DNA of 64,000 bases, taken from assembly GCA_035221665.1 (NCBI GenBank), contig CM069160.1, forward strand, positions 7,688,001 through 7,752,000, given 5' to 3'. The stretch's first letter is position 1, and the number at the start of each line of letters is the position of its first letter. The notes beneath the pieces are model-generated. The model ran no database searches. It had not been told where the DNA came from and worked only from the letters and a program-made list of their open reading frames with translations. The position numbers and the translations under genes were made by a program. This stretch comes from Okamejei kenojei. Its lineage: Eukaryota. This document shows positions 1-64,000 of this stretch, one piece after another.

Positions 1-204
1 AATTGGGTTTTGTGCTTGTGTGAGTCAATGTGCGTGTGACGCTGCAGCAAGCAATGCCATTGTAGCTGTACCTCTCCGTACTTGTGGATGCGACAATAAA
101 CTCCAACTGCTGCAATTTGGACACCCACTGGTTTATTATTTGGTTTCTAAAAGGCGCCAAGGGTCATCGGAAACATTTCCCCAGAACCTTTCCCCATCGC
201 CGGC

Positions 205-490
205 GTCACGGTGGCGCAGCGGTAGAGTTGCTGCCTTACAGAGCCAGGGGCCCGGGTTCAATCCTGACTACGGATGCTGTCTGTGCGGAGTTTGTACGTT
301 CTCCCCATGAGCTAAGTGGATCATCTCCGGGACCTCCCGGACTCCAAAAACGTACAGGTAATTGGCTTGGTATGAATGTAAATTGTCCCTCGTGTGTGTT
401 GGATCGTGTTCGTGTGCGGGGACCGCTGGTCGGTGAGAACTTGGTGGGCCGACGGGCCAGTTTGCGCACTGCATCTCCAAACTCAACCAA
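205..490 (+). mobile_element. tRNA-derived SINE (HE1/V-SINE-like)
   Basis: Pol III A box TGGCGCAGCGG and B box GGTTCAATCC followed by a body shared with the copies at 16630-17890 and 59120-59410. Confidence 0.7.
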
Positions 491-649
491 AGGCCATTGG
501 TTTAAGGCCATGGATAAGAGGTGAGAGGGGATGAGGTTCTTGTACCAACCTACACAACCCAGACATTATATATTATGTGTAATCAGTGTATAATCTGATT
601 TTATATGTTGTCTTTGTCGATGTGTATGTGAGCAAGATTCATTGTACCT

Positions 650-3600
650 CTATCTCCCTCGCCGCCACCGTTCCTCCTGGCCCTGCCTCTTCTCTACACT
701 ACACCCTCCCTCACCGTCTCTCCCCTCTCTCGCCATCCCACACCTGCCGCAGACTGGCCTCTAGTACCTCCCTCCCCTACACTCGCTCCCTCTCTCATTG
801 ACTCCTCTCCTCGCGCCCTCCCGCTCTACCCTCCCCTCTCCCCTCCCCTTCTACCTCCCCTCTCCCTTCCCTCTCTCCCGCTCTCCCTCCTACTCTCCCT
901 CACCCTCTCCCTTTCACCTCACCCCTCCCGCGCTCTACCTTCCCCATCCCCCTTTCCTCCCCGTCTTTCCTCTCCTCTTCCTATTCCCCTCTCCTCCCCA
1001 CCTCTCTCCACTTATTTTTTCCCCTTCAACTTCCCTCTCCCCACTTTCTACCCTCCCTTATCCCTCTTCTACCATCCCCCTCCCGCCTCTATCTACCCCG
1101 CATCTCCCCTCCCTCCCCGAATCCCTCCCCTCATCCTCCTTCCCTCTCTCCTTCTTCCCTCCCCCCCTCTCACCGCCCCCTGCCCTCCCCCTCTACCTCC
1201 CTCCCATCTCCTCCTCCTCCCTCCACTCTACATCCCCTTCCTCCCCTCCCGCTCTTCCGTCCATCCTCCGCTACCTCGCCCTCTCCCATTCCCACTCTCC
1301 CCTCACACTCCTCCCCCCCTCTCGCACCTGCCCCTCTCGTCCCTCCCCCTCTCGCCCCTCCCCCTCTTCCATTCTCCTCACCGCCTTTCGTCCCCTGCCC
1401 CCTCCCCCCCTCCCCTCCCCTATCCTCACCATCTCTCCCCTCACCATCTCCCCTCCCCCTCCCACCTCCTTCCCCCCTCCCTCCCCTCTCCCTCACCCTC
1501 GCCCCCTTCGCTCCGTTCTCCCCTCCCCCTCCAGCTCCCTGCCCTCTCGTCCTCCCCTCATCTCTCTCTCTTTCTCTCTCATCTCCCCCTCTCGCCCACC
1601 CTCACCCCCTCTCTCACCCTCCCTTAACCTTTTCTCCCTCTACCCCTCCACTCCCCTTTTCCCCTCCCCCTCTCCCCCTTTCGTCTCCCACCTCTCCCAT
1701 CCCACTCCTCTCCCCCTTTCCCCCCTCTCCATTCTCTCCCGCCTGCTCCCTCCTCTCTCCTCGACGTCACCTTCTCTCCCATCTTACCTCCCCATGTCAC
1801 CCATCCCCCGCTGCCCCTCCCCCGCCCCTCCTCCTCTCCCTCTTCCCTCCCTTATCCCTTCACCGTCTCTCCCCTCTCTCGCCATCCCACACCTGCCGCA
1901 GACTGGCCTCTAGTACCTCCCTCCCCTACACTCGCTCCCTCTCTCATTGAGATCCTCTCCTCGCGCCCTCCCGCTCTAACCTCCCCTCTCCCCTCCCCTT
2001 CTACCTCCCCTCTCCCTTCCCTCTCTCCCGCTCTCCCTCCTACTCTCCCTCACCCTCTCTCCCTTTCACCTCACCCCTCCCCGCGCTCTACCTTCCCCAT
2101 CCCCCTTTCCTCCCCGTCTTTCTCTTCTCTTCCTATTCCCCTCTCCTCCCCACCTATCTCCACTTATTTCCCCTCCAACTTCCCTCTCCCCACTTTCTAC
2201 CCTCCCTTTATCCCTCTTCTACCATCCCCCTCCCGCCTCCATCTACCCCGCATCTCCCCTCCCTCCCCGAATCCCTCCCCCTCATCCTCCTTCCCTCTCT
2301 CCTTCTCCCCCCTCTCACCGCCCCCTGCCGTCCCCCTCTACCTCCCTCCCATCTCCTCCTCCCTCCACTCTACATCCCCTCCCTCCCCTCCCGCTCTTCC
2401 CGTCCATCCTCCGCTACCTCGCCCCCTCCCATTCCCACTTTCCCCCTCACACTCCTCCCCCTCTCGCACCTGCCCCTCTCGTCCCTCCCCCTCTCGCCCC
2501 TCCCCCTCTTCCATACTCCTCACGCCTTTCGTCCCCTGCCCCCTCCCTCCCCTCCCCTATCCTCACCATCTCTCCCCTCACCATCTCCCCCTCCCACCTC
2601 CTTCCCCCCTCCCTCCCCTCTCCCTCACCCTCGCCCCCTTCGCTCCGTTTCCCCCCTCCCCCTCCAGCTCCCTGCCCCTCGTCCTCCCCTCATCTCTCTC
2701 TCTTCCCTCTCTCATCTCCCCCCTCTCGCCCACCCTCACCCCCTCTCTCCACCCCTCCCTTAACCTTTTCTCCTCTACCCCTCCACTCCCCTTTTCCCCT
2801 CCCCCTCTCCCCCTTTCGTCTCCCACCTCTCCCATCCCACTCCCTCCCTCCCCCTTCCCCCCTCTCCATTCTCTCCCGCCTGCTCCCTCCTCTCTCCTCG
2901 ACGTCACCTTCTCTCCCCATCTTACCTCCCCATGTCACCCATCCCACTGCCCCTCCCCCTCCCCTCCTCCTCTCCCTCTTTCCCTCCCTTATCCCTTCAC
3001 CCTCTCCCCCGCTTCCGCTCCCATTCTTCTCCCTTCCCTGCCCCTCTCTACCCGCCCTCACCCGCTCCTACCTCTCCAACCCTCCCTCTTCTCTCCCATT
3101 CCACACCGCTCCCCCCTCCTCTCCCCTTCCTCTCTTCCCCTCTTCCCCCCTCTCACACCTCCCCCTCGCTCTCCCCCTCCCATTAACCCCTCTGCCACTC
3201 CCTTCCATCTCCCCCCCATCCCCCTCACTTCACCCCCTCTCCCACACCCCTCCCCACAATCCCCTCACTCGCCTTCCCCCTCCTTCCCCTTTGCCCTCCC
3301 CATCTCACTTCCCCTCAACCCCCCTCTCCCCTCGCCCTCCCCAATCCTCTCACACTCCCTCCCCCCTCTCTCCACCCTCTCTCCTCCCTCACCCCTCCCA
3401 CCCTCCCGCCCCCTCCCTCTCTCCCCTCATCTCCCCCTCTCTCCCCTCCCCCTGCCGCCCGCCCCCTCCATCTCTCCCCGCGCCCTCTCTCCTCCCCTTC
3501 TCCTCTCTCCTCCCGCTCTCACCCCCTGTCGTTATATCCCCTCTCCTCCTTCTCTCACCTCCCCTCCCATCACCTCCCATCCCCCTCTCCCCTCCCCCCA

Positions 3601-6600
3601 TCCCCCCCCTCCCCCTCCCCTCCCCTCCCCTCCCGCTGCCCCCTCTCCCCTCCCTCTCCCCTCCCCCTCCCCCTCTCCCCGCTCTCCTCTACACCTCTCC
3701 CCACCCACCCTCACGCCTCTCCCTCCCTATCCGTCCCCCTCTCCCTCTCCCCTCCCCCCCTCTCCCTATACCCTCCCACTCCCCACTCCCCTCTCCCTCT
3801 CCCTCTCCCCCCCCCCCTCTCCTCTCCCCCTCTCCACTCCCCCACGCTACCAGGGGATTTCCACCGGTTTCACATTCGCTGCGAAGCTGCAGCGGGGCGG
3901 GGCTGCCAGCCGTGGCGCTGGCCAATGGAAGCAGAGCGCGGCTGTGAGTTAGTAGTTGCTTGGTAGAGCGAGGCTGTACAGGTTGAGTTTGTGTCTCTAA
4001 ATAACCCCGCCGCCGCTGTTGCTGTTGCTGCTGCCTAAACGCAGCGCGCACCCCTCCTATCCACCCCTCTCTCCCCTCCCCGATATACCGTATTTCCCGC
4101 CCCATGCCTTCGCTCTCCCTCTGCCCCTCACCAATTCTCCTCTCCCCACATCTCCCCCTCTCCTCTCCGGGAGGCTCCTCCCTCTACCCGCTCCACTCCC
4201 CCTCCCCCACTTTCCCCTCCCGCCCTCCGACTTCCGCCTCTCCTCTCCCCTCCCCCTCTCCTTCCCCCTCCTCCGCCTCCGCCTCTCCACTTCCCCATCC
4301 CCCTCCCCTTCCCCTTCCCCTCTGCCCCTCCCCTCTCTCCTTTCCTCTCCCCTTCCTACCCTCCACCTGTCTGCCCTCCCCGTCTCTAACCCCGCTCCAC
4401 CCTCCCCGTCTCTACCCCCCATCTCTCCCTCCCCACTCCTTCCCCCCTTTCCACCCCGTGCCTCCCCTCTCCCATCCTCTCCTCCCTCCGCTACACCCCA
4501 TCCCTCTCCCCATTCACCCCTCTCCTCGCGCCCCCTCCCCCCTTCCCCTCCCGCTCTACCTCCCCTCTCCCCTCCCTCTCTCCCGCTCTCCGTCCTACTC
4601 TCCCTCCCTTTCACCTCTCCCCTCCCCCCTCTACCTTCCCCTTCCCCCTTTCCTCCCCATCTCTCTCCCCTCTTCCTATTCCCCTCTCCTCCCCCACCTC
4701 TCTCCACTTATTTCCCCTTCCCCCTTCCCCCCTCTCCCCCGTCCCCCTCTCCCCCTCTCCCCCTCCCACCTTTCCACCCTCCTTTCCCCCTCTTCTACCA
4801 TCCCCCCCCCCGCCTCCCAGCTACCCCCCATCTCTCCTCCCTCCCCAATCCCTCCCCTCATCCTCCTCTTCGCCCTCCCTCTCCCTCCCCTCCCCTCTCT
4901 CACCGCCCCTGCCCTCCCCCTCTACCTCCCTCCGATCTCCTCCTCCTCCCCCTCCCCTCTACATCCCCTCCCTCCCCTCCCGCTCTTCCCGTCCCTCCTC
5001 CATTACGTCTCCCCCCTCCCATTCCCACTCTCTCCACTTACACTCTTCCCCCTCTCGCACCTGCCCCTCTCGTCCCTGCCCCTCTCGCCCCTCCCCCGTC
5101 TCCCGTACTCGTCACGCATTTCGTCCCTCTACCCTCTCCCCTCCCTAACCTCACCATCTTTCGCCCCTCCCCATCTCCCCCCTCCCACCTGCTTTCCCGC
5201 TCTTCCTCGCCCTCTCCCTCACCCTCGCCCCCATCTCTCCGTTGTCCCACAAGCTCCATGCCCTCTCCTCCTCCTCCTCTCATCACTCTCCCTCCCCCTC
5301 TCATCTTCCCCTCTCGCCCACCCTCACCCCCTCTCCCTCCCCCCCCCCTCTCCCTTAACCTTCTCTCCTCTACTCCTCCTCTCCCCTTCTCCACTCCCCC
5401 CCTCGTCTCCCACCCCTCCCATCCCACTCCTCTCGCTCTGCCCTCCCCCTCTCCATTCTCTCCCGCCTGCTCCCATCCGCTCTCCTCGCCGTCACCCTCC
5501 TCTCCCATCTTCCTCCCCATCTCACCCATCCCACTGGCCCCCCCTCCCCATGTCCTCTCCCTCCCTTCTCCCTTCACCCTCTCTCCGCTCCCTCTCCCAC
5601 TCTTCTCCCTCCCCTCCCCCCCTCTTTACCCGCGCTCACCCTCTCCTACCTCTCCACTCCTCCCCCTTCTCTCCCATTCCACACCGCTCCTTCCTTTCCC
5701 CTTCCCCTCAACCCTTTCCCTCTCTCCCCTCCCCCTCTCCTCTCCGCTCTACTCTCCCCTCCCCCCACTATCCCCCCTTCCCCTCCCCCCTCTCACTCCT
5801 CCCCCGCGCTCTCCCCCTCCCAGTAACCCCTCCACCGCTCCCCTCCATCTCCCTCCCCTCCCCCCACACTTCCCCTCACCCCCCTCTCCCCCCTCCCCCT
5901 CACCCTCCACTCACTCGCCCTCCCCTCCCTCCCTCTGCCCTCTCCATCTCCCACTCACCCCTCATCTCCCCTCTTCCCCTCGCCCAATCCTCTCACACCC
6001 TCCCTCCCCCCCTCCCGCCCCATCCCTCTCTCCCTCACCCTCTACCTCCCCCCTCTCTCCCCCCCGCGCCCCCCTCCTCTCTCCTCGCGCCTCTCTCTTC
6101 CCCCCCCACCTCTCTCCTCCCGCTCTCACCCCCTCTCGTTATCTCCCCCTCCCTCCTCCCCCCTCTCCCCACAACTCCCCTCCCGCCAGCTCCCCTCCCA
6201 CTCNNNNNNNNNNNNNNNNNNNNNNNNNNNNNNNNNNNNNNNNNNNNNNNNNNNNNNNNNNNNNNNNNNNNNNNNNNNNNNNNNNNNNNNNNNNNNNNNN
6301 NNNNNNNNNNNNNNNNNNNNNNNNNNNNNNNNNNNCTCCCACTCCCCTCCCACTTCCCTCCCACTCCCCTACCCCCCTCTCCTTTTCGCCTCCCCTCTCC
6401 CCTCCCCCCTCCACCCCCTCTCCCCTCTCCCCTTCCCTTCTCCACCTCGCTCCCCCTCTCCCCTCTCCCCCTTCCCCCTCCCCCTCCCCTCTCATCTCCC
6501 CTCCCCCTCTCCCCTCCCCCCTCTCCCTCTCCCTCTCCCCTCCCCCCCCCTCTCCCTCTCCCCCCCTTCCCCCTCCTCCCCTCCCCCTCCCCCCTCCCCT

Positions 6601-6680
6601 CTCCCCTCCCCCTCTCCCCTCCCCATCTCCCCTACCCCTCTCCTCCCTCCCCCTCTTCCCCTCCCACTCTCCCCTCCCCC
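650..6680. repeat. Polypyrimidine (C/T) low-complexity tract with internal ~1.15-kb and ~2.8-kb duplications
   Basis: The anchor CACCGTCTCTCCCCTCTCTCGCCATCCCACACCTGCCGCAGACTGGCCTCTAG occurs at ~712 and ~1861; the unique 200-bp block recurs at ~3841 and ~6678; N run 6204-6335. Confidence 0.85.
3853..3984 (-). promoter_or_regulatory. Distal inverted S-X-Y module with ISRE-like and NF-kB sites (copy 1, more diverged)
   Basis: GGGGATTTCC 3853-3862; GGTTTCACATTC ~3866-3877; CCAAT 3922; X1-like 3950-3963 lies 20 bp from Y; AACCT (minus) lies 16 bp from X. Confidence 0.55.
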
Positions 6681-6689
6681 ACGCTAGCA

Positions 6690-6821
6690 GGGGATTTCCA
6701 CCGGTTTCACCTTCGCTTCGAAGCTGCAGCGGGGCGCGACTGCCTGCCGTGGCTCTGGCCAATGGGAGCAGAGCGCGGCTGTGAGTCAGCAGTTGCTGGG
6801 TAGAGCGAGGCTGTACAGGTT
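6690..6821 (-). promoter_or_regulatory. Distal inverted S-X-Y module with ISRE-like and NF-kB sites (copy 2)
   Basis: Minus strand reads AACCT (6817-6821), 16 bp, CCCAGCAACTGCTG (X1, 6787-6800) overlapping TGACTCA (X2), 20 bp, CCCATTGG (Y, 6759-6766). GGTTTCACCTTC 6703-6714 and GGGGATTTCC 6690-6699 follow. Confidence 0.7.
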
Positions 6822-7057
6822 GAGTTTGTGTGTCTGGATAACCCCGCCCCCGCTGCTGCTACTGCTGCTGCTGCTGCCTAAAGGCAGCGCGCACCCCTTC
6901 TATTCAGTCCGCAGTGGACTGAATGCAGAACATGGACACCATAATCTGGAGGAGCAGCGGAACAGGCAGCATCTCTGGAGAAAAGGAATGGGTCCATTCC
7001 CGTGGGATGCTGCCTGTCCGTTTTTGTATCTATCTTCGGTTTAAACCAGCACCTTGG

Positions 7058-8500
7058 ACAATATACAATAGTTGTAGGGGTAGGCCATTCGGCCCTTCGA
7101 GCCAGCGCAGCCATTCACTGTGATCATGGCTGATCATCCACAATCAGTATCCCGTTCCTGCCTTCTCCCCATTTCCCTTGACTCCACTATTTTTAAGAGC
7201 TCTTTTTAACTCTCTCTTGAAAACTAGAGAGTTGGTCTGTACTGCCTTCTGAGGCAGAGAATTCCACAATTTCACAACTCTCTGGGTGAGAAACCGTTTC
7301 CTCATCTCCGTTTAAATGGCCTACACCTTATTCTTAAACCGTGTCCCCTGGTTCTGGGCTCCCTCAATATCGGGAACATGTTTCCTGCCTCCTGTCTATC
7401 CAATCCCTAAATAATCTTATACGTTTCAATGAGATCCCCTCATCCTTCTAACGTCCAGTGTATGCAAGCCCATTCGCTCCATTCTTTCAACAAATGACAG
7501 TCCCGCCATCCAGGGAATAAACGTTGTGAACCGATGCTGCACGCCCTCAAAAGCAAAAATGTCCTTCCTCAAATTTGGAGCCAAAAACTGCACACAATAC
7601 ACCATGTGTGGTCTCACTAGGGCCCTGTACAACTGCAGAAGGACCTCTTTGCTCCTATACTCAACTCCTCCTGTTATGAAGGCCAACATGCCATTAGCTT
7701 TCTTCACTGCCTGCTGTACCTGCATGCTTACTTTCATTGACTGATGAACAATAACGCCCAAGATCACCTTTTCCCAACTTGACGCCATTCAGATAATAAT
7801 CTGCCTTCCTGTCCTTGCCATCAAAGTGGATAACCTCTCATTTATCCACATTAAACTGCATCTGCCATGCATCTGCCCTCTTACCCAACCAATCCAAGTC
7901 ACCCTGCATCCTCATCGCATCCTCCTCACAGTTCACACTGCCACCCAGCGTTGTATCATCTGCAAATTTGCTAATGTTACGTTTAATCCCTTCATCTAAA
8001 TCATTAATATATATTGTAAATATCTGCGGTCCAAGCACCTAGCCTTGCTGTACCCCACTAGTCACTGCCTGCCATTCTGAACGGGATCCGTTAATCCCTA
8101 CGCTTTGTTTCCAGTCTGCCAACCAATTTTATATCCATGTCAGTATCCTACCCCCAATACCATGTGCACTAATTTTGCTAACTAATCTCTTATGTGGGAC
8201 TTCCTCAAAGGCTTTGTGAAAGTGCGGGTACACTGCATCCATTGGCTCTCCCATGTCCATTATCCTAGTTACATCCTCTGAAAATTCCAGAAGATTAGTC
8301 AAGCATGATTTTCCCTTCGTAAATCCATGCTGACTTGGACCGATCCTGTTACTGCTATCCAAATGTGCCGCTATTTCATCTTTTATGATTGACTCCAGCA
8401 TCTTCCCCATCACCAATGTCAGGCTAATTGATCTATAATTCACAGTTTTCTCTCTCCCGCTTTTCCTAAAAAGTAGGATAACCGAGGACCAGCCTGGAAG
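7058..8500 (-). mobile_element. 5'-truncated CR1-clade LINE (ORF2 RT remnant plus 3' end)
   Basis: Peptides [23 protein letters not shown] and LYRALVRPH in ORFs 8129-8818, 7838-8038 and 7426-7788; short-repeat tail at ~7058. Confidence 0.9.
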
Positions 8501-8809
8501 ACCCGGCTCGCCCGCCACGTATCGAGGACCCACGGGAACCCAGCTTGAGGGCCGCAGAGCAGACCGGCTGCGGGAGGGAGTGCACGGCCTCGACGGGGGA
8601 GTGGGCCGCTGGAGGCCCTGCAGCTGCCTGGGGCTTGGCTGGACCTGGCGCCGCTCCAAGAGGCCGAGCATGTGGACCAGACGCGGTGGAGCAGCGGTGG
8701 AGGACACCACGGCTACGCTTGGCCAGGCCGACCATGCAACGCCGCCAGGACAACGGGCCTTCACGGTCAGATCAAGATCCCTGCACTTACAACAACTGGG
8801 ACTTGAACA

Positions 8810-8996
8810 TGGCAACAAACTGGCAACTTTGTATTCTGTCTCACTGTACTACTGCTGTACACCAGCACTGTATCTACAATGCTTATCTAATATGTATCTA
8901 AGTGCTTATGTATAGTGATACTTGTACTAAACTGTGTACAAAAATGAATTTCCCTGTACCTCGGTACAGGTGGCAAATCAAGTACCAGACCATACC
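8810..8996 (+). mobile_element. LINE/SINE 3'-end fragment (L2-like tail)
   Basis: Terminal motif CTGTACCTCGGTACAGGTGGCAAA resembles the tails at ~60-112 and ~11760-11795. Confidence 0.45.
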
Positions 8997-9986
8997 TGTG
9001 CCAGTGCACTGTTCAGAAGGAGTGTCCGTGCCAGTGCACTGGACAGAGGGGGTGTCAGTGGACAGTCGTGTGACCAGTGACTCGTGGACATCGCTGTGAA
9101 TGTGGGAGCATCGTGGGGCTGAACTGGTCAGTCTGTGTGGGGTAGGGGCACGGGAGAGAGACTGCTCATCTCTCCTCGCCGAATAAAGACTGATTCTCTC
9201 GAGAGCAGGGCAGGGAGAGGGTGCTCTGATCACAAAGGACCTGTTGCCCTTCCGCCTCATCTCCATCTGCCTCTCCCTCTCTCTCTCTCTTGGTCTCACA
9301 GTACCTCGATACACATGAGAATAAACTTTGTCTTTTATTTTGCTTCTGCCTGTCCTCCACCCCGGAGCTCCCCCCCAACACTATGTNNNNNNNNNNNNNN
9401 NNNNNNNNNNNNNNNNNNNNNNNNNNNNNNNNNNNNNNNNNNNNNNNNNNNNNNNNNNNNNNNNNNNNNNNNNNNNNNNNNNNNNNNNNNNNNNNNNNNN
9501 NNNNNNNNNNNNNNNNNNNNNNNNNNNNNNNNNNNNNNNNNNNNNNNNNNNNNNNNNNGCTCTCTCTCTGCCCCTCTCTCCNNNNNNNNNNNNNNNNNNN
9601 NNNNNNNNNNNNNNNNNNNNNNNNNNNNNNNNNNNNNNNNNNNNNNNNNNNNNNNNNNNNNNNNNNNNNNNNNNNNNNNNNNNNNNNNNNNNNNNNNNNN
9701 NNNNNNNNNNNNNNTCTGTCAATCACACTTATCTCATTGTGTCTAACTCTCTCCCCCCATCTTTCTCTATGTCTGCCCCTCTCTTTCTCACATTCGCTGT
9801 GAATGTGGGAGCATCGTGGTTTTGTCCCGTTGTCTGTGCCTCTGTCCACCTCTCACTGTCCCACTGCCTCTCTCCCTTTCACCCTCCCACTCACTCACCC
9901 TGACAAACCTCTCTGACTGCTGCGCCTGTCCACGGCCCTGTCAGATCGTGTCTCTCTGCGTGATGCCACCAGCCAGCCCCTGCGCT

Positions 9987-10098
9987 GGGAAACTCCCCGT
10001 GGCTGGGCGCGGATCTGAGTCACTCCGTCCCAAGCGAAGCCGCAGCAGGAAACTGAAACAGAGAGAGCTGGAAACGCTTCAGTGGCGAGGCAGCGTCA
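9987..10098. promoter_or_regulatory. Candidate inducible enhancer: NF-kB + AP-1 + ISRE + CRE half-site
   Basis: GGGAAACTCCCC 9987-9998, TGAGTCA 10016-10022, GGAAACTGAAAC 10048-10059 and GCGTCA 10093-10098 in non-repeat GC-rich DNA. Confidence 0.6.
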
Positions 10099-10842
10099 CC
10101 GGAGAGCGGGGGATATCAATGTCCGCATCCCAACCCCCGCCCGGCTCCCTGCCGCAGATCAGAGCTGGAGGTGGGGGGAGGGGTGGAGGCGATGGACAAA
10201 GGCCGGTGTCGGCGTGGCCACAAGACACTGCAGTCGCTGGAATCTGGAAAGGGGATCCGTGGTGGAAACGGTGCATGTCGTAGTTTCAGGTGGAGACCCT
10301 GCATTCACAGACCCTGATGCTGAGTCTCAGTCTGAAACCACCAGAGACCTTTTTCTACCCCTTTCAACTCCCCGCTGAGTTCTTATCGGCTGCAGTTTCC
10401 TTTTAATAAAAAGTCATATAGCATGGAAGCATGGAAACAGGCCATTCGGCCCAAATCATTCATGCCGGCCCATATAAGCTAGTCGCATTTACCCACATTA
10501 GGCCCATACACCTCTAAGTATTTCCTATCCATGTATATGTCCAAGTGTCTCTAGTGCGCTTACAGTACTTGTCTCAACCACATACTCTGGCAGCTCGTTC
10601 CGTACCCACCACCCTCTGTGTAAAGAAATTGATCCTCAGCTTTCTATTAAATCTTGCCCCTCTCACCTTAAACCTTTTCTCTGCTTTTTGATTCACCGAC
10701 CCTGAGTAAATACTGTACATTCATCCTATCTTCCCGCCATCCCCTCAAAATGTTATACACCTGCATTAGTTCACCCCTCAGCCTCCTGCACTCCAAGGAA
10801 CACAATCATAGCCTGCCCAACCTTTTACCTGTAGTTCAGGCA

Positions 10843-11795
10843 TCGGAATCATCCTTCCACAACCAGAGATTAGTGCTGAACTATTATCTACCTCTTTGTT
10901 GACCCCAGGACTTCCCTTGATTGGACTTTGCTGGCGTTATCTAGCACGTTACTACACTATACATGATTCCCCCTCAATGTTCCTTTATCACGTATTACAC
11001 TGTAAATGGCTCGAGTGTAATCATGTGTTGTCTTTCTGCAGACTGGATACCACGCAACAAAAGCTTTTCACTGTAGAACATAGAAACATAGAACATAGAA
11101 ATAGGTGCAGGAGTAGGCCATTCGGCCCTTCGAGCCTGCACCGCCATTCAATATGATCATGGCTGATCATCCAACTTAGTATCCTGTATCTGCCTTCTCT
11201 CCATACCCCCTGATCCCTTTAGCCACAAGAGCCACATCCAAATCCCTCTTAAATATAGCCAATGAACTGGCCTCAACGACCTTCTGTGGCAGAGAATTCC
11301 AGAGACTCACCACTCTCTGTGTAAAGAATGTTTTCCTCATCTCGGTCCTAAAGGAATCCCCCCTTATCCTTAGACTGCGACCCCTTGTTCTTGACTCCCA
11401 CAACATCGGGAACAATCTTCCTGCATCTAGCTTGTCCAACCCCTTAAGAATTTTGTAAGTTTCTATAAGATCCCTTCTCAATCTTCTAAATCCCAGTGAG
11501 TACAAGCCGAGTCTATCCAGTCTCTCTTGATATGAAAGTCCCGACATCCCAGGAATCAGTCTGGTGAACCTTCTCTGAACCCCCTCTATGGCAAGAATGT
11601 CTTTCCTCAGATTTGGAGACCAAAATTGTACGCAATACTCCAGGTGTGGTCTCACCAAAACCCTGTACATCTGCAGTAGAACCTCCCTGCACCTATACTC
11701 AAATCCTTTCGCTATGAATGCTAACATACCATTTGCTTTCTTCACTGCCTGCTGCACCTGTGCACATGTGACAATAAACTAAACTAAACTAAACT
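10843..11795 (+). mobile_element. Non-LTR element with (TAAAC)n tail, itself interrupted by a CR1
   Basis: TSD AGGCA at 10838-10842 and 11796-11800; tail GACAATAAACTAAACTAAACT. Confidence 0.7.
11075..11760 (-). mobile_element. Young 5'-truncated CR1 LINE
   Basis: Uninterrupted ORF2 C-terminus (ORF 11176-11757) and (TTTCTATG)n-type tail. Confidence 0.92.
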
Positions 11796-12959
11796 AGGCA
11801 CTCGAGTCCTGGCAACATCCTCGTAAATATTCAATGCACTCATTCCAGCTTAATAGCATCGCTCCTGTAGCAGGGCGACCAAAACAGAACACAATACTCC
11901 AAGTGTGGCCTCACCAACATCTTGCACAACTGCAACGTCATCTCCCAGTCTCCAAACTCAATACGCTGACTGATGAAGGCCATTCCACCAAGAACCTTCT
12001 TCACCAGCCTATCGACCAGTGACACCACATTGTTGACGGAGGTCACGGGGCTGTGGGGTTAAAGTGTAGATGTCACGGGCTGTCAGGTTTAATCTTTTTA
12101 CCTGGGACAGGATGTACCTATGACAGATTGATGGGCCGGTCCCAGGGATGGAGGATGTGCCAACGAGCTGCGACTGAGTCGACTGAGAGCGGAGTCTCCA
12201 GAGTTTGTGAGCATGAGAGGGAGGTGACTGACTCTTACACAAAGCCCACGGGGCTGGACAAACTGTGTTCCCCCGGCTGAGGGGTCTGTGGCCAGGGGTC
12301 AGTCTCCGATCAAGGGGAGAAATGTCCACACTGAGAGGGGGTGGAGAATGTTTATAATCCTCACCCACAGAGCACTGTGGAAGCTGCGTCACCGAGAGCA
12401 TTCAATGTTCCCGATGTATTAATGTTGTTCCCCACAGACCAGGGAAAGGGGCGTGGGGTTGTGGGGGAGGGCTGGGACAGGGAGCGGGAGGCAGGGGTGA
12501 GGACAAAGACGGTGAGAGGGAGGAGGAGGTTGGGATGAGGATCGGTGGGAGTGAGAGCTGGAACAGGCAAGGAGAGGGCTGGGCTAGTGCCGGGCATGGG
12601 TGGGGAGGAGGAGATGAGAGAAGGTGAGCAAGGGAATAATAGGAGGGTGGGAAGGTGTGGGGAGGGGGGGTTGTGAGGGATTTGTGAAGTGGGCGCTAAC
12701 GTAAGGGAGCGGATAGAGAAGGGGAGGAAGAGATTAGGAGGGTAGGAAGAGGTGTGGAGTAGGAGGAGGGGATTGGAAGTGATGGTGAGGGGAGGAGGAT
12801 GGGGAGGGGGTAATAGTGGGGAAGGGAGCCCATGGAAGGAAGCGTGGGGAAGGAGGGGACAGGTGCAATACCTGTGAGAGATTTGAATCACGGCACCCAG
12901 CTTCATTCCTGTGATTTATGTCGAAGGGCCTCAGTCCTGAAACGTTGCCTGTGTTTCTC

Positions 12960-13705
12960 TCTCCACAGATGGACAGTGAAGGTGATGTACAATGGGATCT
13001 TGATCACCTGGGACACTGGCGCCAAGGAATGGCAGGTGGAGTTTAATTACAATAAACTCGAGGTGTAGCAAGGTGGAGGGACGGGACTTACGCGTAAGTG
13101 CTGGAGCTGTGGGGCGTGTTGTGAGACTAGGAGACCTGGCGGGGAAGGGACATAGTTGCATGAAGGTGGCGACACAGGGTGACAGGGCGGTGAAGGAGGC
13201 GTGTGACATGCTTGCCTTCATCAGTGAAAGTGTTGACTACAGGTGTTGAGAAGTCATGTTCATAAATGAAAGGAGCGGAATCAGGCCATTCGGCCCATCA
13301 AGACTACTCCGCCACTCACTCACAGCTGCTTGGTAAGGCCGTGTTTACTGAACTCTGTGCAGCACCTGTTGTCCTGTCATTAAACTGGTAAAGGTGCAAC
13401 AATGTCTAAGATGCTACGTGGTCAGGAGGGTTTGAGCTATCGGGAGAGGCTGGATAGGCTGGGTCCTGAGTGTAGGGGGCTGGTCTTGTACAGAGTGGTG
13501 TATGCAACGAGCTGCTGGAGGAGGTAGTTGGGGCAGTTCCTATCACGACTTATGGAAACATTTAGACAGGCACATGTACAGGACAGAGTTAGAGGGATAT
13601 GGGCCAAACTCCAGCAGATGAGATTAGTGTCGAGGGGGCATGTTGGTCGGCGTGGGCAGGTTGGGCCAAAGGGCTTGTTTTCATGCTGCATGACTCTATG
13701 ACTCT
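12960..13705 (+). mobile_element. Degenerate CR1 fragment with 3' end
   Basis: WQVEFN and AFIS remnants; partial inverted copy at 63275-63610. Confidence 0.6.
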
Positions 13706-14310
13706 GAGGTTTATAAAACCATGGTGCAGAGTGCTGGTGTCAGCACGATGCTGTTACACTCCCGGGATTCCCCGGTCACCGTCCACAGTGCACAGTCCAA
13801 CCTCTCCCTGACCGCCGGCAGCCGCTTCCCACAAGCTCCGCCGTCAGCACGGACTGGCACGGATCCGTTCACTCCATCGTGAACCTCCCGGCCGCCTCTC
13901 CGGCCGAGGGAAGCGGAGAACATCACAGCTCCGTGTCCCAGGGTGGGGAATACAGACCGGGAACCTGTCACTTGCCGGCACCGACCTCACCCCATCACCG
14001 CGTTATACCGTGTAGGAAGGAACTGCAGATGCTGCTTTAAACTGAAGATAGACACAAAAACCTGCAGTAACTCAGCGGGTCAGACAGCATCTCTGGAGAG
14101 AAGGAATAGGTGATGTTTCGGGTCGAGACCCTTCTTCAGATGCTGTCTGACCCGATGAGTTACTCCAGGTTTTTGTGTCTATCCTCGTTGTTCTGGCTCT
14201 CTCCTCTCAAGCCCCGAGGCAGGGCCGCGACCCGAAACATGAAACATCCCTCTCCCTCCACAGATGCCACCCGACCCGTCAATGTGTTTCAACAGTCTGT
14301 TTCCTCTGCG

Positions 14311-15390
14311 TGTCTGTGTGTCAGGGTCTGTGTGTCAGGGTCTGTGTGTCAGGGTCTGTGTCTCAGTGTCTGTGTCTCAGGGTCTGTGTCTCAGGGTCTG
14401 TGTCAGGGTCTGTGTGTCAGAGTTTGTGTGTCAGGGTCTGTGTCGGGGTCTGTGGGTCAGGGTTTGTATTGGGGTCTGTGTGTCAGGGTCTGTGTGTCGG
14501 GGTCTGTGTGTCGGAGTCTGTGTGTCAGGGTCTGTGTCTCATGGTCTGTGTGTCAGGGTCTGTGTGTCAGGGTCTGTGTCTCAGGGTCTATGTCTCAGGA
14601 TCTACGTGTTAGGGTCTGTGTGTCAGGGTCTGTGTGTCAGGGTCTGTGTGTCAGGGACCTGTGTGTCAGGGACTGTGTGTCAGGGATCTGTGTCTCAGGG
14701 TCTATGTTTCAGGGTCTGTGTGTCAGGGTCTGTGTCAGGGTCTGTGTGTCAGGGTCTGTGTCAGGGTCTGTGTGTCAGGGTCTGTGTGTCAGGGTCTGTG
14801 TGTCAGGGTCTGTGTGGGGTCTGTGTGTCAGGGTCTGCGTGTCAGGGTCTGTGTCTCAGGGTCTATGTCTCAGGGTTTATGTGTTAGGGTCTGTGTCAGG
14901 GTCTGTGTCTCAGAGTCTGTGTGTCACGGTCTGTGTGTCAGGGTCTGTGTCAGGGTCTGTGTCAGGGTCTGTGTGTCAGGGTTTGATGTCAGGGTCTCTG
15001 TGTCAGGGTCTGTGTCAGGGTCTGTGTGTCAGGGTCTGTGTCAGGGTCTGTGTGTCAGGGTCTGTGTGGCAGGGTCTGTGTGTCAGGATCTGCGTGTCAG
15101 GGTCTGTGTCAGGGTCTCTGTGTCAGGGTCTGTCTGTCAGGGTCTGTGTCAGCGTCTGTGTGTCAGGGTCTGTCTCAGGGTCTGTGTCAGGGTATGTGTG
15201 TCAGGCTCTGTGTCAGGGTCTGTGTTTCAGGGTCTGTGTGTGAGGTCTGTGTGTCGAGGTCTGCGTCAGGGTCTGTGTGTCAGGATGTGTGTGTCATGGT
15301 CTGTATGTCAGGGTCTGTGTCATGGTCTGTGTGTCAGGGTCTGTGTGTCAGGGTCTGTGTGTCAGGGTCTGTGTGTCAGGGTCTGTGTCG
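14311..15390. repeat. Minisatellite (GTCAGGGTCTGTGT)n, 14/12-bp units
   Basis: Directly visible tandem array ending ~30 bp upstream of the promoter ISRE. Confidence 0.97.
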
Positions 15391-15418
15391 GTGGGCCCCA
15401 CCTCTCTCTCCCGCTTCA

Positions 15419-15720
15419 CACTTTCGGTTTCATGAGCTAACCTGCCACCGACCCTGACGCGCTGCTCTACCCGGCAACCGGTGACGCGGCGGCAGCTCTG
15501 CTGCTGATTGGACAGACTGGGATATTTTTTACCAACTTCACGGGGCTCTTCTGCCCGGAGACCGGTGACTCACGGGCGGGCAGGACTGTGATTGGCCGCG
15601 GACACGGCGCCGACCAATCAGCGCGGGGTGCGGGGGCGAAGGGGGCGGGCGAGCGGAGCAGAGTGAATGCGCATGCGCCCCGGACTCGCAAACTCACTTC
15701 AACCTGAACAGTCGGGGGCG
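15419..15720 (+). promoter_or_regulatory. MHC class I promoter: ISRE + two tandem S-X-Y modules + extra CCAAT, GC box and NRF1-like site
   Basis: CACTTTCGGTTTCA 15419-15432. X1 CCCGGCAACCGGTG 15470-15483 with X2 TGACGC, 20 bp, CTGATTGG 15504-15511. Second X1 CCCGGAGACCGGTG 15554-15567 with TGACTCA, 20 bp, GTGATTGG 15588-15595. CCAAT 15614, GGGGCGGG ~15642, TGCGCATGCG ~15668. CpG-rich, no TATA. Confidence 0.85.
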
Positions 15721-15723
15721 ACG

Positions 15724-15790
15724 ATGCTGCGCCCGCTGCTGCTGCCGCTGCTGCTGCTGCCCGCCCTCCTGGCTGGAGCCCAGGCTGCAG
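15724..15790 (+). CDS. MHC class I heavy chain exon 1 (signal peptide)
   Basis: MLRPLLLPLLLLPALLAGAQAA+G; phase-1 donor CAG/GTGGGT splices in frame to GSHSL of the alpha1 exon. Linkage across 13.5 kb is inferred from phase and the S-X-Y promoter. Confidence 0.88.
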
Positions 15791-15836
15791 GTGGGTGAGG
15801 GGCAGTGATGGGCTGCCAACCCAGTCCCCGACAGTG

Positions 15837-15942
15837 GCTGAGGGGCAGTGTGTGGGTGAGGGGCAGTGTGTGGGTGAGGGGCAGTGTGTGGGTGAGGGGC
15901 AGTGTGTGGGTGAGGGACAGTGTGTGTGCGAGGGGCAGTGTC
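15837..15942. repeat. 18-bp minisatellite (GTGAGGGGCAGTGTGTGG) x~5-6 in intron 1
   Basis: Visible tandem repeat; absent from the inverted copy. Confidence 0.9.
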
Positions 15943-16469
15943 GGGCTGGGCACCTTGTTCCGGTCAGGGAATGAGGGGGGTCAGTGGGCAGATGGGCACA
16001 GGGTTCACCAGTCAGTGGGTGAGGGTCAGTGTCGGGCTGGGCTCAGCATAATAACCCCTGGTACATTGAAACAGGGAGATCAGGCGGGTAAATAAGGGAG
16101 ATGAGGGATTTGGCAGATAAGTTAAAGGAGTATCCTGAGAGTGTCAACAAGTATGTAAAGAGTAAATGGGTAATTTTTGAGAGATTAGAACCCGTGCAGG
16201 ATGTGCGTGAATCCACAGGAGATTGGTGAGGTTGCATCTGTATTAACAGTACAGAAGGCCATAGAAGGCAAGAATTACAGGAAATGAACAGCCATTTCTT
16301 GGAATGAATCCTCATAAAAGAGGCGGTGCTGTAGAAACAAAGAACTGTAGACGCTGGCTGGTTATTACACAAGAGGACATAAAGTGCTGGAGTAACTCGG
16401 CAGGCCAGGCAGCATTACTGGAGAGTCTGAATAATGATATCAACCCAAAACGTCACCTATCGATGTTGT

Positions 16470-16497
16470 CTGAAGAAGGGTCTTGACTCGAAACGTT
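16470..16497 (+). ncRNA. Minimal hammerhead-ribozyme-like motif in a Penelope-type repeat
   Basis: CTGAAGA-A-GGGTC-TT-GACTC-GAAACGTT; inverted copy at 59542-59569. Confidence 0.5.
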
Positions 16498-16629
16498 AGC
16501 GATCCATATTCACCGGTGATGCTGCCTGATCCGCTGAGCTACTCCAGCACTTTGCATTCTTTATTTTTATGGCATATTAAGGTGGATAAGTACCTAAAGG
16601 CCGGTTCACATATATCCTTGTAAACTGGG

Positions 16630-17890
16630 AGGCGCATCGGTAGAGCTACTATCTTACAGAGGCCAGGGTTCAATCCTGACTACGGGTGCAATAACCATAT
16701 AACCATATAACATATAACCATATAACAATTACAGCACGGAAACGGGCCCTCCCGGCCCTTCCAGTCCGTGCCGACCATTTGTTTTCCCCTAGTCCCATCT
16801 ACCTGCACTCAGACCATACCCCTCCATTCCATTCACGTCCATATACCTATCCACTTTACTCTTAAATGTTAAAATCGATCCTGCCTCCACCACTTCTGCT
16901 GGAAGCTGATTCCACACAGCCACCACCCTCTGAGTAAAGAAGTTCCCCCTCACGTTACCCCGAAACCTCTGTCCCTTAATTCTCATGTCATGCCCTCTTG
17001 TTTGAATGTTCCCTACCCTCAATGGGAAAAACGTATCCACGTCAACTCTGTCTATCCCTTTCATAATTTTAAAGACCTCAATCAAGTCCCCCCTTAACCT
17101 CCTGCGCTCCAAAGAATAAAGACCTAACTTGTTCAACCTTTCTCTGTAACATAGTTGCTGGAATCCTGGCAACATTCTAGTAAATCTCCTCTGTACTCTC
17201 TCTATTTTGTTGACATCCTTCCTATAACTAGGCGACCAAAATTGTACACCATACTCCAGAATTGGTCTTACCAATGCCTTGTACAATTTTAACATTACTT
17301 CCCTACTCCTATATTCAATGCTCTGATTTATAAAGGCCAGCACACCAAAGGCTTTCTTTACCACCCTATCTACATGCGATTCCACCTTCAGGGAACTATG
17401 CACAGTTATTCCTAGATCCCTCTGTTCCACAGCATTCCTCAATTCCCTACCATTTACCATGTACGTCCTATTTTGATTCGTCCTGCCAAGATGTAGCACT
17501 TCACACTTATCAGCATTAAACTCCATCTGTCATCTTTCAGCCCACTTTTCCAAATGGCCCAAATCTCTCTGTAGACTTTGAAAATCTACTTCATTATCCA
17601 CAACACCACCTATCTTAGTATCATCTGCATACTTACTTATCCAATTTTCCACCCCAATGTGTACGGAGGTTATACGTTCTCCCTAAGACCGTGTGGGGTT
17701 TCTCCGATATCTTCGATTTCCTCTCACACTCTATAGTCGAATAGGTTTGTAGGTTAATTGGCTTAGTGTCAATGTAATTGTCCCTAGTGTTTAGGGATCG
17801 TGTGATTGAGCGGGGACCGTTGGTCTGTGCGCACTCGGTGGACTGAAGGGCCTATTTCAACGTGTATCTCTAAAATGATAAACTAAATTG
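16630..17890 (+). mobile_element. tRNA-derived SINE split by a CR1 insertion
   Basis: B box GGTTCAATCC ~16667; the uninterrupted version is at 59120-59410 on minus. Confidence 0.75.
16693..17654 (-). mobile_element. Young 5'-truncated CR1 LINE, present only in the left copy
   Basis: Open ORF2 C-terminus 16789-17526, (AACCATAT)n tail, CAAT duplicated at 16689-16692 and 17655-17658; empty site at ~59345-59352. Confidence 0.92.
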
Positions 17891-17998
17891 TGGGAAGCTA
17901 GGGCAGGAATTGCAGGGGCTCTGGCAGAATTATTTGCATTATCTATAGATACCAGTGAGCTACCAGAGACTGGAGGCGGTGATCGTTGTGTCCTTATT

Positions 17999-18580
17999 TA
18001 ATTAGAGCTGCAAGGACAGGTCAGGGCACAACAGGGCGGTTGCAGGGGGAGGTACCTGGGGAGGGGGTGGTCTGGGTGGGAAGGGATGAGTGAAGCAAGG
18101 AGTTGCAGAGGGAGTGGTCTGTGTGGAAGGCAGAGAGCAGAACTACAGGACACAGAGGAGATGTGGGTGAGGGATCCACCTATGGCAGCCGGGGGCAAAC
18201 ACGATTACATCTCGGATGACCTAGAATGGAAAGTCTCATCTTGGGACCAGATGAGGCAGAGGCAGAGACATTGGGAACAGGGAATAGCGTATTTGCAAAA
18301 GTCAGGGTGGGAGGAGGTGTAGTGGAGATAACTGTGTGAGTCGGTAGGTTTGCAGCAGACATCAGTCAATAGTCTGTCCCCAGTGTTGGAGACAGAGAGA
18401 TCACGAGAGGGGAGAGCGGCATCAGAGAAAGTCCAGGTAAATGTGAGGGCGGGGTGGGTTAGTGATGAAGTTAATTAAATCAATGAGTTCTGCACGGGAG
18501 CAGGAGGCGGCCCCGATGCAGTCGTTGATGTAGCAGAGAACGAGTTGTGGGAGGTGCCAGTGTACGATTGGAACAAGGAC
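17999..18580 (-). mobile_element. Penelope-like element RT/EN remnant
   Basis: PQLVLCYINDCIGAASC (YIDD-type motif); continues at 19901-20010 with MSTRMGPSCACLF. Inverted copy at ~58425-59005. Confidence 0.8.
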
Positions 18581-19900
18581 AAAATATTGATATTTACAAT
18601 ATATATTAACCATTTAGTTGAGGAAATTAAATGCAACATCTGCTAGTTTGTGGATGACACAAAGCTGGGTGGCAGTGTGAGCTGTGAGGAGGATGCTATG
18701 AGGCTGCAGGGTGACTTGGATAGGTTGGGTGAGTGGGCAGATGCTTGGCAGATGCAGTATAATGTGGATAAATGTGAGGTTATCTACTTTGTTGGCAAGA
18801 ACTGGAAATCAGATTATTGTCTGAATGTTGTCAGATTATGAAAAGAGGAGGTGCAACGAGACCCGGGGGTCCTTGTACATCAGTCGCAGAATGTAAGCAT
18901 GCAGGTACAGCAGGCAGTGAAGAAGTTGGCCTTCATTCCAAGAGGATTTGAGTTTTGGAGCAAGGAGGCCCTAATGCATTTGTACAGGGCCCTGATGAGA
19001 CCACACCTGGAGTATTGTGTGCAACTTTGGTCTCTTAATTTGAGGAAGGACATTCTTGCTATTGAGGGAGTGCTGTGTAGGTTCACCAGGTTAATTCCCG
19101 GGATGGCGGGACTGACATATGATGAAATAATTGGTCGATTGGGCCTATATTCACTGGAATTTAGGATGAGAGGAGATCTTATAGAAACATATACAATTCT
19201 TAAAGGATTGCACAGGATAGATTCAGGAAACATGTTCCCGCTGTTGGGTGAGTCCAGAACCAGGGGCCACAGTTTATGAAGGAACTTTTTCGGAGGGAGG
19301 AGGGGTAAATTGGAGGAGCAGCACCTCATATTTTGCTTGGGCAGTTTGCACCCCAGCGGTATGAACATTGACTTCTCTAATGTCAGGTAGTCCTTACTGT
19401 CTCCTCCCCTTCTCAGCTCCCCCTCAGCCCTCTGGCTCCACCTCTTCCTTTCTCCTCCCCCCCCCCAACCCCCCCCCCCCCCCAACCCCCCCCTCCCCCC
19501 CTCCCCCCCCCCCCTTACATCAGTTTGAAGAAGGGTTTCGGCCCGAAACGCTGCCTATTTCCTTCGTCCCATAGATGCTGCCTCCAGCAATTTTGTCTAG
19601 CCACAGTTTAAGAATAAGGAGTAGGCTATTTTGGACTGAGATGTGGAAAAACGTTTTCACCCAGAGAGTTGTGAATCTGTGGAATTCTCTACCACAGAAG
19701 GCAGTGGAGGTCAATTCACTGGATGTATTCAAGAGATAGTTAAATTTAGCTTTTGGGGATGAGGGAATCAAGGGATATGGGGAAAAAGCAGGAACGGGGT
19801 ACTGAATTTAGATGATCAGCCATGATCATATTGAATGACCGTGCTGGCTTGAAGGGACGAATGGCCTACTGCTGCACCATTTTTCATGTTTTCTATATTT
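18581..19900 (+). mobile_element. CR1 fragment inserted in a Penelope element
   Basis: TSD CAAGGAC at 18574-18580 and 19901-19907; DDTKLGG and RPHLEYCVQ peptides. Confidence 0.85.
19277..19599 (+). mobile_element. Penelope 3' fragment (EN C-terminus plus hammerhead-bearing repeat) inserted in the CR1
   Basis: KLEEQHLIFCLGSLHPSGMNIDFSN; TSD GCCACAGTTTA at 19266-19276 and 19600-19610. Confidence 0.8.
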
Positions 19901-22900
19901 CAAGGACTGTTTGACGTGAATAATAAAAAGGCAGGCGCAGCTGGGGCCCATGCGGGTGCTCATGACTGCACCTTTAAATTGGAGAAAGTGAGAGGTGAAA
20001 GGAGAAGTGTAGAGGGTGAGGACAGGTTTGACCCGGCCTCTGGCAGCTCGTTCCAAACACCCACCACCCTTGGAGTGAAAATCCTGCCCCCAAGTTGTTA
20101 CTAAATCTTGCCCCTCTCACCTTAAACCTGTGCTCTCTGGTGCTTGATTCTCCGAGCCTGGATAATCCCCTCATGATTTTATACACCTCCATGTGCTCAA
20201 GCCTCTATAAAGTGGATGCTCACAGTCTTTTCCCAGTATTGAGTCCAACGTTTGTTGACACTGTTTAAAAGACATTTGGACAGGTACATGGGTGGGAAAC
20301 ATAAGGACATGCAGATGCTGGTTTACAAAAGGTCAGGCAGCATCTCTGGAGAATATGCACAGGTGATGTTTCAGGTCGGGACCTTCTTCAGACAGCAGAC
20401 AGGTGGGGGGGGGGGGCAAAAAGCTGGAAGAGGTGGGGGAGGGTCTGGTGAGTGATAGGTGGATACAAGGGTGGGAGGGGGGTTGGTGGGTCGATGGACA
20501 AGGGCAGAGATGAAGAGGCAAAAGGTGCCACACAATGACAGATGAGTTGAACTGTGTGAAAGCGAGTCTTACCACCGAGGCCCTGTGCTGGGCACAGCTC
20601 AGTCCGGGCACGTTAATGGGTGAGGCACGGCCATGCAGGAGGCTGGGCGAGGCGTGGAAGGTGGGCGGGAAGTGGGAGGGCAGGAAACGGCCAGAGTACA
20701 CAATATCTGCCTCCACCACCACCCCTGGCAATGCGTTCCAGGACCCACTATGTGTAAATAAACCTTTCCCTGTACATCTCAGCTTATAACTATGCCCTCT
20801 AGTGGGGGACATGTTGCAGGTTAATTGGCCTTTGTCAAATATCCCTGGTGTGTGGGAAGTGGATTTGAAAGTGGGATAACATGAACAAGTGTGAATGGGT
20901 GATCGATGGTCAGCATGAACTCGGTGGGCTGAAGGGCCTGTTTCCATGCTGCGTCTCCAAAGCAAACAATTAAAGCACCGTGGATCACTTGCATCTTAAT
21001 CTTCTGGATCAGCTGCCACGGGGGACTTGATCACTTGCCTTACAGTCACCCGCACACACTACAGGGGTTTGTTGGAGGAGGGTGGGGGTGGAGGTGAAGG
21101 GAGTGTGGCATGTGGGTGCTAGTGGAGGGTGGGGTGTCTGAATGGGGAATGTGTTTTGGGTGTATGTTTATGTGTGTGTGAGTGAGTGAGTGTGTATGTG
21201 GGCGTGTGTGGGCGTGTGTGGGTGTGTGTGTGTGTGTATGGGCGTGTGTGGGCGTGCATGGGCATGTGTGGGTGTGGTGAGTGTGAGTGTGGGTGTGTGT
21301 GTATGTGAGTGTGTGTGTGGGTATNNNNNNNNNNNNNNNNNNNNNNNNNNNNNNNNNNNNNNNNNNNNNNNNNNNNNNNNNNNNNNNNNNNNNNNNNNNN
21401 NNNNNNNNNNNNNNNNNNNNNNNNNNNNNNNNNNNNNNNNNNNNNNNNNNNNNNNNNNNNNNNNGGGGTGTCTGTGTGTGGTGTGTGGGTGTGTGTGTGT
21501 GGGGGGGGTGTCTGTGTGGTGTGTGGGTGTAATTGGGACTGTGTGTGCATGTGTGTGTGTGTGTGGGGGGGTTGTCTGTGTGTGGATGTGTGTGTGTTTG
21601 TGTGTGTGTGTTTGTGGGTGTGTGGGTATGTGCGTTGGGGTGTGTGTGGGTCTGTGTGTGTGCGTGCGTGTGTGTGTGTGGGGGGGAGGGGGTCTGCGTG
21701 TGTGCGTGTGTGGGGGGGGGGGGGGGGTCTGCATGTGTGGTGTGTGTGTGTGTGTGTACGATTGGAACATGGACAAGATATTGATATTAACAATATTTCT
21801 TAATGAATTAGTTGAGGAAATTAAATGTAACATTTCCAAGTTTGTGGATGACACAAAGCTGGGTGGCAGTGTGAGCTGTGAGGAGGATGCTATGAGGCTG
21901 CAGGGTGACTTGGATAGGTTGGGTGAGTGGGCAGATGCTTGGCAGATGCAGTATAATGTGGATAAATGTGAGGTTATCTACTTTGTTGGCAAGAACTGGA
22001 AATCAGATTATTGTCTGAATGTTGTCAGATTAGGAAAAGAGGAGGTGCAACGAGACCTGGGGGTCCTTGTACATCAGTCACAGAATGTAAGCATGCAGGT
22101 ACAGCAGGCAGTGAAGAAGTTGGCCTTCATTCCAAGAGGATTTGAGTTTTGGAGCAAGGAGGCCCTACTGCAGTTGTACAGGGCCCCGGTGAGACCACAC
22201 CTGGAGTATTGTGTGCAACTTTGCTCTCTTAATTTGAGGAAGGACATTCTTGCTATTGAGGGAGTGCAGTGTAGGTTCACCAGGTTAATTCCCGGGATGG
22301 CGGGACTGACATATGATGAAATAATTGGTCGATTGGGCCTATATTCACTGGAATTTAGGATGAGAGGAGATCTTATAGAAACATATACAATTCTTAAAGG
22401 ATTGGACAGGATAGATTCAGGAAAAATGTTCCCGCTGTTGGATGAGTCCAGAACCAGGGGCCACAGTTTAAGTAGGAACTTTTTCGGAGGGAGGAGGGGT
22501 AAATTGGAGGAGCAGCACCTCATATTTTGCTTGGGCAGTTTGCACCCCAACAGTATGAACATTGACTTCTCTAATGTCAGGTAGTCCTTACTGTCTCCTC
22601 TCCTTCTCAGCTCCCCCTCAGCCCTCTGGCTCCACCTCTTCCTTTCTTCTCCCCCCCCCCCCCCCCCCCCCCCCCCGCCACACCCTCACATCAGTCTGAA
22701 GAAGGGATTTGGCCCGAAATGTTGCCTATTTCCTTCGTTCCATAGATGCTGCCTCATCCACTGAGTTTCTCCAGTATTTTTGTCTAGCCACAGTTTAAGA
22801 ATAAGGGCTAGGCCATTTAGGACTGATATGAGGAAAAACTTTTTCACTAAGAGAGTTGTGAATCTGTGGAATTCTCTGCCACAGAAGCCAGTGGACGTCA

Positions 22901-24156
22901 GTTCACTGGATGTTTTCAAGGGAGTTACATTTAGCTTTCAGGGATGAAGGAATCAAGGGATATGGGGAAAAAGCAGGAACGGGTTATTGATTTTAGATGA
23001 TCAGCCATGATCATATTGAATGACCGTGCTGGCATGAAGGGCCGAATGGCCTACACCTGCACCTATTTTTCCATGTTTTCTATATTTCTAGGACTGCATA
23101 ACGTAAATAATAAAAATAGGCAGGCACAGGATAGATTCATGAAAAATGTTCCCGCTGTTGGGTGAGTCCAGAACCAGGGGCCACAGTTTAAGTAGGAACT
23201 TTTTCGGAGGGAGGAAGGGTAAATTGGAGGAGCAGCACCTCATATTTTGCTTGGGCAGTTTGCACCCCAACAGTATGAACATTGACTTCTCTAATGTCAG
23301 GTAGTCCTTATTGTCTCCTCCCCTTCTCAGCTCCCCCTCAGCCCTCTGGCTCCACCTCTTCCTTTCTTCTCTCCCCCTCCCCCCCCCTTACATGAGTTTG
23401 AAGAAGGGTTTCGGCCCGAAACGCTGCCTATTTCCTTCGTCCCATAGATGTTGCCTCCACCAATTTTGTCTAGCCACAGTTTAAGAATAAGGAGTAGGCT
23501 ATTTTGGACTGTGATGTGGAAAAACGTTTTCACCCAGAGAGTTGTGAATCTGTGGAATTCTCTACCACAGAAGGCAGTGGAGGCCAATTCACTGGATGTA
23601 TTCAAGAGATAGTTAAATTTACCTTTTAGGGATGAGGGAATCAAGGGATATGGGGAAAAAGCAGGAACGGGGTACTGAATTTAGATGATCAGCCATGATC
23701 ATATTGAATGACCGTGCTGGCTTGAAGGGACGAATGGCCTCGTGCTGCACCATTTTTCTATGTTTTCTATATTTCTAGGACTGTTTGACGTGAATAATAA
23801 AAAGGCCGGCATAGCTGGGGCCCATGCGGGTGCTCATGAATGCACCTTTAAATTGGAGAAAGTGAGAGGTGAAAGGAGAAGTGTAGAGGGTGAGGACAGG
23901 TTTGACCCGGCCTCTGGCAGCTCGGTCCAAACACCCATCACCCTTGGAGTGAAAAACCTGCCCCCAAGTTGTTATTAAATCTTGCCCCTCTCACCTTAAA
24001 CCTGTGCTCTCTGGTTGTTGATTCTCCGAGCCTGGATAATCCCCTCATGATTTTATACACCTCCATGTGCTCAAGCCTCTATAAAGTGGATGCTCACAGT
24101 CTGTTCACAGTGTTGAGTCTAACGTTTGATGACACTGTTTAAAATACATTTGGACA

Positions 24157-26094
24157 ACAGAGGAGGACAAGGGGCTTAATTAGGAAAGGGAAAATGGAGT
24201 ATGAAAGAAAACTGGCAGGAAACATAAATACTGACTGCAAAAGTTTTTATCGATATGTGAAGCGAAAAAGATTAGTTAAAACAAATGTAGGTCCCTTGCA
24301 GTCAGAAACAGGTGAATTGATCATGGGGAACAATGACATGGCAGACCAATTGAATAACTACTTTGGTTCTGTCTTCACTAAGGAAGACATAAATAATTTG
24401 CCGGAAATACAAGGGGATCGCGGGTCAAATGAGATGGAGAAACTGAGTGAAATCCAGGTTAGCCGGAAAGTGGTGTTAGGTAAATTGAATAGATTAAGGG
24501 CCGATAAATCCCCAGGGCCAGATAGGCTGCATCCCAGGGTACTTAAGGAAGTAGCCCCAGAAATAGCAGATGTCTTAGTGATAATTTTTCAAAAATCTTT
24601 AGATTCTGGAGTAGTTCCTGAGGATTGGAGCGTAGCTAATGTAACCCCACTTTTTAAAAAAGCGAGGGAGAGAGAAAACGTGGAATTACAGACCAGTTAG
24701 TCTAACATCGGTAGTGGGGAAACTGCTAGAGTCAGTTATTAAAGATGTGATAGCAGCGCATTTGGAAAGTGATGAAATCATTGGACAAAGTCAGCATGGA
24801 TTTACGAAAGGTAAATCATGTCTGACGAATCTTATTGAATTTTTTGAGGATGTAACTAGTAGAGTGGATGAGGGAGAAGCAGTGGATGTGTTATATCTGG
24901 ACTTTCAGAACGCTTTCGACAAAGTCCCACACAAGAGATTAGTATACAAACATAAAGCACACGGTATTGGTGGTTCAGTATTGATGTGTATAGAGAACTG
25001 GCTGGCAGACAGGAAGCAAAGAGTAGGAGCGAACGGGTCCTTCTCAGGATGGCAGGCAGCGACTAGTGGGGTGCCGCAAGGCTCAGTGCTGGGACCCCAG
25101 CTATTTACAATATATATTAATTATTTGGACGAGGGAATTAAATGCAACATCTCGAAGTTTGCGGATTAGAGGAAGCTGGGGGGCAGTGTTAGCTGTGAGG
25201 AGGATGCTAGGAGGCTGCAAGATAACTTGGATAGACTGGGTGAGTGGGCAAATGCATGGCAGATGCAGTATAATGTGGATAAATGTGAGGTTATCCACTT
25301 TGGTGGCAAAAACAGGAAAGTAGACTATTATTTGAATGGTGACCGATTAGGAAAAGGGGAGATGCAACGAGACCTGGGTGTCATGGTGCACCAGTCATTG
25401 AAAGTAGGCATGCAGGTGCAGCAGGCTGAGAAGAAAGCGAATGGAATGTTGGCATTCATAACAAAAGGATTTGAGTACAAGAGCAGGGAGGTTCTACTGC
25501 AGTTGTACAGGATCTTGGTGAGGCCGCACCTGGAGTATTGCTTACAGTTTTGGTTTCCAAATCTGAGGAAAGACATTCTTGCCATAGAGGGAGTACAGAG
25601 AAGGTTCAGCAGACTGATTCATGGGATGGCAGGACTTCCATATGAAGAAAGACTGGATAGACTCGGCTTGTACTCGCTGGAATTTAGAAGATTGAGCGGG
25701 CATCTCATAAGTACTTACAAAATTCTTAAGGGGTTGGAGAGACTAGATGCAGGAAGATTGTTCCCGATGTCGGGGAAGTCCAGGACAAGGGGTCACAGTT
25801 TAAGGATAAGGGGGAAGTCTTTTAGGACCGAGATAGGAAAATCGTTTTTCACACAGAGAGTGGTGAATCTGTGGAATTCTCTGCCACAGAAGGTAGCTGA
25901 GGCCAGTTCATTGGCTATATTTAACAGGGAGTTAGATGTGGCCCTTGTGGCTAAAGGGATCAAGGGGTATGGAGAGAAGGCAGGTACAGGATACTGAGTT
26001 GGATGATCGGCCATGATCATATTGAATGGCGGTGCAGGCTCGAAGGGCCAAATGGCATACTCCTGCACCTATTTTCTATGTTTCTATGTTTCTA
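24157..26094 (+). mobile_element. 1.9-kb 5'-truncated CR1 LINE
   Basis: ORF2 pieces 24194-25997 ([33 protein letters not shown]); TSD TGGACA at 24151-24156 and 26095-26100; (TTTCTATG)n tail. Confidence 0.95.
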
Positions 26095-26228
26095 TGGACA
26101 GGTACATGGGTGGGAAACATAAGGACAAGCAGATGCTGGTTTACAAATGGCCAGGCAGCATCTCTGGAGAAAATGGACAAGTGATGTTTCAGGTCGGGAC
26201 CTTCTTCAGGCAGCAGACAGATTGCGGT

Positions 26229-26276
<48 letters not shown>

Positions 26277-27005
26277 AAAGTTGGAAGAGGTAGGGGAGGG
26301 ACTGGTGATGTTAGGTGGATACATTGGTGGGGGGGGGGGGGGTTGATGGGTCGATGACAAGTGCAAGAGATGAAGAGCAAAAAGGTGCCACACAATGACA
26401 GAAGAGTTGAAAATGTGTGACTGCGAGTCTTATACCCCCGAGACCCAGTGCTGGGCACAGCTCAGTCCGGGCACGTTAATGGGTGAGGCAACGCCATGCA
26501 GGAGGCTTTGGTCGAGGCGTGGAAGTTTGGGCGGGCAGTGGGAGGGGCAGGAGAGACGGCCAGAGAACACAACAATCTGCCTCCCCCACCCAACCACCAC
26601 GCCCTGGCAATGCGTTCCAGGCCCCCCACTCCAACTCTGTGTAAATAAACCTTCCCCTGTACATCTCACTTGTAACTATGCCCTCTAGTGGGGGACATGT
26701 TGCAGGTTAATTGGCCTTTGTAAAATATCCCCGGTGTGTGGGGAGTGGATTTGAAAGTGGGATAACAGGGAACAAGTGTGAATGGGTGATCGATGGTCAG
26801 CATTAACTCGGTGGGCTGAAGAGCCTGTTTCCATGCTGTATCTCCAAAGCAAACAATTAAATCACCGTGGATCTCTTGCATCTGAATCTTCTGGATCAGC
26901 TGCCACGGGGGCCTTGATCACGTGCCTTACAATCACCCACAGAGGCAACATGGGAACGTCGGGGGAGGGTGGGGGTGGGGTGGATGTGTGTGTGTGTGTG
27001 TGTGT

Positions 27006-27056
<51 letters not shown>

Positions 27057-28525
27057 TGGTGTGGTGTGTGTGTCCTCGGGTCTGTTGTTGGGGTGTGTTG
27101 TTGTGGGGGGATGTGTGTGCGTGTGTGATTGTGTGTGTGCGTCTCCCCCCATTTCTCCCCCCTTTCCCCCCCCACTACTTCTTCTTCTCTTATCCTCCCC
27201 CCGCCCCCTGTCTCTCTCCCCCTCTCTCTCGCCCCCTCCTCTCCTTTATCTCACCCACTCTCTCTCCCCCCTCTCTCCTCTTTCTCTCTCTCCAACGTCC
27301 CCCCATCATCTCAACTCTCTCCACGTTTTCCCACTCCAGCCCCGTTCTCACCCCACTATCCCCCATGACCCACCGCTGTCTCTCCCACCTTTTCTCCCCC
27401 TCTTCTCCCCCTCTCTCCCCCTCTCCCCCCCAATCTCCCCCAGTCTCTCTCTCCCCCATCCCTCCCTCCTCCACCTCCTCTCCCCCGTCCCCTGCCCATC
27501 CTCTTCTCCCCACCTCTACCCCCACCTTCTAACCAAGCCTCTCCCCTCCTTCCCCCACCTCTACCCCCTCTCCACCCTTTCCACCCTTTCTTCCCCTCTA
27601 GCAAGACTTTCTTCCCCCTCTCCCTCTCACCCCTCTCTTCTCCCCCTCTCTATCCGCCCCCTCTTCCTCCTTCTCTTCCCCTTCGCTCTCCATATCTCTC
27701 TTCACAACTACCCCCCCCCCCCTGAGCCCACCCCACTCACACCCCTTTCCCACCCTCCCTCCCCCCTCTCGCCTCCTCCCCTTCTGCAACTCTCTCTCCC
27801 CCCACTCGAATCTCCCCCTCTCTTTCCCCCCTCTCTTTCCCCCTCTCTCTTTCCCCCCTCTCTTTTCCCCCCTTCTTACTTTCCCCCTCTCTCTTTCCCC
27901 TTTTTCTCAACTCTTTCCCCCCCTCTCTCATCCCATCCTAATCCCCATCCTCTCTCCCTCTCACTCCTCCTCCCCCCTCTTCCTCTTCTCTCTCCCCCGC
28001 TCTCTCCTCCCCCCCTCTTTCTTCTCCCCCTATCTCTGTGTGTGTGAGGTGTGTATATGTAGGTTGTGCGGCGGTGTGTGGGTGTGGTGTGATTTTTTTT
28101 GTGTGTGTTAATATGTGGGGTGTGTGTTGTGAGGTCTGTGCGTGTGTGTTTGTGGGTGCGGGGGGGTTTGTGTGTGTTGGTGTGGGTGTGTGTGGGTGAG
28201 TGTGTGGGGGATGCGTGATGGGTGTGTGGGGAGGTGTGGGTAGGTTGTGTTGGTGGATGGGTGTGTGTAGGGCGTTGAGGTGGTGTGTTTGTTTTGTGTG
28301 TGGGTGGGTGTGTGTGAGTGTGTGTGTGTGTGTGTAGAGTGTGGTGTATGTGTTGGGGGGGGGTTTGTGGGTGGGAGGTGTGGGGTGGGGGTGTGTGTGG
28401 GTGTGGGTGTGTGGAAGTGTGTGTGTGTGTGTGGGGCGGGATGTGGGCATAATTGTGTGTGCATGCGTGTGTGTGCGTGCGGGTGTGTGAGTGCGTGCGT
28501 GTGGGTGTGTGTATGTGTGTGTGTG

Positions 28526-29169
28526 TATGAGATATGCGATATGCTCGAACAATCACTACTCAAGACTAAATCGTGGAAGCAAGAGATTCTTTATTTTCGA
28601 GTCCGCAGTCGGGCGCCTCTCCAAGTTGAGACACACCGAAGTCAGAAGGGTATAACCCCCTTTATAATACACACAATTCCTACATCCAACCTCCCCTCGG
28701 ACCCTTTTCCAATCAGAGTCTGAGGTGCACAATCTGTAGTACGTCCCCCCAGTACCTCCCACATCATACATCGCATGTCCAGACATGTGCATGGTAATGA
28801 ACAGTTACCCTTGACCATGGGTGTGTTGTAATATCCATTGAGATATTTTACTAAGCATGCTCAGAAATTGTTCATGACCTACCCTAGTTTTACTCACCTC
28901 ACCTCCAACTGAACTCTCTCAGTTCTCCTATATCAGCACTAAAGCTAAGCTATAGTGACAAGGGTCCCATCTATCACTCCCTTCTACTGATAGGGATCTA
29001 TCTACATCACTCCCTTGTACCGCTATGCAATGCTATCACTTCTTACTCAAGGACTGCTCTGGTAACTTTTATACACAGCTGTGTCAGAACCCTCTTCCTG
29101 GCCTCTATCGGTTTGAATCCTCATTAAAGTCCCTTACAATAGTGGGGTTTAATCACTTTATCCCTCACA
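28526..29169 (-). mobile_element. Probable solo LTR in intron 1
   Basis: Right end CCTCACA is complementary to TGTGAGG, which starts the related copy at 63664. TATAAA and AATAAA occur in LTR order on minus. Confidence 0.65.
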
Positions 29170-29261
29170 TGTGTGTGTGTGTGTGGGTGTGTGTGTGTGG
29201 GGGTGTGTGGGGTGTGGGCCTGTGTATCTCCCGCTGTCTCTGACTCCGTGCCCGGTTCCAG

Positions 29262-29522
29262 GCTCCCACTCGCTGCATTATTTCGCCACGGGGGTGGCCC
29301 CGGGCTGGGGGGTCCCTGAGTTCACGGTGGTCGGATACGTGGACGAGGAGCAGATTGGTCACTACGACAGCGACAGAGGGGACGTGGAGCCGCGGCAGCG
29401 GTGGATGGCGAAGAGTCAGTTCGCCGACTACTGGGAGCAGGAGACACAGAGGGCGCGGGGCTACGAACCGTGGTTCACGGCCAACATCCAGACCATGCAG
29501 CAGCGAACCAACCAGAGCGGGG
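29262..29522 (+). CDS. MHC class I heavy chain exon 2 (alpha1 domain)
   Basis: GSHSLHYFATGVAPGWGVPEFTVVGYVDEEQIGHYDSDRGDVEPRQRWMAKSQFADYWEQETQRARGYEPWFTANIQTMQQRTNQSG; TTCCAG acceptor, GTGAGA donor, 261 nt, phase 1/1; Y7, Y59, R84 and N86-Q-S equivalents present. Confidence 0.97.
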
Positions 29523-29649
29523 GTGAGAGCGGGGATGTACCACGCGGGTGTGTGGTGTGTGAGGGGGTGGGGGGGATGTACCAACGTGTGTGTGTGGTGG
29601 GGTGGGGGTGGGGGGGCCGGACAGCCCTACTGGACGGCAATTGTTGCAG

Positions 29650-29929
29650 GGATCCACCACTATCCAGTGATGTTTGGCTGTGAGCTGCTGCGCTCGGACG
29701 GCTCCACCACCGGGTTCAATCGCAGTTTCGGCTGGGAGCGGAGAGGTACTTGATCAGCTCTCGACAAGGAGCACAATGAGTGGTGACGCCCGTCTCCAAA
29801 CATGGGTTGTTGACCAAACACAAGTGGAGCGGGACACCGCAACGCCCATACTTGGAAGGACTAACCTGAGGAAGAGTGCATCGAGTGGCTGCAAAATTTG
29901 TCCCACCGGACAGAGTCAACTCACCCCCT
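29650..29929 (+). CDS. MHC class I exon 3 (alpha2 domain), frameshifted as assembled
   Basis: TTGCAG acceptor; GIH..VMFGCEL.RSDGSTTGF, DKEH, VTPV, LTKHKW (TKHKW 29813-29827), EEECIEWLQ and GQSQLTP in shifting frames; GTGAGT donor at 29930. Confidence 0.9.
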
Positions 29930-29949
29930 GTGAGTGGGTTCAGTCATGT

Positions 29950-32900
29950 TGCCTCCACCCCCCTCACTTCCACTACCCACCCCCTCTCCATCTGTCGCCG
30001 TCGCCCCACTCGCTCCTCTCCCCCTCTCCCTCCCCCTCATCCTACCTCACTCACTCCCCTCTCGTCTCGCTCTCCCCTCTCCCTCTCTACCCCTCTCCCT
30101 CTCTACCCCTTTCTCTCTGCCCCACTCCTCCACCCCTTTTCTAGTTCCCCCCTCCGTCCCCCCCTGTTCCTCTTTCTCTCCCCCAGTCCCCCTCTCTCCC
30201 CTCCCTCTCCTCTCTCCCTTCTCTCTGCCCCACTCTACCACCCTTTCTAGATCCCCTTCCCTCCTCCCCCCTCCCCCCAATTCCCCCGCCCTCCCTTCCT
30301 CCCCTTTACCCTCCCCCTTCCCTCCACTTCCCTCCCCTTCCCTCCCCTTCCTCCCCCCCCCCCCCCCTTTGTTTTCCCTTACCCTCCGTCTCCCACTTCC
30401 CTNNNNNNNNNNNNNNNNNNNNNNNNNNNNNNNNNNNNNNNNNNNNNNNNNNNNNNNNNNNNNNNNNNNNNNNNNNNNNNNNNNNNNNNNNNNNNNNNNN
30501 NNNNNNNNNNNNNNNNNNNNNNNNNNNNNNNNNNNNNNNNNNNNNNNNCCCTCTCTCTCACACTCCCTCTCCCCCTCCCTCCCTCCCTCCACCCTCCCTC
30601 CCCCTCCCTCCCCCCTTCTCCTCCCCCTCTCTCTCCCCCTCCCTCCCCCTCTCTCGTCCCCCCCTGCCCCCCATCTTTCCTCCCCCTCCCTCCCTCCCCC
30701 CTCTCTCTCCCCCTCCCTCCCCCCTCTCCTCCCCCTCCCCTACCCCCTCTCTCTCCCCCTCTGCTCCTCAACTCTCTCCTTCCCCCTCCCTCCCCCTCTC
30801 CCTCCCCCCTCCCACCCCCTCTCTCCCACCTCTACCCCCCCTCCCTCCCTCCCTCCCTCCTCCCTCCCTCCTCTCTCTCCCCCTCTCTCTCTCCCCTCCA
30901 CTTCCCCCCCTCTCTACTCTCCCCTCTCTCTCCCCCTCACCCTCCCCCTCTCTCCCTCCCCCTTCTTCTCCACCACCCTCTCTCCCCCCCTCTCTCTCAC
31001 CCCCTCCCTACCCCCCCTCCCCCCCTCCCCCCCTCCCCTCCCCCTCCTCTCTCCCCCCCCTTTCCCACTTTCCTCTCTACCCTTCTCTCTCCCCCCTCGC
31101 CCTCCCCCCCTCCCTCCCCCCCTCCCTCCCCCCTCCCCCCCCCTCCCTCCCTCCCTCTCTTCCCCCCACTTTCCCACTTTCCTCTCTACCCTTTCCCCCC
31201 CTATCTCTCCCCTTCCTCCCCACCTCCTCCTCCTCCGTCTCTCCCCTATCTCTCTCCCATCTCTCTCCATCTCACACACACATCTCACCTCTATGCAACA
31301 CTGCACACCATTGCCCTAACCCCACCTCCCGCTCCCCTTTCTCTATCTCGCTCCCTTTTCTCACCACTCCTAACCTCTCCACGCCCCTCTCTTATCTCAG
31401 CTCTCTCTTCCTCACTCGCCCCGGCCGTCTTTCCCCCCATCTCTTCCCCCCCGTTTTTCCCCTCTCTCCCCCTCTCGCTCTTCCATCCCCTCTCCTCTCA
31501 CCCTCTCCATCTTTCATCTCTTTCAAACTAGCAAGTAGAGAGGGATAGAGCGAACAGAACTATCAATCATCTTCATGAGAATAAAACGCTAACACAACAA
31601 CTATCCCTCATCAAATCTCTACATCCACAGAGATCCCCAGCAACTCATATCAGCGACTTTATACTCCCCTATATCCGCCCCCCTCTTCCCGTCCCCCCCC
31701 CTCCTCAACCCTCGATCCCCCCTATCTCCACCCCCCTATACCCCATCCACACCCTACCCAATCTCTTCACACAAATATAATACACGAACAAAATACCCAA
31801 ATCTCTACCACACGAGAACATAAAAACATCCACACCTTATAAACGCCCTTATCCACCCTATATACCCCAGCCTCACAACCGACTACACACCTACTAACCC
31901 CCATATCAACACCTCGATCCCACCATATACCCCTCGATAAGACCAAAGATAGACCATCCAATCTCCCCCAATATCCCCACCCTAGCCCCAAATCATACCT
32001 CATTAGCACCCCTATATCACCCCCTTTATTCCCAACCTATATCCCACGATCTCTACCCAACGCCGAGAAACAAAGCTATACTAAAACGACCTCATAAAAC
32101 GAACTCTAAAAGAACTCTAAACCGAAATCTCAAGACAGCATCCCCCGAACTATCCAACGACATAGAAACCGTAAGATAAAAAGAAATATAAAAAATAGTA
32201 TGACGAAAGAGAGAAAACAGATAGAAAATATATAAACATGCATAGATCAAAAAATATAAACACGGGAGAAAAAAAAATATATAATATCTATACAAAATAA
32301 GAAACATATATAAAATACTCCCAATAAAAGATAAAGAAAACCGACCACGCCCATCTAGCTAACCACTACAAAGCAAACATAACATACCCAAAACCTTCAA
32401 AATCTATCACTCCTAATCTCTCGGACCCGCTCACGGTCCACCTTTCTTTCAAACATATCTCCATAGACATCTATATATCTCCCCCTCTCAAGCACCCTAG
32501 ACCCCCCTCTGACAAACCTATAAACCAGCTCCCTAAGAAACAAGAGCCAACGAAAAAAAAACATATAAACCATCACATAACGTCGCACCCTTCTAAATAT
32601 CGATCCCTTGTTATCATCTCCATTATTACAATCTAAACAATTATATCTCACCCTACATCTCTCCACTTTCGCTCCTCTCCTCCCCTCTCTCTCTCAAAAT
32701 CGCTCTATATCGATTGCAAAGGACTCTCCCCAATCTACATCTACACTCTCTCTCATTAATGATACTCGAAAATCTCGCACTCAACCCCTATATATCGCTG
32801 AAAATATATAGAAAAGAGAGTGGAAATAAAATTCTATTTCCTCATAATCTCTATATTTACCTTCTATCGTACACTTTATCTATAAAATACAACTATAATC

Positions 32901-35900
32901 TACAAAAGTAAGAAAATAATAATAAGTCAATATAAAATTGATAATAACAAATATAGCTAAATAGAACTATATGAAGATACAATATAACATATCTAATCCC
33001 CACTACTAGAATAACACTATTCTATCAACCAGAATACTCTCTATACACTATCTCTCCCACTCTACAAATCTATAACAAAGATATACCCAAGAGCTCACAA
33101 ATATAGAAGACACTCTACAAACCCTAATATCACAAACGATATAAAAATCTATAAACCACTCTATCCCAAACTATCTCACACCTATACCCTCTAATCCCTC
33201 GCTACCTAAACCACTCACTTCGTCAACCCTTACTACTAACACCATTCTTACCACCCCGTCTCCAACATTATAACAAAATATAGAAAAACATAACAAAACA
33301 AAAATATAACACAGGAAGAACAAATAGAAGACCTATCCAACAGTAATAAAACGAGAAGCACTATACATCTATCATCCCTTGTTATATATAAAATATTCCA
33401 CATATCCAAAACAATGATATAGAAAAAATTGCAGATAATGTTAGAGATAAGAAGATATAGAGAAAATAGATTAGGAGAGAATATAGACATCATAGATATC
33501 GTACAATATATCTCATACGCTGCCAACTATCTGAACCATATCTTTCCACTATCATTCTCCTACGCTATCAATCTGCAGAAATCGCTACCCCAAGATACAA
33601 ACCTAGATAAACATATATAGAAAAAATATATCGCCAATAACAATCTAAAACAATCGCCCAATCTCCCAACCCAACTCTCAACCCCTCTCCCCCCCTCTCC
33701 CAACTACTATGCACCAAATGACGAGCACAATATTCGATGCGTAACTCTCTCATGTGGGGCATAGAGATCTACACAAGTAGCGATAAAAAGATATATGAAA
33801 AACGATCGATGCAAAAAGAATGGAAATAGATCTGAAAAAAATATATGAATAAAAGGGATATGAAAACAATATATTACAACACGATATATGCAAAAGATCT
33901 CTGAACACATAACGATGAAAAAATAATATGCAATAAATAAAGAAGGAAAATACAAGATGAAAAAATACCATCTGAAAAACCAAGATGACACCAAAAGATA
34001 TGAAACCATAATATGCCCCATATAATTATCTAAAAAAATCTATATAATTATAGAAATTACATCTATAGTCACGATTCCAATATTCATATATAAAAAATCT
34101 ATCTAACACAGATATACCATCATATAGCCCCCCTCTACTCCTCTCACTCATCAATCAGCAAAATGCCTAAATTTTACTAATCTGACCCCGATACATTCTA
34201 TGATCTTCTCTTGTCATTCCAGTCTCTATCACCCTCCCACTACATCTCTCAATTAGATCAACAGTCTCCATTGATCGCTAAAAAAATCCCATAGATCCTA
34301 TCTATATATACTAGTACATTCGCGATATTTGATATACACAAATGTGAGATATCAACATCAGTATAATAAAAAATGTAGAAAAAATGAATCAGTAAATAAG
34401 ACATTTCTAAAACACACGATAGCTCATATATAAATCTAGAACACCCCTCGCGCCCCCATCGATCCCCTCTATCTCACCCTAGATCGCACCCTCCACCTCA
34501 CACCCTCTTCCACCCCCCATCTCATCTGCCCACCTCCCTTCGCCCCCGCCCTATGCCCCCCTACATTTGCCAACACAATCTGCCCCACTCCCTCTGCCAA
34601 AACTCACTATGCACACAATAACCATATGCCAACATAATCTGCCAATACCCACTCTGTGCACCACCACGGCAAAAAATATATGCAAACATATTATTTATCA
34701 AAATATATATCTAATTTACTATTCATTACCTCTCGACTACGAAAATCACCTCTATATCAACCTATCGCTTTCACTAACCAACTAGACAAAACCTCTCTCC
34801 CTCAATCGCCATACGCCACCCGTCATAGTCGTATATAACGATAAACCATCCTTAATTTCCTACTATGCCCACCCTAATTCTCTCTATTTTCTCGACCGCT
34901 CTCCACCACCACCTACTTACTCTCACTCTATTCCCGATCCCTTGCTCTACTAACCATCCCCATCTATCCTCTCTCTCTCTATACATTATCTCTCCCCTTT
35001 GCGCTCAACAACTCCCCCGCAATACACATTCTCCCATACTCTCTCCTCACCTCTCCACCTTTCTCAACCCAATCTATAGACACCTAGATAAAATAAGAAC
35101 CCTCTCCCCCAGCTCTCCCCACTCTACCCCCTCTACCACCCTCATAAAACATCTACCCCATCTCTCCCCCCCTCATCCCCCTTTCTCTCGCCAGTCTCAT
35201 CTGCCAATCTATCGCACCAATTCTCCCTCCCCCTCTCTCTATTCCCCTCTAATTGTACCCTCTGCCACAACCGTCTACTTCTCTTCTAATAGCTCTCCCA
35301 CCCCCCCATATCTCGACTCTGTCCCCCTCCTCTCTAACCATCCGCCCTCTCTCCCCTCTCTACTCTCCATTTCTCTCTCCACTCCCCCATCTCACTCCAT
35401 CCCATAATACCCCTAGTCTTCCCCCTCACTCCTCCCCCCCCGTCTTTATCCAAACGTTCTATTTACGACTCTCACTGCGCGTACCCCATCTCTCTCTCAT
35501 CCCTCCCCCTCTCTTCCCCCTCTCTCCCCCACTCTCCCCCCCCCTACTCCCCCTCTCACGTACCCTCTCACCACAATCTCACCACCCCTCGAATCCACCA
35601 CTATCACACCTTATCCCCCCTCCCAACACCATCTCCCACCACACCTCTCCCACGTAATCCACCGACGCCCTCCCTCTCACACATCTCTCATCCATTGTTC
35701 TCTCTCCAATCTTCCAATCACACCCCCTTCTCTCTCCCACCAAGCTCTCTCACAGTTCTCTCTCCTCGTCTCACTCTCCCTCTCCTCTCTGATCTCCTCT
35801 CCCACCTCGCTCTCGCCCCCCCTCTCTCTCCTGCCCCTCTCTCTCTGTCTCTGCCCCCTCTCTTCCACTTCTCATTCTCATCCTACTCTCAAGCTGCATC

Positions 35901-36893
35901 CCTCGCTACCCCCCCTCGCCTCCCCCCCTCGCTCCCCCTCGCTCTCCCCTCGCCACTCTCACCCCTCTCGCCCACTAGTCTAACCCCCCCCTCTCTCCCC
36001 CCTCCTCCACCCCTGCTCTCCCCCTCTAGGCCCCTTCTCTCACCCTCTTTCGCTGCTTTCACCTCTCTCAATTTGCATCTATCTCTCCCACCTCATCGCG
36101 ACCCATATATACTCTCTGCACCCCTCTCGCTGCCCCCCTCTCCTCTGCCCCCTCTCTCGCCCCCCGCTCTCTGCCCCCCTGTCTCTGCCCCCCTGTACTC
36201 TGCCCCCCTATCTCTGCCCCCTCTCTCTGCCCCCCTCCACTCTGCCCCCCTCCCTCTGCCCCCCTCCCTCCCCTGGCCCCACTCCCTCTGCCCCCTCCCT
36301 ATGGCACCCCCTCTGGCCCCCCGCTCTGCCCCTCTCCTGCCCACCTCTCATTCCTCCCACCCTCTCTATCTCCATCTCTCCCTTCCATATCTCTCCTCTC
36401 TTTCCCCCCTCTCTCCCCCCTCTCTCCTCCCCCCTCTGCTCCCCGCCTCTCCCCCCATCTACTCCTCCACTCTCAACCATCTAAAATTTCCTCGTCTGTG
36501 CCCCCCTCCGTCTCTCTCCTTGTTATCCCGTCTCTCCTCTCCCCCCCCCTCCATCTCTCACTCTCTCCCCTCCCCCACTTGCTCTATACCCATCCCCCTC
36601 TATCCTCTCTCTCTCTCTATAACTTCTCTCGCAAATTTTCTATCGACACGACATCTTAACTCACCCTCACTCCACCTTCATACCTAATCTCATCCGTCAC
36701 TACCCTTTATCACCCCCATCTATCTCCATATCTCCCTCTATCACTCTCTCCCCCCTCGCTCAACCCTCGCTACCCCGCTCTCCCCTCCGCTCGCTCCCGC
36801 CCACTCTCCCCCATATCGCCCCATCATCCCCCCCTCTACTCTGCCCAACTCTCATCATGCCCCCTCCCCTCTGCCACACCTCTTCTCTGTAGA
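29950..36893. other. Low-complexity / low-quality sequence (C/T tracts and a G-depleted A/C-rich stretch)
   Basis: Extreme strand-specific G depletion with no recognisable repeat or exon. Confidence 0.7.
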
Positions 36894-37393
36894 NNNNNNN
36901 NNNNNNNNNNNNNNNNNNNNNNNNNNNNNNNNNNNNNNNNNNNNNNNNNNNNNNNNNNNNNNNNNNNNNNNNNNNNNNNNNNNNNNNNNNNNNNNNNNNN
37001 NNNNNNNNNNNNNNNNNNNNNNNNNNNNNNNNNNNNNNNNNNNNNNNNNNNNNNNNNNNNNNNNNNNNNNNNNNNNNNNNNNNNNNNNNNNNNNNNNNNN
37101 NNNNNNNNNNNNNNNNNNNNNNNNNNNNNNNNNNNNNNNNNNNNNNNNNNNNNNNNNNNNNNNNNNNNNNNNNNNNNNNNNNNNNNNNNNNNNNNNNNNN
37201 NNNNNNNNNNNNNNNNNNNNNNNNNNNNNNNNNNNNNNNNNNNNNNNNNNNNNNNNNNNNNNNNNNNNNNNNNNNNNNNNNNNNNNNNNNNNNNNNNNNN
37301 NNNNNNNNNNNNNNNNNNNNNNNNNNNNNNNNNNNNNNNNNNNNNNNNNNNNNNNNNNNNNNNNNNNNNNNNNNNNNNNNNNNNNNNNNNNNN
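36894..37393. other. 500-N scaffold gap
   Basis: Exactly 500 N, a round placeholder length, separating the two oppositely oriented arms. Confidence 0.95.
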
Positions 37394-40300
37394 TCCGCGC
37401 CCTCACCCCCCCCCAACAAGACCCCCCCAACCAAACCCACCTGTAGAGTGTTCGGCCTGTAGTGTGATGTGAGGGTGACTGTATAAGGCACGTGATCGTG
37501 ATCAGTCCCCCGTGGCAGTGATCAGAAGATTAAGGAAGCAAAGAGTAAGAGATCCACGGTGATTTTAATGTAAGTTTGCTTTGGAGATACAGGCATGGAA
37601 CGGCCCCCTTCAGCCCCAACCTCCGGTTGTTCATTGCGACCATCGATCACCCATTCACACTTGTTTTTCATCAAACCCATCAACACCCCCCCACCCACCC
37701 ACCCTCCATGCCACCCCACCATGTTATCACCATCACTCACCAGACCCTCACCACCTCCCCCCCCACCGCAATCAGTCTGCTGTCTGAAGAAGGTCCCCAC
37801 CTGAACATCACTGTCCATTTTCTCCAGAGATGCTGCCTGACCTATTTGTAAACCAAGCATCTGCAGCTCCTTTTGTTTTCCACCATGTACCATCCAAATG
37901 TCTTTTAACCAGTGTCATCAAACGTTGACTCAACACTGGGACAGACTGTGAGCATCCACTCTTATAGAGGCTTGAGCACACGGAGGGTGTATCTAACCAT
38001 GAGGGGATTATCCAGGCTCGGAGATCAAGAACAGAGAGCACAGGTTTAAGGTGAGAGGGCAAGTTTTAATAACTACGTGGGGCAGGTTTGTCATTGCAAG
38101 GGTGATGGGTGTTTGGCCGAGCTGCAGGAGCGGGGTCACACCTGTCCTAACCCCCTTACCTTCTCCTTTACACCTCTCACTAATCTCCAAGTTAAGGGTG
38201 TGGCCATGAACACCCGCATGGGCCCCAGCTGTGCCGGCCTTTTTATTATTTTACGTTAAGCTGTCCTAGAAAATAGAAATACATAGAAAATTGGTTGCCA
38301 GCACGTGGCCATTCGGCCCTTCATGGCCAGCATGGTCAGTCTCAATTGATCATGGCTGATCATCTAAAATCAGTACCCGTTCCTGCTTTTTCCCCATATC
38401 CTCATTCCTACACACTAAAAAGCTCTAAATCTAAACTCTCTCTTGAATACAATCCAGTGATTGACATCCACTGCCTTCTGTGGTAGAGGAATTCCACGAT
38501 TTCACACCTCTCTTAGAGAAAAAAGGGTTTCCTCAATCTCAGTCTTAAATGGCTACCCTTATCCTTAAGCGGTGCTAGACAAAATAATTGGAGAATTCAG
38601 CGCACACACACACACCCCTCACCACACGACACCCGACTCCACACACACACCCGACACTACACCCACCCACATATACACAACCCAACCACCACACTCACTG
38701 ACCCCCCACACACACCCCCACTCCCACACACACCCCCTCCCTCCCCAACAATCCCCTGGTTGTGTTGTGGGTGATTGTAAGGCACGTGATCAAGTCCCCC
38801 ATTGGCAGCTGTGTGAGGGGGGGGGGGGGGAGGTGAGAAAGGAAGGAGAGAGGTGGAGCCAGAGGGCTGAGGGGGAGCTGAGAAGGGGAGGACGACGCGT
38901 ATGGGATCTACCTGACTTTTAGAGAAGTCAATGTTATACCACTGGGGTACCAAATGCCCAAGCGAAATATGAGGTGCTGCTCTCTAATTTACCCTCCTGC
39001 ATCCGAATAAGTTACTCAATAAACTGTGGCCCTGGTTCTGGACCTCCCCAACAGTGGGAACATTGTTCTGAAATCTCTCTGGTCAATACTTTATGAATTG
39101 TATTACGGTTTCTATAAGTTCTCCTCTCATCCTGATTTCCAGTGATATAGGCCCCAGTGACCAATTCTTTCATCATATGTCAGGTCCGCCATCCCGGGAA
39201 TTAAACCTGGTTGAACCTACACTGCCTCCTCAATAGCAAGATGTCTTCCTCAAATTAAGAGAGCAAGGTTGCAACATTATCTCAGGTGCGGTCTCACGGG
39301 GCCTGTAACAACGCAGTAGGGCTCTTCCTCCAAAACTCAAATCCTCTTGGAATGAAGGCCAAATTCTTCACTGCCTTGCTGTACCTGCATGCTTAACCTT
39401 CTGTGACTGATGTACAAGGACACCAAGTTCGTTGCACCTTCCTCTTTTCTAATCTGACAACATTCAGACAATAATCTGATTTCCACGTTCTTGGCCACCA
39501 AAGTAGATAACCTCACAATTTAATCCACATATACTGCATCTGCCAAGCATATGCCCCACTCACCCAACCTATCCAAGTCACCCGGCAGCCTCATTAAGCA
39601 TCCCCCTCGCAGCACCACCACTGCCACCAGCTTTGTGCCTTCGCAAACTGAGATGTTAACATTTAATTTCTTCACCTAAATCATTTAAGAAATATTTGTA
39701 AAATATCAATACTAGTGTCCTTGGTCAATCGTACACACACAACAGGCAGAACCCCCCCCACACACACACACACGACACACACACACATACACGCACAGAC
39801 ACCATACCCCACACACCACCGCCACACACACCACAGACAGACCTAACAACACACACACAACACAGACCCACCTCACCACACACACACCACAAGTACCCCC
39901 TACCCCCACACACACGCACACACACACACAGACAGGACCCACACCACACACACACAGGTACCACACACACAAACACACCCACATACATAACAAACACAAA
40001 ACACAGACTTCCCCCACACACACTGACACACACACACCCCTACACACAGATTACACCCACACCATATCCACACACATGCGCGCACGCACACAACACACCA
40101 CAAATGCCACTACCACACCAAAACCATCCCCGACACAACACCCCACCCCCACAACCACCCACATCCCACACTCTCTTTACACATGCACACTCACCACACA
40201 CACATACACCACCCACACACACCAAGACACTCCCACACACACACACACCCACCACACACAGACACTGCCACAGACAAACACACACCCACACAAAAACACA

Positions 40301-43300
40301 CTGCACACACACAAACACTCACACACTCACACACATACACCCACTACACAGACCCCCAACAACCACCCCACAATCCCACTCTCTTCACCCCACCCTCCCA
40401 CAACAACCCCCTGTAGTGTTTGTGGGTTGACTGTAAGGCACGTGATCAAGTCCCCCGAGGCGGCTGATCCAGAAGATTAAGATGCAAGAGGTCAACGGTG
40501 ATTTAATGTAGTTTGCTTTGGAGATACAGCATGGAACAGGCCTCTTCTGCCGCACGAGTTCAATGCTGGGGACATCGATCACCCCATTACACTTGTTCCA
40601 TCAAACCCTCACCCCCCCCCTCCATGTATCCAACCTATCACTCCCAGACCTCCCCCACCCCCCCTCCGCAATCTGTCAGATGTCTGAAGAAGGTCCGACT
40701 GAATCATCACCTGTCCATTTTCTCCAGAGATGCTGCTGACCTTTTGTAATCCCAGCATCTGCAGCTCCTTATGTTTCCCACCCATGTACCTGTCCCAATT
40801 GTCTTTTAAACAGTGTCATCAAAACGTTAGACTCAACACTCGAGAACAGACTGTGAGCATCACTCTTATAGAGTTGAGCACACGGAGGTGTCTAAAATCA
40901 TGAGGGGATTATCCAGGCTCGGAGAATCAAGAACCAGAGGCACAGTGTTTAAGGTGAGAGGGGCAATATTAATAAACAAACTTGGGGGCATGTTTGTCAC
41001 TGCAAGGGTGATGGGGTGTTTGGCCGAGCTGCCAGAGGCCGGGTCACACCTGTCCTCACCCCCTACACTTCTCCTTTCACCTTCACTATCTCCAAGTTAA
41101 AGGTCGTGGCCATGAGCACCGCATGGGGCCCAGCATGGCCGGCCCTTTTTATATTACGTTAAGCTGTCCTAGAAACATAGAAAAACATAAGAAAAATGGT
41201 GCAGCACGAGGCCATTCGCCTTCATGCCAGCAGGTCATTCTAATGATACATGGCTGCTCATCTTATAAATCAGTACCCCGTTCTGCTTTTCCCCGTACCC
41301 ATCGATTCCTTCATCCCTAAAAGCTAAATCTCAGTCTCTCTTGAATACATCCAGTGAGTTGACCTCCACTGCCTTCTGTGGTAGAGAATTCCACAGATTC
41401 ACAACTCTCTGGGTGAAAAAGGTTTTCCTCATCTCAGTTTTAAATGGCCTACTCCTTATCTTAAGCTGTGGAAGACAAAAATACTGGAGAAACTCAGCGG
41501 TGTGAGGCACTCACACACACACACCACCACCCACACACACCCGACACACACACACACCGACACACACCAACCCAAATAGACACACCCACCCACCATACAC
41601 ATATGACTACAACACCCACACACAAACCCACCACACAACCCCACACACCCCACCCAACACTCCCCTCGATCCCTCCCCAACAATCCCCTGTTGTGTGTGT
41701 GGGTGATTGTAAGGCACATCGTGATCAAGTACACATGGCAGCTGATGTGAGGGGGGGGGGGAGGTGAGAAAGGAAGAGTTGGAGCCAGAGGGCTTGTGGG
41801 GGAGCTGAGAAGGGGAGGAGACAGTACGGACTACCTGACATTAGAGAAGTCAATGATCATCACTACAAAAAACTGGGGTACACGGGTTACAACTGCCCCC
41901 AAGCGAATATGAGGTGCTGCTCCTCCAATTTACTCCCCCCCCCTCCGAAAAAGTTCCATCATAAACTGTGGCCCTAGTCTGGACTCCCCCAACAGCGGGA
42001 ACATATTTCTGAATTCTCCCTGTTCAATCTTTAAGAATTTGTATACGTTTCTATAAGATCTCCTCACATGCCTAAATTCCAGTGAATATAGGCCCTGTCG
42101 GACAATTCTTTCATCATATATCGTTCCCGCCATCCCCGGTGAATTTAAACTGCTGTGAACTACATGCCCCATCTATAGAGAATGTCCTTCCTCAAATTAA
42201 GAGAGTCAAAGATGGCACCACAATTCTCAAGGTGTGGTCTCACCGGGGCCTGTACAACTGCAGTAGGGCCTCCTTTGCTCCAAACTCAAATCCTCTTGCA
42301 TTGAAGGCCACATCTTCACTGCCTGCTGTACCTGCGATGTTTACATTCTGTGATGATTGTTCAAGGACCCACAGGTACTCGTTGCACCTCCTTTTTTCCT
42401 AATCTGACAACATTCAGTCAATAATCTGATTTCAGTTCTTGCCACCAAAGTAGATAACCTCACATTTTATCCACATTATACTGCATCTGCCAAGCATCTG
42501 CCATCACCCAACCTATCAAGTCACGCTGACTGGCCTCATAGCATCCTCCTCACAGCTCACACTGCCCACCAGCTTTGTGTCCTTCCGCCAAACTTTGGAG
42601 TTGTTTACATTTAAATTTCTTCAACTAAAATCATTAAGATTATTGTAAATATCAATTACTTTGTCCTTTTTTCCAATCGTACACACACACAGGCAGGACC
42701 CCCCCCCCCCACCACACACACCCCCCCCCACACACACACGCACACAGACACCTTTACCCCCACACGCACGCACACACACCCACAGACAGACCCTCACTCA
42801 CACACACACAACAGACGCCACACCACACACACACACACACACCACACACACACAGACCCCCTACCCCCACACAACCCACCCACACCACAGGACAGACCCC
42901 AACACACACACACACACAGCCCCACACACACATACATACAAACACACACACAGACTTCCCCCCACACACACGACACACACACACCCCACACACAGATACA
43001 ACCCACACCATATCCACACCACATGCGGCGTCACACACACACACACACACAACACACACACACACACACCACACACACACATACCACACCAAAAACACAT
43101 CCCTCTCCCACACACACACCCCACCCCCCACAACCACCCCACATCCACACTCTCTTCACACATGCAACACACCACACACAGACACCCAACCACACACAAC
43201 ACTCCCACACACACACACCCCCACACACACAGACCGCACACACAGGACCCGCACACACCAGCCCGCACCACAGACCGCAAACACAGACCCCCCACACACA

Positions 43301-45799
43301 GACCCCCACACAAGCACCACCACCCTCACACAGACCCCCACACACAGACCCACCCACACACAGGACCCCCACACCACAGACCCCCACCACACAGACCCCA
43401 CAACACAGGACCCCCCACACACAGACCCCCACACACAGATCCCCACACACAGGACCCCACACAAGACCCCCACACACAGACCGCACACACCAGTACCGCA
43501 CAGCACACAGGACCCCACACACACATACGCCCACACACACACATACGCCCACACACGCACACACACACAACACCAAAAACACATCCCCTCACAGACCCCC
43601 ACCCCCCACTAACCACCCACATCCCACACTCTCTTCACCCCCCACCCTCCCCCAACAACCCCCAGTAGTGTGTGTGGGTGACTGTAAGCACGTGATCAAA
43701 TTCCCCCGTGGGGCAGCTGATCCAGAAAGATTTAGATGCAGGAGTATCCACGGTAATTTAATGTAGTTTGCTTTTGGAGGTTACAGCATGAAACAGGCCC
43801 TCCCTTCAGCCCACCCACCGAGTTCATGCTGACCATTCGATCTACCCCATTTCACACTTGTTCCATGTTATCCCACTTTTCAAATCCACTCCCTCACACA
43901 CCAGGGCTATTTGACAAAGGCCAATTAACCTGCAACACCATGGCCCTTACTAGAGGGCATAGTTTATTCATATGTTATAAGCTGAGATGTACAGGGGAAG
44001 GTTCATTTACTCACAGAGAATAGTGGGGGCCTGGAACGCATGCCAGAGGGTGGTGGGTTGGAGGCAGATATTGTGTACCTGGCCATCTCCTGCCCTCCGT
44101 CCACATAGGCCCGCCCAACTTCCACGCCTCGCCCAAGCCTCCTGCATGGCCGTGCCTCACCATTAAACGTGCCCGGACTGAGCTGTGCCCAGCACTGTGT
44201 TCCTCGGGGGTAAGACTCGCAGTCACACAGTTCAACTCTTCTGTCATGGTGTGGCACCTTTTGCCTCTTCATCTCTGCCTTGTCCATCGACCCATCAAAC
44301 CCCCCACCAAGTATCCACCAATCATTCACCAGACCCTCCCTCCCCCCCCACCTCTTCCTAGCTTTCTGCCCCCACCCCCCCCCCCCCCCCCCCCCCACAG
44401 CAATCTGTCTGCTGTCTGAATGAAGGTCCCGACCTGAAACATTCATAGAAACATAGAAACATAGAAACATAGAAAACATAGAACTTTGGTGCAGGAGTAG
44501 TGGCCATTCAGCCCTCGAGCCTGCACCGCCATTCAATATGATCATGGCTGATCATCCAACTCAGTATACCCGTACCTGCCACTCACCCAACCTATGCCAA
44601 GTCACCCTGCAGTCTCATAGCATCCTCCCTCGCAGCTCACACTGCCACCCAGCTTTGTGTCATCCACAAACTTGGAGATGTTACATTTAATTTCCTCAAC
44701 TAAATCATTAAGAAATTATTGTAATTATCAATATTTTTTGTCCTTGTTCCAATCGTGCAATGCACGCACGCACACACGCACCACACACAACAGACCCCCT
44801 CACCTCCCCCTCCACACACACACACCCCCCCACACTCAACACCGCAGCGTGAACCCCTACCACCACACACACACACACGCAGACCCCCTACCCCCCACAC
44901 ACACACACGCAGACCCCCTAACCCCCACACTACACTCAAAAAACGCACAGCACAAACACTCACACACACACGCAGACCCCCTAACCCCCACACACACACA
45001 CACGCACACACAAACTCACACACACAAACCCACATACACACACAGACCCACATTCACACAGACCCACATTCAACACACAAACAGACCCACACACACCTCC
45101 TTTACACATACCCACACAGACCCACACACACAAACACACACAGACCACACACCACACACAGACCCCCCCCCACCACACAGCCACCCACACACAGACACAA
45201 TTACACAAGAACACACACCACAAAACATAACCACAGACCCACACACCACACCACAAACACCACAACACAGAACATCACACACACACACACACTTGCACAC
45301 ATACACAAGAAAACAGGGACATATACACACACAAAACACACACCAAACACACAACAACCCCACACACCACACACACAGACACCCCACAAACACACCTACA
45401 CCCCCCCCCCCCACACACAAAGACACATATACACACACACCACGCACACACTTGCACAAGTTTACACCACAGAGCATATACACACACCAACACACACAAA
45501 CACACACACCACACAGACCCACCACATCCACACCACCACACACCTACAACACACACACACACTAAACACACCCCACATACCCATGCACACCCACACACGC
45601 CAAATACACACACACCACACACAAAACACATCCCCCGAACCACACCGCCCCCCCCACAAACCACCCACATCCCACACTCTATTCACCCCCTCCCCCAACC
45701 TCCCTCCCAACATTCCCCTGTAGTGTGTGTGGGTGACTGTAAGGCACGTGATCAAGGCCCCCGTGGCAGCTGATCCAGGAGATTAAGATGCAGGAGATC

Positions 45800-46167
45800 T
45801 TAAGGGGTTGGACAGGCTAGATGCAGGAAGATTGTTCCCGATGTTGGGGAAGTCCAGGACAAGGGGTCACAGCTTAAGGATAAGGGGGAAATCCTTTAAG
45901 ACCGAGATGAGAAAGACTTTCTTCACACAGAGAGTGGTGAGTCTCTGGAACTCTCTGCCACAGAGGGTAGTTGAGGCCAGTTCATTGGCTATATTTAAGA
46001 GTGAGTTGGATGTGGCCCTTGTGGCTAAGGGGATCAGAGGGTATGGAGAGAAGGCAGGTACGGGATACTGAGTTGGATGATCAGCCATGATCATATTGAA
46101 TGGCGGTGCAGGCTCGAAGGGCTGAATGGCCTACTCCTGCACCTAATTTCTATGTTTCTATGTTTCT
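45800..46167 (+). mobile_element. Short young CR1 3' insertion in a single array unit
   Basis: TSD AGGAGATC at 45792-45799 and 46168-46175; empty site in the sister unit at ~49431-49440. Confidence 0.9.
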
Positions 46168-49100
46168 AGGAGATCCACGGTGATTTAATTCTCTTTGCTT
46201 TGGAGATACAGCATGGAAACAGGCCCTTCAGCCCACCGCGTTCATGCTGACCATCGATCACCCATTCACACTTGTTCCATGTTATCCCACTTTCAAACCC
46301 ACTCCCCACACACCAGGGATATTTGACAAAGGCCAATTAACCTGCAACATGTCCCCCACTAGAGGGCATAGTTATAAGCTGAGATGTACAGGGGAAGGTT
46401 TATTTACACAGAGTAGTGGGGGCCTGGAACGCATTGCCAGGGGTGGTGGTGGAGGCAGATATTGTGTACTCTTGACCGTCCTCCTGCCCTCCCACTGCCC
46501 GCCCAAATTCCACGCCTCGCCCAGCCTCTGCATGGCCGTGCCTCACCCATTAACGTGCCCGGACTGAGCTGTGCCAGCACTGGGTCTCGGGGGTAAGACT
46601 CGCAGTCACACAGTTCAACTCTTTTTCATTGTGTGGTAGGATCACCTTTTGCCTCTTCATCTCTGCCCTTGTCATCGACCCATCGACCCATCAACCCCCC
46701 CCCCACCCCCCCCCCCCACCATGTATCCACCTATCACTCACCAGACCCTCCCCCCACCTCTTCGTCCAGCTTTCTCCGCCCACCCCCCCCCCCCCACCGC
46801 AATCTGTCTGCTGTCTGAAGAAGGTCCCCACCTGAAACATCACCTGTCCATTTTCCTCCCCAGATGATGCTGCCTGACCTTTGTAAACCAGCATCTGTAT
46901 GCCTTATGTTTCCCACCCATTTACCTGTCCAAATGTCTTTTAAACAGCGTCGTCCAACGTTATACTTAACACTGGGAACTGACTGTGGGCATCCACTTTT
47001 ATAGAGGCTGAGCACTAACGGAGGTGTATAAAATCATGAGGGGATTATCCAGGCTCGGAGAATCAAGAACCAGAGAGCACAGGTTTAAGGTGAGAGGGGC
47101 AAGATTTAAGAGAAGTAAAGATTTTAATATACAACTTGGTGGCAGATTTTTCACTCCAAGGGTGATGGGTGTTTGGACCGAGCTGCCAGAGGCCGGGTCA
47201 CACCTGTCCTCACCCTCTACACGTCTCCTTTCACCTCTCACTTTCTCCAAGTTAAAGGTGCAGCCATGAGCACCCGCATGGGCCCCAGCTGTGCCGGCCT
47301 TTTTATTATTTACGTTAAGCAGCAACGTAAATAAGAAACATAGAAGAATAGGTGCAACAGTAGGCCATTCGGCCCTTCATGCCAGCACGGTCATTCAATA
47401 TGATCATGGCTGATCATCTAAAATCAGTACCCCGTTCCTGCTTTTCCCCATATCCCTCGATTCCTTCATCCCTAAAAGATAAATCTAACTCTCTCTTGAA
47501 TACATCCAGTGAATTGACCTCCACTGCCTGCTGTGGTAGAGAATTTCACAGATTCACAACTCTCTTACTGAAAAAGGTTTTCCTCATCCCAGTCCTAAAT
47601 GGCCTAGCCCTTATCCTTTTAAACTGTGGCTAGACAAAAAATGCTGGAGGCAGCATCAATGGAGCGATGGAAAAAGGCAACATTTCGGGCCGAAACCCTT
47701 CTTCAGACTGACGTGAGGGCTTGGGAGGGGAGTGGGGGGGTGAAGAAGAAAGGAAGAGGTGGAGCCAGAGGGCTGAGGGGGAGCTGAGAAGGGGAGGACA
47801 CTGTAAGGACTACCTGATATTAGAGAAGTCAATGTTCATACTGTTGGGGTACAAACTGCCCAAGCGATATATGAGATGCTGCTCCTCCAATTTACCCCTC
47901 CTCCCTCCGAAAAAGATCCTCCATAAACTGTGGCCCCTGGTTCTGGACGCTCCCCACAGCAGGAACATTTTTCCTGAGTCTATCCTGTCCAATCCTTTAA
48001 GAATTGTGTACGTTTAGATAAGATCTCCTCTCATCCAAAATACCAGTGAATATAGGCCCAGTCGACCAATTCTTTCATGGTATGTCACTCCCGCCATCCT
48101 GGGAATTAACCTGGGGAACCTACACTGCACTCCCTCAATAGCAAGAATGTCCTTCCTCAAATTAAGAGAGCAAGGTTGCACACAATACTCCAGGTGTGGT
48201 CTCACCGGGGCCTTGTACAACTGCAGTAGGGCCTCCTTGCTCCAAAACTCAAATCCTCTTGGAATGAAGGCCAAATTCTTCACTACCTGCTGTACCTGCA
48301 TGTTTACATTCTGTGACTGATGTACAAGGACCCCCAGGTCTCGTTGCACCTCCTCTTTTCCTAATCTGACAACATTCAGACAATAATCTGATTTCCAGTT
48401 CTTGCCACCAAAGTAGATAACCTCACATTTATCCACATTATACTGCATCTGCCAAGCATCTGCCCACTCACCCAACCTATCCAAGTCACCCTGCAGCCTC
48501 ACAGCATCCTCCTCGCAGCTCCCACTGCCACCCAGCTTTGTGTCATCCACAAACTTGGAGATGTTACATTTAATTTCCTCAACTAAATCATTAAGAAATA
48601 TTGTAAATATCAATATTTTGTCCTTGTTCCAATCGCGCACGCACGCACGCACACACGCACCACACACACAGACCCCCTACCCCCCCCCCACACACACACA
48701 CGCAGACCCCCTACCACCCCCACACACACACACGCAGACCCCCTACCCCCACACACGCAGACCCCCTAACCCCCACACACACACACGCACGCACACACAA
48801 CTCACACACACAAACCCACATACACACAGACCCACATTCAAACACACACAGAGACCCACACANNNNNNNNNNNNNNNNNNNNNNNNNNNNNNNNNNNNNN
48901 NNNNNNNNNNNNNNNNNNNNNNNNNNNNNNNNNNNNNNNNNNNNNNNNNNNNNNNNNNNNNNNNNNNNNNNNNNNNNNNNNNNNNNNNNNNNNNNNNNNN
49001 NNNNNNNNNNNNNNNNNNNNNNNNNNNNNNNNNNNNNNNNNNNNNNNNNNNNNNNNNNNNNNNNNNNNNNNNNNNNNNNNNNNNNNNNNNNNNNNNNNCA

Positions 49101-51501
49101 TATACACACACACCAACACACACAAACACACACACAGACCCACACACATCCACACACCACACAGACACCCCCCCACACACACACCTACACAAAACACACA
49201 CACACTCACACACCGCCACAAACACACCCATGCACACCCACACACATACACACAACACACACACAAAACACATCCCCCACACACACCCCCCCCCCCACTA
49301 CCACCCACATCCCACACTCTATTCACCCCCACCCCCCACCCTACCCCCAACAACCCCCTGTAGTGTGTGTGGGTGACTGTAAGGCACGTGATCAAGGCCC
49401 CCGTGGCAGCTGATCCAGAAGATTAAGATGCAAGAGATCCACGGTGATTTAATTCTCTTTGCTTTGGAGATACAGCATGGAAACAGGCCCTTCAGCCCAC
49501 CGAGTTCATGCTGACCATCGATCACCCATTCACACTTGTTCCATGTTATCCCACTTTCAAATCCACTCCCCACACACCAGGGATATTTGACAAAGGCCAA
49601 TTAACCTGCAACATGTCCCCCACTAGAGGGCATAGTTATAAGCTGAGATGTACAGGGGAAGGTTTATTTACACAGAGTAGTGGGGGCCTGGAACGCATTG
49701 CCAGGGGTGGTGGTGGAGGCAGATATTGTGTACTCTGGCCGTCTCCTGCCCTCCCACTGCCCGCCCAACTTCCACGCCTCGCCCAGCCTCCTGCATGGCC
49801 GTGCCTCACCCATTAACGTGCCCGGACTGAGCTGTGCCCAGCACTGGGTCTCGGGGGTAAGACTCGCAGTCACACAGTTCAACTCTTCTGTCATTGTGTG
49901 GCACCTTTTGCCTCTTCATCTCTGCCCTTGTCCATCGACCCATCAACCCCCCCCCCCCACCATGTATCCACCTATCACTCACCAGACCCTCCCCCACCTC
50001 TTCCAGCTTTCTGCCCCCCCCCCCCCCCCCATCTGTCTGCTGTCTGAAGAAGGTCCCGACCTGAAACATCACCTGTCCATTTTCTCCAGAGATGCTGCCT
50101 GACCTTTTGTAAACCAGCATCTGCAGCTCCTTATGTTTCCCACCCATGTACCTGTCCAAATGTCTTTTAAACAGTGTCATCAAACGTTAGACTCAACACT
50201 GGGAACAGACTGTGAGCATCCACTTTATAGAGGCTTGAGCACATGGAGGTGTATAAAATCATGAGGGGATTATCCAGGCTCGGAGAATCAAGAACCAGAG
50301 AGCACAGGTTTAAGGTGAGAGGGGCAAGATTTAATAACAACTTGGGGGCAGGTTTTTCACTCCAAGGGTGATGGGTGTTTGGACCGAGCTGCCAGAGGCC
50401 GGGTCACACCTGTCCTCACCCTCTACACGTCTCCTTTCACCTCTCACTTTCTCCAAGTTAAAGGTGTGGCCATGAGCACCCGCATGGGCCCCAGCTGTGC
50501 CGGCCTTTTTATTATTTACGTTAAGCAGCAACGTAAATAAGAAACATAGAAGAATAGGTGCAACAGTAGGCCATTCGGCCCTTCATGCCAGCACGGTCAT
50601 TCAATATGATCATGGCTGATCATCTAAAATCAGGACCCCGTTCCTGCTTTTCCCCATATCCCTTGATTCCTTATCCCTAAAAGGTAAATCTAACTCTCTC
50701 TTGAATACATCCAGTGATTTGACCTACACTGCCTGCTGTGGCAGAGAATTCCACAGATTCACAACTCTCTTACTGAAAAAGGTTTTCCACATGTCAGTCC
50801 TAAATAGACTCAACACTGGGAACAGACTGTGAGCATCCACTCTATAGAGGCTTGAGCACATGGAGGTGTATCAAATCATGAGGGGATTATCCAGGCTCGG
50901 AGAATCAAGAACTAGAGCGCGCAGGTTTAAGGTGAGAGGGGCAAGATTTAATAACAACTTGGGGGCAGGTTTTTCACTCCAAGGATGATGGGTGTTTGGA
51001 CCGAGCTGCCAGAGGCCGGGTCACACCTGTCCTCACCCTCTACACTTCTCCTTTCACCTCTCACTATCTCCAAGTTAAAGGTGTGGCCATGAGCACCCGC
51101 ATGGGCCCCAGCTGTGCCGGCCTTTTTATTATTTACGTCAAACAGTCCTAGAAATATAGAAAACATAGAAAAATAGGTGCAGCACGAGGCCATTCGGCCC
51201 TTCATGCCTGCAATGCCATTCAATATGATCATGGCTGATCATCTAAATTCAGTACCCCGTTCCTGCTTTTTCCCCATATCCCTTGATTCCCTCATCCCTA
51301 AAAGCTAAATTTAACTCTCTCTTGAATACATCCAGTGAATTGACCTCCACTGCCTTCTGTGGTAGAGAATTCCACAGATTCACAACTCTCTGGGTGAAAA
51401 AGCTTTTCCACTTCTCAGTCCTAAATGGCCGACCCCTTATTTTTAAACTGTGGCTGGACAAAATTGCTGGAGGCAGCATCTATGGAGCGAAGGAAATCGG
51501 C

Positions 51502-51529
51502 AACGTTTCGGGCCGAAACCCTTCTTCAG
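51502..51529 (-). ncRNA. Minimal hammerhead-ribozyme-like motif (one of the best-preserved copies)
   Basis: CTGAAGA-A-GGGTT-TC-GGCCC-GAAACGTT, ~120 bp after the Penelope EN stop codon. Confidence 0.55.
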
Positions 51530-51543
51530 ACTGATGTGAGGGT

Positions 51544-51584
<41 letters not shown>

Positions 51585-53244
51585 GAAGAAAGGAAGAGGT
51601 GGAGCCAGAGGGCTGAGGGGGAGCTGAGAAGGGGAGGAGACAGTAAGGACTACCTGACATTAGAGAAGTCAATGTTCATACCGCTGGGGTACAAACTGCC
51701 CAAGCGGAATATGAGCTGCTGCTCCTCCAATTTACCCCTCCCTCCTCCGAAAAAGTTCCTTCTTATACTGTGACCCCTGGTTCTAGACTCCCCCAACAGC
51801 GGGAACATTGTTCCTGAATTTCTCCTGTGCAATCCTTTAAGAATTGCATATGTTTCTATAAGATCTCCTCTCATCCTAAATTCCAGTGAATATAGGCCCA
51901 GTCGACCAATTCTTTCATGGTATGTCACTCCCGCCATCCTGGGAATTAACCTGGGGAACCTACACTGCACTCCCTCAATAGCAAGAATGTCCTTCCTCAA
52001 ATTAAGAGAGCAAGGTTGCACACAATACTCCAGGTGTGGTCTCACCGGGGCCTTGTACAACTGCAGTAGGGCCTCCTTGCTCCAAAACTCAAATCCTCTT
52101 GGAATGAAGGCCAACTTCTTCACTGCCTGCTGTACCTGCATGTTTACATTCTGTGACTGATGTACAAGGACCCCCAGGTCTCGTTGCACCTCCTCTTTTC
52201 CGAATCTGACAACATTCAGACAATAATTTGATTTCCAGTTCTTGCCACCAAAATAGATAACCTCACATTTATCCACATTATACTGCATCTGCCAAGCATC
52301 CGCCCACTCACCCAACTTATCCAAGTCACCCTGCAGCCTCATAGCATCCTCCTCGCAGCTCACACTGCCACCCAGCTTTGTGTCATCCACAAACTTGGAG
52401 ATGTTACATTTAATTTCCTCAACTAAATCATTAATAAATATTGTAAATATCAATATTTTGTCCTTGTCCACACGCAGACCCCCTACCCCCACACACACAC
52501 ACGCACACACAAACTCACACACACAAACCCACATACACACAACATAGAAGAATAGTTGTAACAGTAGGCCATTCGGCACCTTCATGCCAGCACGGTCATT
52601 CAATATGATCATGGCTGATCATCTAAAATCAGTACCCCGTTCCTGCTATTCCCCATATCCCTCGATTCCTTCATCCCTAAAAGGTAAATCTAACTCTCTC
52701 TTGAATACATCCAGTGAATTGACCTCCACTGCCTTCTGTGGTAGAGAATTCCACAGATTCACAACTCTCTGGGTGAAAAGGTTTTTCCACATCTCAGTCC
52801 AAAATAGCCTACCCCTTATTTTTAAACTGTGGCTGGACAAAAATGCTGCAGGCAGCATCTATGGAGCGAAGGAAATAGGCAACGTTTCGGGCCAAAACCC
52901 TTCTTCAGACTGATGTGAGGGTGTGGGGAGGGGGGTGGGGGGAGGTGAAGAAAGGAAGAGGTGGAGCCAGAGGGCTGAGGGGGAGCTGAGAAGGGGGGGA
53001 GACAGTGACGACTACCTGACATTAGAGAAGTCAATGTTCATACCGCTGGGGTGCAAACTGCCCAAGCGAAATATGAGGTGCTGCTCCTCCAATTTACCCC
53101 TCCTCCCTCCGAAAAAGTTCCTTCTTAAACTGTGACCCCTGGTTCTAGACTCCCCAAACAGCGGGAACATTTTTCCTGAATTTCTCCTGTCCAATCCTTT
53201 AAGAATTGCATATGTTTCTATAAGATCTCCTCTCATCCTAAATT

Positions 53245-56200
53245 TTACTTCGGAGTCACGTGAGTGACTACGTGAAGACCCCGCCAGGACGCATGCGTGA
53301 CATATCGTCGAACGCATTGCGGAAGCGACAGTCGGGAGGAGCGCCGCTTTCTCCAGCGCGAGTTTTGAAAAATTACGGAAGGTAAGTCTTACCTTTTCTG
53401 GTGAGCGTGGTGACTCGGTGTGTTTCTTTTTCAGAACGGAGGAAGCACCATGGAGTCGCGCAGGGGAGAGCAGCAGCTGATACCGCTGCTGTGGAAGCAG
53501 CCAGCAGCGTGCCGTCTCTCCAGAGCTGCAGGTGCTGCCAGCAGCTCCCGGCTTCTCGCCGCTACAGACCGCAGGTGCGCCGCGGTCGGCGGCAAAACCA
53601 CCCGGAAGTCGGACAGGTCCGTTGACTCGGCTGGGTCCGGACCTGAAGACACCCCGTTCACGGATAGCGACGGCGGGCGTCTTTCCCGCGGGAGCGGGTG
53701 GGGAGCAGTGCTCCAGCGTGACCTGATTATGCAGGGGCAGAGTCACAGTGGGTTTCCTCGCAGACCCACGGCAGCATCCTTTCAAGGACTGCCAAATGTC
53801 TCACCCTCTTCGCAGGGGAGCATTAGGGGTCAGAGCTGGGCTGACCCTGAAGAAGGGGCAATGGCTGAACAGTCAGCTGTGAGGGGTGCCAGAAGAGAGA
53901 GCAGCAGAAGATTGTGGGACACATGCTGTATCAACTCAAGAAGGACTGCCTATACAAAGCTGCAAGCCAGTACAAAATACATGGCTACAAAACAGTTACA
54001 GGAGCAAGCCAGTAACTTTATGGCTGGGAAGTACATTGCTCCAGAGAACTCCATTTCTCTAAAGTACCAGCATCTATGACCCCATCTGGGGCAACAGGAG
54101 CCCAGAGGAAACTGCTGGCTGCTAAAATCACAGCAGTACCAGGACAACTGATGGGGTTGATTTGCCTGAAGAGGTACGTGATGCTCTAGCAGACTGTGTA
54201 ATACTCAGTGGAGATTAACAGTTTACAGGAAGAGCATCATCAAGAAGTGCGGAATTATGCAAGACAAGTAGCACACAGGCGCCAAAATTGCTGTTGGGGG
54301 ACCTCCCGAAGCAGGTGAAACACCTGCATGAGGAAGCCAAGGCTATAGGCCTGATCAAGGTGCCAAGCACCTCTAAAACCCACTATCAACAGCGGCAGCA
54401 CCCCTACACACCCACCAGACATCGGTGCTATGGAAGACCATCTGGTGTGAAAGCTCGAAGGCCGGCCCACCTGCACAGCGGTCTTTCAGACCATGGCCCA
54501 GCCCGGCCTTCATGGAAAATGCGCCAAAAACCCCACAACGCAGCAACACAATACCAGAAGGAACAACTGCGGAGACAACCCACACAACACCGGTAACCAT
54601 GGAGGTAGGTGGGTCTGGTTGTCTTAAAAAACATTGCATGTCCGATTCATCAAAAGTTGGGGGACGGTTGCACTTGTTCATCATGTGTGCTGCACTTTTA
54701 CCTCTGAACTTTTACATACTCGGAAGTATTCAGAATTACAAAATTGAATTTGTATACGAACTACCGTCCCAGTTCAGCATACGCCTAGCAGGAAGTTCAT
54801 ACTTCACAAAAAGAGAGAACAGCAGGCCATGCTGAACTGTTAAGACTAAACACAAAAGGGATTGAGAAAACAATCAGCGAATTTCAAGAGTTCGTATCAA
54901 ATATATTTATAAAAACTAAAAAGATGGTGGTTGCCGTATCATTACAGATTTGACCGAACTAAATACTTCCGTTCAGTATGCCCATTTCAAAATAGACACG
55001 TTTGTCACACACAGGGTCATCGTAAATACCTGAAATTTATCTGGATGGGACAGCAATGGCAGTATGCCTTATCCAATGGGTTGTCATCAGCACCCAGGCT
55101 ATTACAAATTCATTAAAACCAGCTTTAAGCATACTTAAAGAAACATAACCATATCGTCATGGCTTACCTTGATGATATTCTCATTGTAGGTGAAAATTGG
55201 AGCTGGCTACATTGGTGGTATCAGCCACAACACAGAGATTTAACGTACATCCAGATAAGTCAAAATTGGAACCCTCCACTACCATGGATTATTTTGGGGT
55301 TCACTATTGACTCTGTTCATATGTCTATCACCTTGCCACCAACAAAGTGACAGACTTGATGGGAGTATGCAAAAGCCTCACTGGCATCAGGGAACCATCC
55401 ATTCGGCAAGGAGCAAGAGTGATTGGGAAATTGGTGGCTGCGTTCCCAGCAGCACAATTGGACCACTCCATTATTAAAACCTGGAAGAGGGAAATGTTAG
55501 CTCTCAAAAATCATGCAGGCCATTTCAATAGGCCTATGCAACAACCAGGGAAAGTAAATCAGAATTAAACTGGTGGATAGAAATGTTCAATATTATCCTA
55601 ACCCCATCACCCTATTCTACATCCCTAGGGTACATTACAGACTGATGCCAGTGCTAAAGGTTGGGGAGCAACTAATACCACCGCAAGTTGTGGTGGCAGA
55701 TGAGTGCACAAAAATTATTCTGTTTAAAGCACTAGCAATTAATTATCTAGAAATGCTGGGAGCGTTTCATGGACTCAGGGCCTACTGCTCAGATGAGCAC
55801 CAGTGCATGTACGGTAACAAATTGATACCACAGTGGGGGGCCTATATATAATCATATGGGTGAAATAAAGTCGATATCATGTGATGAATTGCCTAATAAT
55901 ATCTGGCACTGGTGTCTGGAGAGAGATTTGGATCTCAACCACTTACCTTCCAGGTAAGCTAAATACAGTGGCAGACACCAGGTTCACGTAAATTCAACGA
56001 CAACATTAAATGGATGTTGGATCGGAAAGTGTTTTACAGATATTTATAGACCGGTATGGGACACCAGATATCGACCTTTTTTCCATCCAGACTAATTCAC
56101 CAACTGCCAACATATGTTGCTTGGGAACCAGACCCAGGGGCAGCAGCGATGGACGATTTCTCGCTGCATTGGGGGGGGGGGGATTTGTTTTGCTATGCAT

Positions 56201-57840
56201 TTTCCCCTTCTGCCTCATCAGGCGAGTCTTACAATAATTAAACAAGACGCCGCAACGGGTACCATGGTTTCCCAACAGTACAAAGATGGTCCTCAGAACC
56301 CTGCTAACTGGATCAACAACGGCCAAGGAGGTTGGCACACCCGTGCGGGAAAGTATCCGTGCCATGACTGTATGAACTGTTGATTTGCAGTTTCTGAACA
56401 GCCATTTCTGGGATACGGACTCTCCGACAGGACGATCAATGCCATCTCAGCGTCGTGCAGGGAGTCCATGAGAACACAGTACCTGACATATGTCAGGAAA
56501 TGGGAAGTGTTCAGCACCAGGACGAACACTACACAATATGACTCAGCCACCAACACTGAAGTGCTGGAGTTCTGGCCACCCTTCATTTCGATGAAGGATT
56601 GAGTTACAGTGCCATTATTGTGCAAGGAGTGCCCTATCTAATATCTGGGCAGAGGGAGTGATCACTTGGCTATAGGATCACACCCACTAGTACCTATAAA
56701 CAAATGAGGGGTATTTGTACTCTATTCCCCCCAGGCCCAGATAACACCCATATATGGGACATAGGTAGTACACCATGTTACGAGGATGGACACCAATATC
56801 GGGGCTCACTCTGGACAAACTAAATATCCTAGATGGGAATGATTATGGCACTTGGATCAGCACAACGGGTCCAGTCCTTACACAAGCTAGTATAGGACGT
56901 CATGTCTGTCACAAATGGCAGATAACCTGCTACATACAGGGATACTTAAACAAGGACTGACCCGGTTCTTTGGCCAATATTAGAGTTCAGGCCTATCCTG
57001 CAGATAGTCGACCCTGCATAGTGACACATATTTTCCAATATATAGTCACCAAGACACTTATGGGCGCGGAGAGAGCTTTCTCATTAGCCCATAAATGCCC
57101 TCACCTAAGGTCACAGTGCAAACCCCCCCCATATCCAGATGGTTCGGGTGTTATTACGTTGCAGTGGTGAATACTAATGTTTCAAATCTCACTCCAACAG
57201 GGCTGCATTCTACATCGGACGCTAGGATGATGGGAGTTCCTATGGACCACATCCTTGCCACAGCGGGGTGGAGCAATGAACGCATTCAATGCTTTATAAT
57301 AAACCCGTGCCGATCTTGAGACATTTGCAGGGAAAAATTATGTTCTGTAAAATAAATTACCAATGTTGGGGCATATTATTTAGGTATGAATAATACCTTT
57401 ATTGTTTTTCAGCACTGTGTCGTGTGTGAAATCCGTTCATCCTCCGTCCCCAGAATGGCAGTGTGTGAGCATGGTCTCGTTCCAGGGCATGAAATCACAG
57501 AGCTTTGAAATCTTCACGTAGTCACTCACGTGACTCCAAAGTAAATAGTAAGATTAAATTGAGAACTTACCAGTTTGAAGTTTGATCTTTATTTATGAGG
57601 AGTTACGATGAGGGATTACGTGCCCTCCGCTCCCAAAACCCTCTATTATAAAGTTCAACTGGTATGGAAGTTCTCTCTTATCTTACTATATTAGTCTACT
57701 CTGGTATCTGTGATTTCACACCACTGCTTTGAAGAATGTCGCGCATGCGTCCTGGCGGGGTCTTCACGTAATCCCTCAACGTAACTCCTCATAAAATAAA
57801 GATCAAACTTCAAACTGGTAAGTTCTCATTTAATCTTACT
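53245..57840 (+). mobile_element. DIRS1-type tyrosine-recombinase retrotransposon, full structure, decayed ORFs
   Basis: ITR 53269-53297 / 57742-57770; ICR 57511-57622 complementary to both ends; ATT at both junctions. RT GLSSAPR and YLDD (55165); RNase H TDAS.KGWGA (55641); MT-like PDIDLF..YVAWEPDP; YR HILATAGWS. Confidence 0.95.
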
Positions 57841-59119
57841 ATTCCAGTGAATATAGGCCCAGTCGACCAATTCTTTCATCATATGTCAGTCCCGCCATCC
57901 CGGGAATTAACCTGGTGAAACTACACTGCACTCCCTCAATAGCAAGAATGTCCTTCCTCAAATTAAGAGAGCAAAGTTGCACACAATACTGCAGGTGTGG
58001 TCTCACCGGGGCCCTGTACAACTGCAGTAGGGCCTCCTTGCTCCAAAACTCAAATCCTCTTGCAATGAAGGCCAACATTCTTCACTGCCTGCTGTACCTG
58101 CATGTTTACATTCTGTGACTGATGTACAAGGACACACAGGTCTCGTTGCACCTCCTCTTTTCCTAATCTGACAACATTCAGACAGTAATCTGATTTCCAG
58201 TTCTTGCCACCAAAGTAGATAACCTCACATTTATCCACATTATACTGCGTCTACCAAGCTTCTGCCCATTCACCCAACCTATCCTAGTCACCCTGCAGCC
58301 TCATAGCATCCCCCTCGCAGCTCACACTGCCACCCAGCTTTGTGTCATTCGCAAACTAGCAGATGTTGCATTTAATTTCCTCAACTAAATGGTTAATATA
58401 TATTGTAAATATCAATATTTTGCCCTTGTTCCAATCGTACACTGGCACCTCCCACAACTCGTTCTCCGCTACATCAACGACTGCATCGGGGCCACCTCCT
58501 GCTCCCGTGCAGAACTCATTGATTTAATTAACTTCATCACTAACCCACCCCGCCCTCACATTCACCTGGACTTTCTGTGATGCCGCTCTCTCCTCTCGAG
58601 ATCTCTCTGTCTCCAACACTGGGGACAGATTATTGACTGATGTCTGCTGCAAACCTACCGATTCACACAGTTATCCCCAGTACACCTCCTCCCACCCTGA
58701 CTTTTGCAAATACGCTATTCCCTGCTCCCAATGTCTCTGCCTCTGCCTCATCTGGTCACAAGATGAGACTTTCCTTTCTAGGACATCCGAGATGTAATCG
58801 TGTTTGCCCCCGGCTGCCATAGGTGGATCCCTCACCCACATCTCCTCTGTGTCCTGTAGTTCTGCTCTCTGCCTTCCACACAGACCACTCCCTCTGCAAC
58901 TCCTTGCTTCACTCATCCCTTCCCACCCAGACCACCCCCTCCCCAGGTACCCCCCACCCCCTGCAACCGCCCTGTTGTGCCCTGACCTGTCCTTGCAGCT
59001 CTAATTAAATAAGGACACAACGATCACCGCCTCCAGTCTCTGGTAGCTCACTGGTATCTATAGATAATGGAAATAATTCTGCCAGAGCCCCTGCAATTCC
59101 TGCCCTAGCTTCCCACAAT

Positions 59120-59410
59120 TTAGTTTATCGTTTTAGAGATACACGCGGAAATAGGCCCTTCAGCCCATCGAGTCCGCACAGTCCAGCGATCCCCGCCCAC
59201 TCACACGATCCTACACACTAGGAACAATTACATTGACACTAAGCCAATTAACCTACAAATCTATTCGACTTTAGAGTGTGAGAGGAAATCGAAGATATCG
59301 GAGAAACCCCACACGGTCTTAAGGAGAACGTATAAACTCCGTACACATTGCACCCGTAGTCAGGATCGAACCCTGGCCTCTGTAAGATAGTAGCTCTACC
59401 GATGCGCCTC
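59120..59410 (-). mobile_element. tRNA-derived SINE (uninterrupted paralog of 16630-17890)
   Basis: B box GGTTCGATCC on minus at ~59363-59372. Confidence 0.75.
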
Positions 59411-60068
59411 CCAGTTTACAAGGATATATGTGAACCGGCCTTTAGGTATTTATCCACCTTAACATGCCATAAAAATAAAGAATGCAAAGTGCTGGAGTAG
59501 CTCAGCGGATCAGGCAGCATCACCGGTGAATATGGATCGCTAACGTTTCGATTCAAGACCCTTCTTCAGACAACATCGATACGTGACGTTTTGGATTGAG
59601 ATCATTCTTCAGACTCTCCAGAAGCTGCCTGACCTGCCGAGTTACTCCAGCACTTTATGTCCTCTTGTGTAATAACCAACCAGCATCTGCAGTTCTTTGT
59701 TTCTACAGCACCGCCTCTTTTATAATGTGGATTCATTCCAAGAAATGGCTGTTCATTTCCTGTAATTCTTGGCTTCTATGGCCTTCTGTACTGTAAATAC
59801 AGATGCAACCTCACCAATCTCCTGTGGATTCACACACATCCTGCACGGATTCTAATATCTCAAAAATTACCCATTTGCTCTTTACATACTTGTTGACACT
59901 CTCAGGATACGCCTTTAACTTATCTGCCAAATCCCTCATCTCCCTTATTTACCCGCCTGATCTCCCTGTTTCAATGTACCAGGAGTTATTATGCTGAGCC
60001 CAGCCCGACATTGCCCATCAGCCACTGTCGGGGACTGGGTTGGCAGCCCATCACTGCCCCTCACCCAC

Positions 60069-60110
60069 CTGCAGCCTGGGCTCCAGCCAGGAGGGCGAGC
60101 AGCCCCCGAC
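60069..60110 (-). pseudogene. MHC class I paralog exon 1 remnant lacking the ATG
   Basis: Minus strand GTCGGGGGC|TGCTCGCCCTCCTGGCTGGAGCCCAGGCTGCAG/GTGGGT; 38 bp including the ATG are missing relative to 15711-15790. Confidence 0.88.
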
Positions 60111-60391
60111 TGTTCAGGTTGCGGTGAGTTTGCGAGTCCGGGGCGCATGCGCATTCAGTCTGCTCCGCTCGCCCGCCCCTTTCGCCCCCGCACCCCGCGC
60201 TGATTGGTCGGCGCCGTGTCCGCGGCCAATCACAGTCCTGCCCGCCCGTGAGTCACCGGTCTCCGGGCAGAAGAGCCCCGTGAACTGATAAAAAATATCC
60301 CAGTCTGTCCAATCAGCAGCAGAGCTGCCGCCGCGTCACCGGTTGCCGGGTAGAGGAGAGCGCGGCAGGTTAGCTCATGAAACCGAAAGTG
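60111..60391 (-). promoter_or_regulatory. Paralogous MHC class I promoter (ISRE + both X-Y modules retained)
   Basis: TGAAACCGAAAGTG 60378-60391; S 60367-60371, 16 bp, X1 60337-60350, 20 bp, Y 60309-60316; second X-Y at ~60226-60267. Confidence 0.85.
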
Positions 60392-60419
60392 TGAAGCGGG
60401 AGAGAGAGGTGGGGCCCAC

Positions 60420-62660
60420 CGACAGACACAGGCCTGACACACAGACCCTGACACACAGACCCTGACACACAGACCGTGACACAAAATCAGACCGTGACAC
60501 AGACCTGACACACAGACCCCGACCACAGACCCCTGACACACAGACCGTGAGACCCTGACACAGACCCGAACACAGACCCCGAGACGACCACTGACCCTGA
60601 CACACAGACGTGACACACAGACCCTGACTGACCCTGACACAGACCCTGACACAGACCCTGACACACAGACCCTGACACACAGACCTGACACAGACCCTGA
60701 CACAGACCCTGACACACAGACCCTGACACACAGACCCCGACACACAGACCCCGACACACAGACCCCGACACACAGACCCTGACACACAGACACCTGAGAC
60801 ACAGACACACAGACCCTGACAACACACAGACCGTGACACAGGACCCTGGCACACAGACCCTGACACACAGACCTGAAACACAGGACCCTGACACACAGAC
60901 CCTGACACAGACCCTGGACACACAGACCTGAGACACACAGACCCTGATACAGACACACACAGACCCAGACACCAGACCCGACCACAGACCTGACACACAG
61001 ACCTGACCACAGACTACAGACACACCACAGAACTGGCACAGACCCTGACACACAGACCCCGACACACCCTGCCCGGACACACAGACTCTGAGACACAGAC
61101 CCTGACACACAGACCCGACACACAGACCCTGACACACAGACATAGACCTGACACTTCTGGCACTGACCCTGAGACACAGACCTGACACACAGACCCTGAC
61201 ACAGACCCTGACACACGGGACCCTACCCTGACACACACACAAAGACCCCGCACACAGACCCCGACACACAACACAGACCCTGACACACAGACCCTGACAC
61301 ACAGACCCCGACACACAGACCCCGAGACACACACGACCCTGAGACCCCGACACACAGACCCTGACACACAGACCGTGACACAGAGAGACACCTTGACAAC
61401 AGACACAGACCATGACACACAGACCCTGACACACAGACCGTGACACAGACCCTGACATTCACAGACCCTGACACACAGACCTGAACATCAATGACACACT
61501 GACACACAGACCTGACACACAGGACCCTGAGACACAGACCCAGACCCTGATACACACTGGCAGACCCTGACACCACAGACCCCGACACAGACCCTGACAA
61601 CACAGACCCTACACAGACCACAAGACCCTGACACACAGACCTGACACACAGACCCTTGACACAGACCTGACACAAACCTGAGACACAGACCCTGACCTGA
61701 CCACAGACCTGGACACACAGACACCATAGACCCTGAACACAGACTGACAACACAGACCAGACACAGACCCCGAACAGACACACAGTCCCTGACGCCGTGA
61801 CAGACCCCGACCCTGCACACAGACCCTGAGACCCCCGACACACAGACCCCGACACACAGACCCCGACACACAGAATCCTGACACAGACCCCGACACACGG
61901 GCCCCGACACACGACCCCGACACACAGACCCTGACACACAGACCGTGACACAGACCCTGACATCAAACCGTGACACACAGACCCTGACAACAGACCATGA
62001 CACACAGACCCTGACACACAGACCGTGACCCGACCCTGACATCAAAACCCAGACACACAGACCCTGACACAACAACCCTGATACAGACTCTGCAACACAG
62101 ACCTGACACACAGACCATAACACACAGACCTGAGACCATAGACCCCTACACACATGACCGTGAACACACGACCCTAACACACAGACCCTGACAAACACAG
62201 ACCCTGACACACAACCCTGACACACAGACTCTAGACACAGACCCTGACACACAGACCCAGTGACAAACCCAGACACACAGCCCTTTCACCACAGAGACCC
62301 TGACACACATGACCCCTGAGACAGACCCTGACACACTGACCCTGATAACCAGAGCACCCTGACACACAGACTCCTGAGGACACAGACCCTGACACACAGT
62401 CCCTGGACACAGACCGTGAGGACACAGACCCTGTACACACAGACTCCGACACAACAGACCCACACACACAGACCCCAGTACAGACCCTAGACCCACAGAC
62501 AGACACGACACAGACCAGACACACAGACTCTGACACACCAGACCCTGACAACAGACCCTGAGACACAGACCCTGACACACAGACCCTGACACACAGACCA
62601 TGATGACAGACCCTGACACACAGAACCCTGACACAACAGACCCTGACACACAGACCCAGC
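60420..62660. repeat. Inverted copy of the 14-bp minisatellite (ACACAGACCCTGAC)n
   Basis: About 2.2 kb versus about 1.1 kb in the left copy; more irregular. Confidence 0.95.
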
Positions 62661-63663
62661 AGAGAAACAAACTGTTTTAAACACATTGACGGGTCGGGTG
62701 GCATCTGTGGAGGAGAGGGGGGGTGGGGGATGGTTCATGTTCCGAGTCGCGGCCCTTGCTCGGGGGTTGAGGGGAGAGAGCCAGAACAACGAGGATAGAC
62801 ACAAAAACCTGGAGTAACTCAGCGGGTCAGACAGCATCTGAAGAAGGGTCTCGACCCGAAACATCACCTATTCCTTCTCTCCAGAGATGCTGCCTGACCC
62901 GCTGAGTTACGGCAGTTTTTTGTGTCTATATTCAGTTTAAAGCAGCATCTGCAGTTCCTTCCTACACTGTATAACGCGGGGATGGGGTGAGGTCGGTGCC
63001 GGCAGGTGACAGGAGGAACCGGGTGAGGAGAGACCGTATTCCTGGCCCTGTGACACGGGGCTGTGACTTGTTCCCTGTGTCCGGATCTGTTCCCGGTCTG
63101 TATTCCCCACCCTGGGACACGGAGCTCTGATGTTCTCTGCTTCCCTCGGCCGTGGCCGTGAGGGTTCGGGCGGAGAGCCCGCCCGGGAGGTTCACGATGG
63201 AGTGAACGGATCCGTGCCAGTCCGCGCTGACGGCGGAGCTTGTGGGAAGCGGCTGCCGGCGGCCAGGGAGAGGTTGATGGGCCGAATGGCCTGATTCCGC
63301 TCCTTTCACTTATGAACATGACTTCCCAACTCCTGTACTCAACACTTTGACTGATGAAGGCAAGCGTGTCACACGCCTCCTTCACCGCCCTGTCAACCTG
63401 TGTCGCCACCTGCATGGAACTATGTCCCTTCCCCCCCAGGTCTCTCAGTCCCACAACATTCCCCACAGCTCCAGCACTTACGCGTAAGTCCCGTCCCTCC
63501 ACCTTGCTACACCTTGTGTTTATTGTAATTAAACTCCACCTGCCATTCCTTGGCGCCAGTGTCGCAGGTGATCAAGATCCCATTGTAGATCACCTTCACT
63601 GTCCATCTGTGGAGAGAGAAACACAGGCCCTTCGACAGAAATTACATGAATGAAGATGGGTGC

Positions 63664-64000
63664 TGTGAGGTACGCGTTGTGCTCACAATCACTGCTCAAA
63701 GACTAAATCTTGGAAGCAAGAGTTTCTTTATTTTTCACAAATCTGCAGACCCGGGTGCCTCTCCAAGTCGAGACACACCGAAGCCAAAGAAGTCATCCCC
63801 CTTTATACACAGAATTTTACATTCAACCTCCCCTCCGGACCCTTCTCCAATCAGGGTCTGAGGTGCACAATCTGTAGGTACATCCCCCCAGTACCTCCCA
63901 CATCATACATCATGTCATGGTAATGAGCAGGTTTCTGACCAGGGGTGTGTTGGTAATATTCATTTTTTATTAAGCATGCTCAGTTGCTATGACCTACCCT
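63664..64000 (-). mobile_element. Probable LTR (same family as 28526-29169), runs off the window
   Basis: Starts TGTGAGG; colinear similarity with ~28526-28890. Confidence 0.65.

Follow-up and report, generated by a model that had tools for sequence, protein, structure and literature searches.

Organisation of the locus

The window, by which we mean the whole 64-kb stretch of DNA analysed (C30:7688001-7752000, in an assembly of 2.76 Gb), carries two copies of an MHC class I gene and, far upstream of the first of them, two short S-X-Y modules on the minus strand, each accompanied by ISRE-like and kB sites. The names of the boxes and of their binding factors (RFX at X1, CREB/ATF at X2 and NF-Y at Y, with NLRC5 depending on the S box) follow excerpts of PMC4374748. 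ISRE and kB sites are auxiliary sites of class I promoters through which interferon and TNF inputs arrive (PMC7922096, in excerpt). The features are, in window coordinates:

660..3844, no strand: C/T-rich low-complexity repeat, past copy A in the S-to-Y direction; no exon recognised
3845..4045, minus strand: module copy A, with S-X1-X2-Y, GC box, ISRE-like and kB sites; X2 and X1 substituted
Boxes of copy A: kB 3853-3862, ISRE-like 3866-3877, GC box 3894-3902, Y 3922-3926, X2/X1 3945-3963, S 3980-3984
4060..6680, no strand: C/T-rich low-complexity repeat that separates copies A and B; 132 N included
6630..12377, no strand: segmentally duplicated block, common to TRIM-upstream loci at 17.55, 17.09 and 18.13 Mb of C30
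6682..6888, minus strand: module copy B, with intact S-16-X1-X2-18-Y, ISRE-like and kB sites; GC box altered
Boxes of copy B: kB 6690-6699, ISRE-like 6703-6714, Y 6759-6763, X2/X1 6782-6800, S 6817-6821
8481..8800, plus strand: fragment of a dispersed transposon that duplicated together with the module; serves as neutral control and tree marker
9987..10100, plus strand: second motif cluster, inside the duplicated block; all 22 of its copies in the genome are on C30
15420..15511, plus strand: proximal class I promoter, with ISRE, S, 26 bp, X1-X2 and Y
15724..15790, plus strand: class I exon 1 (leader peptide)
29262..29522, plus strand: class I alpha-1 exon, open; PF00129, E 2.5e-22
29652..29930, plus strand: alpha-2 exon of class I, differing from the paralogue at 6.55 Mb by about 25 small indels (noisy assembly or decay)
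60309..60390, minus strand: second class I promoter copy, S-16-X-Y

On the minus strand each module reads S (AACCT), 16 bp, X1, X2, 18 bp, Y (ATTGG), GC box, ISRE-like site and kB site. The 18-bp gap is counted from the end of X2, and the X-Y distance is about 18-22 bp depending on the definition used (for reference spacings, see excerpts of PMC4374748 and PMC7753138). The two copies are tandem duplicates of about 200 bp each, 88% identical. Copy B has the fixed order, orientation and spacing that define an S-Y module. In copy A, X2 is TAACTCA instead of TGACTCA and X1 is also changed, and this copy is probably decaying. With respect to the class I ATG (15724), the S-X-Y order is inverted and the distances are 11.8 kb for copy A and 8.9 kb for copy B. 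The box coordinates thus confirm the first-pass annotation in placing S-X-Y modules with ISRE-like and kB sites, inverted, 9-12 kb upstream of a class I gene. The interval assigned to them there (3853..6821) does hold the modules, but the feature itself is only about 2 x 200 bp, the remainder being C/T-rich repeat. A spaced S-X-Y pattern has three matches in the 64-kb window (A, B and the promoter at 60371) and none in 100 order-2 Markov simulations, the pattern having been composed after the sites had been seen. From sequence evidence, we take modules A and B to be real, non-random and probably constrained.

The modules were first described as sharing the geometry of the local class I promoters and their GCTCTAC lead-in to X1. 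The S-X gap of 16 bp is indeed that of the minus-strand promoter, but the gene downstream of the modules has a gap of 26 bp in its own promoter. The plus-strand promoter has this lead-in unchanged, the other one with a single mismatch. The S box of the module is CAACCT, of which the AACCT core is shared with the local class I promoters. The wider gap of the plus-strand promoter (15439-15470) exceeds by 10 bp, or about one helical turn, the 16-bp gap found in its paralogues (window 60371 and C30:7658616). An isolated kB site, GGGATTCCCC, is found at 13764-13773, 1.7 kb upstream of this promoter.

The two copies of the class I gene are arranged as an inverted duplication, both facing a 500-N gap (36894-37393), around which the sequence is error-rich and of low quality (29650-47000). 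A simple motif scan of the retrieved DNA found no alpha-3 exon. In the second copy, exon 1 (60050-60110, minus strand) lacks the ATG and the first codons, and its promoter is preceded, at 6.5-9 kb, by two degraded modules past the right end of the window. Compared with the first copy, the second has an insertion of about 4.6 kb (53245-57818), probably a retroelement.

Between the modules and the first class I gene, the duplicated block includes the second motif cluster, with kB-like (9987-9998), AP-1 (10016-10022), ISRE-like (10048-10059) and CRE-like (10093-10100) sites. Homology to the three TRIM-upstream loci stops at 12377, and from about 12860 the window matches two module-less class I loci. 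Because the matches switch between these two points, the upstream DNA of the window joins TRIM-type and class I-type loci. To the left of the modules, the divergently transcribed MHC gene that had been suggested as their alternative target was not found. The 25 kb to the left of the window showed neither a RING nor a class I exon, and the 86 ORFs of at least 75 aa in that DNA gave only a LINE endonuclease, the scan being blind to exons shorter than 75 aa and the flank having a 500-N gap 20 kb to the left.

Distribution of the module

With about 1.6 Mb of C30 retrieved around known sites, at least 71 copies of the module were counted, essentially all on this contig. The perfect spaced S-X-Y is present in 28 of the 71, including 18 with ISRE and kB sites as well, and has been lost in 43. 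The first-pass annotation had allowed that the block might be a dispersed repeat common outside MHC loci, and the searches speak against this: on C30 were 31 of 31 matches to a kB-ISRE pattern (control 0), 56 of 57 to an X-box pattern (control 0) and all 40 of the candidates scored, out of 66, in a DNA search with the module. A genome-wide S-X pattern, without Y, placed 42 of 51 matches there (control 2), and class I domain matches (PF00129) were on C30 in 17 of 17 cases. The search does detect dispersed repeats, because the control transposon 1.6 kb from the module gave 2320 candidates, with matches on many contigs. Class II profile searches (PF00969, PF00993) returned no match, and their controls were silent too.

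The flanks of the module, comprising a LINE, the transposon and the second cluster of kB, AP-1, ISRE and CRE sites, co-duplicate with it. Since the copies are confined to C30 and the flanks travel along, we rejected a mobile or dispersed element. Judged by its sequence context, the module is the cargo of a young segmental duplication.

Gene partners of the module

Clustering of ORFs showed TRIM exons near many of the copies, and RING, B-box, coiled-coil and SPRY domains were confirmed. A RING pattern gave 210 matches, and 99 of the 100 listed were on C30. The approximately 210 RING-exon matches, at 3-31 Mb of C30, represent a young TRIM/B30.2 family, 88-97% identical among the copies compared.

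For a test of association, 67 module positions were reduced to 36 clusters and set against 105 RING positions (99 listed and 6 from retrieved DNA), which leaves half of the TRIM family outside the test. In 14 of the 36 clusters a RING exon lies downstream, on the same strand and within 15 kb (3.0-13.4 kb). The expectation was 2.6 clusters, and 0 of 5000 random shifts reached 14. Other arrangements numbered none (downstream, opposite strand), one (upstream, same strand) and four (upstream, opposite strand). The DNA from element to RING exon is collinear in several loci, and since the links thus share descent, the 14 count as an association and not as separate events.

Five clusters precede class I promoter copies by 6.5-17 kb, in inverted orientation, at 4.52, 7.41, 7.66, 7.70 (the window) and 7.75 Mb. 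Four other class I promoters (6.54, 3.02, 1.56 and 1.16 Mb) have no module in 24-37 kb of upstream DNA, so it is present at five of the nine class I promoter loci examined. For about 17 of the 36 clusters no gene link was found, and no retrieved locus has a TRIM gene and a class I gene together at one module. Complete modules make up 8 of the 14 TRIM-leading copies vs 1 of the 11 class I-linked copies, a contrast confounded by the noisy assembly of C30 at 7.4-7.9 Mb. Most of the module-linked class I copies show only a promoter and exon 1 in the retrieved DNA. The arrangement from which the first-pass annotation proposed a long-range class I architecture is therefore present at five promoters, but four others do without it and TRIM is the commonest gene partner (14 of 36 clusters). 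On these grounds we rejected an enhancer private to class I genes.

The class I locus at 6.54 Mb has two peculiarities of its own. A 2.7-kb insertion (C30:6542785-6545506) splits the S-X-Y part of its promoter from the start-site part, and a TRIM gene 40 kb upstream of the promoter faces away.

Enhancer or promoter

The strict S-to-Y sense orientation of the module toward the RING exon raises the question of whether the module might be a promoter. In such a scheme, it would be the upstream promoter of a TRIM subfamily, with transcription starting immediately beyond the kB site and a brief non-coding exon leading into a G/A-rich intron, and the copies in the window would be orphans left behind by the loss of their TRIM gene. 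The RING exons open with a splice acceptor and 5' UTR, and CpG observed/expected at the module is 0.68-0.91 vs 0.40 for the window, as this scheme would have it. There is also a site at C30:1581533 in the same order (S-X, GC box, ISRE) that is followed by a splice donor. However, past the kB site of the module there is only simple repeat and LINE, with donor-like sites that are weak and no clear exon, and the module-to-RING distance varies fourfold. The module-linked TRIMs do not form one clade, and they have a proximal 5' segment in common with 6 of 19 module-less TRIMs. In none of these 19 was an own X box found in the 1-12 kb of upstream DNA scanned. Because of the repeat and LINE after kB, the shared proximal segment, the lack of an own X box and the non-monophyly, an add-on upstream enhancer is favoured, and we consider the promoter scheme unlikely.

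The site at C30:1581533 is itself promoter-like, consisting of S-16-X, a degenerate Y, GC box, ISRE and the splice donor. It lies head-to-head with the class I gene at 1.56 Mb, 19 kb apart, and the gene behind it was not recognised by eye from ORFs.

Origin of the module

The S-Y core aligns to the local class I promoter with a score of 52, including an 8-nt spacer match, whereas the shuffles reached a maximum of 36 (0 of 500). No alignment above shuffles was seen between the module and the second motif cluster, the C30:1118664 cluster or the C30:1581533 promoter, the last two being other S-X modules of C30. There are thus hints that the module may derive from a class I promoter by an old duplication. 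However, the ungapped spacer identity between the two is 12/38, which is the chance level.

These alignments bear on a further alternative, in which the module began as an inverted duplication of the S-Y part of the class I promoter and served as a distal enhancer for class I, in the manner of the S'-Y' copy of HLA-DRA, which is also inverted, before TRIM genes acquired it through rearrangement. The inverted position upstream of five class I promoter copies would fit, as would the proximal promoter, which is without an adjoining kB site that the module would supply. The four class I promoters without the module and the truncated state of most of the linked copies, one of them without an ATG, do not fit, nor does the complete module in only one of 11 class I-linked copies. 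The co-duplicated transposon gives a similar picture. Its tree is shallow, with a few percent per branch and one firm clade (the 16-18.7 Mb TRIM region, support 100), and when rooted with copies from other contigs has support under 70 at key nodes. The TRIM-linked blocks are on several of its branches but the class I-linked blocks on one weak branch (support under 70). We hold a class I enhancer at the root of the family to be improbable. A piece common to the upstream DNA of the 6.54 and 3.02 Mb class I genes was tried as a history marker and rejected, as it is a LINE.

Conservation and decay

All comparisons among copies are subject to the bias that the copies were collected by their likeness to the module, which favours apparent conservation. 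Across an alignment of 36 copies, the boxes S, X1, X2 and Y have 1.03 changes per column, compared with 2.0 for non-CpG spacers (p 5e-5). For the 26 copies of at least 90% identity, the figures are 0.24 and 0.59 (p 0.014). With ISRE and kB added, the contrast is weaker (p 0.003 for the 36 copies, p 0.11 for the best 26). The 63-bp S-Y span has zero non-CpG changes in 11 of 14 co-duplicated units, the other three having changed, while the LINE flanks of the same 14 units are 3.5-13% from consensus. However, the spacers in the invariant units are as unchanged as the boxes, and gene conversion would give the same pattern. On a flank-based tree of all 14 units, the S-Y span takes 29 steps, and 301 of 1066 flank windows are equally low. 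Per site, this amounts to 0.46 steps vs 0.53-0.74 in the flanks, so the span is not clearly more conserved. With the three degraded units removed, a post hoc choice, the span takes 2 steps and 0 of 1066 flank windows are as low. A CpG decay test gave no clear difference between the module and the co-duplicated transposon.

Conservation is therefore visible between boxes and spacers and in 11 of 14 units, but weak in the full 14-unit flank test. Most copies look protected and some decay, with gene conversion and search bias as alternative sources of the pattern. A reading of the copies as inert passengers, carried along by a duplication that is young and prone to rearrangement and conserved through its recency and gene conversion, is quite improbable: the shallow radiation of the blocks, the loss of the perfect S-X-Y in most copies, the many copies without a nearby gene and the non-significant full-set test would agree with it, but not the near invariance of the S-Y span beside a LINE and transposon that have diverged in the same units, nor the slower change of X1, X2 and Y than of spacers.

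Relation to known systems

The comparisons below rest on excerpts of the papers cited. In mouse T cells, NLRC5 is found at only 11 sites, 9 of them at promoters (Ludigs 2015, PMC4374748). The SXY of mouse class I, B2m and Psmb9/Tap1 genes has the same S-X-Y order, S-X gap of 16 bp and a comparable X-Y gap, but here there are 28 perfect modules, lying kilobases from coding exons and with ISRE/kB downstream of Y (PMC4374748). The S box of BTN3A2 is given as CAACGTT (PMC7753138), and that of the module reads CAACCT. At HLA-DRA, a distal S'-Y' enhancer at -2.3 kb exists in addition to the proximal module of this MHC gene, an arrangement similar to what is seen here (PMC2677874). Unlike at HLA-DRA, the modules here are near a class I gene, at 9-12 kb, include ISRE and kB sites, number about 70 copies and are more often beside TRIM. 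S-Y modules have been tested in both orientations (PMC1802633).

At human TRIM26, CIITA and RFX bind an X/X2-Y-like imperfect module with no evident S box (Krawczyk 2008, PMC2278383), and the BTN3A promoters are driven by NLRC5, with the Y box reversed (Dang 2021, PMC7753138). In these cases, as proposed here, TRIM/B30.2 genes linked to the MHC come under the control of its enhanceosome. However, the modules there are single, proximal and imperfect, whereas those described here are complete and distal and have multiplied along with a TRIM family that is large and young. In both human and chicken, clusters of TRIM genes are linked to the MHC (PMC8813856), and the non-classical class I genes of elasmobranchs are all in the MHC (PMC10751288). 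In the literature searched, which included few subscription papers, we found no report of S-X-Y modules in elasmobranchs, nor at the TRIM genes of these fishes.

On C30 itself, a free-standing X-X2-Y, ISRE and kB cluster at C30:1118664, with no adjacent exon, has the same box order as the module and is on the same chromosome, but its ISRE/kB sites are on the S-X-Y strand, and it belongs to a separate family.

Proposed function

The reading that we favour, tentatively, is that modules A and B are members of an S-X-Y/ISRE/kB family of at least 71 copies on the class I-bearing chromosome, which would function as an infection-inducible enhancer mainly for a subset of the TRIM genes. The enhancer block would have spread by segmental duplication with the TRIM expansion, and it is also found head-to-head with one class I sub-lineage. 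By analogy with mammals, RFX on X1, CREB/ATF or AP-1 on X2 and NF-Y on Y would form a platform for NLRC5, whose recruitment would occur via the class I-like S box, and the IRF and NF-kB sites would add responses to interferon and TNF. In the window, the block is head-to-head with the class I gene, with repeats in the place of its TRIM side, and copy B could boost that gene.

A broader, doubtful extension is that the family constitutes a mass-duplicated switch, by which NLRC5 would co-induce an antiviral TRIM battery and class I genes across 30 Mb of the MHC chromosome. Such a regulon would have come from segmental duplication of one enhancer block and not from transposons. The S-X-Y modules of mammals are rare and tightly targeted, in contrast to about 70 copies directed toward TRIM genes and one class I sub-lineage. 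If true, a family of innate antiviral genes in cartilaginous fish would have recruited the MHC enhanceosome, an echo of the single human cases TRIM26 and BTN3A. The TRIM family offers a built-in experiment in its near-identical paralogues (88-97%) with and without the module.

At C30:18088000-18222000, about a dozen copies occur in 130 kb around an inversion, with TRIM genes at one end only.

What the first reader, a model, noticed from the sequence alone, without database searches (positions are those of the whole stretch)
15419..15595. Class I promoter with two tandem S-X-Y modules 84 bp apart
Seen: X1 14-mers at 15470 and 15554 (12/14 identical), each overlapping an X2 site (TGACGC; TGACTCA) and each exactly 20 bp from a Y box. 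The 84-bp offset equals 8 turns at 10.5 bp. The sequence between the boxes is dissimilar, so this looks like an old, selectively retained duplication. Established: mammalian class I, class II and b2m proximal promoters typically have one such module. Inference: a double enhanceosome platform, possibly with different X2 partners (CREB vs AP-1) or different use of NLRC5 and CIITA.
Basis: partly seen in the sequence, partly recalled or inferred. Interest (0 to 1): 0.8.

Follow-up and report, generated by a model that had tools for sequence, protein, structure and literature searches.

The report
Doubled MHC switch, skate class I promoter
The control region in front of a skate MHC class I gene copy carries the classic vertebrate MHC "S-X-Y" switch twice in a row, a real and old internal duplication, but the gene behind it is broken here and nobody has tested whether the second switch works.

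Summary
Two X1/X2/Y units lie at 15470-15511 and 15554-15595, 84 bp apart. They share 20 of 22 box bases and the same X-to-Y spacing; shuffles of the window give no such match. They sit in a CpG island, behind an ISRE and in front of a CCAAT box, GC boxes and a signal-peptide exon (ATG 15724). That exon is in phase with an MHC class I alpha1 exon 13.5 kb downstream.

Module 1 aligns without gaps with the mouse H2-K and H2-Eb SXY regions, so it is a true MHC-type module. Module 2 is a diverged tandem copy with intact X1, X2 (a perfect AP-1 site) and Y, but only a weak S box.

Both modules recur in an inverted paralogous copy in this window and in contigs of three other organisms. Sequence changes avoid the boxes (P about 0.02).

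- The "exact 8 helical turns" is not conserved: 83 bp in the paralogue, and 1-2 extra bases in relatives.
- The focal copy has a 10-base insertion between S and X1.
- The gene here looks like a pseudogene: alpha2 has two stop codons and frameshifts, and no alpha3 was found.

No RNA, factor-binding or deep cross-species data could be obtained. The scan has flagged other duplicated SXY cassettes in this genome before, on other DNA. Verdict: a new variant of a known promoter type, function untested.

The parts
15420..15432 (+). ISRE (ACTTTCGGTTTCA; reverse complement GAAACCGAAAGT)
   Evidence: Sequence. Lies 17 nt before the S core, against 16 nt in the mouse H2-K primer sequence printed in PMC4374748.
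15437..15444 (+). S box core of module 1 (CTAACCTG)
   Evidence: 8/8 identical to the S region of mouse H2-K. The same core (TCAACCTG) lies 23 nt before X1 in the distal cassettes at about 6820 and about 3985.
15447..15457 (+). About 10-nt insertion between S and X1, specific to this copy
   Evidence: Absent from copy B and from the high-depth contig of run X7. With it the S-core-to-X1 distance is 33 nt; without it, 23 nt as in mouse.
15470..15488 (+). Module 1 X box: X1 CCCGGCAACCGGTG (15470-83) overlapping X2 TGACGCG (15482-88)
   Evidence: The X region with its 5' flank matches mouse H2-Eb at 15/20, counted from the printed alignment, and the X-Y half matches H2-K at 26/44 ungapped, p<0.002.
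15504..15511 (+). Module 1 Y box (CTGATTGG, inverted CCAAT)
   Evidence: Starts 20 nt after the end of X1. ATTGG lies 23 nt after X1, as in mouse H2-K.
15532..15539 (+). Degenerate S-like box of module 2 (CCAACTTC)
   Evidence: 5/8 to the module 1 S core. Lies 22 nt before X1'. Aligned by the unit 1/unit 2 global alignment.
15554..15572 (+). Module 2 X box: X1' CCCGGAGACCGGTG (15554-67) overlapping X2' TGACTCA (15566-72, perfect AP-1/TRE)
   Evidence: X1' with its 5' flank (CTTCTG.CCGGA.AC) matches mouse H2-K X1 at 16/21.
15588..15595 (+). Module 2 Y box (GTGATTGG)
   Evidence: Starts 20 nt after the end of X1'. One contig of run X9 carries G>C at 15594.
15614..15621 (+). Forward CCAAT box (CCAATCAG), 18 nt after Y'
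   Evidence: Sequence.
15630..15678 (+). Two GC boxes (15630-38, 15641-49) and the palindrome GCGCATGCGC (15669-78), inside a CpG island
   Evidence: Sequence. CpG observed/expected is 1.02 over 15400-15725, against 0.16-0.33 in the flanks.
15724..15790 (+). Leader (signal peptide) exon, MLRPLLLPLLLLPALLAGAQAA plus 1 nt; GT donor at 15791
   Evidence: Phase 1, fitting the alpha1 exon. Leader style as in shark and ray class I proteins.
29262..29522 (+). MHC class I alpha1 exon, intact
   Evidence: Pfam MHC_I, E=2.5e-22. 71% identical to a Leucoraja erinacea class I-like protein.
29650..29929 (+). alpha2 exon, defective: 280 nt (not a multiple of 3), TGA at 29751-53 and 29784-86, two reading-frame switches
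60030..60420 (-). Inverted paralogous copy B of the promoter (module 1 at 60309-60350, module 2 at 60226-60267). It lacks the 10-nt insertion and lacks 38 nt including the ATG.
   Evidence: Part of an inverted segmental duplication, 12947-18924 against 58078-63628.

Best explanation
This is the CpG-island proximal promoter of a skate (batoid) MHC class I gene copy.

Shown:
- The order of elements is ISRE, S, X1/X2, Y (module 1), then a second diverged S'-X1'/X2'-Y' unit 84 bp downstream (module 2). After that come a forward CCAAT box, GC boxes, the 5'UTR and the leader exon.
- Module 1 is a genuine MHC enhanceosome platform. Its box order and spacings match mouse class I and class II promoters base for base.
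- Module 2 arose by an old internal tandem duplication of the whole S-X-Y unit of about 65-85 bp. Sequence between the boxes has drifted to near random. X1, X2, Y and the exact X-to-Y distance are kept.
- The duplication predates the local inverted segmental duplication and is present in other organisms' DNA.

Inferred:
- Both units can load RFX on X1, a bZIP factor on X2 (CREB/ATF at TGACGCG, AP-1 at TGACTCA) and NF-Y on Y.
- Module 1, with the ISRE and a class I-type S box, is the main NLRC5-type platform.
- Module 2, with Y' and the CCAAT box next to the core promoter, is an auxiliary platform that adds RFX/NF-Y occupancy and AP-1 input.

At this particular locus the downstream gene is decayed, so the arrangement matters as a feature of the promoter family rather than of this gene.
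For: - Motifs, spacing and chance controls.
- Class I identity: the leader is in phase with an alpha1 exon (Pfam MHC_I, E=2.5e-22), and the nearest proteins are skate, ray and shark class I.
- Register with mouse:
  - The H2-K X-Y half aligns ungapped with module 1 at 26/44 (p<0.002). The second-best position is module 2, at 23/44.
  - The ISRE-S-X1 half aligns ungapped with the short-form copy B at 29/57 (H2-K, p=0.004) and 32/56 (H2-Eb, p=0.002).
  - Distance from the end of X1 to ATTGG is 23 nt in mouse, module 1 and module 2.
  - Distance from the S core to X1 is 23 nt in mouse, copy B and the distal cassettes, and 22 nt for S'.
- Published constraints (PMC4374748; PMC4243378): X-Y 20-22 bp, S-X 16 bp, module span 59-68 bp, within 300 bp of the TSS. 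Module 2 spans 64 bp, and module 1 spans 65 bp in copy B.
- Retention:
  - Copy B has both modules unchanged while the flanks differ.
  - A single contig of run X9 spans 15458-15593 with no gaps, and runs X7 and X16 cover both modules.
  - Only 3 of 30 variant events fall in the 27% of the promoter that is boxes (P=0.02).
  - Module 2 has fewer events per base (0.062) than module 1 (0.133).
- CpG observed/expected is 1.02 in the promoter, against 0.16-0.33 in the flanks.
Against: - There is no binding, chromatin, transcript or TSS evidence. No listed run holding the stretch is RNA, and three RNA-labelled runs of the source species hold none of its words.
- S' is only 5/8 like S. In mouse the S box is essential for NLRC5 (PMC4374748).
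- X1' departs from the RGYAAC half-site at two positions.
- Against mouse H2-K alone, module 2 is not significant: 23/44 against a shuffle maximum of 25.
- The focal copy has +10 nt between S and X1, giving a module 1 span of 75 bp, outside 59-68.
- The organisms compared are coded and probably close relatives. The variant list was truncated (38 rows not shown). The conservation test is therefore weak.
- The gene is defective at this locus, and copy B lacks the ATG. Selection on these two copies themselves is doubtful.
Confidence: 0.55

Rival explanations
1. Only module 1 is an MHC enhanceosome platform. Module 2 is a neutral leftover of the tandem duplication. Its Y' box, together with the CCAAT box 18 nt downstream and the TGACTCA site, works at most as an ordinary NF-Y/AP-1 core-promoter element, without RFX or NLRC5/CIITA.
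For: - S' is degenerate, 5/8.
- X1' has GGAGAC instead of the GGCAAC half-site (needed 2 mismatches).
- Module 2 against mouse H2-K is within the shuffle range.
- Paired CCAAT boxes and AP-1 sites are common in CpG-island promoters (general knowledge).
Against: - X1' with its flank is as close to mouse H2-K X1 (16/21) as module 1 is to H2-Eb (15/20).
- The exact 20-nt X1-Y distance is kept even though the spacer sequence has changed, possibly through compensating indels.
- Module 2 shows fewer variants than module 1 among paralogues and relatives.
Confidence: 0.3
2. The whole promoter at this locus is dead DNA. It is a relic in front of a class I pseudogene inside a recent inverted segmental duplication, and neither module does anything here. 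Box conservation only reflects the youth of the copies.
For: - alpha2 has two TGA codons, two frame switches and a length of 280 nt.
- No alpha3, TM or tail exon was found on either strand.
- Copy B lacks the ATG.
- No RNA holder was found.
- Copies A and B are 93-96% alike over about 6 kb.
- Earlier notes report many locally duplicated SXY cassettes in this genome.
Against: - CpG observed/expected of 1.02 is kept in the promoter while the flanks are CpG-depleted. That is unusual for a long-silenced, methylated relic.
- alpha3 could lie in the assembly gaps (30403-30548, 36894-37393).
- This rival does not touch the age and structure of the duplication, which must have arisen in a working ancestor promoter.
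Confidence: 0.35
3. The two units are not related by duplication. They are independent or chance occurrences of X-like and CCAAT motifs in a GC-rich promoter.
For: Ungapped identity outside the boxes is near random. CCAAT and TGAC motifs are short.
Against: - 20/22 box bases are shared at identical spacing, with 0 expected in shuffles.
- The flank 5' of X1 is also shared (6/10).
- Whole-unit gapped alignment gives p<0.0005.
- The best self-offset is exactly 84.
Confidence: 0.04

Closest known systems
Mammalian MHC class I proximal promoter (mouse H2-K, HLA-A/B): ISRE, S-X1-X2-Y, CCAAT, core promoter, driven by RFX, CREB/ATF1, NF-Y and NLRC5
   Same: - Same order of elements.
- ISRE-to-S distance is 17 against 16 nt.
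- S core CTAACCTG is identical.
- S-to-X1 distance is 23 nt in the short form.
- Distance from the end of X1 to ATTGG is 23 nt.
- X2 is TGACGCG.
- A CAGCTCT heptamer sits at the same place in the X2-Y spacer.
- A CCAAT box follows Y.
   Different: - The S-X-Y unit is present twice in tandem.
- No Enhancer A/kB site lies next to the ISRE (a minisatellite abuts it).
- No TATA box; instead a CpG island with GC boxes.
- The focal copy has +10 nt between S and X1.
- Factor binding is untested in any cartilaginous fish.
Distal SXY (S'-Y') enhancer modules of the human MHC class II region
   Same: These are extra copies of the SXY platform, besides the proximal one, that recruit the same enhanceosome (PMC4243378).
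   Different: Those lie kilobases away and act as distal enhancers. Here the second unit is 84 bp away, inside the proximal promoter, between module 1 and the CCAAT box.
H2-T10/H2-T22 promoters with displaced S- and Y-like motifs (Ludigs et al. 2015)
   Same: They are NLRC5-occupied class I-type promoters. Their Y lies 48 bp downstream of the X box, and an S-like motif containing a Y sequence lies 45 bp upstream of it. This shows that irregular or repeated box layouts exist.
   Different: There is no complete second X1/X2/Y unit with canonical spacing in them.
Motif duplications in cetacean MHC class II promoters (T-box, 11-22 bp; PMC6155461)
   Same: Lineage-specific tandem duplication of a regulatory motif inside an otherwise rigid MHC promoter.
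   Different: Those duplications are short, young and cover a single motif. Here a whole S-X-Y unit was duplicated long ago.
Single S-X1-X2-Y cassettes elsewhere in this window and genome (6740-6830 and 3900-3990, minus strand; earlier notes s1-880402, s1-880459)
   Same: - Homologous to module 1 (local alignment score 40).
- Same S core and the same 23/23 spacing.
- X2 is TGACTCA, as in module 2.
   Different: - One unit only.
- Followed, not preceded, by ISRE-like and kB sites.
- No recognisable gene attached.

Membership tests
MHC SXY enhanceosome module | X1 box (RFX site) directly overlapping an X2 box (CRE/TRE-like) | tested here: met
   - Module 1: CCCGGCAACCGGTG plus TGACGCG.
- Module 2: CCCGGAGACCGGTG plus TGACTCA.
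- Each pair overlaps by 2 nt.
- With its 5' flank, the X region of module 1 matches mouse H2-Eb at 15/20, and that of module 2 matches H2-K at 16/21.
MHC SXY enhanceosome module | Y box (inverted CCAAT) at a fixed distance from X (20-22 bp; PMC4374748) | tested here: met
   - 20 nt from the end of X1 to the start of the Y box in both modules.
- ATTGG lies 23 nt after X1, the same as in the mouse H2-K primer sequence.
- Relatives show 21 and 22 nt in module 1.
MHC SXY enhanceosome module | S box at a fixed distance (about 16 bp) upstream of X | tested here: inconclusive
   - Module 1: S core CTAACCTG is 8/8 to H2-K. Its start lies 33 nt before X1 in the focal copy, against 23 nt in copy B, the distal cassettes and mouse.
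- Module 2: CCAACTTC (5/8), 22 nt before X1'.
MHC SXY enhanceosome module | Whole module spans 59-68 bp and lies within about 300 bp of the TSS (PMC4243378) | tested here: inconclusive
   - Spans: module 2 is 64 bp; module 1 is 65 bp in copy B but 75 bp in the focal copy.
- Both X boxes lie 170-254 nt upstream of the ATG.
- The TSS is unknown because no RNA data were available.
MHC SXY enhanceosome module | Cooperative binding of RFX5/RFXAP/RFXANK, CREB/ATF1 and NF-Y, and recruitment of NLRC5 or CIITA | not testable with these tools
   Needs EMSA, ChIP or reporter assays in skate or heterologous cells.
Class I-type (NLRC5-type) promoter | ISRE immediately upstream of the SXY module, and a gene product that is MHC class I | tested here: met
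   - The ISRE lies 17 nt before the S core, against 16 nt in H2-K.
- The leader exon is in phase with an alpha1 exon that matches Pfam MHC_I at E=2.5e-22.
Functional MHC class I gene | Open alpha1, alpha2 and alpha3, TM and tail exons | tested here: not met
   - alpha1 is intact.
- alpha2 has TGA at 29751-53 and 29784-86, two frame switches and a length of 280 nt.
- No alpha3, TM or tail was found by tblastn or motif scan on either strand.
- Assembly gaps could hide exons.

The most novel reading that the evidence does not exclude
The tandem double S-X-Y could be a conserved, selected feature of batoid (perhaps elasmobranch) class I promoters, including the working classical genes. The two platforms would then be sub-specialised:
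- Module 1 has a class II-like X box (GCAAC), a CRE and a class I-type S box next to the ISRE.
- Module 2 has a class I-like X box (GGAGAC, compare H2-K GGACAC) and a perfect AP-1 site next to the CCAAT box.

That would be a two-enhanceosome promoter integrating interferon/NLRC5 and AP-1 inputs. It might be a living trace of the divergence of NLRC5-type and CIITA-type modules from one ancestral unit.
Probability: 0.2. Interest if true: 0.7.

Novelty: new variant of a known kind. Interest (0 to 1): 0.45.

Why it matters
The SXY module is one of the most rigidly constrained promoter architectures in vertebrates, and almost nothing is published on it in cartilaginous fish, the oldest lineage with an MHC.

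This locus shows two things:
- The ISRE-S-X1-X2-Y register of mouse class I and class II promoters is already present, nearly base for base, in a skate.
- The whole unit can be duplicated in tandem inside a proximal promoter and keep its boxes and spacing.

If the second unit is functional in working class I genes, it would be the first natural two-platform MHC promoter. It would also be a handle on how NLRC5- and CIITA-type modules diverged. If it is not functional, it is a neat example of motif turnover in a multigene family.

The test is simple: promoter alignments across elasmobranchs, and reporter deletions.

Tried and rejected
**Fetching orthologous promoters**
- A scan of metagenome contigs for the X1-X2-Y composite gave 0 hits.

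**RNA evidence**
- No listed run holding the stretch is RNA. RNA-labelled runs of the source species hold none of its words.
- Reads were laid on DNA contigs of four other organisms. TSS and splicing therefore remain unknown.

**Earlier notes**
- Search by sequence gave nothing.

**Literature**
- No paper in the library describes elasmobranch class I promoters or tandem SXY modules.

**Ideas rejected**
- The 84-bp duplication as an assembly artefact: the units are only about 50% identical.
- 'Exact 8 helical turns' as a conserved constraint: the offset is 83 in copy B and 85-86 in relatives.
- A nearer leader exon for alpha1: none was seen in 28500-29260.
- A kB/Enhancer A site next to the ISRE: none is there, and a 14-bp minisatellite abuts it.

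**Limits on what was done**
- The spliced protein was not joined. alpha1 was searched alone, and alpha2 was read frame by frame.
- N runs were left as they are.
- The mouse SXY sequences used are the four primers printed in PMC4374748. They were compared one by one and not joined.

Full report
**What is in the sequence**

Reading 15380-15830 gives, on the + strand:
- A 14-bp minisatellite ending at 15388.
- An ISRE, ACTTTCGGTTTCA (15420-15432).
- CTAACCTG (15437-15444).
- X1 CCCGGCAACCGGTG (15470-15483), overlapped by X2 TGACGCG (15482-15488).
- Y CTGATTGG (15504-15511).
- CCAACTTC (15532-15539).
- X1' CCCGGAGACCGGTG (15554-15567), overlapped by X2' TGACTCA (15566-15572).
- Y' GTGATTGG (15588-15595).
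- A forward CCAATCAG (15614-15621).
- Two GC boxes (15630-38 and 15641-49).
- GCGCATGCGC (15669-78).
- An ATG at 15724, opening a 22-codon hydrophobic leader that ends in phase 1 at 15790, before a GT.

**Is it more than chance?**

- A composite pattern of 22 specified bases, allowing 3 mismatches, finds only these two units and their two inverted paralogues in 64 kb. None is expected in 100 dinucleotide shuffles.
- A looser pattern based on the RFX half-site also finds them. It additionally finds two single modules on the minus strand at 3922-3960 and 6759-6797.
- Among all self-offsets from 15 to 200, offset 84 gives the best ungapped segment (20/25, p=0.009).
- A gapped global alignment of unit 1 against unit 2 lies about 4 sd above shuffles (0 of 2000).
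- Ungapped identity is high in X1 (12/14), Y (7/8) and the flank before X1 (6/10). It is random in the X2-Y spacer (5/15) and after Y (1/12).
- With gaps, the spacers share GGCGGCAG against GGCGGGCAG, with indels that cancel out. The total X-Y length is therefore unchanged.

The two units are homologous, old, and keep box sequence and spacing.

**Which gene does it serve?**

- The leader exon is in phase with an exon at 29262-29522 that encodes (G)SHSLHYF...NQSG. Pfam calls it MHC_I with E=2.5e-22.
- A full HMMER scan gives cartilaginous-fish class I proteins as best hits. The closest is a Leucoraja erinacea class I-like protein (71%). Hypanus, Mobula, Triakis and Chiloscyllium class I proteins follow.
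- The genome is therefore a batoid, most likely a skate. Earlier notes of the scan say the same.
- The leader resembles the leaders of those proteins.
- Intron 1 would be 13.5 kb and is full of LINE-type reverse-transcriptase fragments.
- I searched alpha1 alone and did not join exons.
- The next exon (29650-29929) starts as a normal alpha2 (GIHHYPVMFGCELL...). It then carries TGA at 29751-53 and 29784-86 and switches frame twice. Homology runs DKEHNEW, then VTPVSKHGLLTKHKW in another frame, then back for ECIEWL. Its length is 280 nt, not a multiple of three.
- No alpha3, transmembrane or tail exon is found on either strand, by tblastn with six elasmobranch class I proteins or by Ig C1-set motifs.
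- Assembly gaps (N runs, left untouched) could hide exons, but the alpha2 lesions stand.
- At this locus the class I gene looks like a pseudogene or a fragment.

**A second copy in the window**

- The region 12947-18924 is repeated in inverted orientation at 58078-63628, at 93-96% identity.
- The promoter copy B at 60030-60420 (minus strand) has both modules identical to copy A.
- Copy B differs elsewhere:
  - A 10-nt stretch between S and X1 is absent.
  - There are two substitutions and a 1-nt deletion between the modules, so its offset is 83.
  - There are single changes near the GC boxes and in the 5'UTR.
  - A 38-nt deletion removes the ATG.

**Comparison with the mammalian module**

Ludigs et al. 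2015 (PMC4374748) print the primers that carry the mouse H2-K (class I) and H2-Eb (class II) SXY regions. I compared each primer separately, ungapped, with the skate promoter.
- The H2-K X-Y half matches module 1 at 26/44 (p<0.002). This includes TGACGCG, a shared CAGCTCT at the same spacer position, and ATTGG. The second-best position is module 2 (23/44).
- The H2-K ISRE-S-X1 half aligns in register with copy B (29/57, p=0.004), with CTAACCTG matched 8/8.
- The H2-Eb S-X1 half aligns with copy B at 32/56 (p=0.002).
- Neither ISRE-S-X1 half aligns in register with copy A, because of its 10-nt insertion.

| Distance | Mouse H2-K | Skate |
|---|---|---|
| ISRE to S core | 16 nt | 17 nt |
| S core to X1 | 23 nt | 23 (copy B, distal cassettes), 33 (copy A), 22 (S' to X1') |
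| End of X1 to ATTGG | 23 nt | 23 (module 1), 23 (module 2) |

These fit the published constraints:
- S-X 16 bp and X-Y 20-22 bp.
- Span 59-68 bp, within 300 bp of the TSS.
- Module 2 spans 64 bp. Module 1 spans 65 bp in copy B and 75 bp in copy A.

Module 1 is therefore a genuine MHC-type S-X-Y module with its ISRE. Module 2 is a second unit with good X and Y boxes and a poor S box.

One detail deserves a test but carries little weight, because it rests on two mouse sequences:
- The X box of module 1 resembles the class II X box (CTCTA.C..GCAAC.G.TGA, 15/20 to H2-Eb).
- The X box of module 2 resembles the class I X box (CTTCTG.CCGGA.AC, 16/21 to H2-K).
- The mouse paper found X boxes interchangeable and the S box decisive.

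**Retention in other DNA**

- The stretch is held in part by runs of several coded organisms. No listed holder is RNA.
- I laid contigs of four runs from four other organisms on 15389-16330 at 80% likeness.
- Three of the four runs (X7, X9, X16) cover both modules. X13 has no depth before about 15611.
- One 179-nt contig of run X9 spans 15458-15593 with six substitutions and no gap. The two units therefore sit at the same offset in that organism.
- Listed differences cluster in three areas:
  - the S-X interval (15447-15464, including the same 9+1-nt deletion as copy B);
  - the X2-Y spacer of module 1 (15488-15504, including +1 and +2 nt, giving X-Y distances of 21 and 22 and offsets of 85-86);
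  - downstream of 15596.
- No listed difference touches X1, X2, X1' or X2'. Three touch the other boxes: 15420 (first base of the ISRE), 15504 (first base of Y) and 15594 (core of Y', one contig).
- Pooling these with the copy A/B differences, 3 of 30 events fall in the 27% of the promoter occupied by boxes (binomial P=0.02).
- Module 2 has 0.062 events per base, against 0.133 for module 1 and 0.116 downstream.
- This is suggestive, not strong. The organisms are coded and probably close, the variant table was truncated, and the events are not all independent.
- Summed depths of hundreds to thousands, and 185-389 laid contigs, indicate a multi-copy family in those genomes. Depth is not a copy number.

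**Other features**

- CpG observed/expected is 1.02 over 15400-15725, against 0.16-0.33 in the flanks. That is the signature of a promoter kept unmethylated in the germ line, now or until recently.
- The single cassettes at about 6740-6830 and about 3900-3990 (minus strand) are complete S-X1-X2-Y units with the same 23/23 spacing. They are closer to module 1 (score 40) than module 2 is (29), and they carry TGACTCA like module 2.
- Module 2 is therefore the most diverged member, and TGACTCA is a normal X2 variant in this family.

**Interpretation**

Shown:
- This is a class I-type ISRE-SXY promoter with a second, old tandem copy of the SXY unit.
- Box sequences and X-Y spacing are retained in both copies.
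- The arrangement is shared by a paralogue and by other organisms' DNA.

Inferred:
- Both units load RFX, a bZIP factor and NF-Y.
- Module 1 is the main NLRC5-type platform.
- Module 2 is an auxiliary platform with AP-1 input next to the CCAAT box.

Not supported:
- A conserved, exact 8-turn phasing.
- A good S box in module 2.
- A working gene at this locus.

Untested:
- Any binding or transcription.

No paper in the library describes such a tandem SXY. The nearest precedents are:
- distal SXY enhancers in the class II region;
- the irregular H2-T10/T22 promoters;
- short motif duplications in cetacean class II promoters.

The scan had already noted several locally duplicated SXY cassettes on other DNA of this genome. 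None of those is described as two units in tandem inside a proximal promoter.

**Verdict**

This is a real feature and a new variant of a known promoter type. Interest is moderate (0.45). It would rise if working class I genes of elasmobranchs share the double module.

Noticed in passing
window 6740-6830 (-) and 3900-3990 (-): Two complete single S-X1-X2-Y cassettes: S core TCAACCTG, X1 CCCAGCAACTGCTG, X2 TGACTCA, Y CCCATTGG, with the canonical 23/23 spacing. By my hand count the X box is 17/20 identical to mouse class II H2-Eb. Each is followed by an ISRE-like site (GAAGCGAAGGTGAAACC) and a kB site (GGAAATCCCC), then a long purine tract. The copy at 3900-3990 has three box mutations (TAACTCA and others). 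No gene is attached.
   Followed up: partly
window 12947-18924 vs 58078-63628: Inverted segmental duplication of about 6 kb, 93-96% identical. It carries the minisatellite, the promoter, the leader exon and the start of intron 1. The two leaders point towards each other. It could also be an assembly artefact of a haplotype, which was not tested.
   Followed up: partly
window 15447-15457: A 10-nt insertion (about one helical turn) between the S box and X1, in the focal copy only. Copy B and the dominant contig of run X7 have the mouse-like 23-nt S-to-X1 distance.
   Followed up: yes
window 15688-15712: The 5'UTR segment CAAACTCACTTCAACCTGAACAG contains a third S-like core (TCAACCTG, 15699-15706). 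It closely resembles the S-box region of the distal cassettes (ACAAACTCAACCTGTACAG). Run X16 has an 8-nt tandem duplication (CAAACTCA) here. It may be a remnant of a further unit, or part of the initiator region.
   Followed up: no
window 29650-29929: The class I alpha2 exon is broken: TGA at 29751-53 and 29784-86, two frame switches, and a length of 280 nt. The closest database protein, a Leucoraja erinacea model of 233 aa, is likewise alpha1 plus a partial alpha2 only.
   Followed up: yes
window 14312-15388 and 60433-62657: Long 14-bp minisatellites (GTCTGTGTGTCAGG; 80 and 161 copies) directly abut the promoter upstream in both copies. A shorter 15-17-bp array lies in intron 1 at 15837-15932 and draws very high contig depth in other organisms' runs.
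   Followed up: no
window 15741-15772: In all four runs laid, contig depth drops sharply over the CTG-repeat part of the leader exon. Either most family members have a different or shorter leader (as copy B does), or the aligner skipped the repeat.
   Followed up: no

Follow-up and report, generated by a model that had tools for sequence, protein, structure and literature searches.

A MHC class I gene of the UAA lineage in the skate Okamejei kenojei, probably damaged in assembly only, belongs to a multi-copy skate branch

In sharks and rays, according to Verissimo et al. 2023 (PMC10751288), PSMB8/9 and TAP are accompanied by a single class Ia gene, and additional Ia-like genes are found among zinc-finger genes; that paper analyses no skate, the thorny skate having been omitted because its MHC was unplaced, and leaves the function of the Ia-like genes undescribed ("unpublished data"). 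The gene presented here was found in a window of 64,000 nucleotides of Okamejei kenojei (CM069160.1, hereafter C30, positions 7688001-7752000; positions in Mb refer to the same contig). Like the Ia-like genes of that paper, it is an additional UAA-type gene of the MHC chromosome with a zinc-finger gene nearby, and its 6.2 Mb from PSMB8 on the scaffold compares with the 8 Mb given for a catshark Ia-like gene in the supplement. In Okamejei kenojei, however, the unlinked branch, and not the linked copy, has the groove diversity.

The best solved structure for the alpha1 domain is that of nurse shark Gici-UAA*01 (6LUP; E 5.4e-28), which aligns gap-free at 56% identity and has Y7, Y59, R84, T143, K146 and Y159 in common with the window gene; the latter differs by a leader of another family than that of shark UAA, by a phenylalanine at position 171 and by its location on the scaffold away from PSMB8/TAP. 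Its nearest protein matches come exclusively from skates, with 64-71% identity to seven skate class I proteins. The clearnose skate protein P0001 (UniRef M4R434) and the little skate, thorny skate and Rhinoraja proteins P0002, P0005, P0007 and P0059 have a like leader, 67-71% alpha1 identity and a place on the same tree branch, whereas the window gene differs from them at 10-12 of 21 groove residues, by F171 and by its unassembled 3' half.

The sequence-only reading had proposed three phase-compatible exons that were not evident from the open reading frames; their coordinates, their phases and the introns of 13,471 and 127 nt with GT/AG ends were all borne out (Table 1), and every junction in the joined model is phase 1. 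Exon 1 belongs to this class I family because its leader residues are identical at 20 of 22 positions to those of P0001, a cDNA-derived protein; no other leader copy was found from the 500-N run at C30:7667588 up to alpha1. The alpha1 exon matches Pfam MHC_I (E 2.5e-22) and is supported by a 231-nt short-read contig with 2 differences and 0 gaps. With leader, alpha1 and alpha2 exons in phase 1 and this domain match, the locus is the 5' half of a class I heavy-chain gene, and chance exons were rejected. In paralog A intron 1 is ~5.2 kb long, and in paralog C ~5.9 kb.

Table 1. Features of the class I locus, numbered from the first letter of the window
Feature	Position	Strand	Remarks
ISRE-like element	15422..15431	+	Motif match
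MHC promoter boxes resembling X1, X2 (CRE) and Y (inverted CCAAT)	15470..15511	+	Ordered motif matches
Exon 1, signal peptide	15724..15790	+	67 nt, ATG, GT donor, phase 1; leader match
Intron 1	15791..29261	+	13,471 nt; enlarged through repeated units that contain LINEs
Exon 2, alpha1 domain	29262..29522	+	261 nt, AG/GT, open; Y7/Y59/R84 present
Intron 2	29523..29649	+	127 nt
Exon 3, alpha2 domain	29650..29929	+	AG/GT; ~24 small indels as assembled
Start of intron 3, then unrecognisable sequence to 500-N run, no alpha3	29930..36893	+	Pyrimidine-rich
Inverted copy of promoter and exon 1 without start codon	60059..60410	-	Intron 1 copy continues towards 500-N run

We consider that the window probably holds the 5' half of a complete, expressed and peptide-presenting gene of the UAA lineage, one of a multi-copy skate branch, which is damaged in the assembly only. 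With the anchor and promoter roles given in PMC8236899, PMC6523485, PMC7573153, PMC12562908 and bioRxiv 10.1101/2020.09.06.274720, the gene, if complete, would be transcribed from an interferon-responsive X-Y promoter and its heavy chain would pair with beta-2-microglobulin. Short peptides would be held by their ends, one by Y7, Y59 and Y159 and the other by R84, T143, K146 and probably W147, and would be shown to CD8 T cells as by class Ia molecules. F171 may cost one hydrogen bond in this anchoring; a literature search on the effect of Y171F found nothing relevant.

The promoter and the groove set the window gene apart from its paralogs. Promoters of this type occur in at least eight copies. 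The ISRE/X/Y module has been split apart in A and is deleted from C, while B is preceded by a stretch homologous to the X/Y region (77% alike) with X2 and Y altered; the window gene is the sole assembled copy in which an intact module is joined to an open alpha1. Of the 21 groove and 66 other residues of alpha1, the window gene and A differ at 11 of the former and 12 of the latter (p 0.004), and five of six comparisons gave a groove-focused difference with p below 0.05. At the codon level, dN and dS between the same two genes are 0.55 and 0.20 in the groove and 0.12 and 0.15 elsewhere, that is a dN/dS of about 2.7 vs 0.8 on tiny synonymous counts (about 3 and 6). The mean groove difference within the skate-only branch is 50%, over seven sequences in which paralogs and species are mixed. 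The figure of 0.9% for the copy B group (11 rows) is biased, most rows forming one 90% cluster, and the comparison of copy B with its little skate counterpart is a fairer cross-genus figure (1 of 21 groove and 8 of 66 other residues differ); P0009 has a different alpha2. Furthermore, skates have two leader types: that of the little-skate counterparts of B is common to all other rays and sharks examined, and the second is common to the window gene, A, C and four skate proteins. The window gene is likely part of a variable, skate-specific set of copies within a known MHC class I family, and its seemingly intact ISRE, X1, X2 and Y motifs and groove-focused differences, as sequence features, would speak against the label of minor duplicate.

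The same features might point to the window gene as the skate's main polymorphic classical locus, misplaced or split by scaffolding, the other copies of the branch being relics or uncollapsed haplotypes. Indeed, contigs in the region are ~50-60 kb, so long-range gene order rests on scaffolding, and this would accommodate a misplaced locus joining the only intact module to an open alpha1 with divergence concentrated in the groove. On the scaffold, however, PSMB8 stands at 1.505 Mb and TAP-family exons (TAP1 or TAP2) at 1.42, 1.45 and 5.54 Mb, TAP sites that are a lower bound as 5 of 176 candidates were scored in a stricter first look, which puts the window gene 6.2 Mb from PSMB8 and two of the TAP exons and 2.2 Mb from the third. 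Copy B is 50 kb from PSMB8, with one 500-N run between. A C2H2 zinc-finger gene lies 58 kb from the window alpha1, the setting of the Ia-like copies in PMC10751288. With the number of promoter copies and F171 also weighing against it, we regard this alternative as unlikely. A search for class II beta exons gave no match anywhere and left its controls likewise unmatched, and is uninformative.

As assembled, the alpha2 exon is 280 nt long, vs 273 nt in the intact paralog A, and three stops fall within exon 3 when the exons are joined. The alignment of the window alpha2 with that of A contains 24 indel events and 31 substitutions over 294 columns, vs 0 indel events and 30 substitutions between A and B. 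Short reads from three DNA runs of one sample gave 12 listed contig pieces on alpha2, at a depth of 4-8, three of which (X3-9, X3-12 and X1-7) carry bases private to the window copy, the remaining nine being paralog-like or too short for assignment. X3-9 covers 29642-29718 without any substitution and with 5 gap letters, a net change of -3 that gives the intact-paralog length, and its loose ends agree with the intron and exon bases found in the window itself. X3-12 covers 29804-29927 with a net change of +4, the in-frame length. The corresponding open-frame lengths in paralog A are 66 against 69 (X3-9) and 130 against 126 (X3-12). No contig of the window-copy type covers 29753-29803, ~50 nt of alpha2. 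Because contigs of the copy's own type have the in-frame length over most of alpha2, the indels are mostly assembly errors.

The indel noise varies by region. When repeat copies are compared, gap openings amount to 4.3-6.1% in all seven tiles just past the 500-N run, a figure inflated by the mutual pairing of some tiles on that side, vs 0.1-2.4% in 11 intron-1 tiles at 16 to 26 kb (32 of the 44 tiles surveyed had a match), and four alpha3 copies elsewhere show 13-29 indel events each against A. The alpha2 frameshifts are, therefore, largely assembly errors and form part of the intact-gene reading; an old decayed pseudogene was rejected as their source.

No alpha3, transmembrane or tail exon was found within the window, a point that the sequence-only reading had not mentioned, and protein and DNA searches of the 264 kb around the gene (7.588-7.852 Mb) yielded no alpha3; transmembrane and cytoplasmic exons are likewise absent from those 264 kb. 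The sequence quality collapses where alpha3 would stand, that of paralog A lying about 5.6 kb on. The 500-N runs recur every 35-70 kb in the stretches examined and are therefore read as assembly gaps. Exons of this type on C30 number five for alpha1 (at 1.149, 1.555, 3.027, 6.551 and 7.717 Mb), four for alpha2 and six for alpha3. A pair of the alpha3 exons (3.565 and 3.575 Mb) lies 4 Mb off and faces away from a 500-N run, with no alpha1 or alpha2 in the 50 kb examined around them; after the one at 3.575 Mb come transmembrane and tail exons of this branch. Moreover, further promoter-leader copies at 4.52 and 7.41 Mb stop 3-6 kb short of a 500-N run. The simplest reading is that genes of this type have been broken in their long introns and scaffolded apart, the 3' half of the window gene having likely been cut off by a contig end. 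In a search for a degraded alpha3 between 29930 and 36893, intron 3 tiles of A matched through shared pyrimidine content only and its alpha3 tile scored 35, which is uninformative for joining either orphan half.

A true 3' truncation would make the locus a real pseudogene with a 5' part only, the product of a recent segmental duplication in which alpha3 and the membrane anchor were lost or had never been present. Partial duplicates do stand nearby at 7.659, 7.663 and 7.748 Mb, the first of which stops just inside alpha1, and both the absence of alpha3 from the surrounding 264 kb and F171 fit such a history. We hold it improbable nonetheless, as alpha1 is open, the splice sites and the promoter are intact and the alpha2 contigs are in frame, and as orphan 3' halves exist elsewhere on C30 and the quality fails where alpha3 is expected. 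It is also observed that no alpha3 is tied to the window copy and that broken relatives are common here, which count against the intact-gene reading. In the inverted copy (Table 1), a remnant of alpha1 was not found, the score of 73.5 lying within that of shuffled sequences (up to 84).

The peptide-end anchors had been put forward as evidence of a classical-like gene. Y7, Y59 and R84 are indeed present in the open alpha1, and both alpha2 cysteines can be read in one frame or another; T143 and K146 are readable as well, in varying frames; the W147 codon sits on a one-base loss, with L equally possible (the equivalent is L in paralog A and W in 31 of 33 aligned rows). Y159 and Y171 had been assigned to corrupted sequence. 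The short-read contigs restore the former, with a tyrosine codon in X1-7 and X3-12, but give phenylalanine at 171, where the loose end of X1-7 reads TTT and X3-12 shows no change from the TTT of the window. F171, likely real, takes the place of a tyrosine that hardly ever varies (32 of 33 rows have Y and one has H), and its occurrence in two contigs of the window-copy type leaves at most seven of the eight anchors, six being present (Y7, Y59, R84, T143, K146 and Y159). All eight are also found in the nurse shark protein P0048, labelled non-classical, and in a divergent copy at C30 8.46 Mb, so the anchors fail to separate classical from non-classical molecules and were rejected as proof of classical status.

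The lineage was assigned by an alpha1 tree of 38 rows, from which the frameshifted copies C and D were excluded and in which divergent copies of the same genome act as stand-ins for references named UBA, UCA, UDA or UEA, the tree holding none. The window gene falls in a seven-row, skate-only group (support 90/84, below the starred level), nested in a larger group of 31 rows (95/85) that also takes in class I sequences of rays, sharks and bony vertebrates. Seven divergent class I copies from the genome itself, at 30-45% identity, remain outside on long branches, which calls for a long-branch warning, and the window gene groups with none of them. It thus belongs to the UAA (class Ia) lineage, lying inside the skate and ray UAA-type proteins, in a tree free of named non-classical references. 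The proposal of a classical-like, UAA-related locus or close duplicate therefore stands for the relationship, through the tree and the identities, and fails for classical-like status as argued from the anchors. Membership in an old non-classical lineage (UBA, UCA, UDA or UEA), for which the anchors shared with non-classical proteins and the tree's lack of so named references might leave room, is highly improbable given this grouping and the outlying position of the seven divergent copies.

A further, tentative possibility is that in skates the classical role has shifted from the PSMB8/TAP-linked copy to the unlinked skate-only branch, of which the window gene would be the best-preserved member here. 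It is based on copy B having the ancestral leader, a frozen groove and changed X2 and Y boxes, and on the unlinked branch having a new leader, an intact ISRE/X/Y module and groove diversity. If true, skates would break the rule that sharks and rays have one class Ia gene linked to TAP, and a variable class I decoupled from PSMB8/TAP would bear on the view that this linkage is ancestral and maintains the co-evolution of the genes. Among the papers listed, none dealt with two class Ia-type branches in skates, a subject that the primary UDA and UEA papers and the subscription literature outside this search may cover. Gene callers would overlook this likely functional class I gene or label it a pseudogene, and caution is warranted in this assembly, where class I genes break in the pyrimidine-rich third intron.

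The paralogs themselves are incomplete to various degrees: paralog C has no alpha2 and a frameshifted alpha1, and in paralog A a stop directly follows the transmembrane stretch. Just 7 substitutions separate the alpha3 domain of A from that of B, and therefore the two leader types are closely related, with leader and alpha1 as their main differences.

Two orphan class I 3' halves, which run from alpha3 onward and are oriented away from a 500-N run, are candidates for the missing half of the main class I gene. The inverted duplicate of the 5' portion lies opposite this gene, with a 500-N run in between; its exon 1 has lost the start codon through a deletion spanning CTG repeats, and no alpha1 exon was found in a search of this minus-strand duplicate. 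The GT-rich array is placed immediately 5' of the promoter and is common to the copies of the main gene's skate-only branch. At 7.659 Mb, the further leader has an intact ATG, its intron holds a second promoter copy, and about 12 bases of the alpha1 exon are read before repeat sequence interrupts it.

Class I features on contig C30 and their surroundings (entries marked G000:C30 are in contig coordinates, entries marked window are in window coordinates).
Feature	Location	Strand	Locus handle
Inverted duplicate of class I promoter, exon 1 and intron 1	window 43000-60410	minus	
Tandem array, GT-rich unit of ~20 nt	window 14300-15390 and 60400-62700		
Further class I promoter and leader	G000:C30:7658577-7667587		L039
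Two orphan class I 3' halves	G000:C30:3560000-3580000		L048-L050
Paralog A, class I	G000:C30:6542600-6560000		L015, L002, L013
Copy B, class I, adjoining PSMB8/TAP	G000:C30:1545000-1563000		L021, L022
Three almost identical TAP-family exons	G000:C30:1423001, 1449766, 5536102		
Divergent class I gene	G000:C30:8445000-8466000		L005, L053, L054
C2H2 zinc-finger gene, at least 7 fingers	G000:C30:7776175-7776912		L031
Inverted duplicate, 17.5 kb, arms 95% alike	G000:C30:7789284-7806491 and 7829796-7847076		

Paralog A carries L at position 147, its distal promoter has been moved out of place by a rearrangement, and a stop is read directly after the transmembrane stretch; this copy may represent a relic or a secreted form, or the result may be due to error. 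Copy B belongs to the ancestral-type branch and has a groove nearly identical to that of the little skate, with altered X2 and Y boxes in its promoter, and copy D (1.147 Mb) is its near-duplicate in noisy sequence. The TAP-family exons, one of which is 4 Mb distant from the other two, may reflect either a TAP duplication or uncollapsed haplotypes. The divergent gene, which we take to be a likely UDA, shows 39% identity in alpha1 and retains the peptide-end anchors (8/8).

Beyond the window, the zinc-finger gene lies 24 kb past its end, and the arms of the 17.5-kb inverted duplicate, possibly one haplotype retained twice, are separated by a 500-N run.
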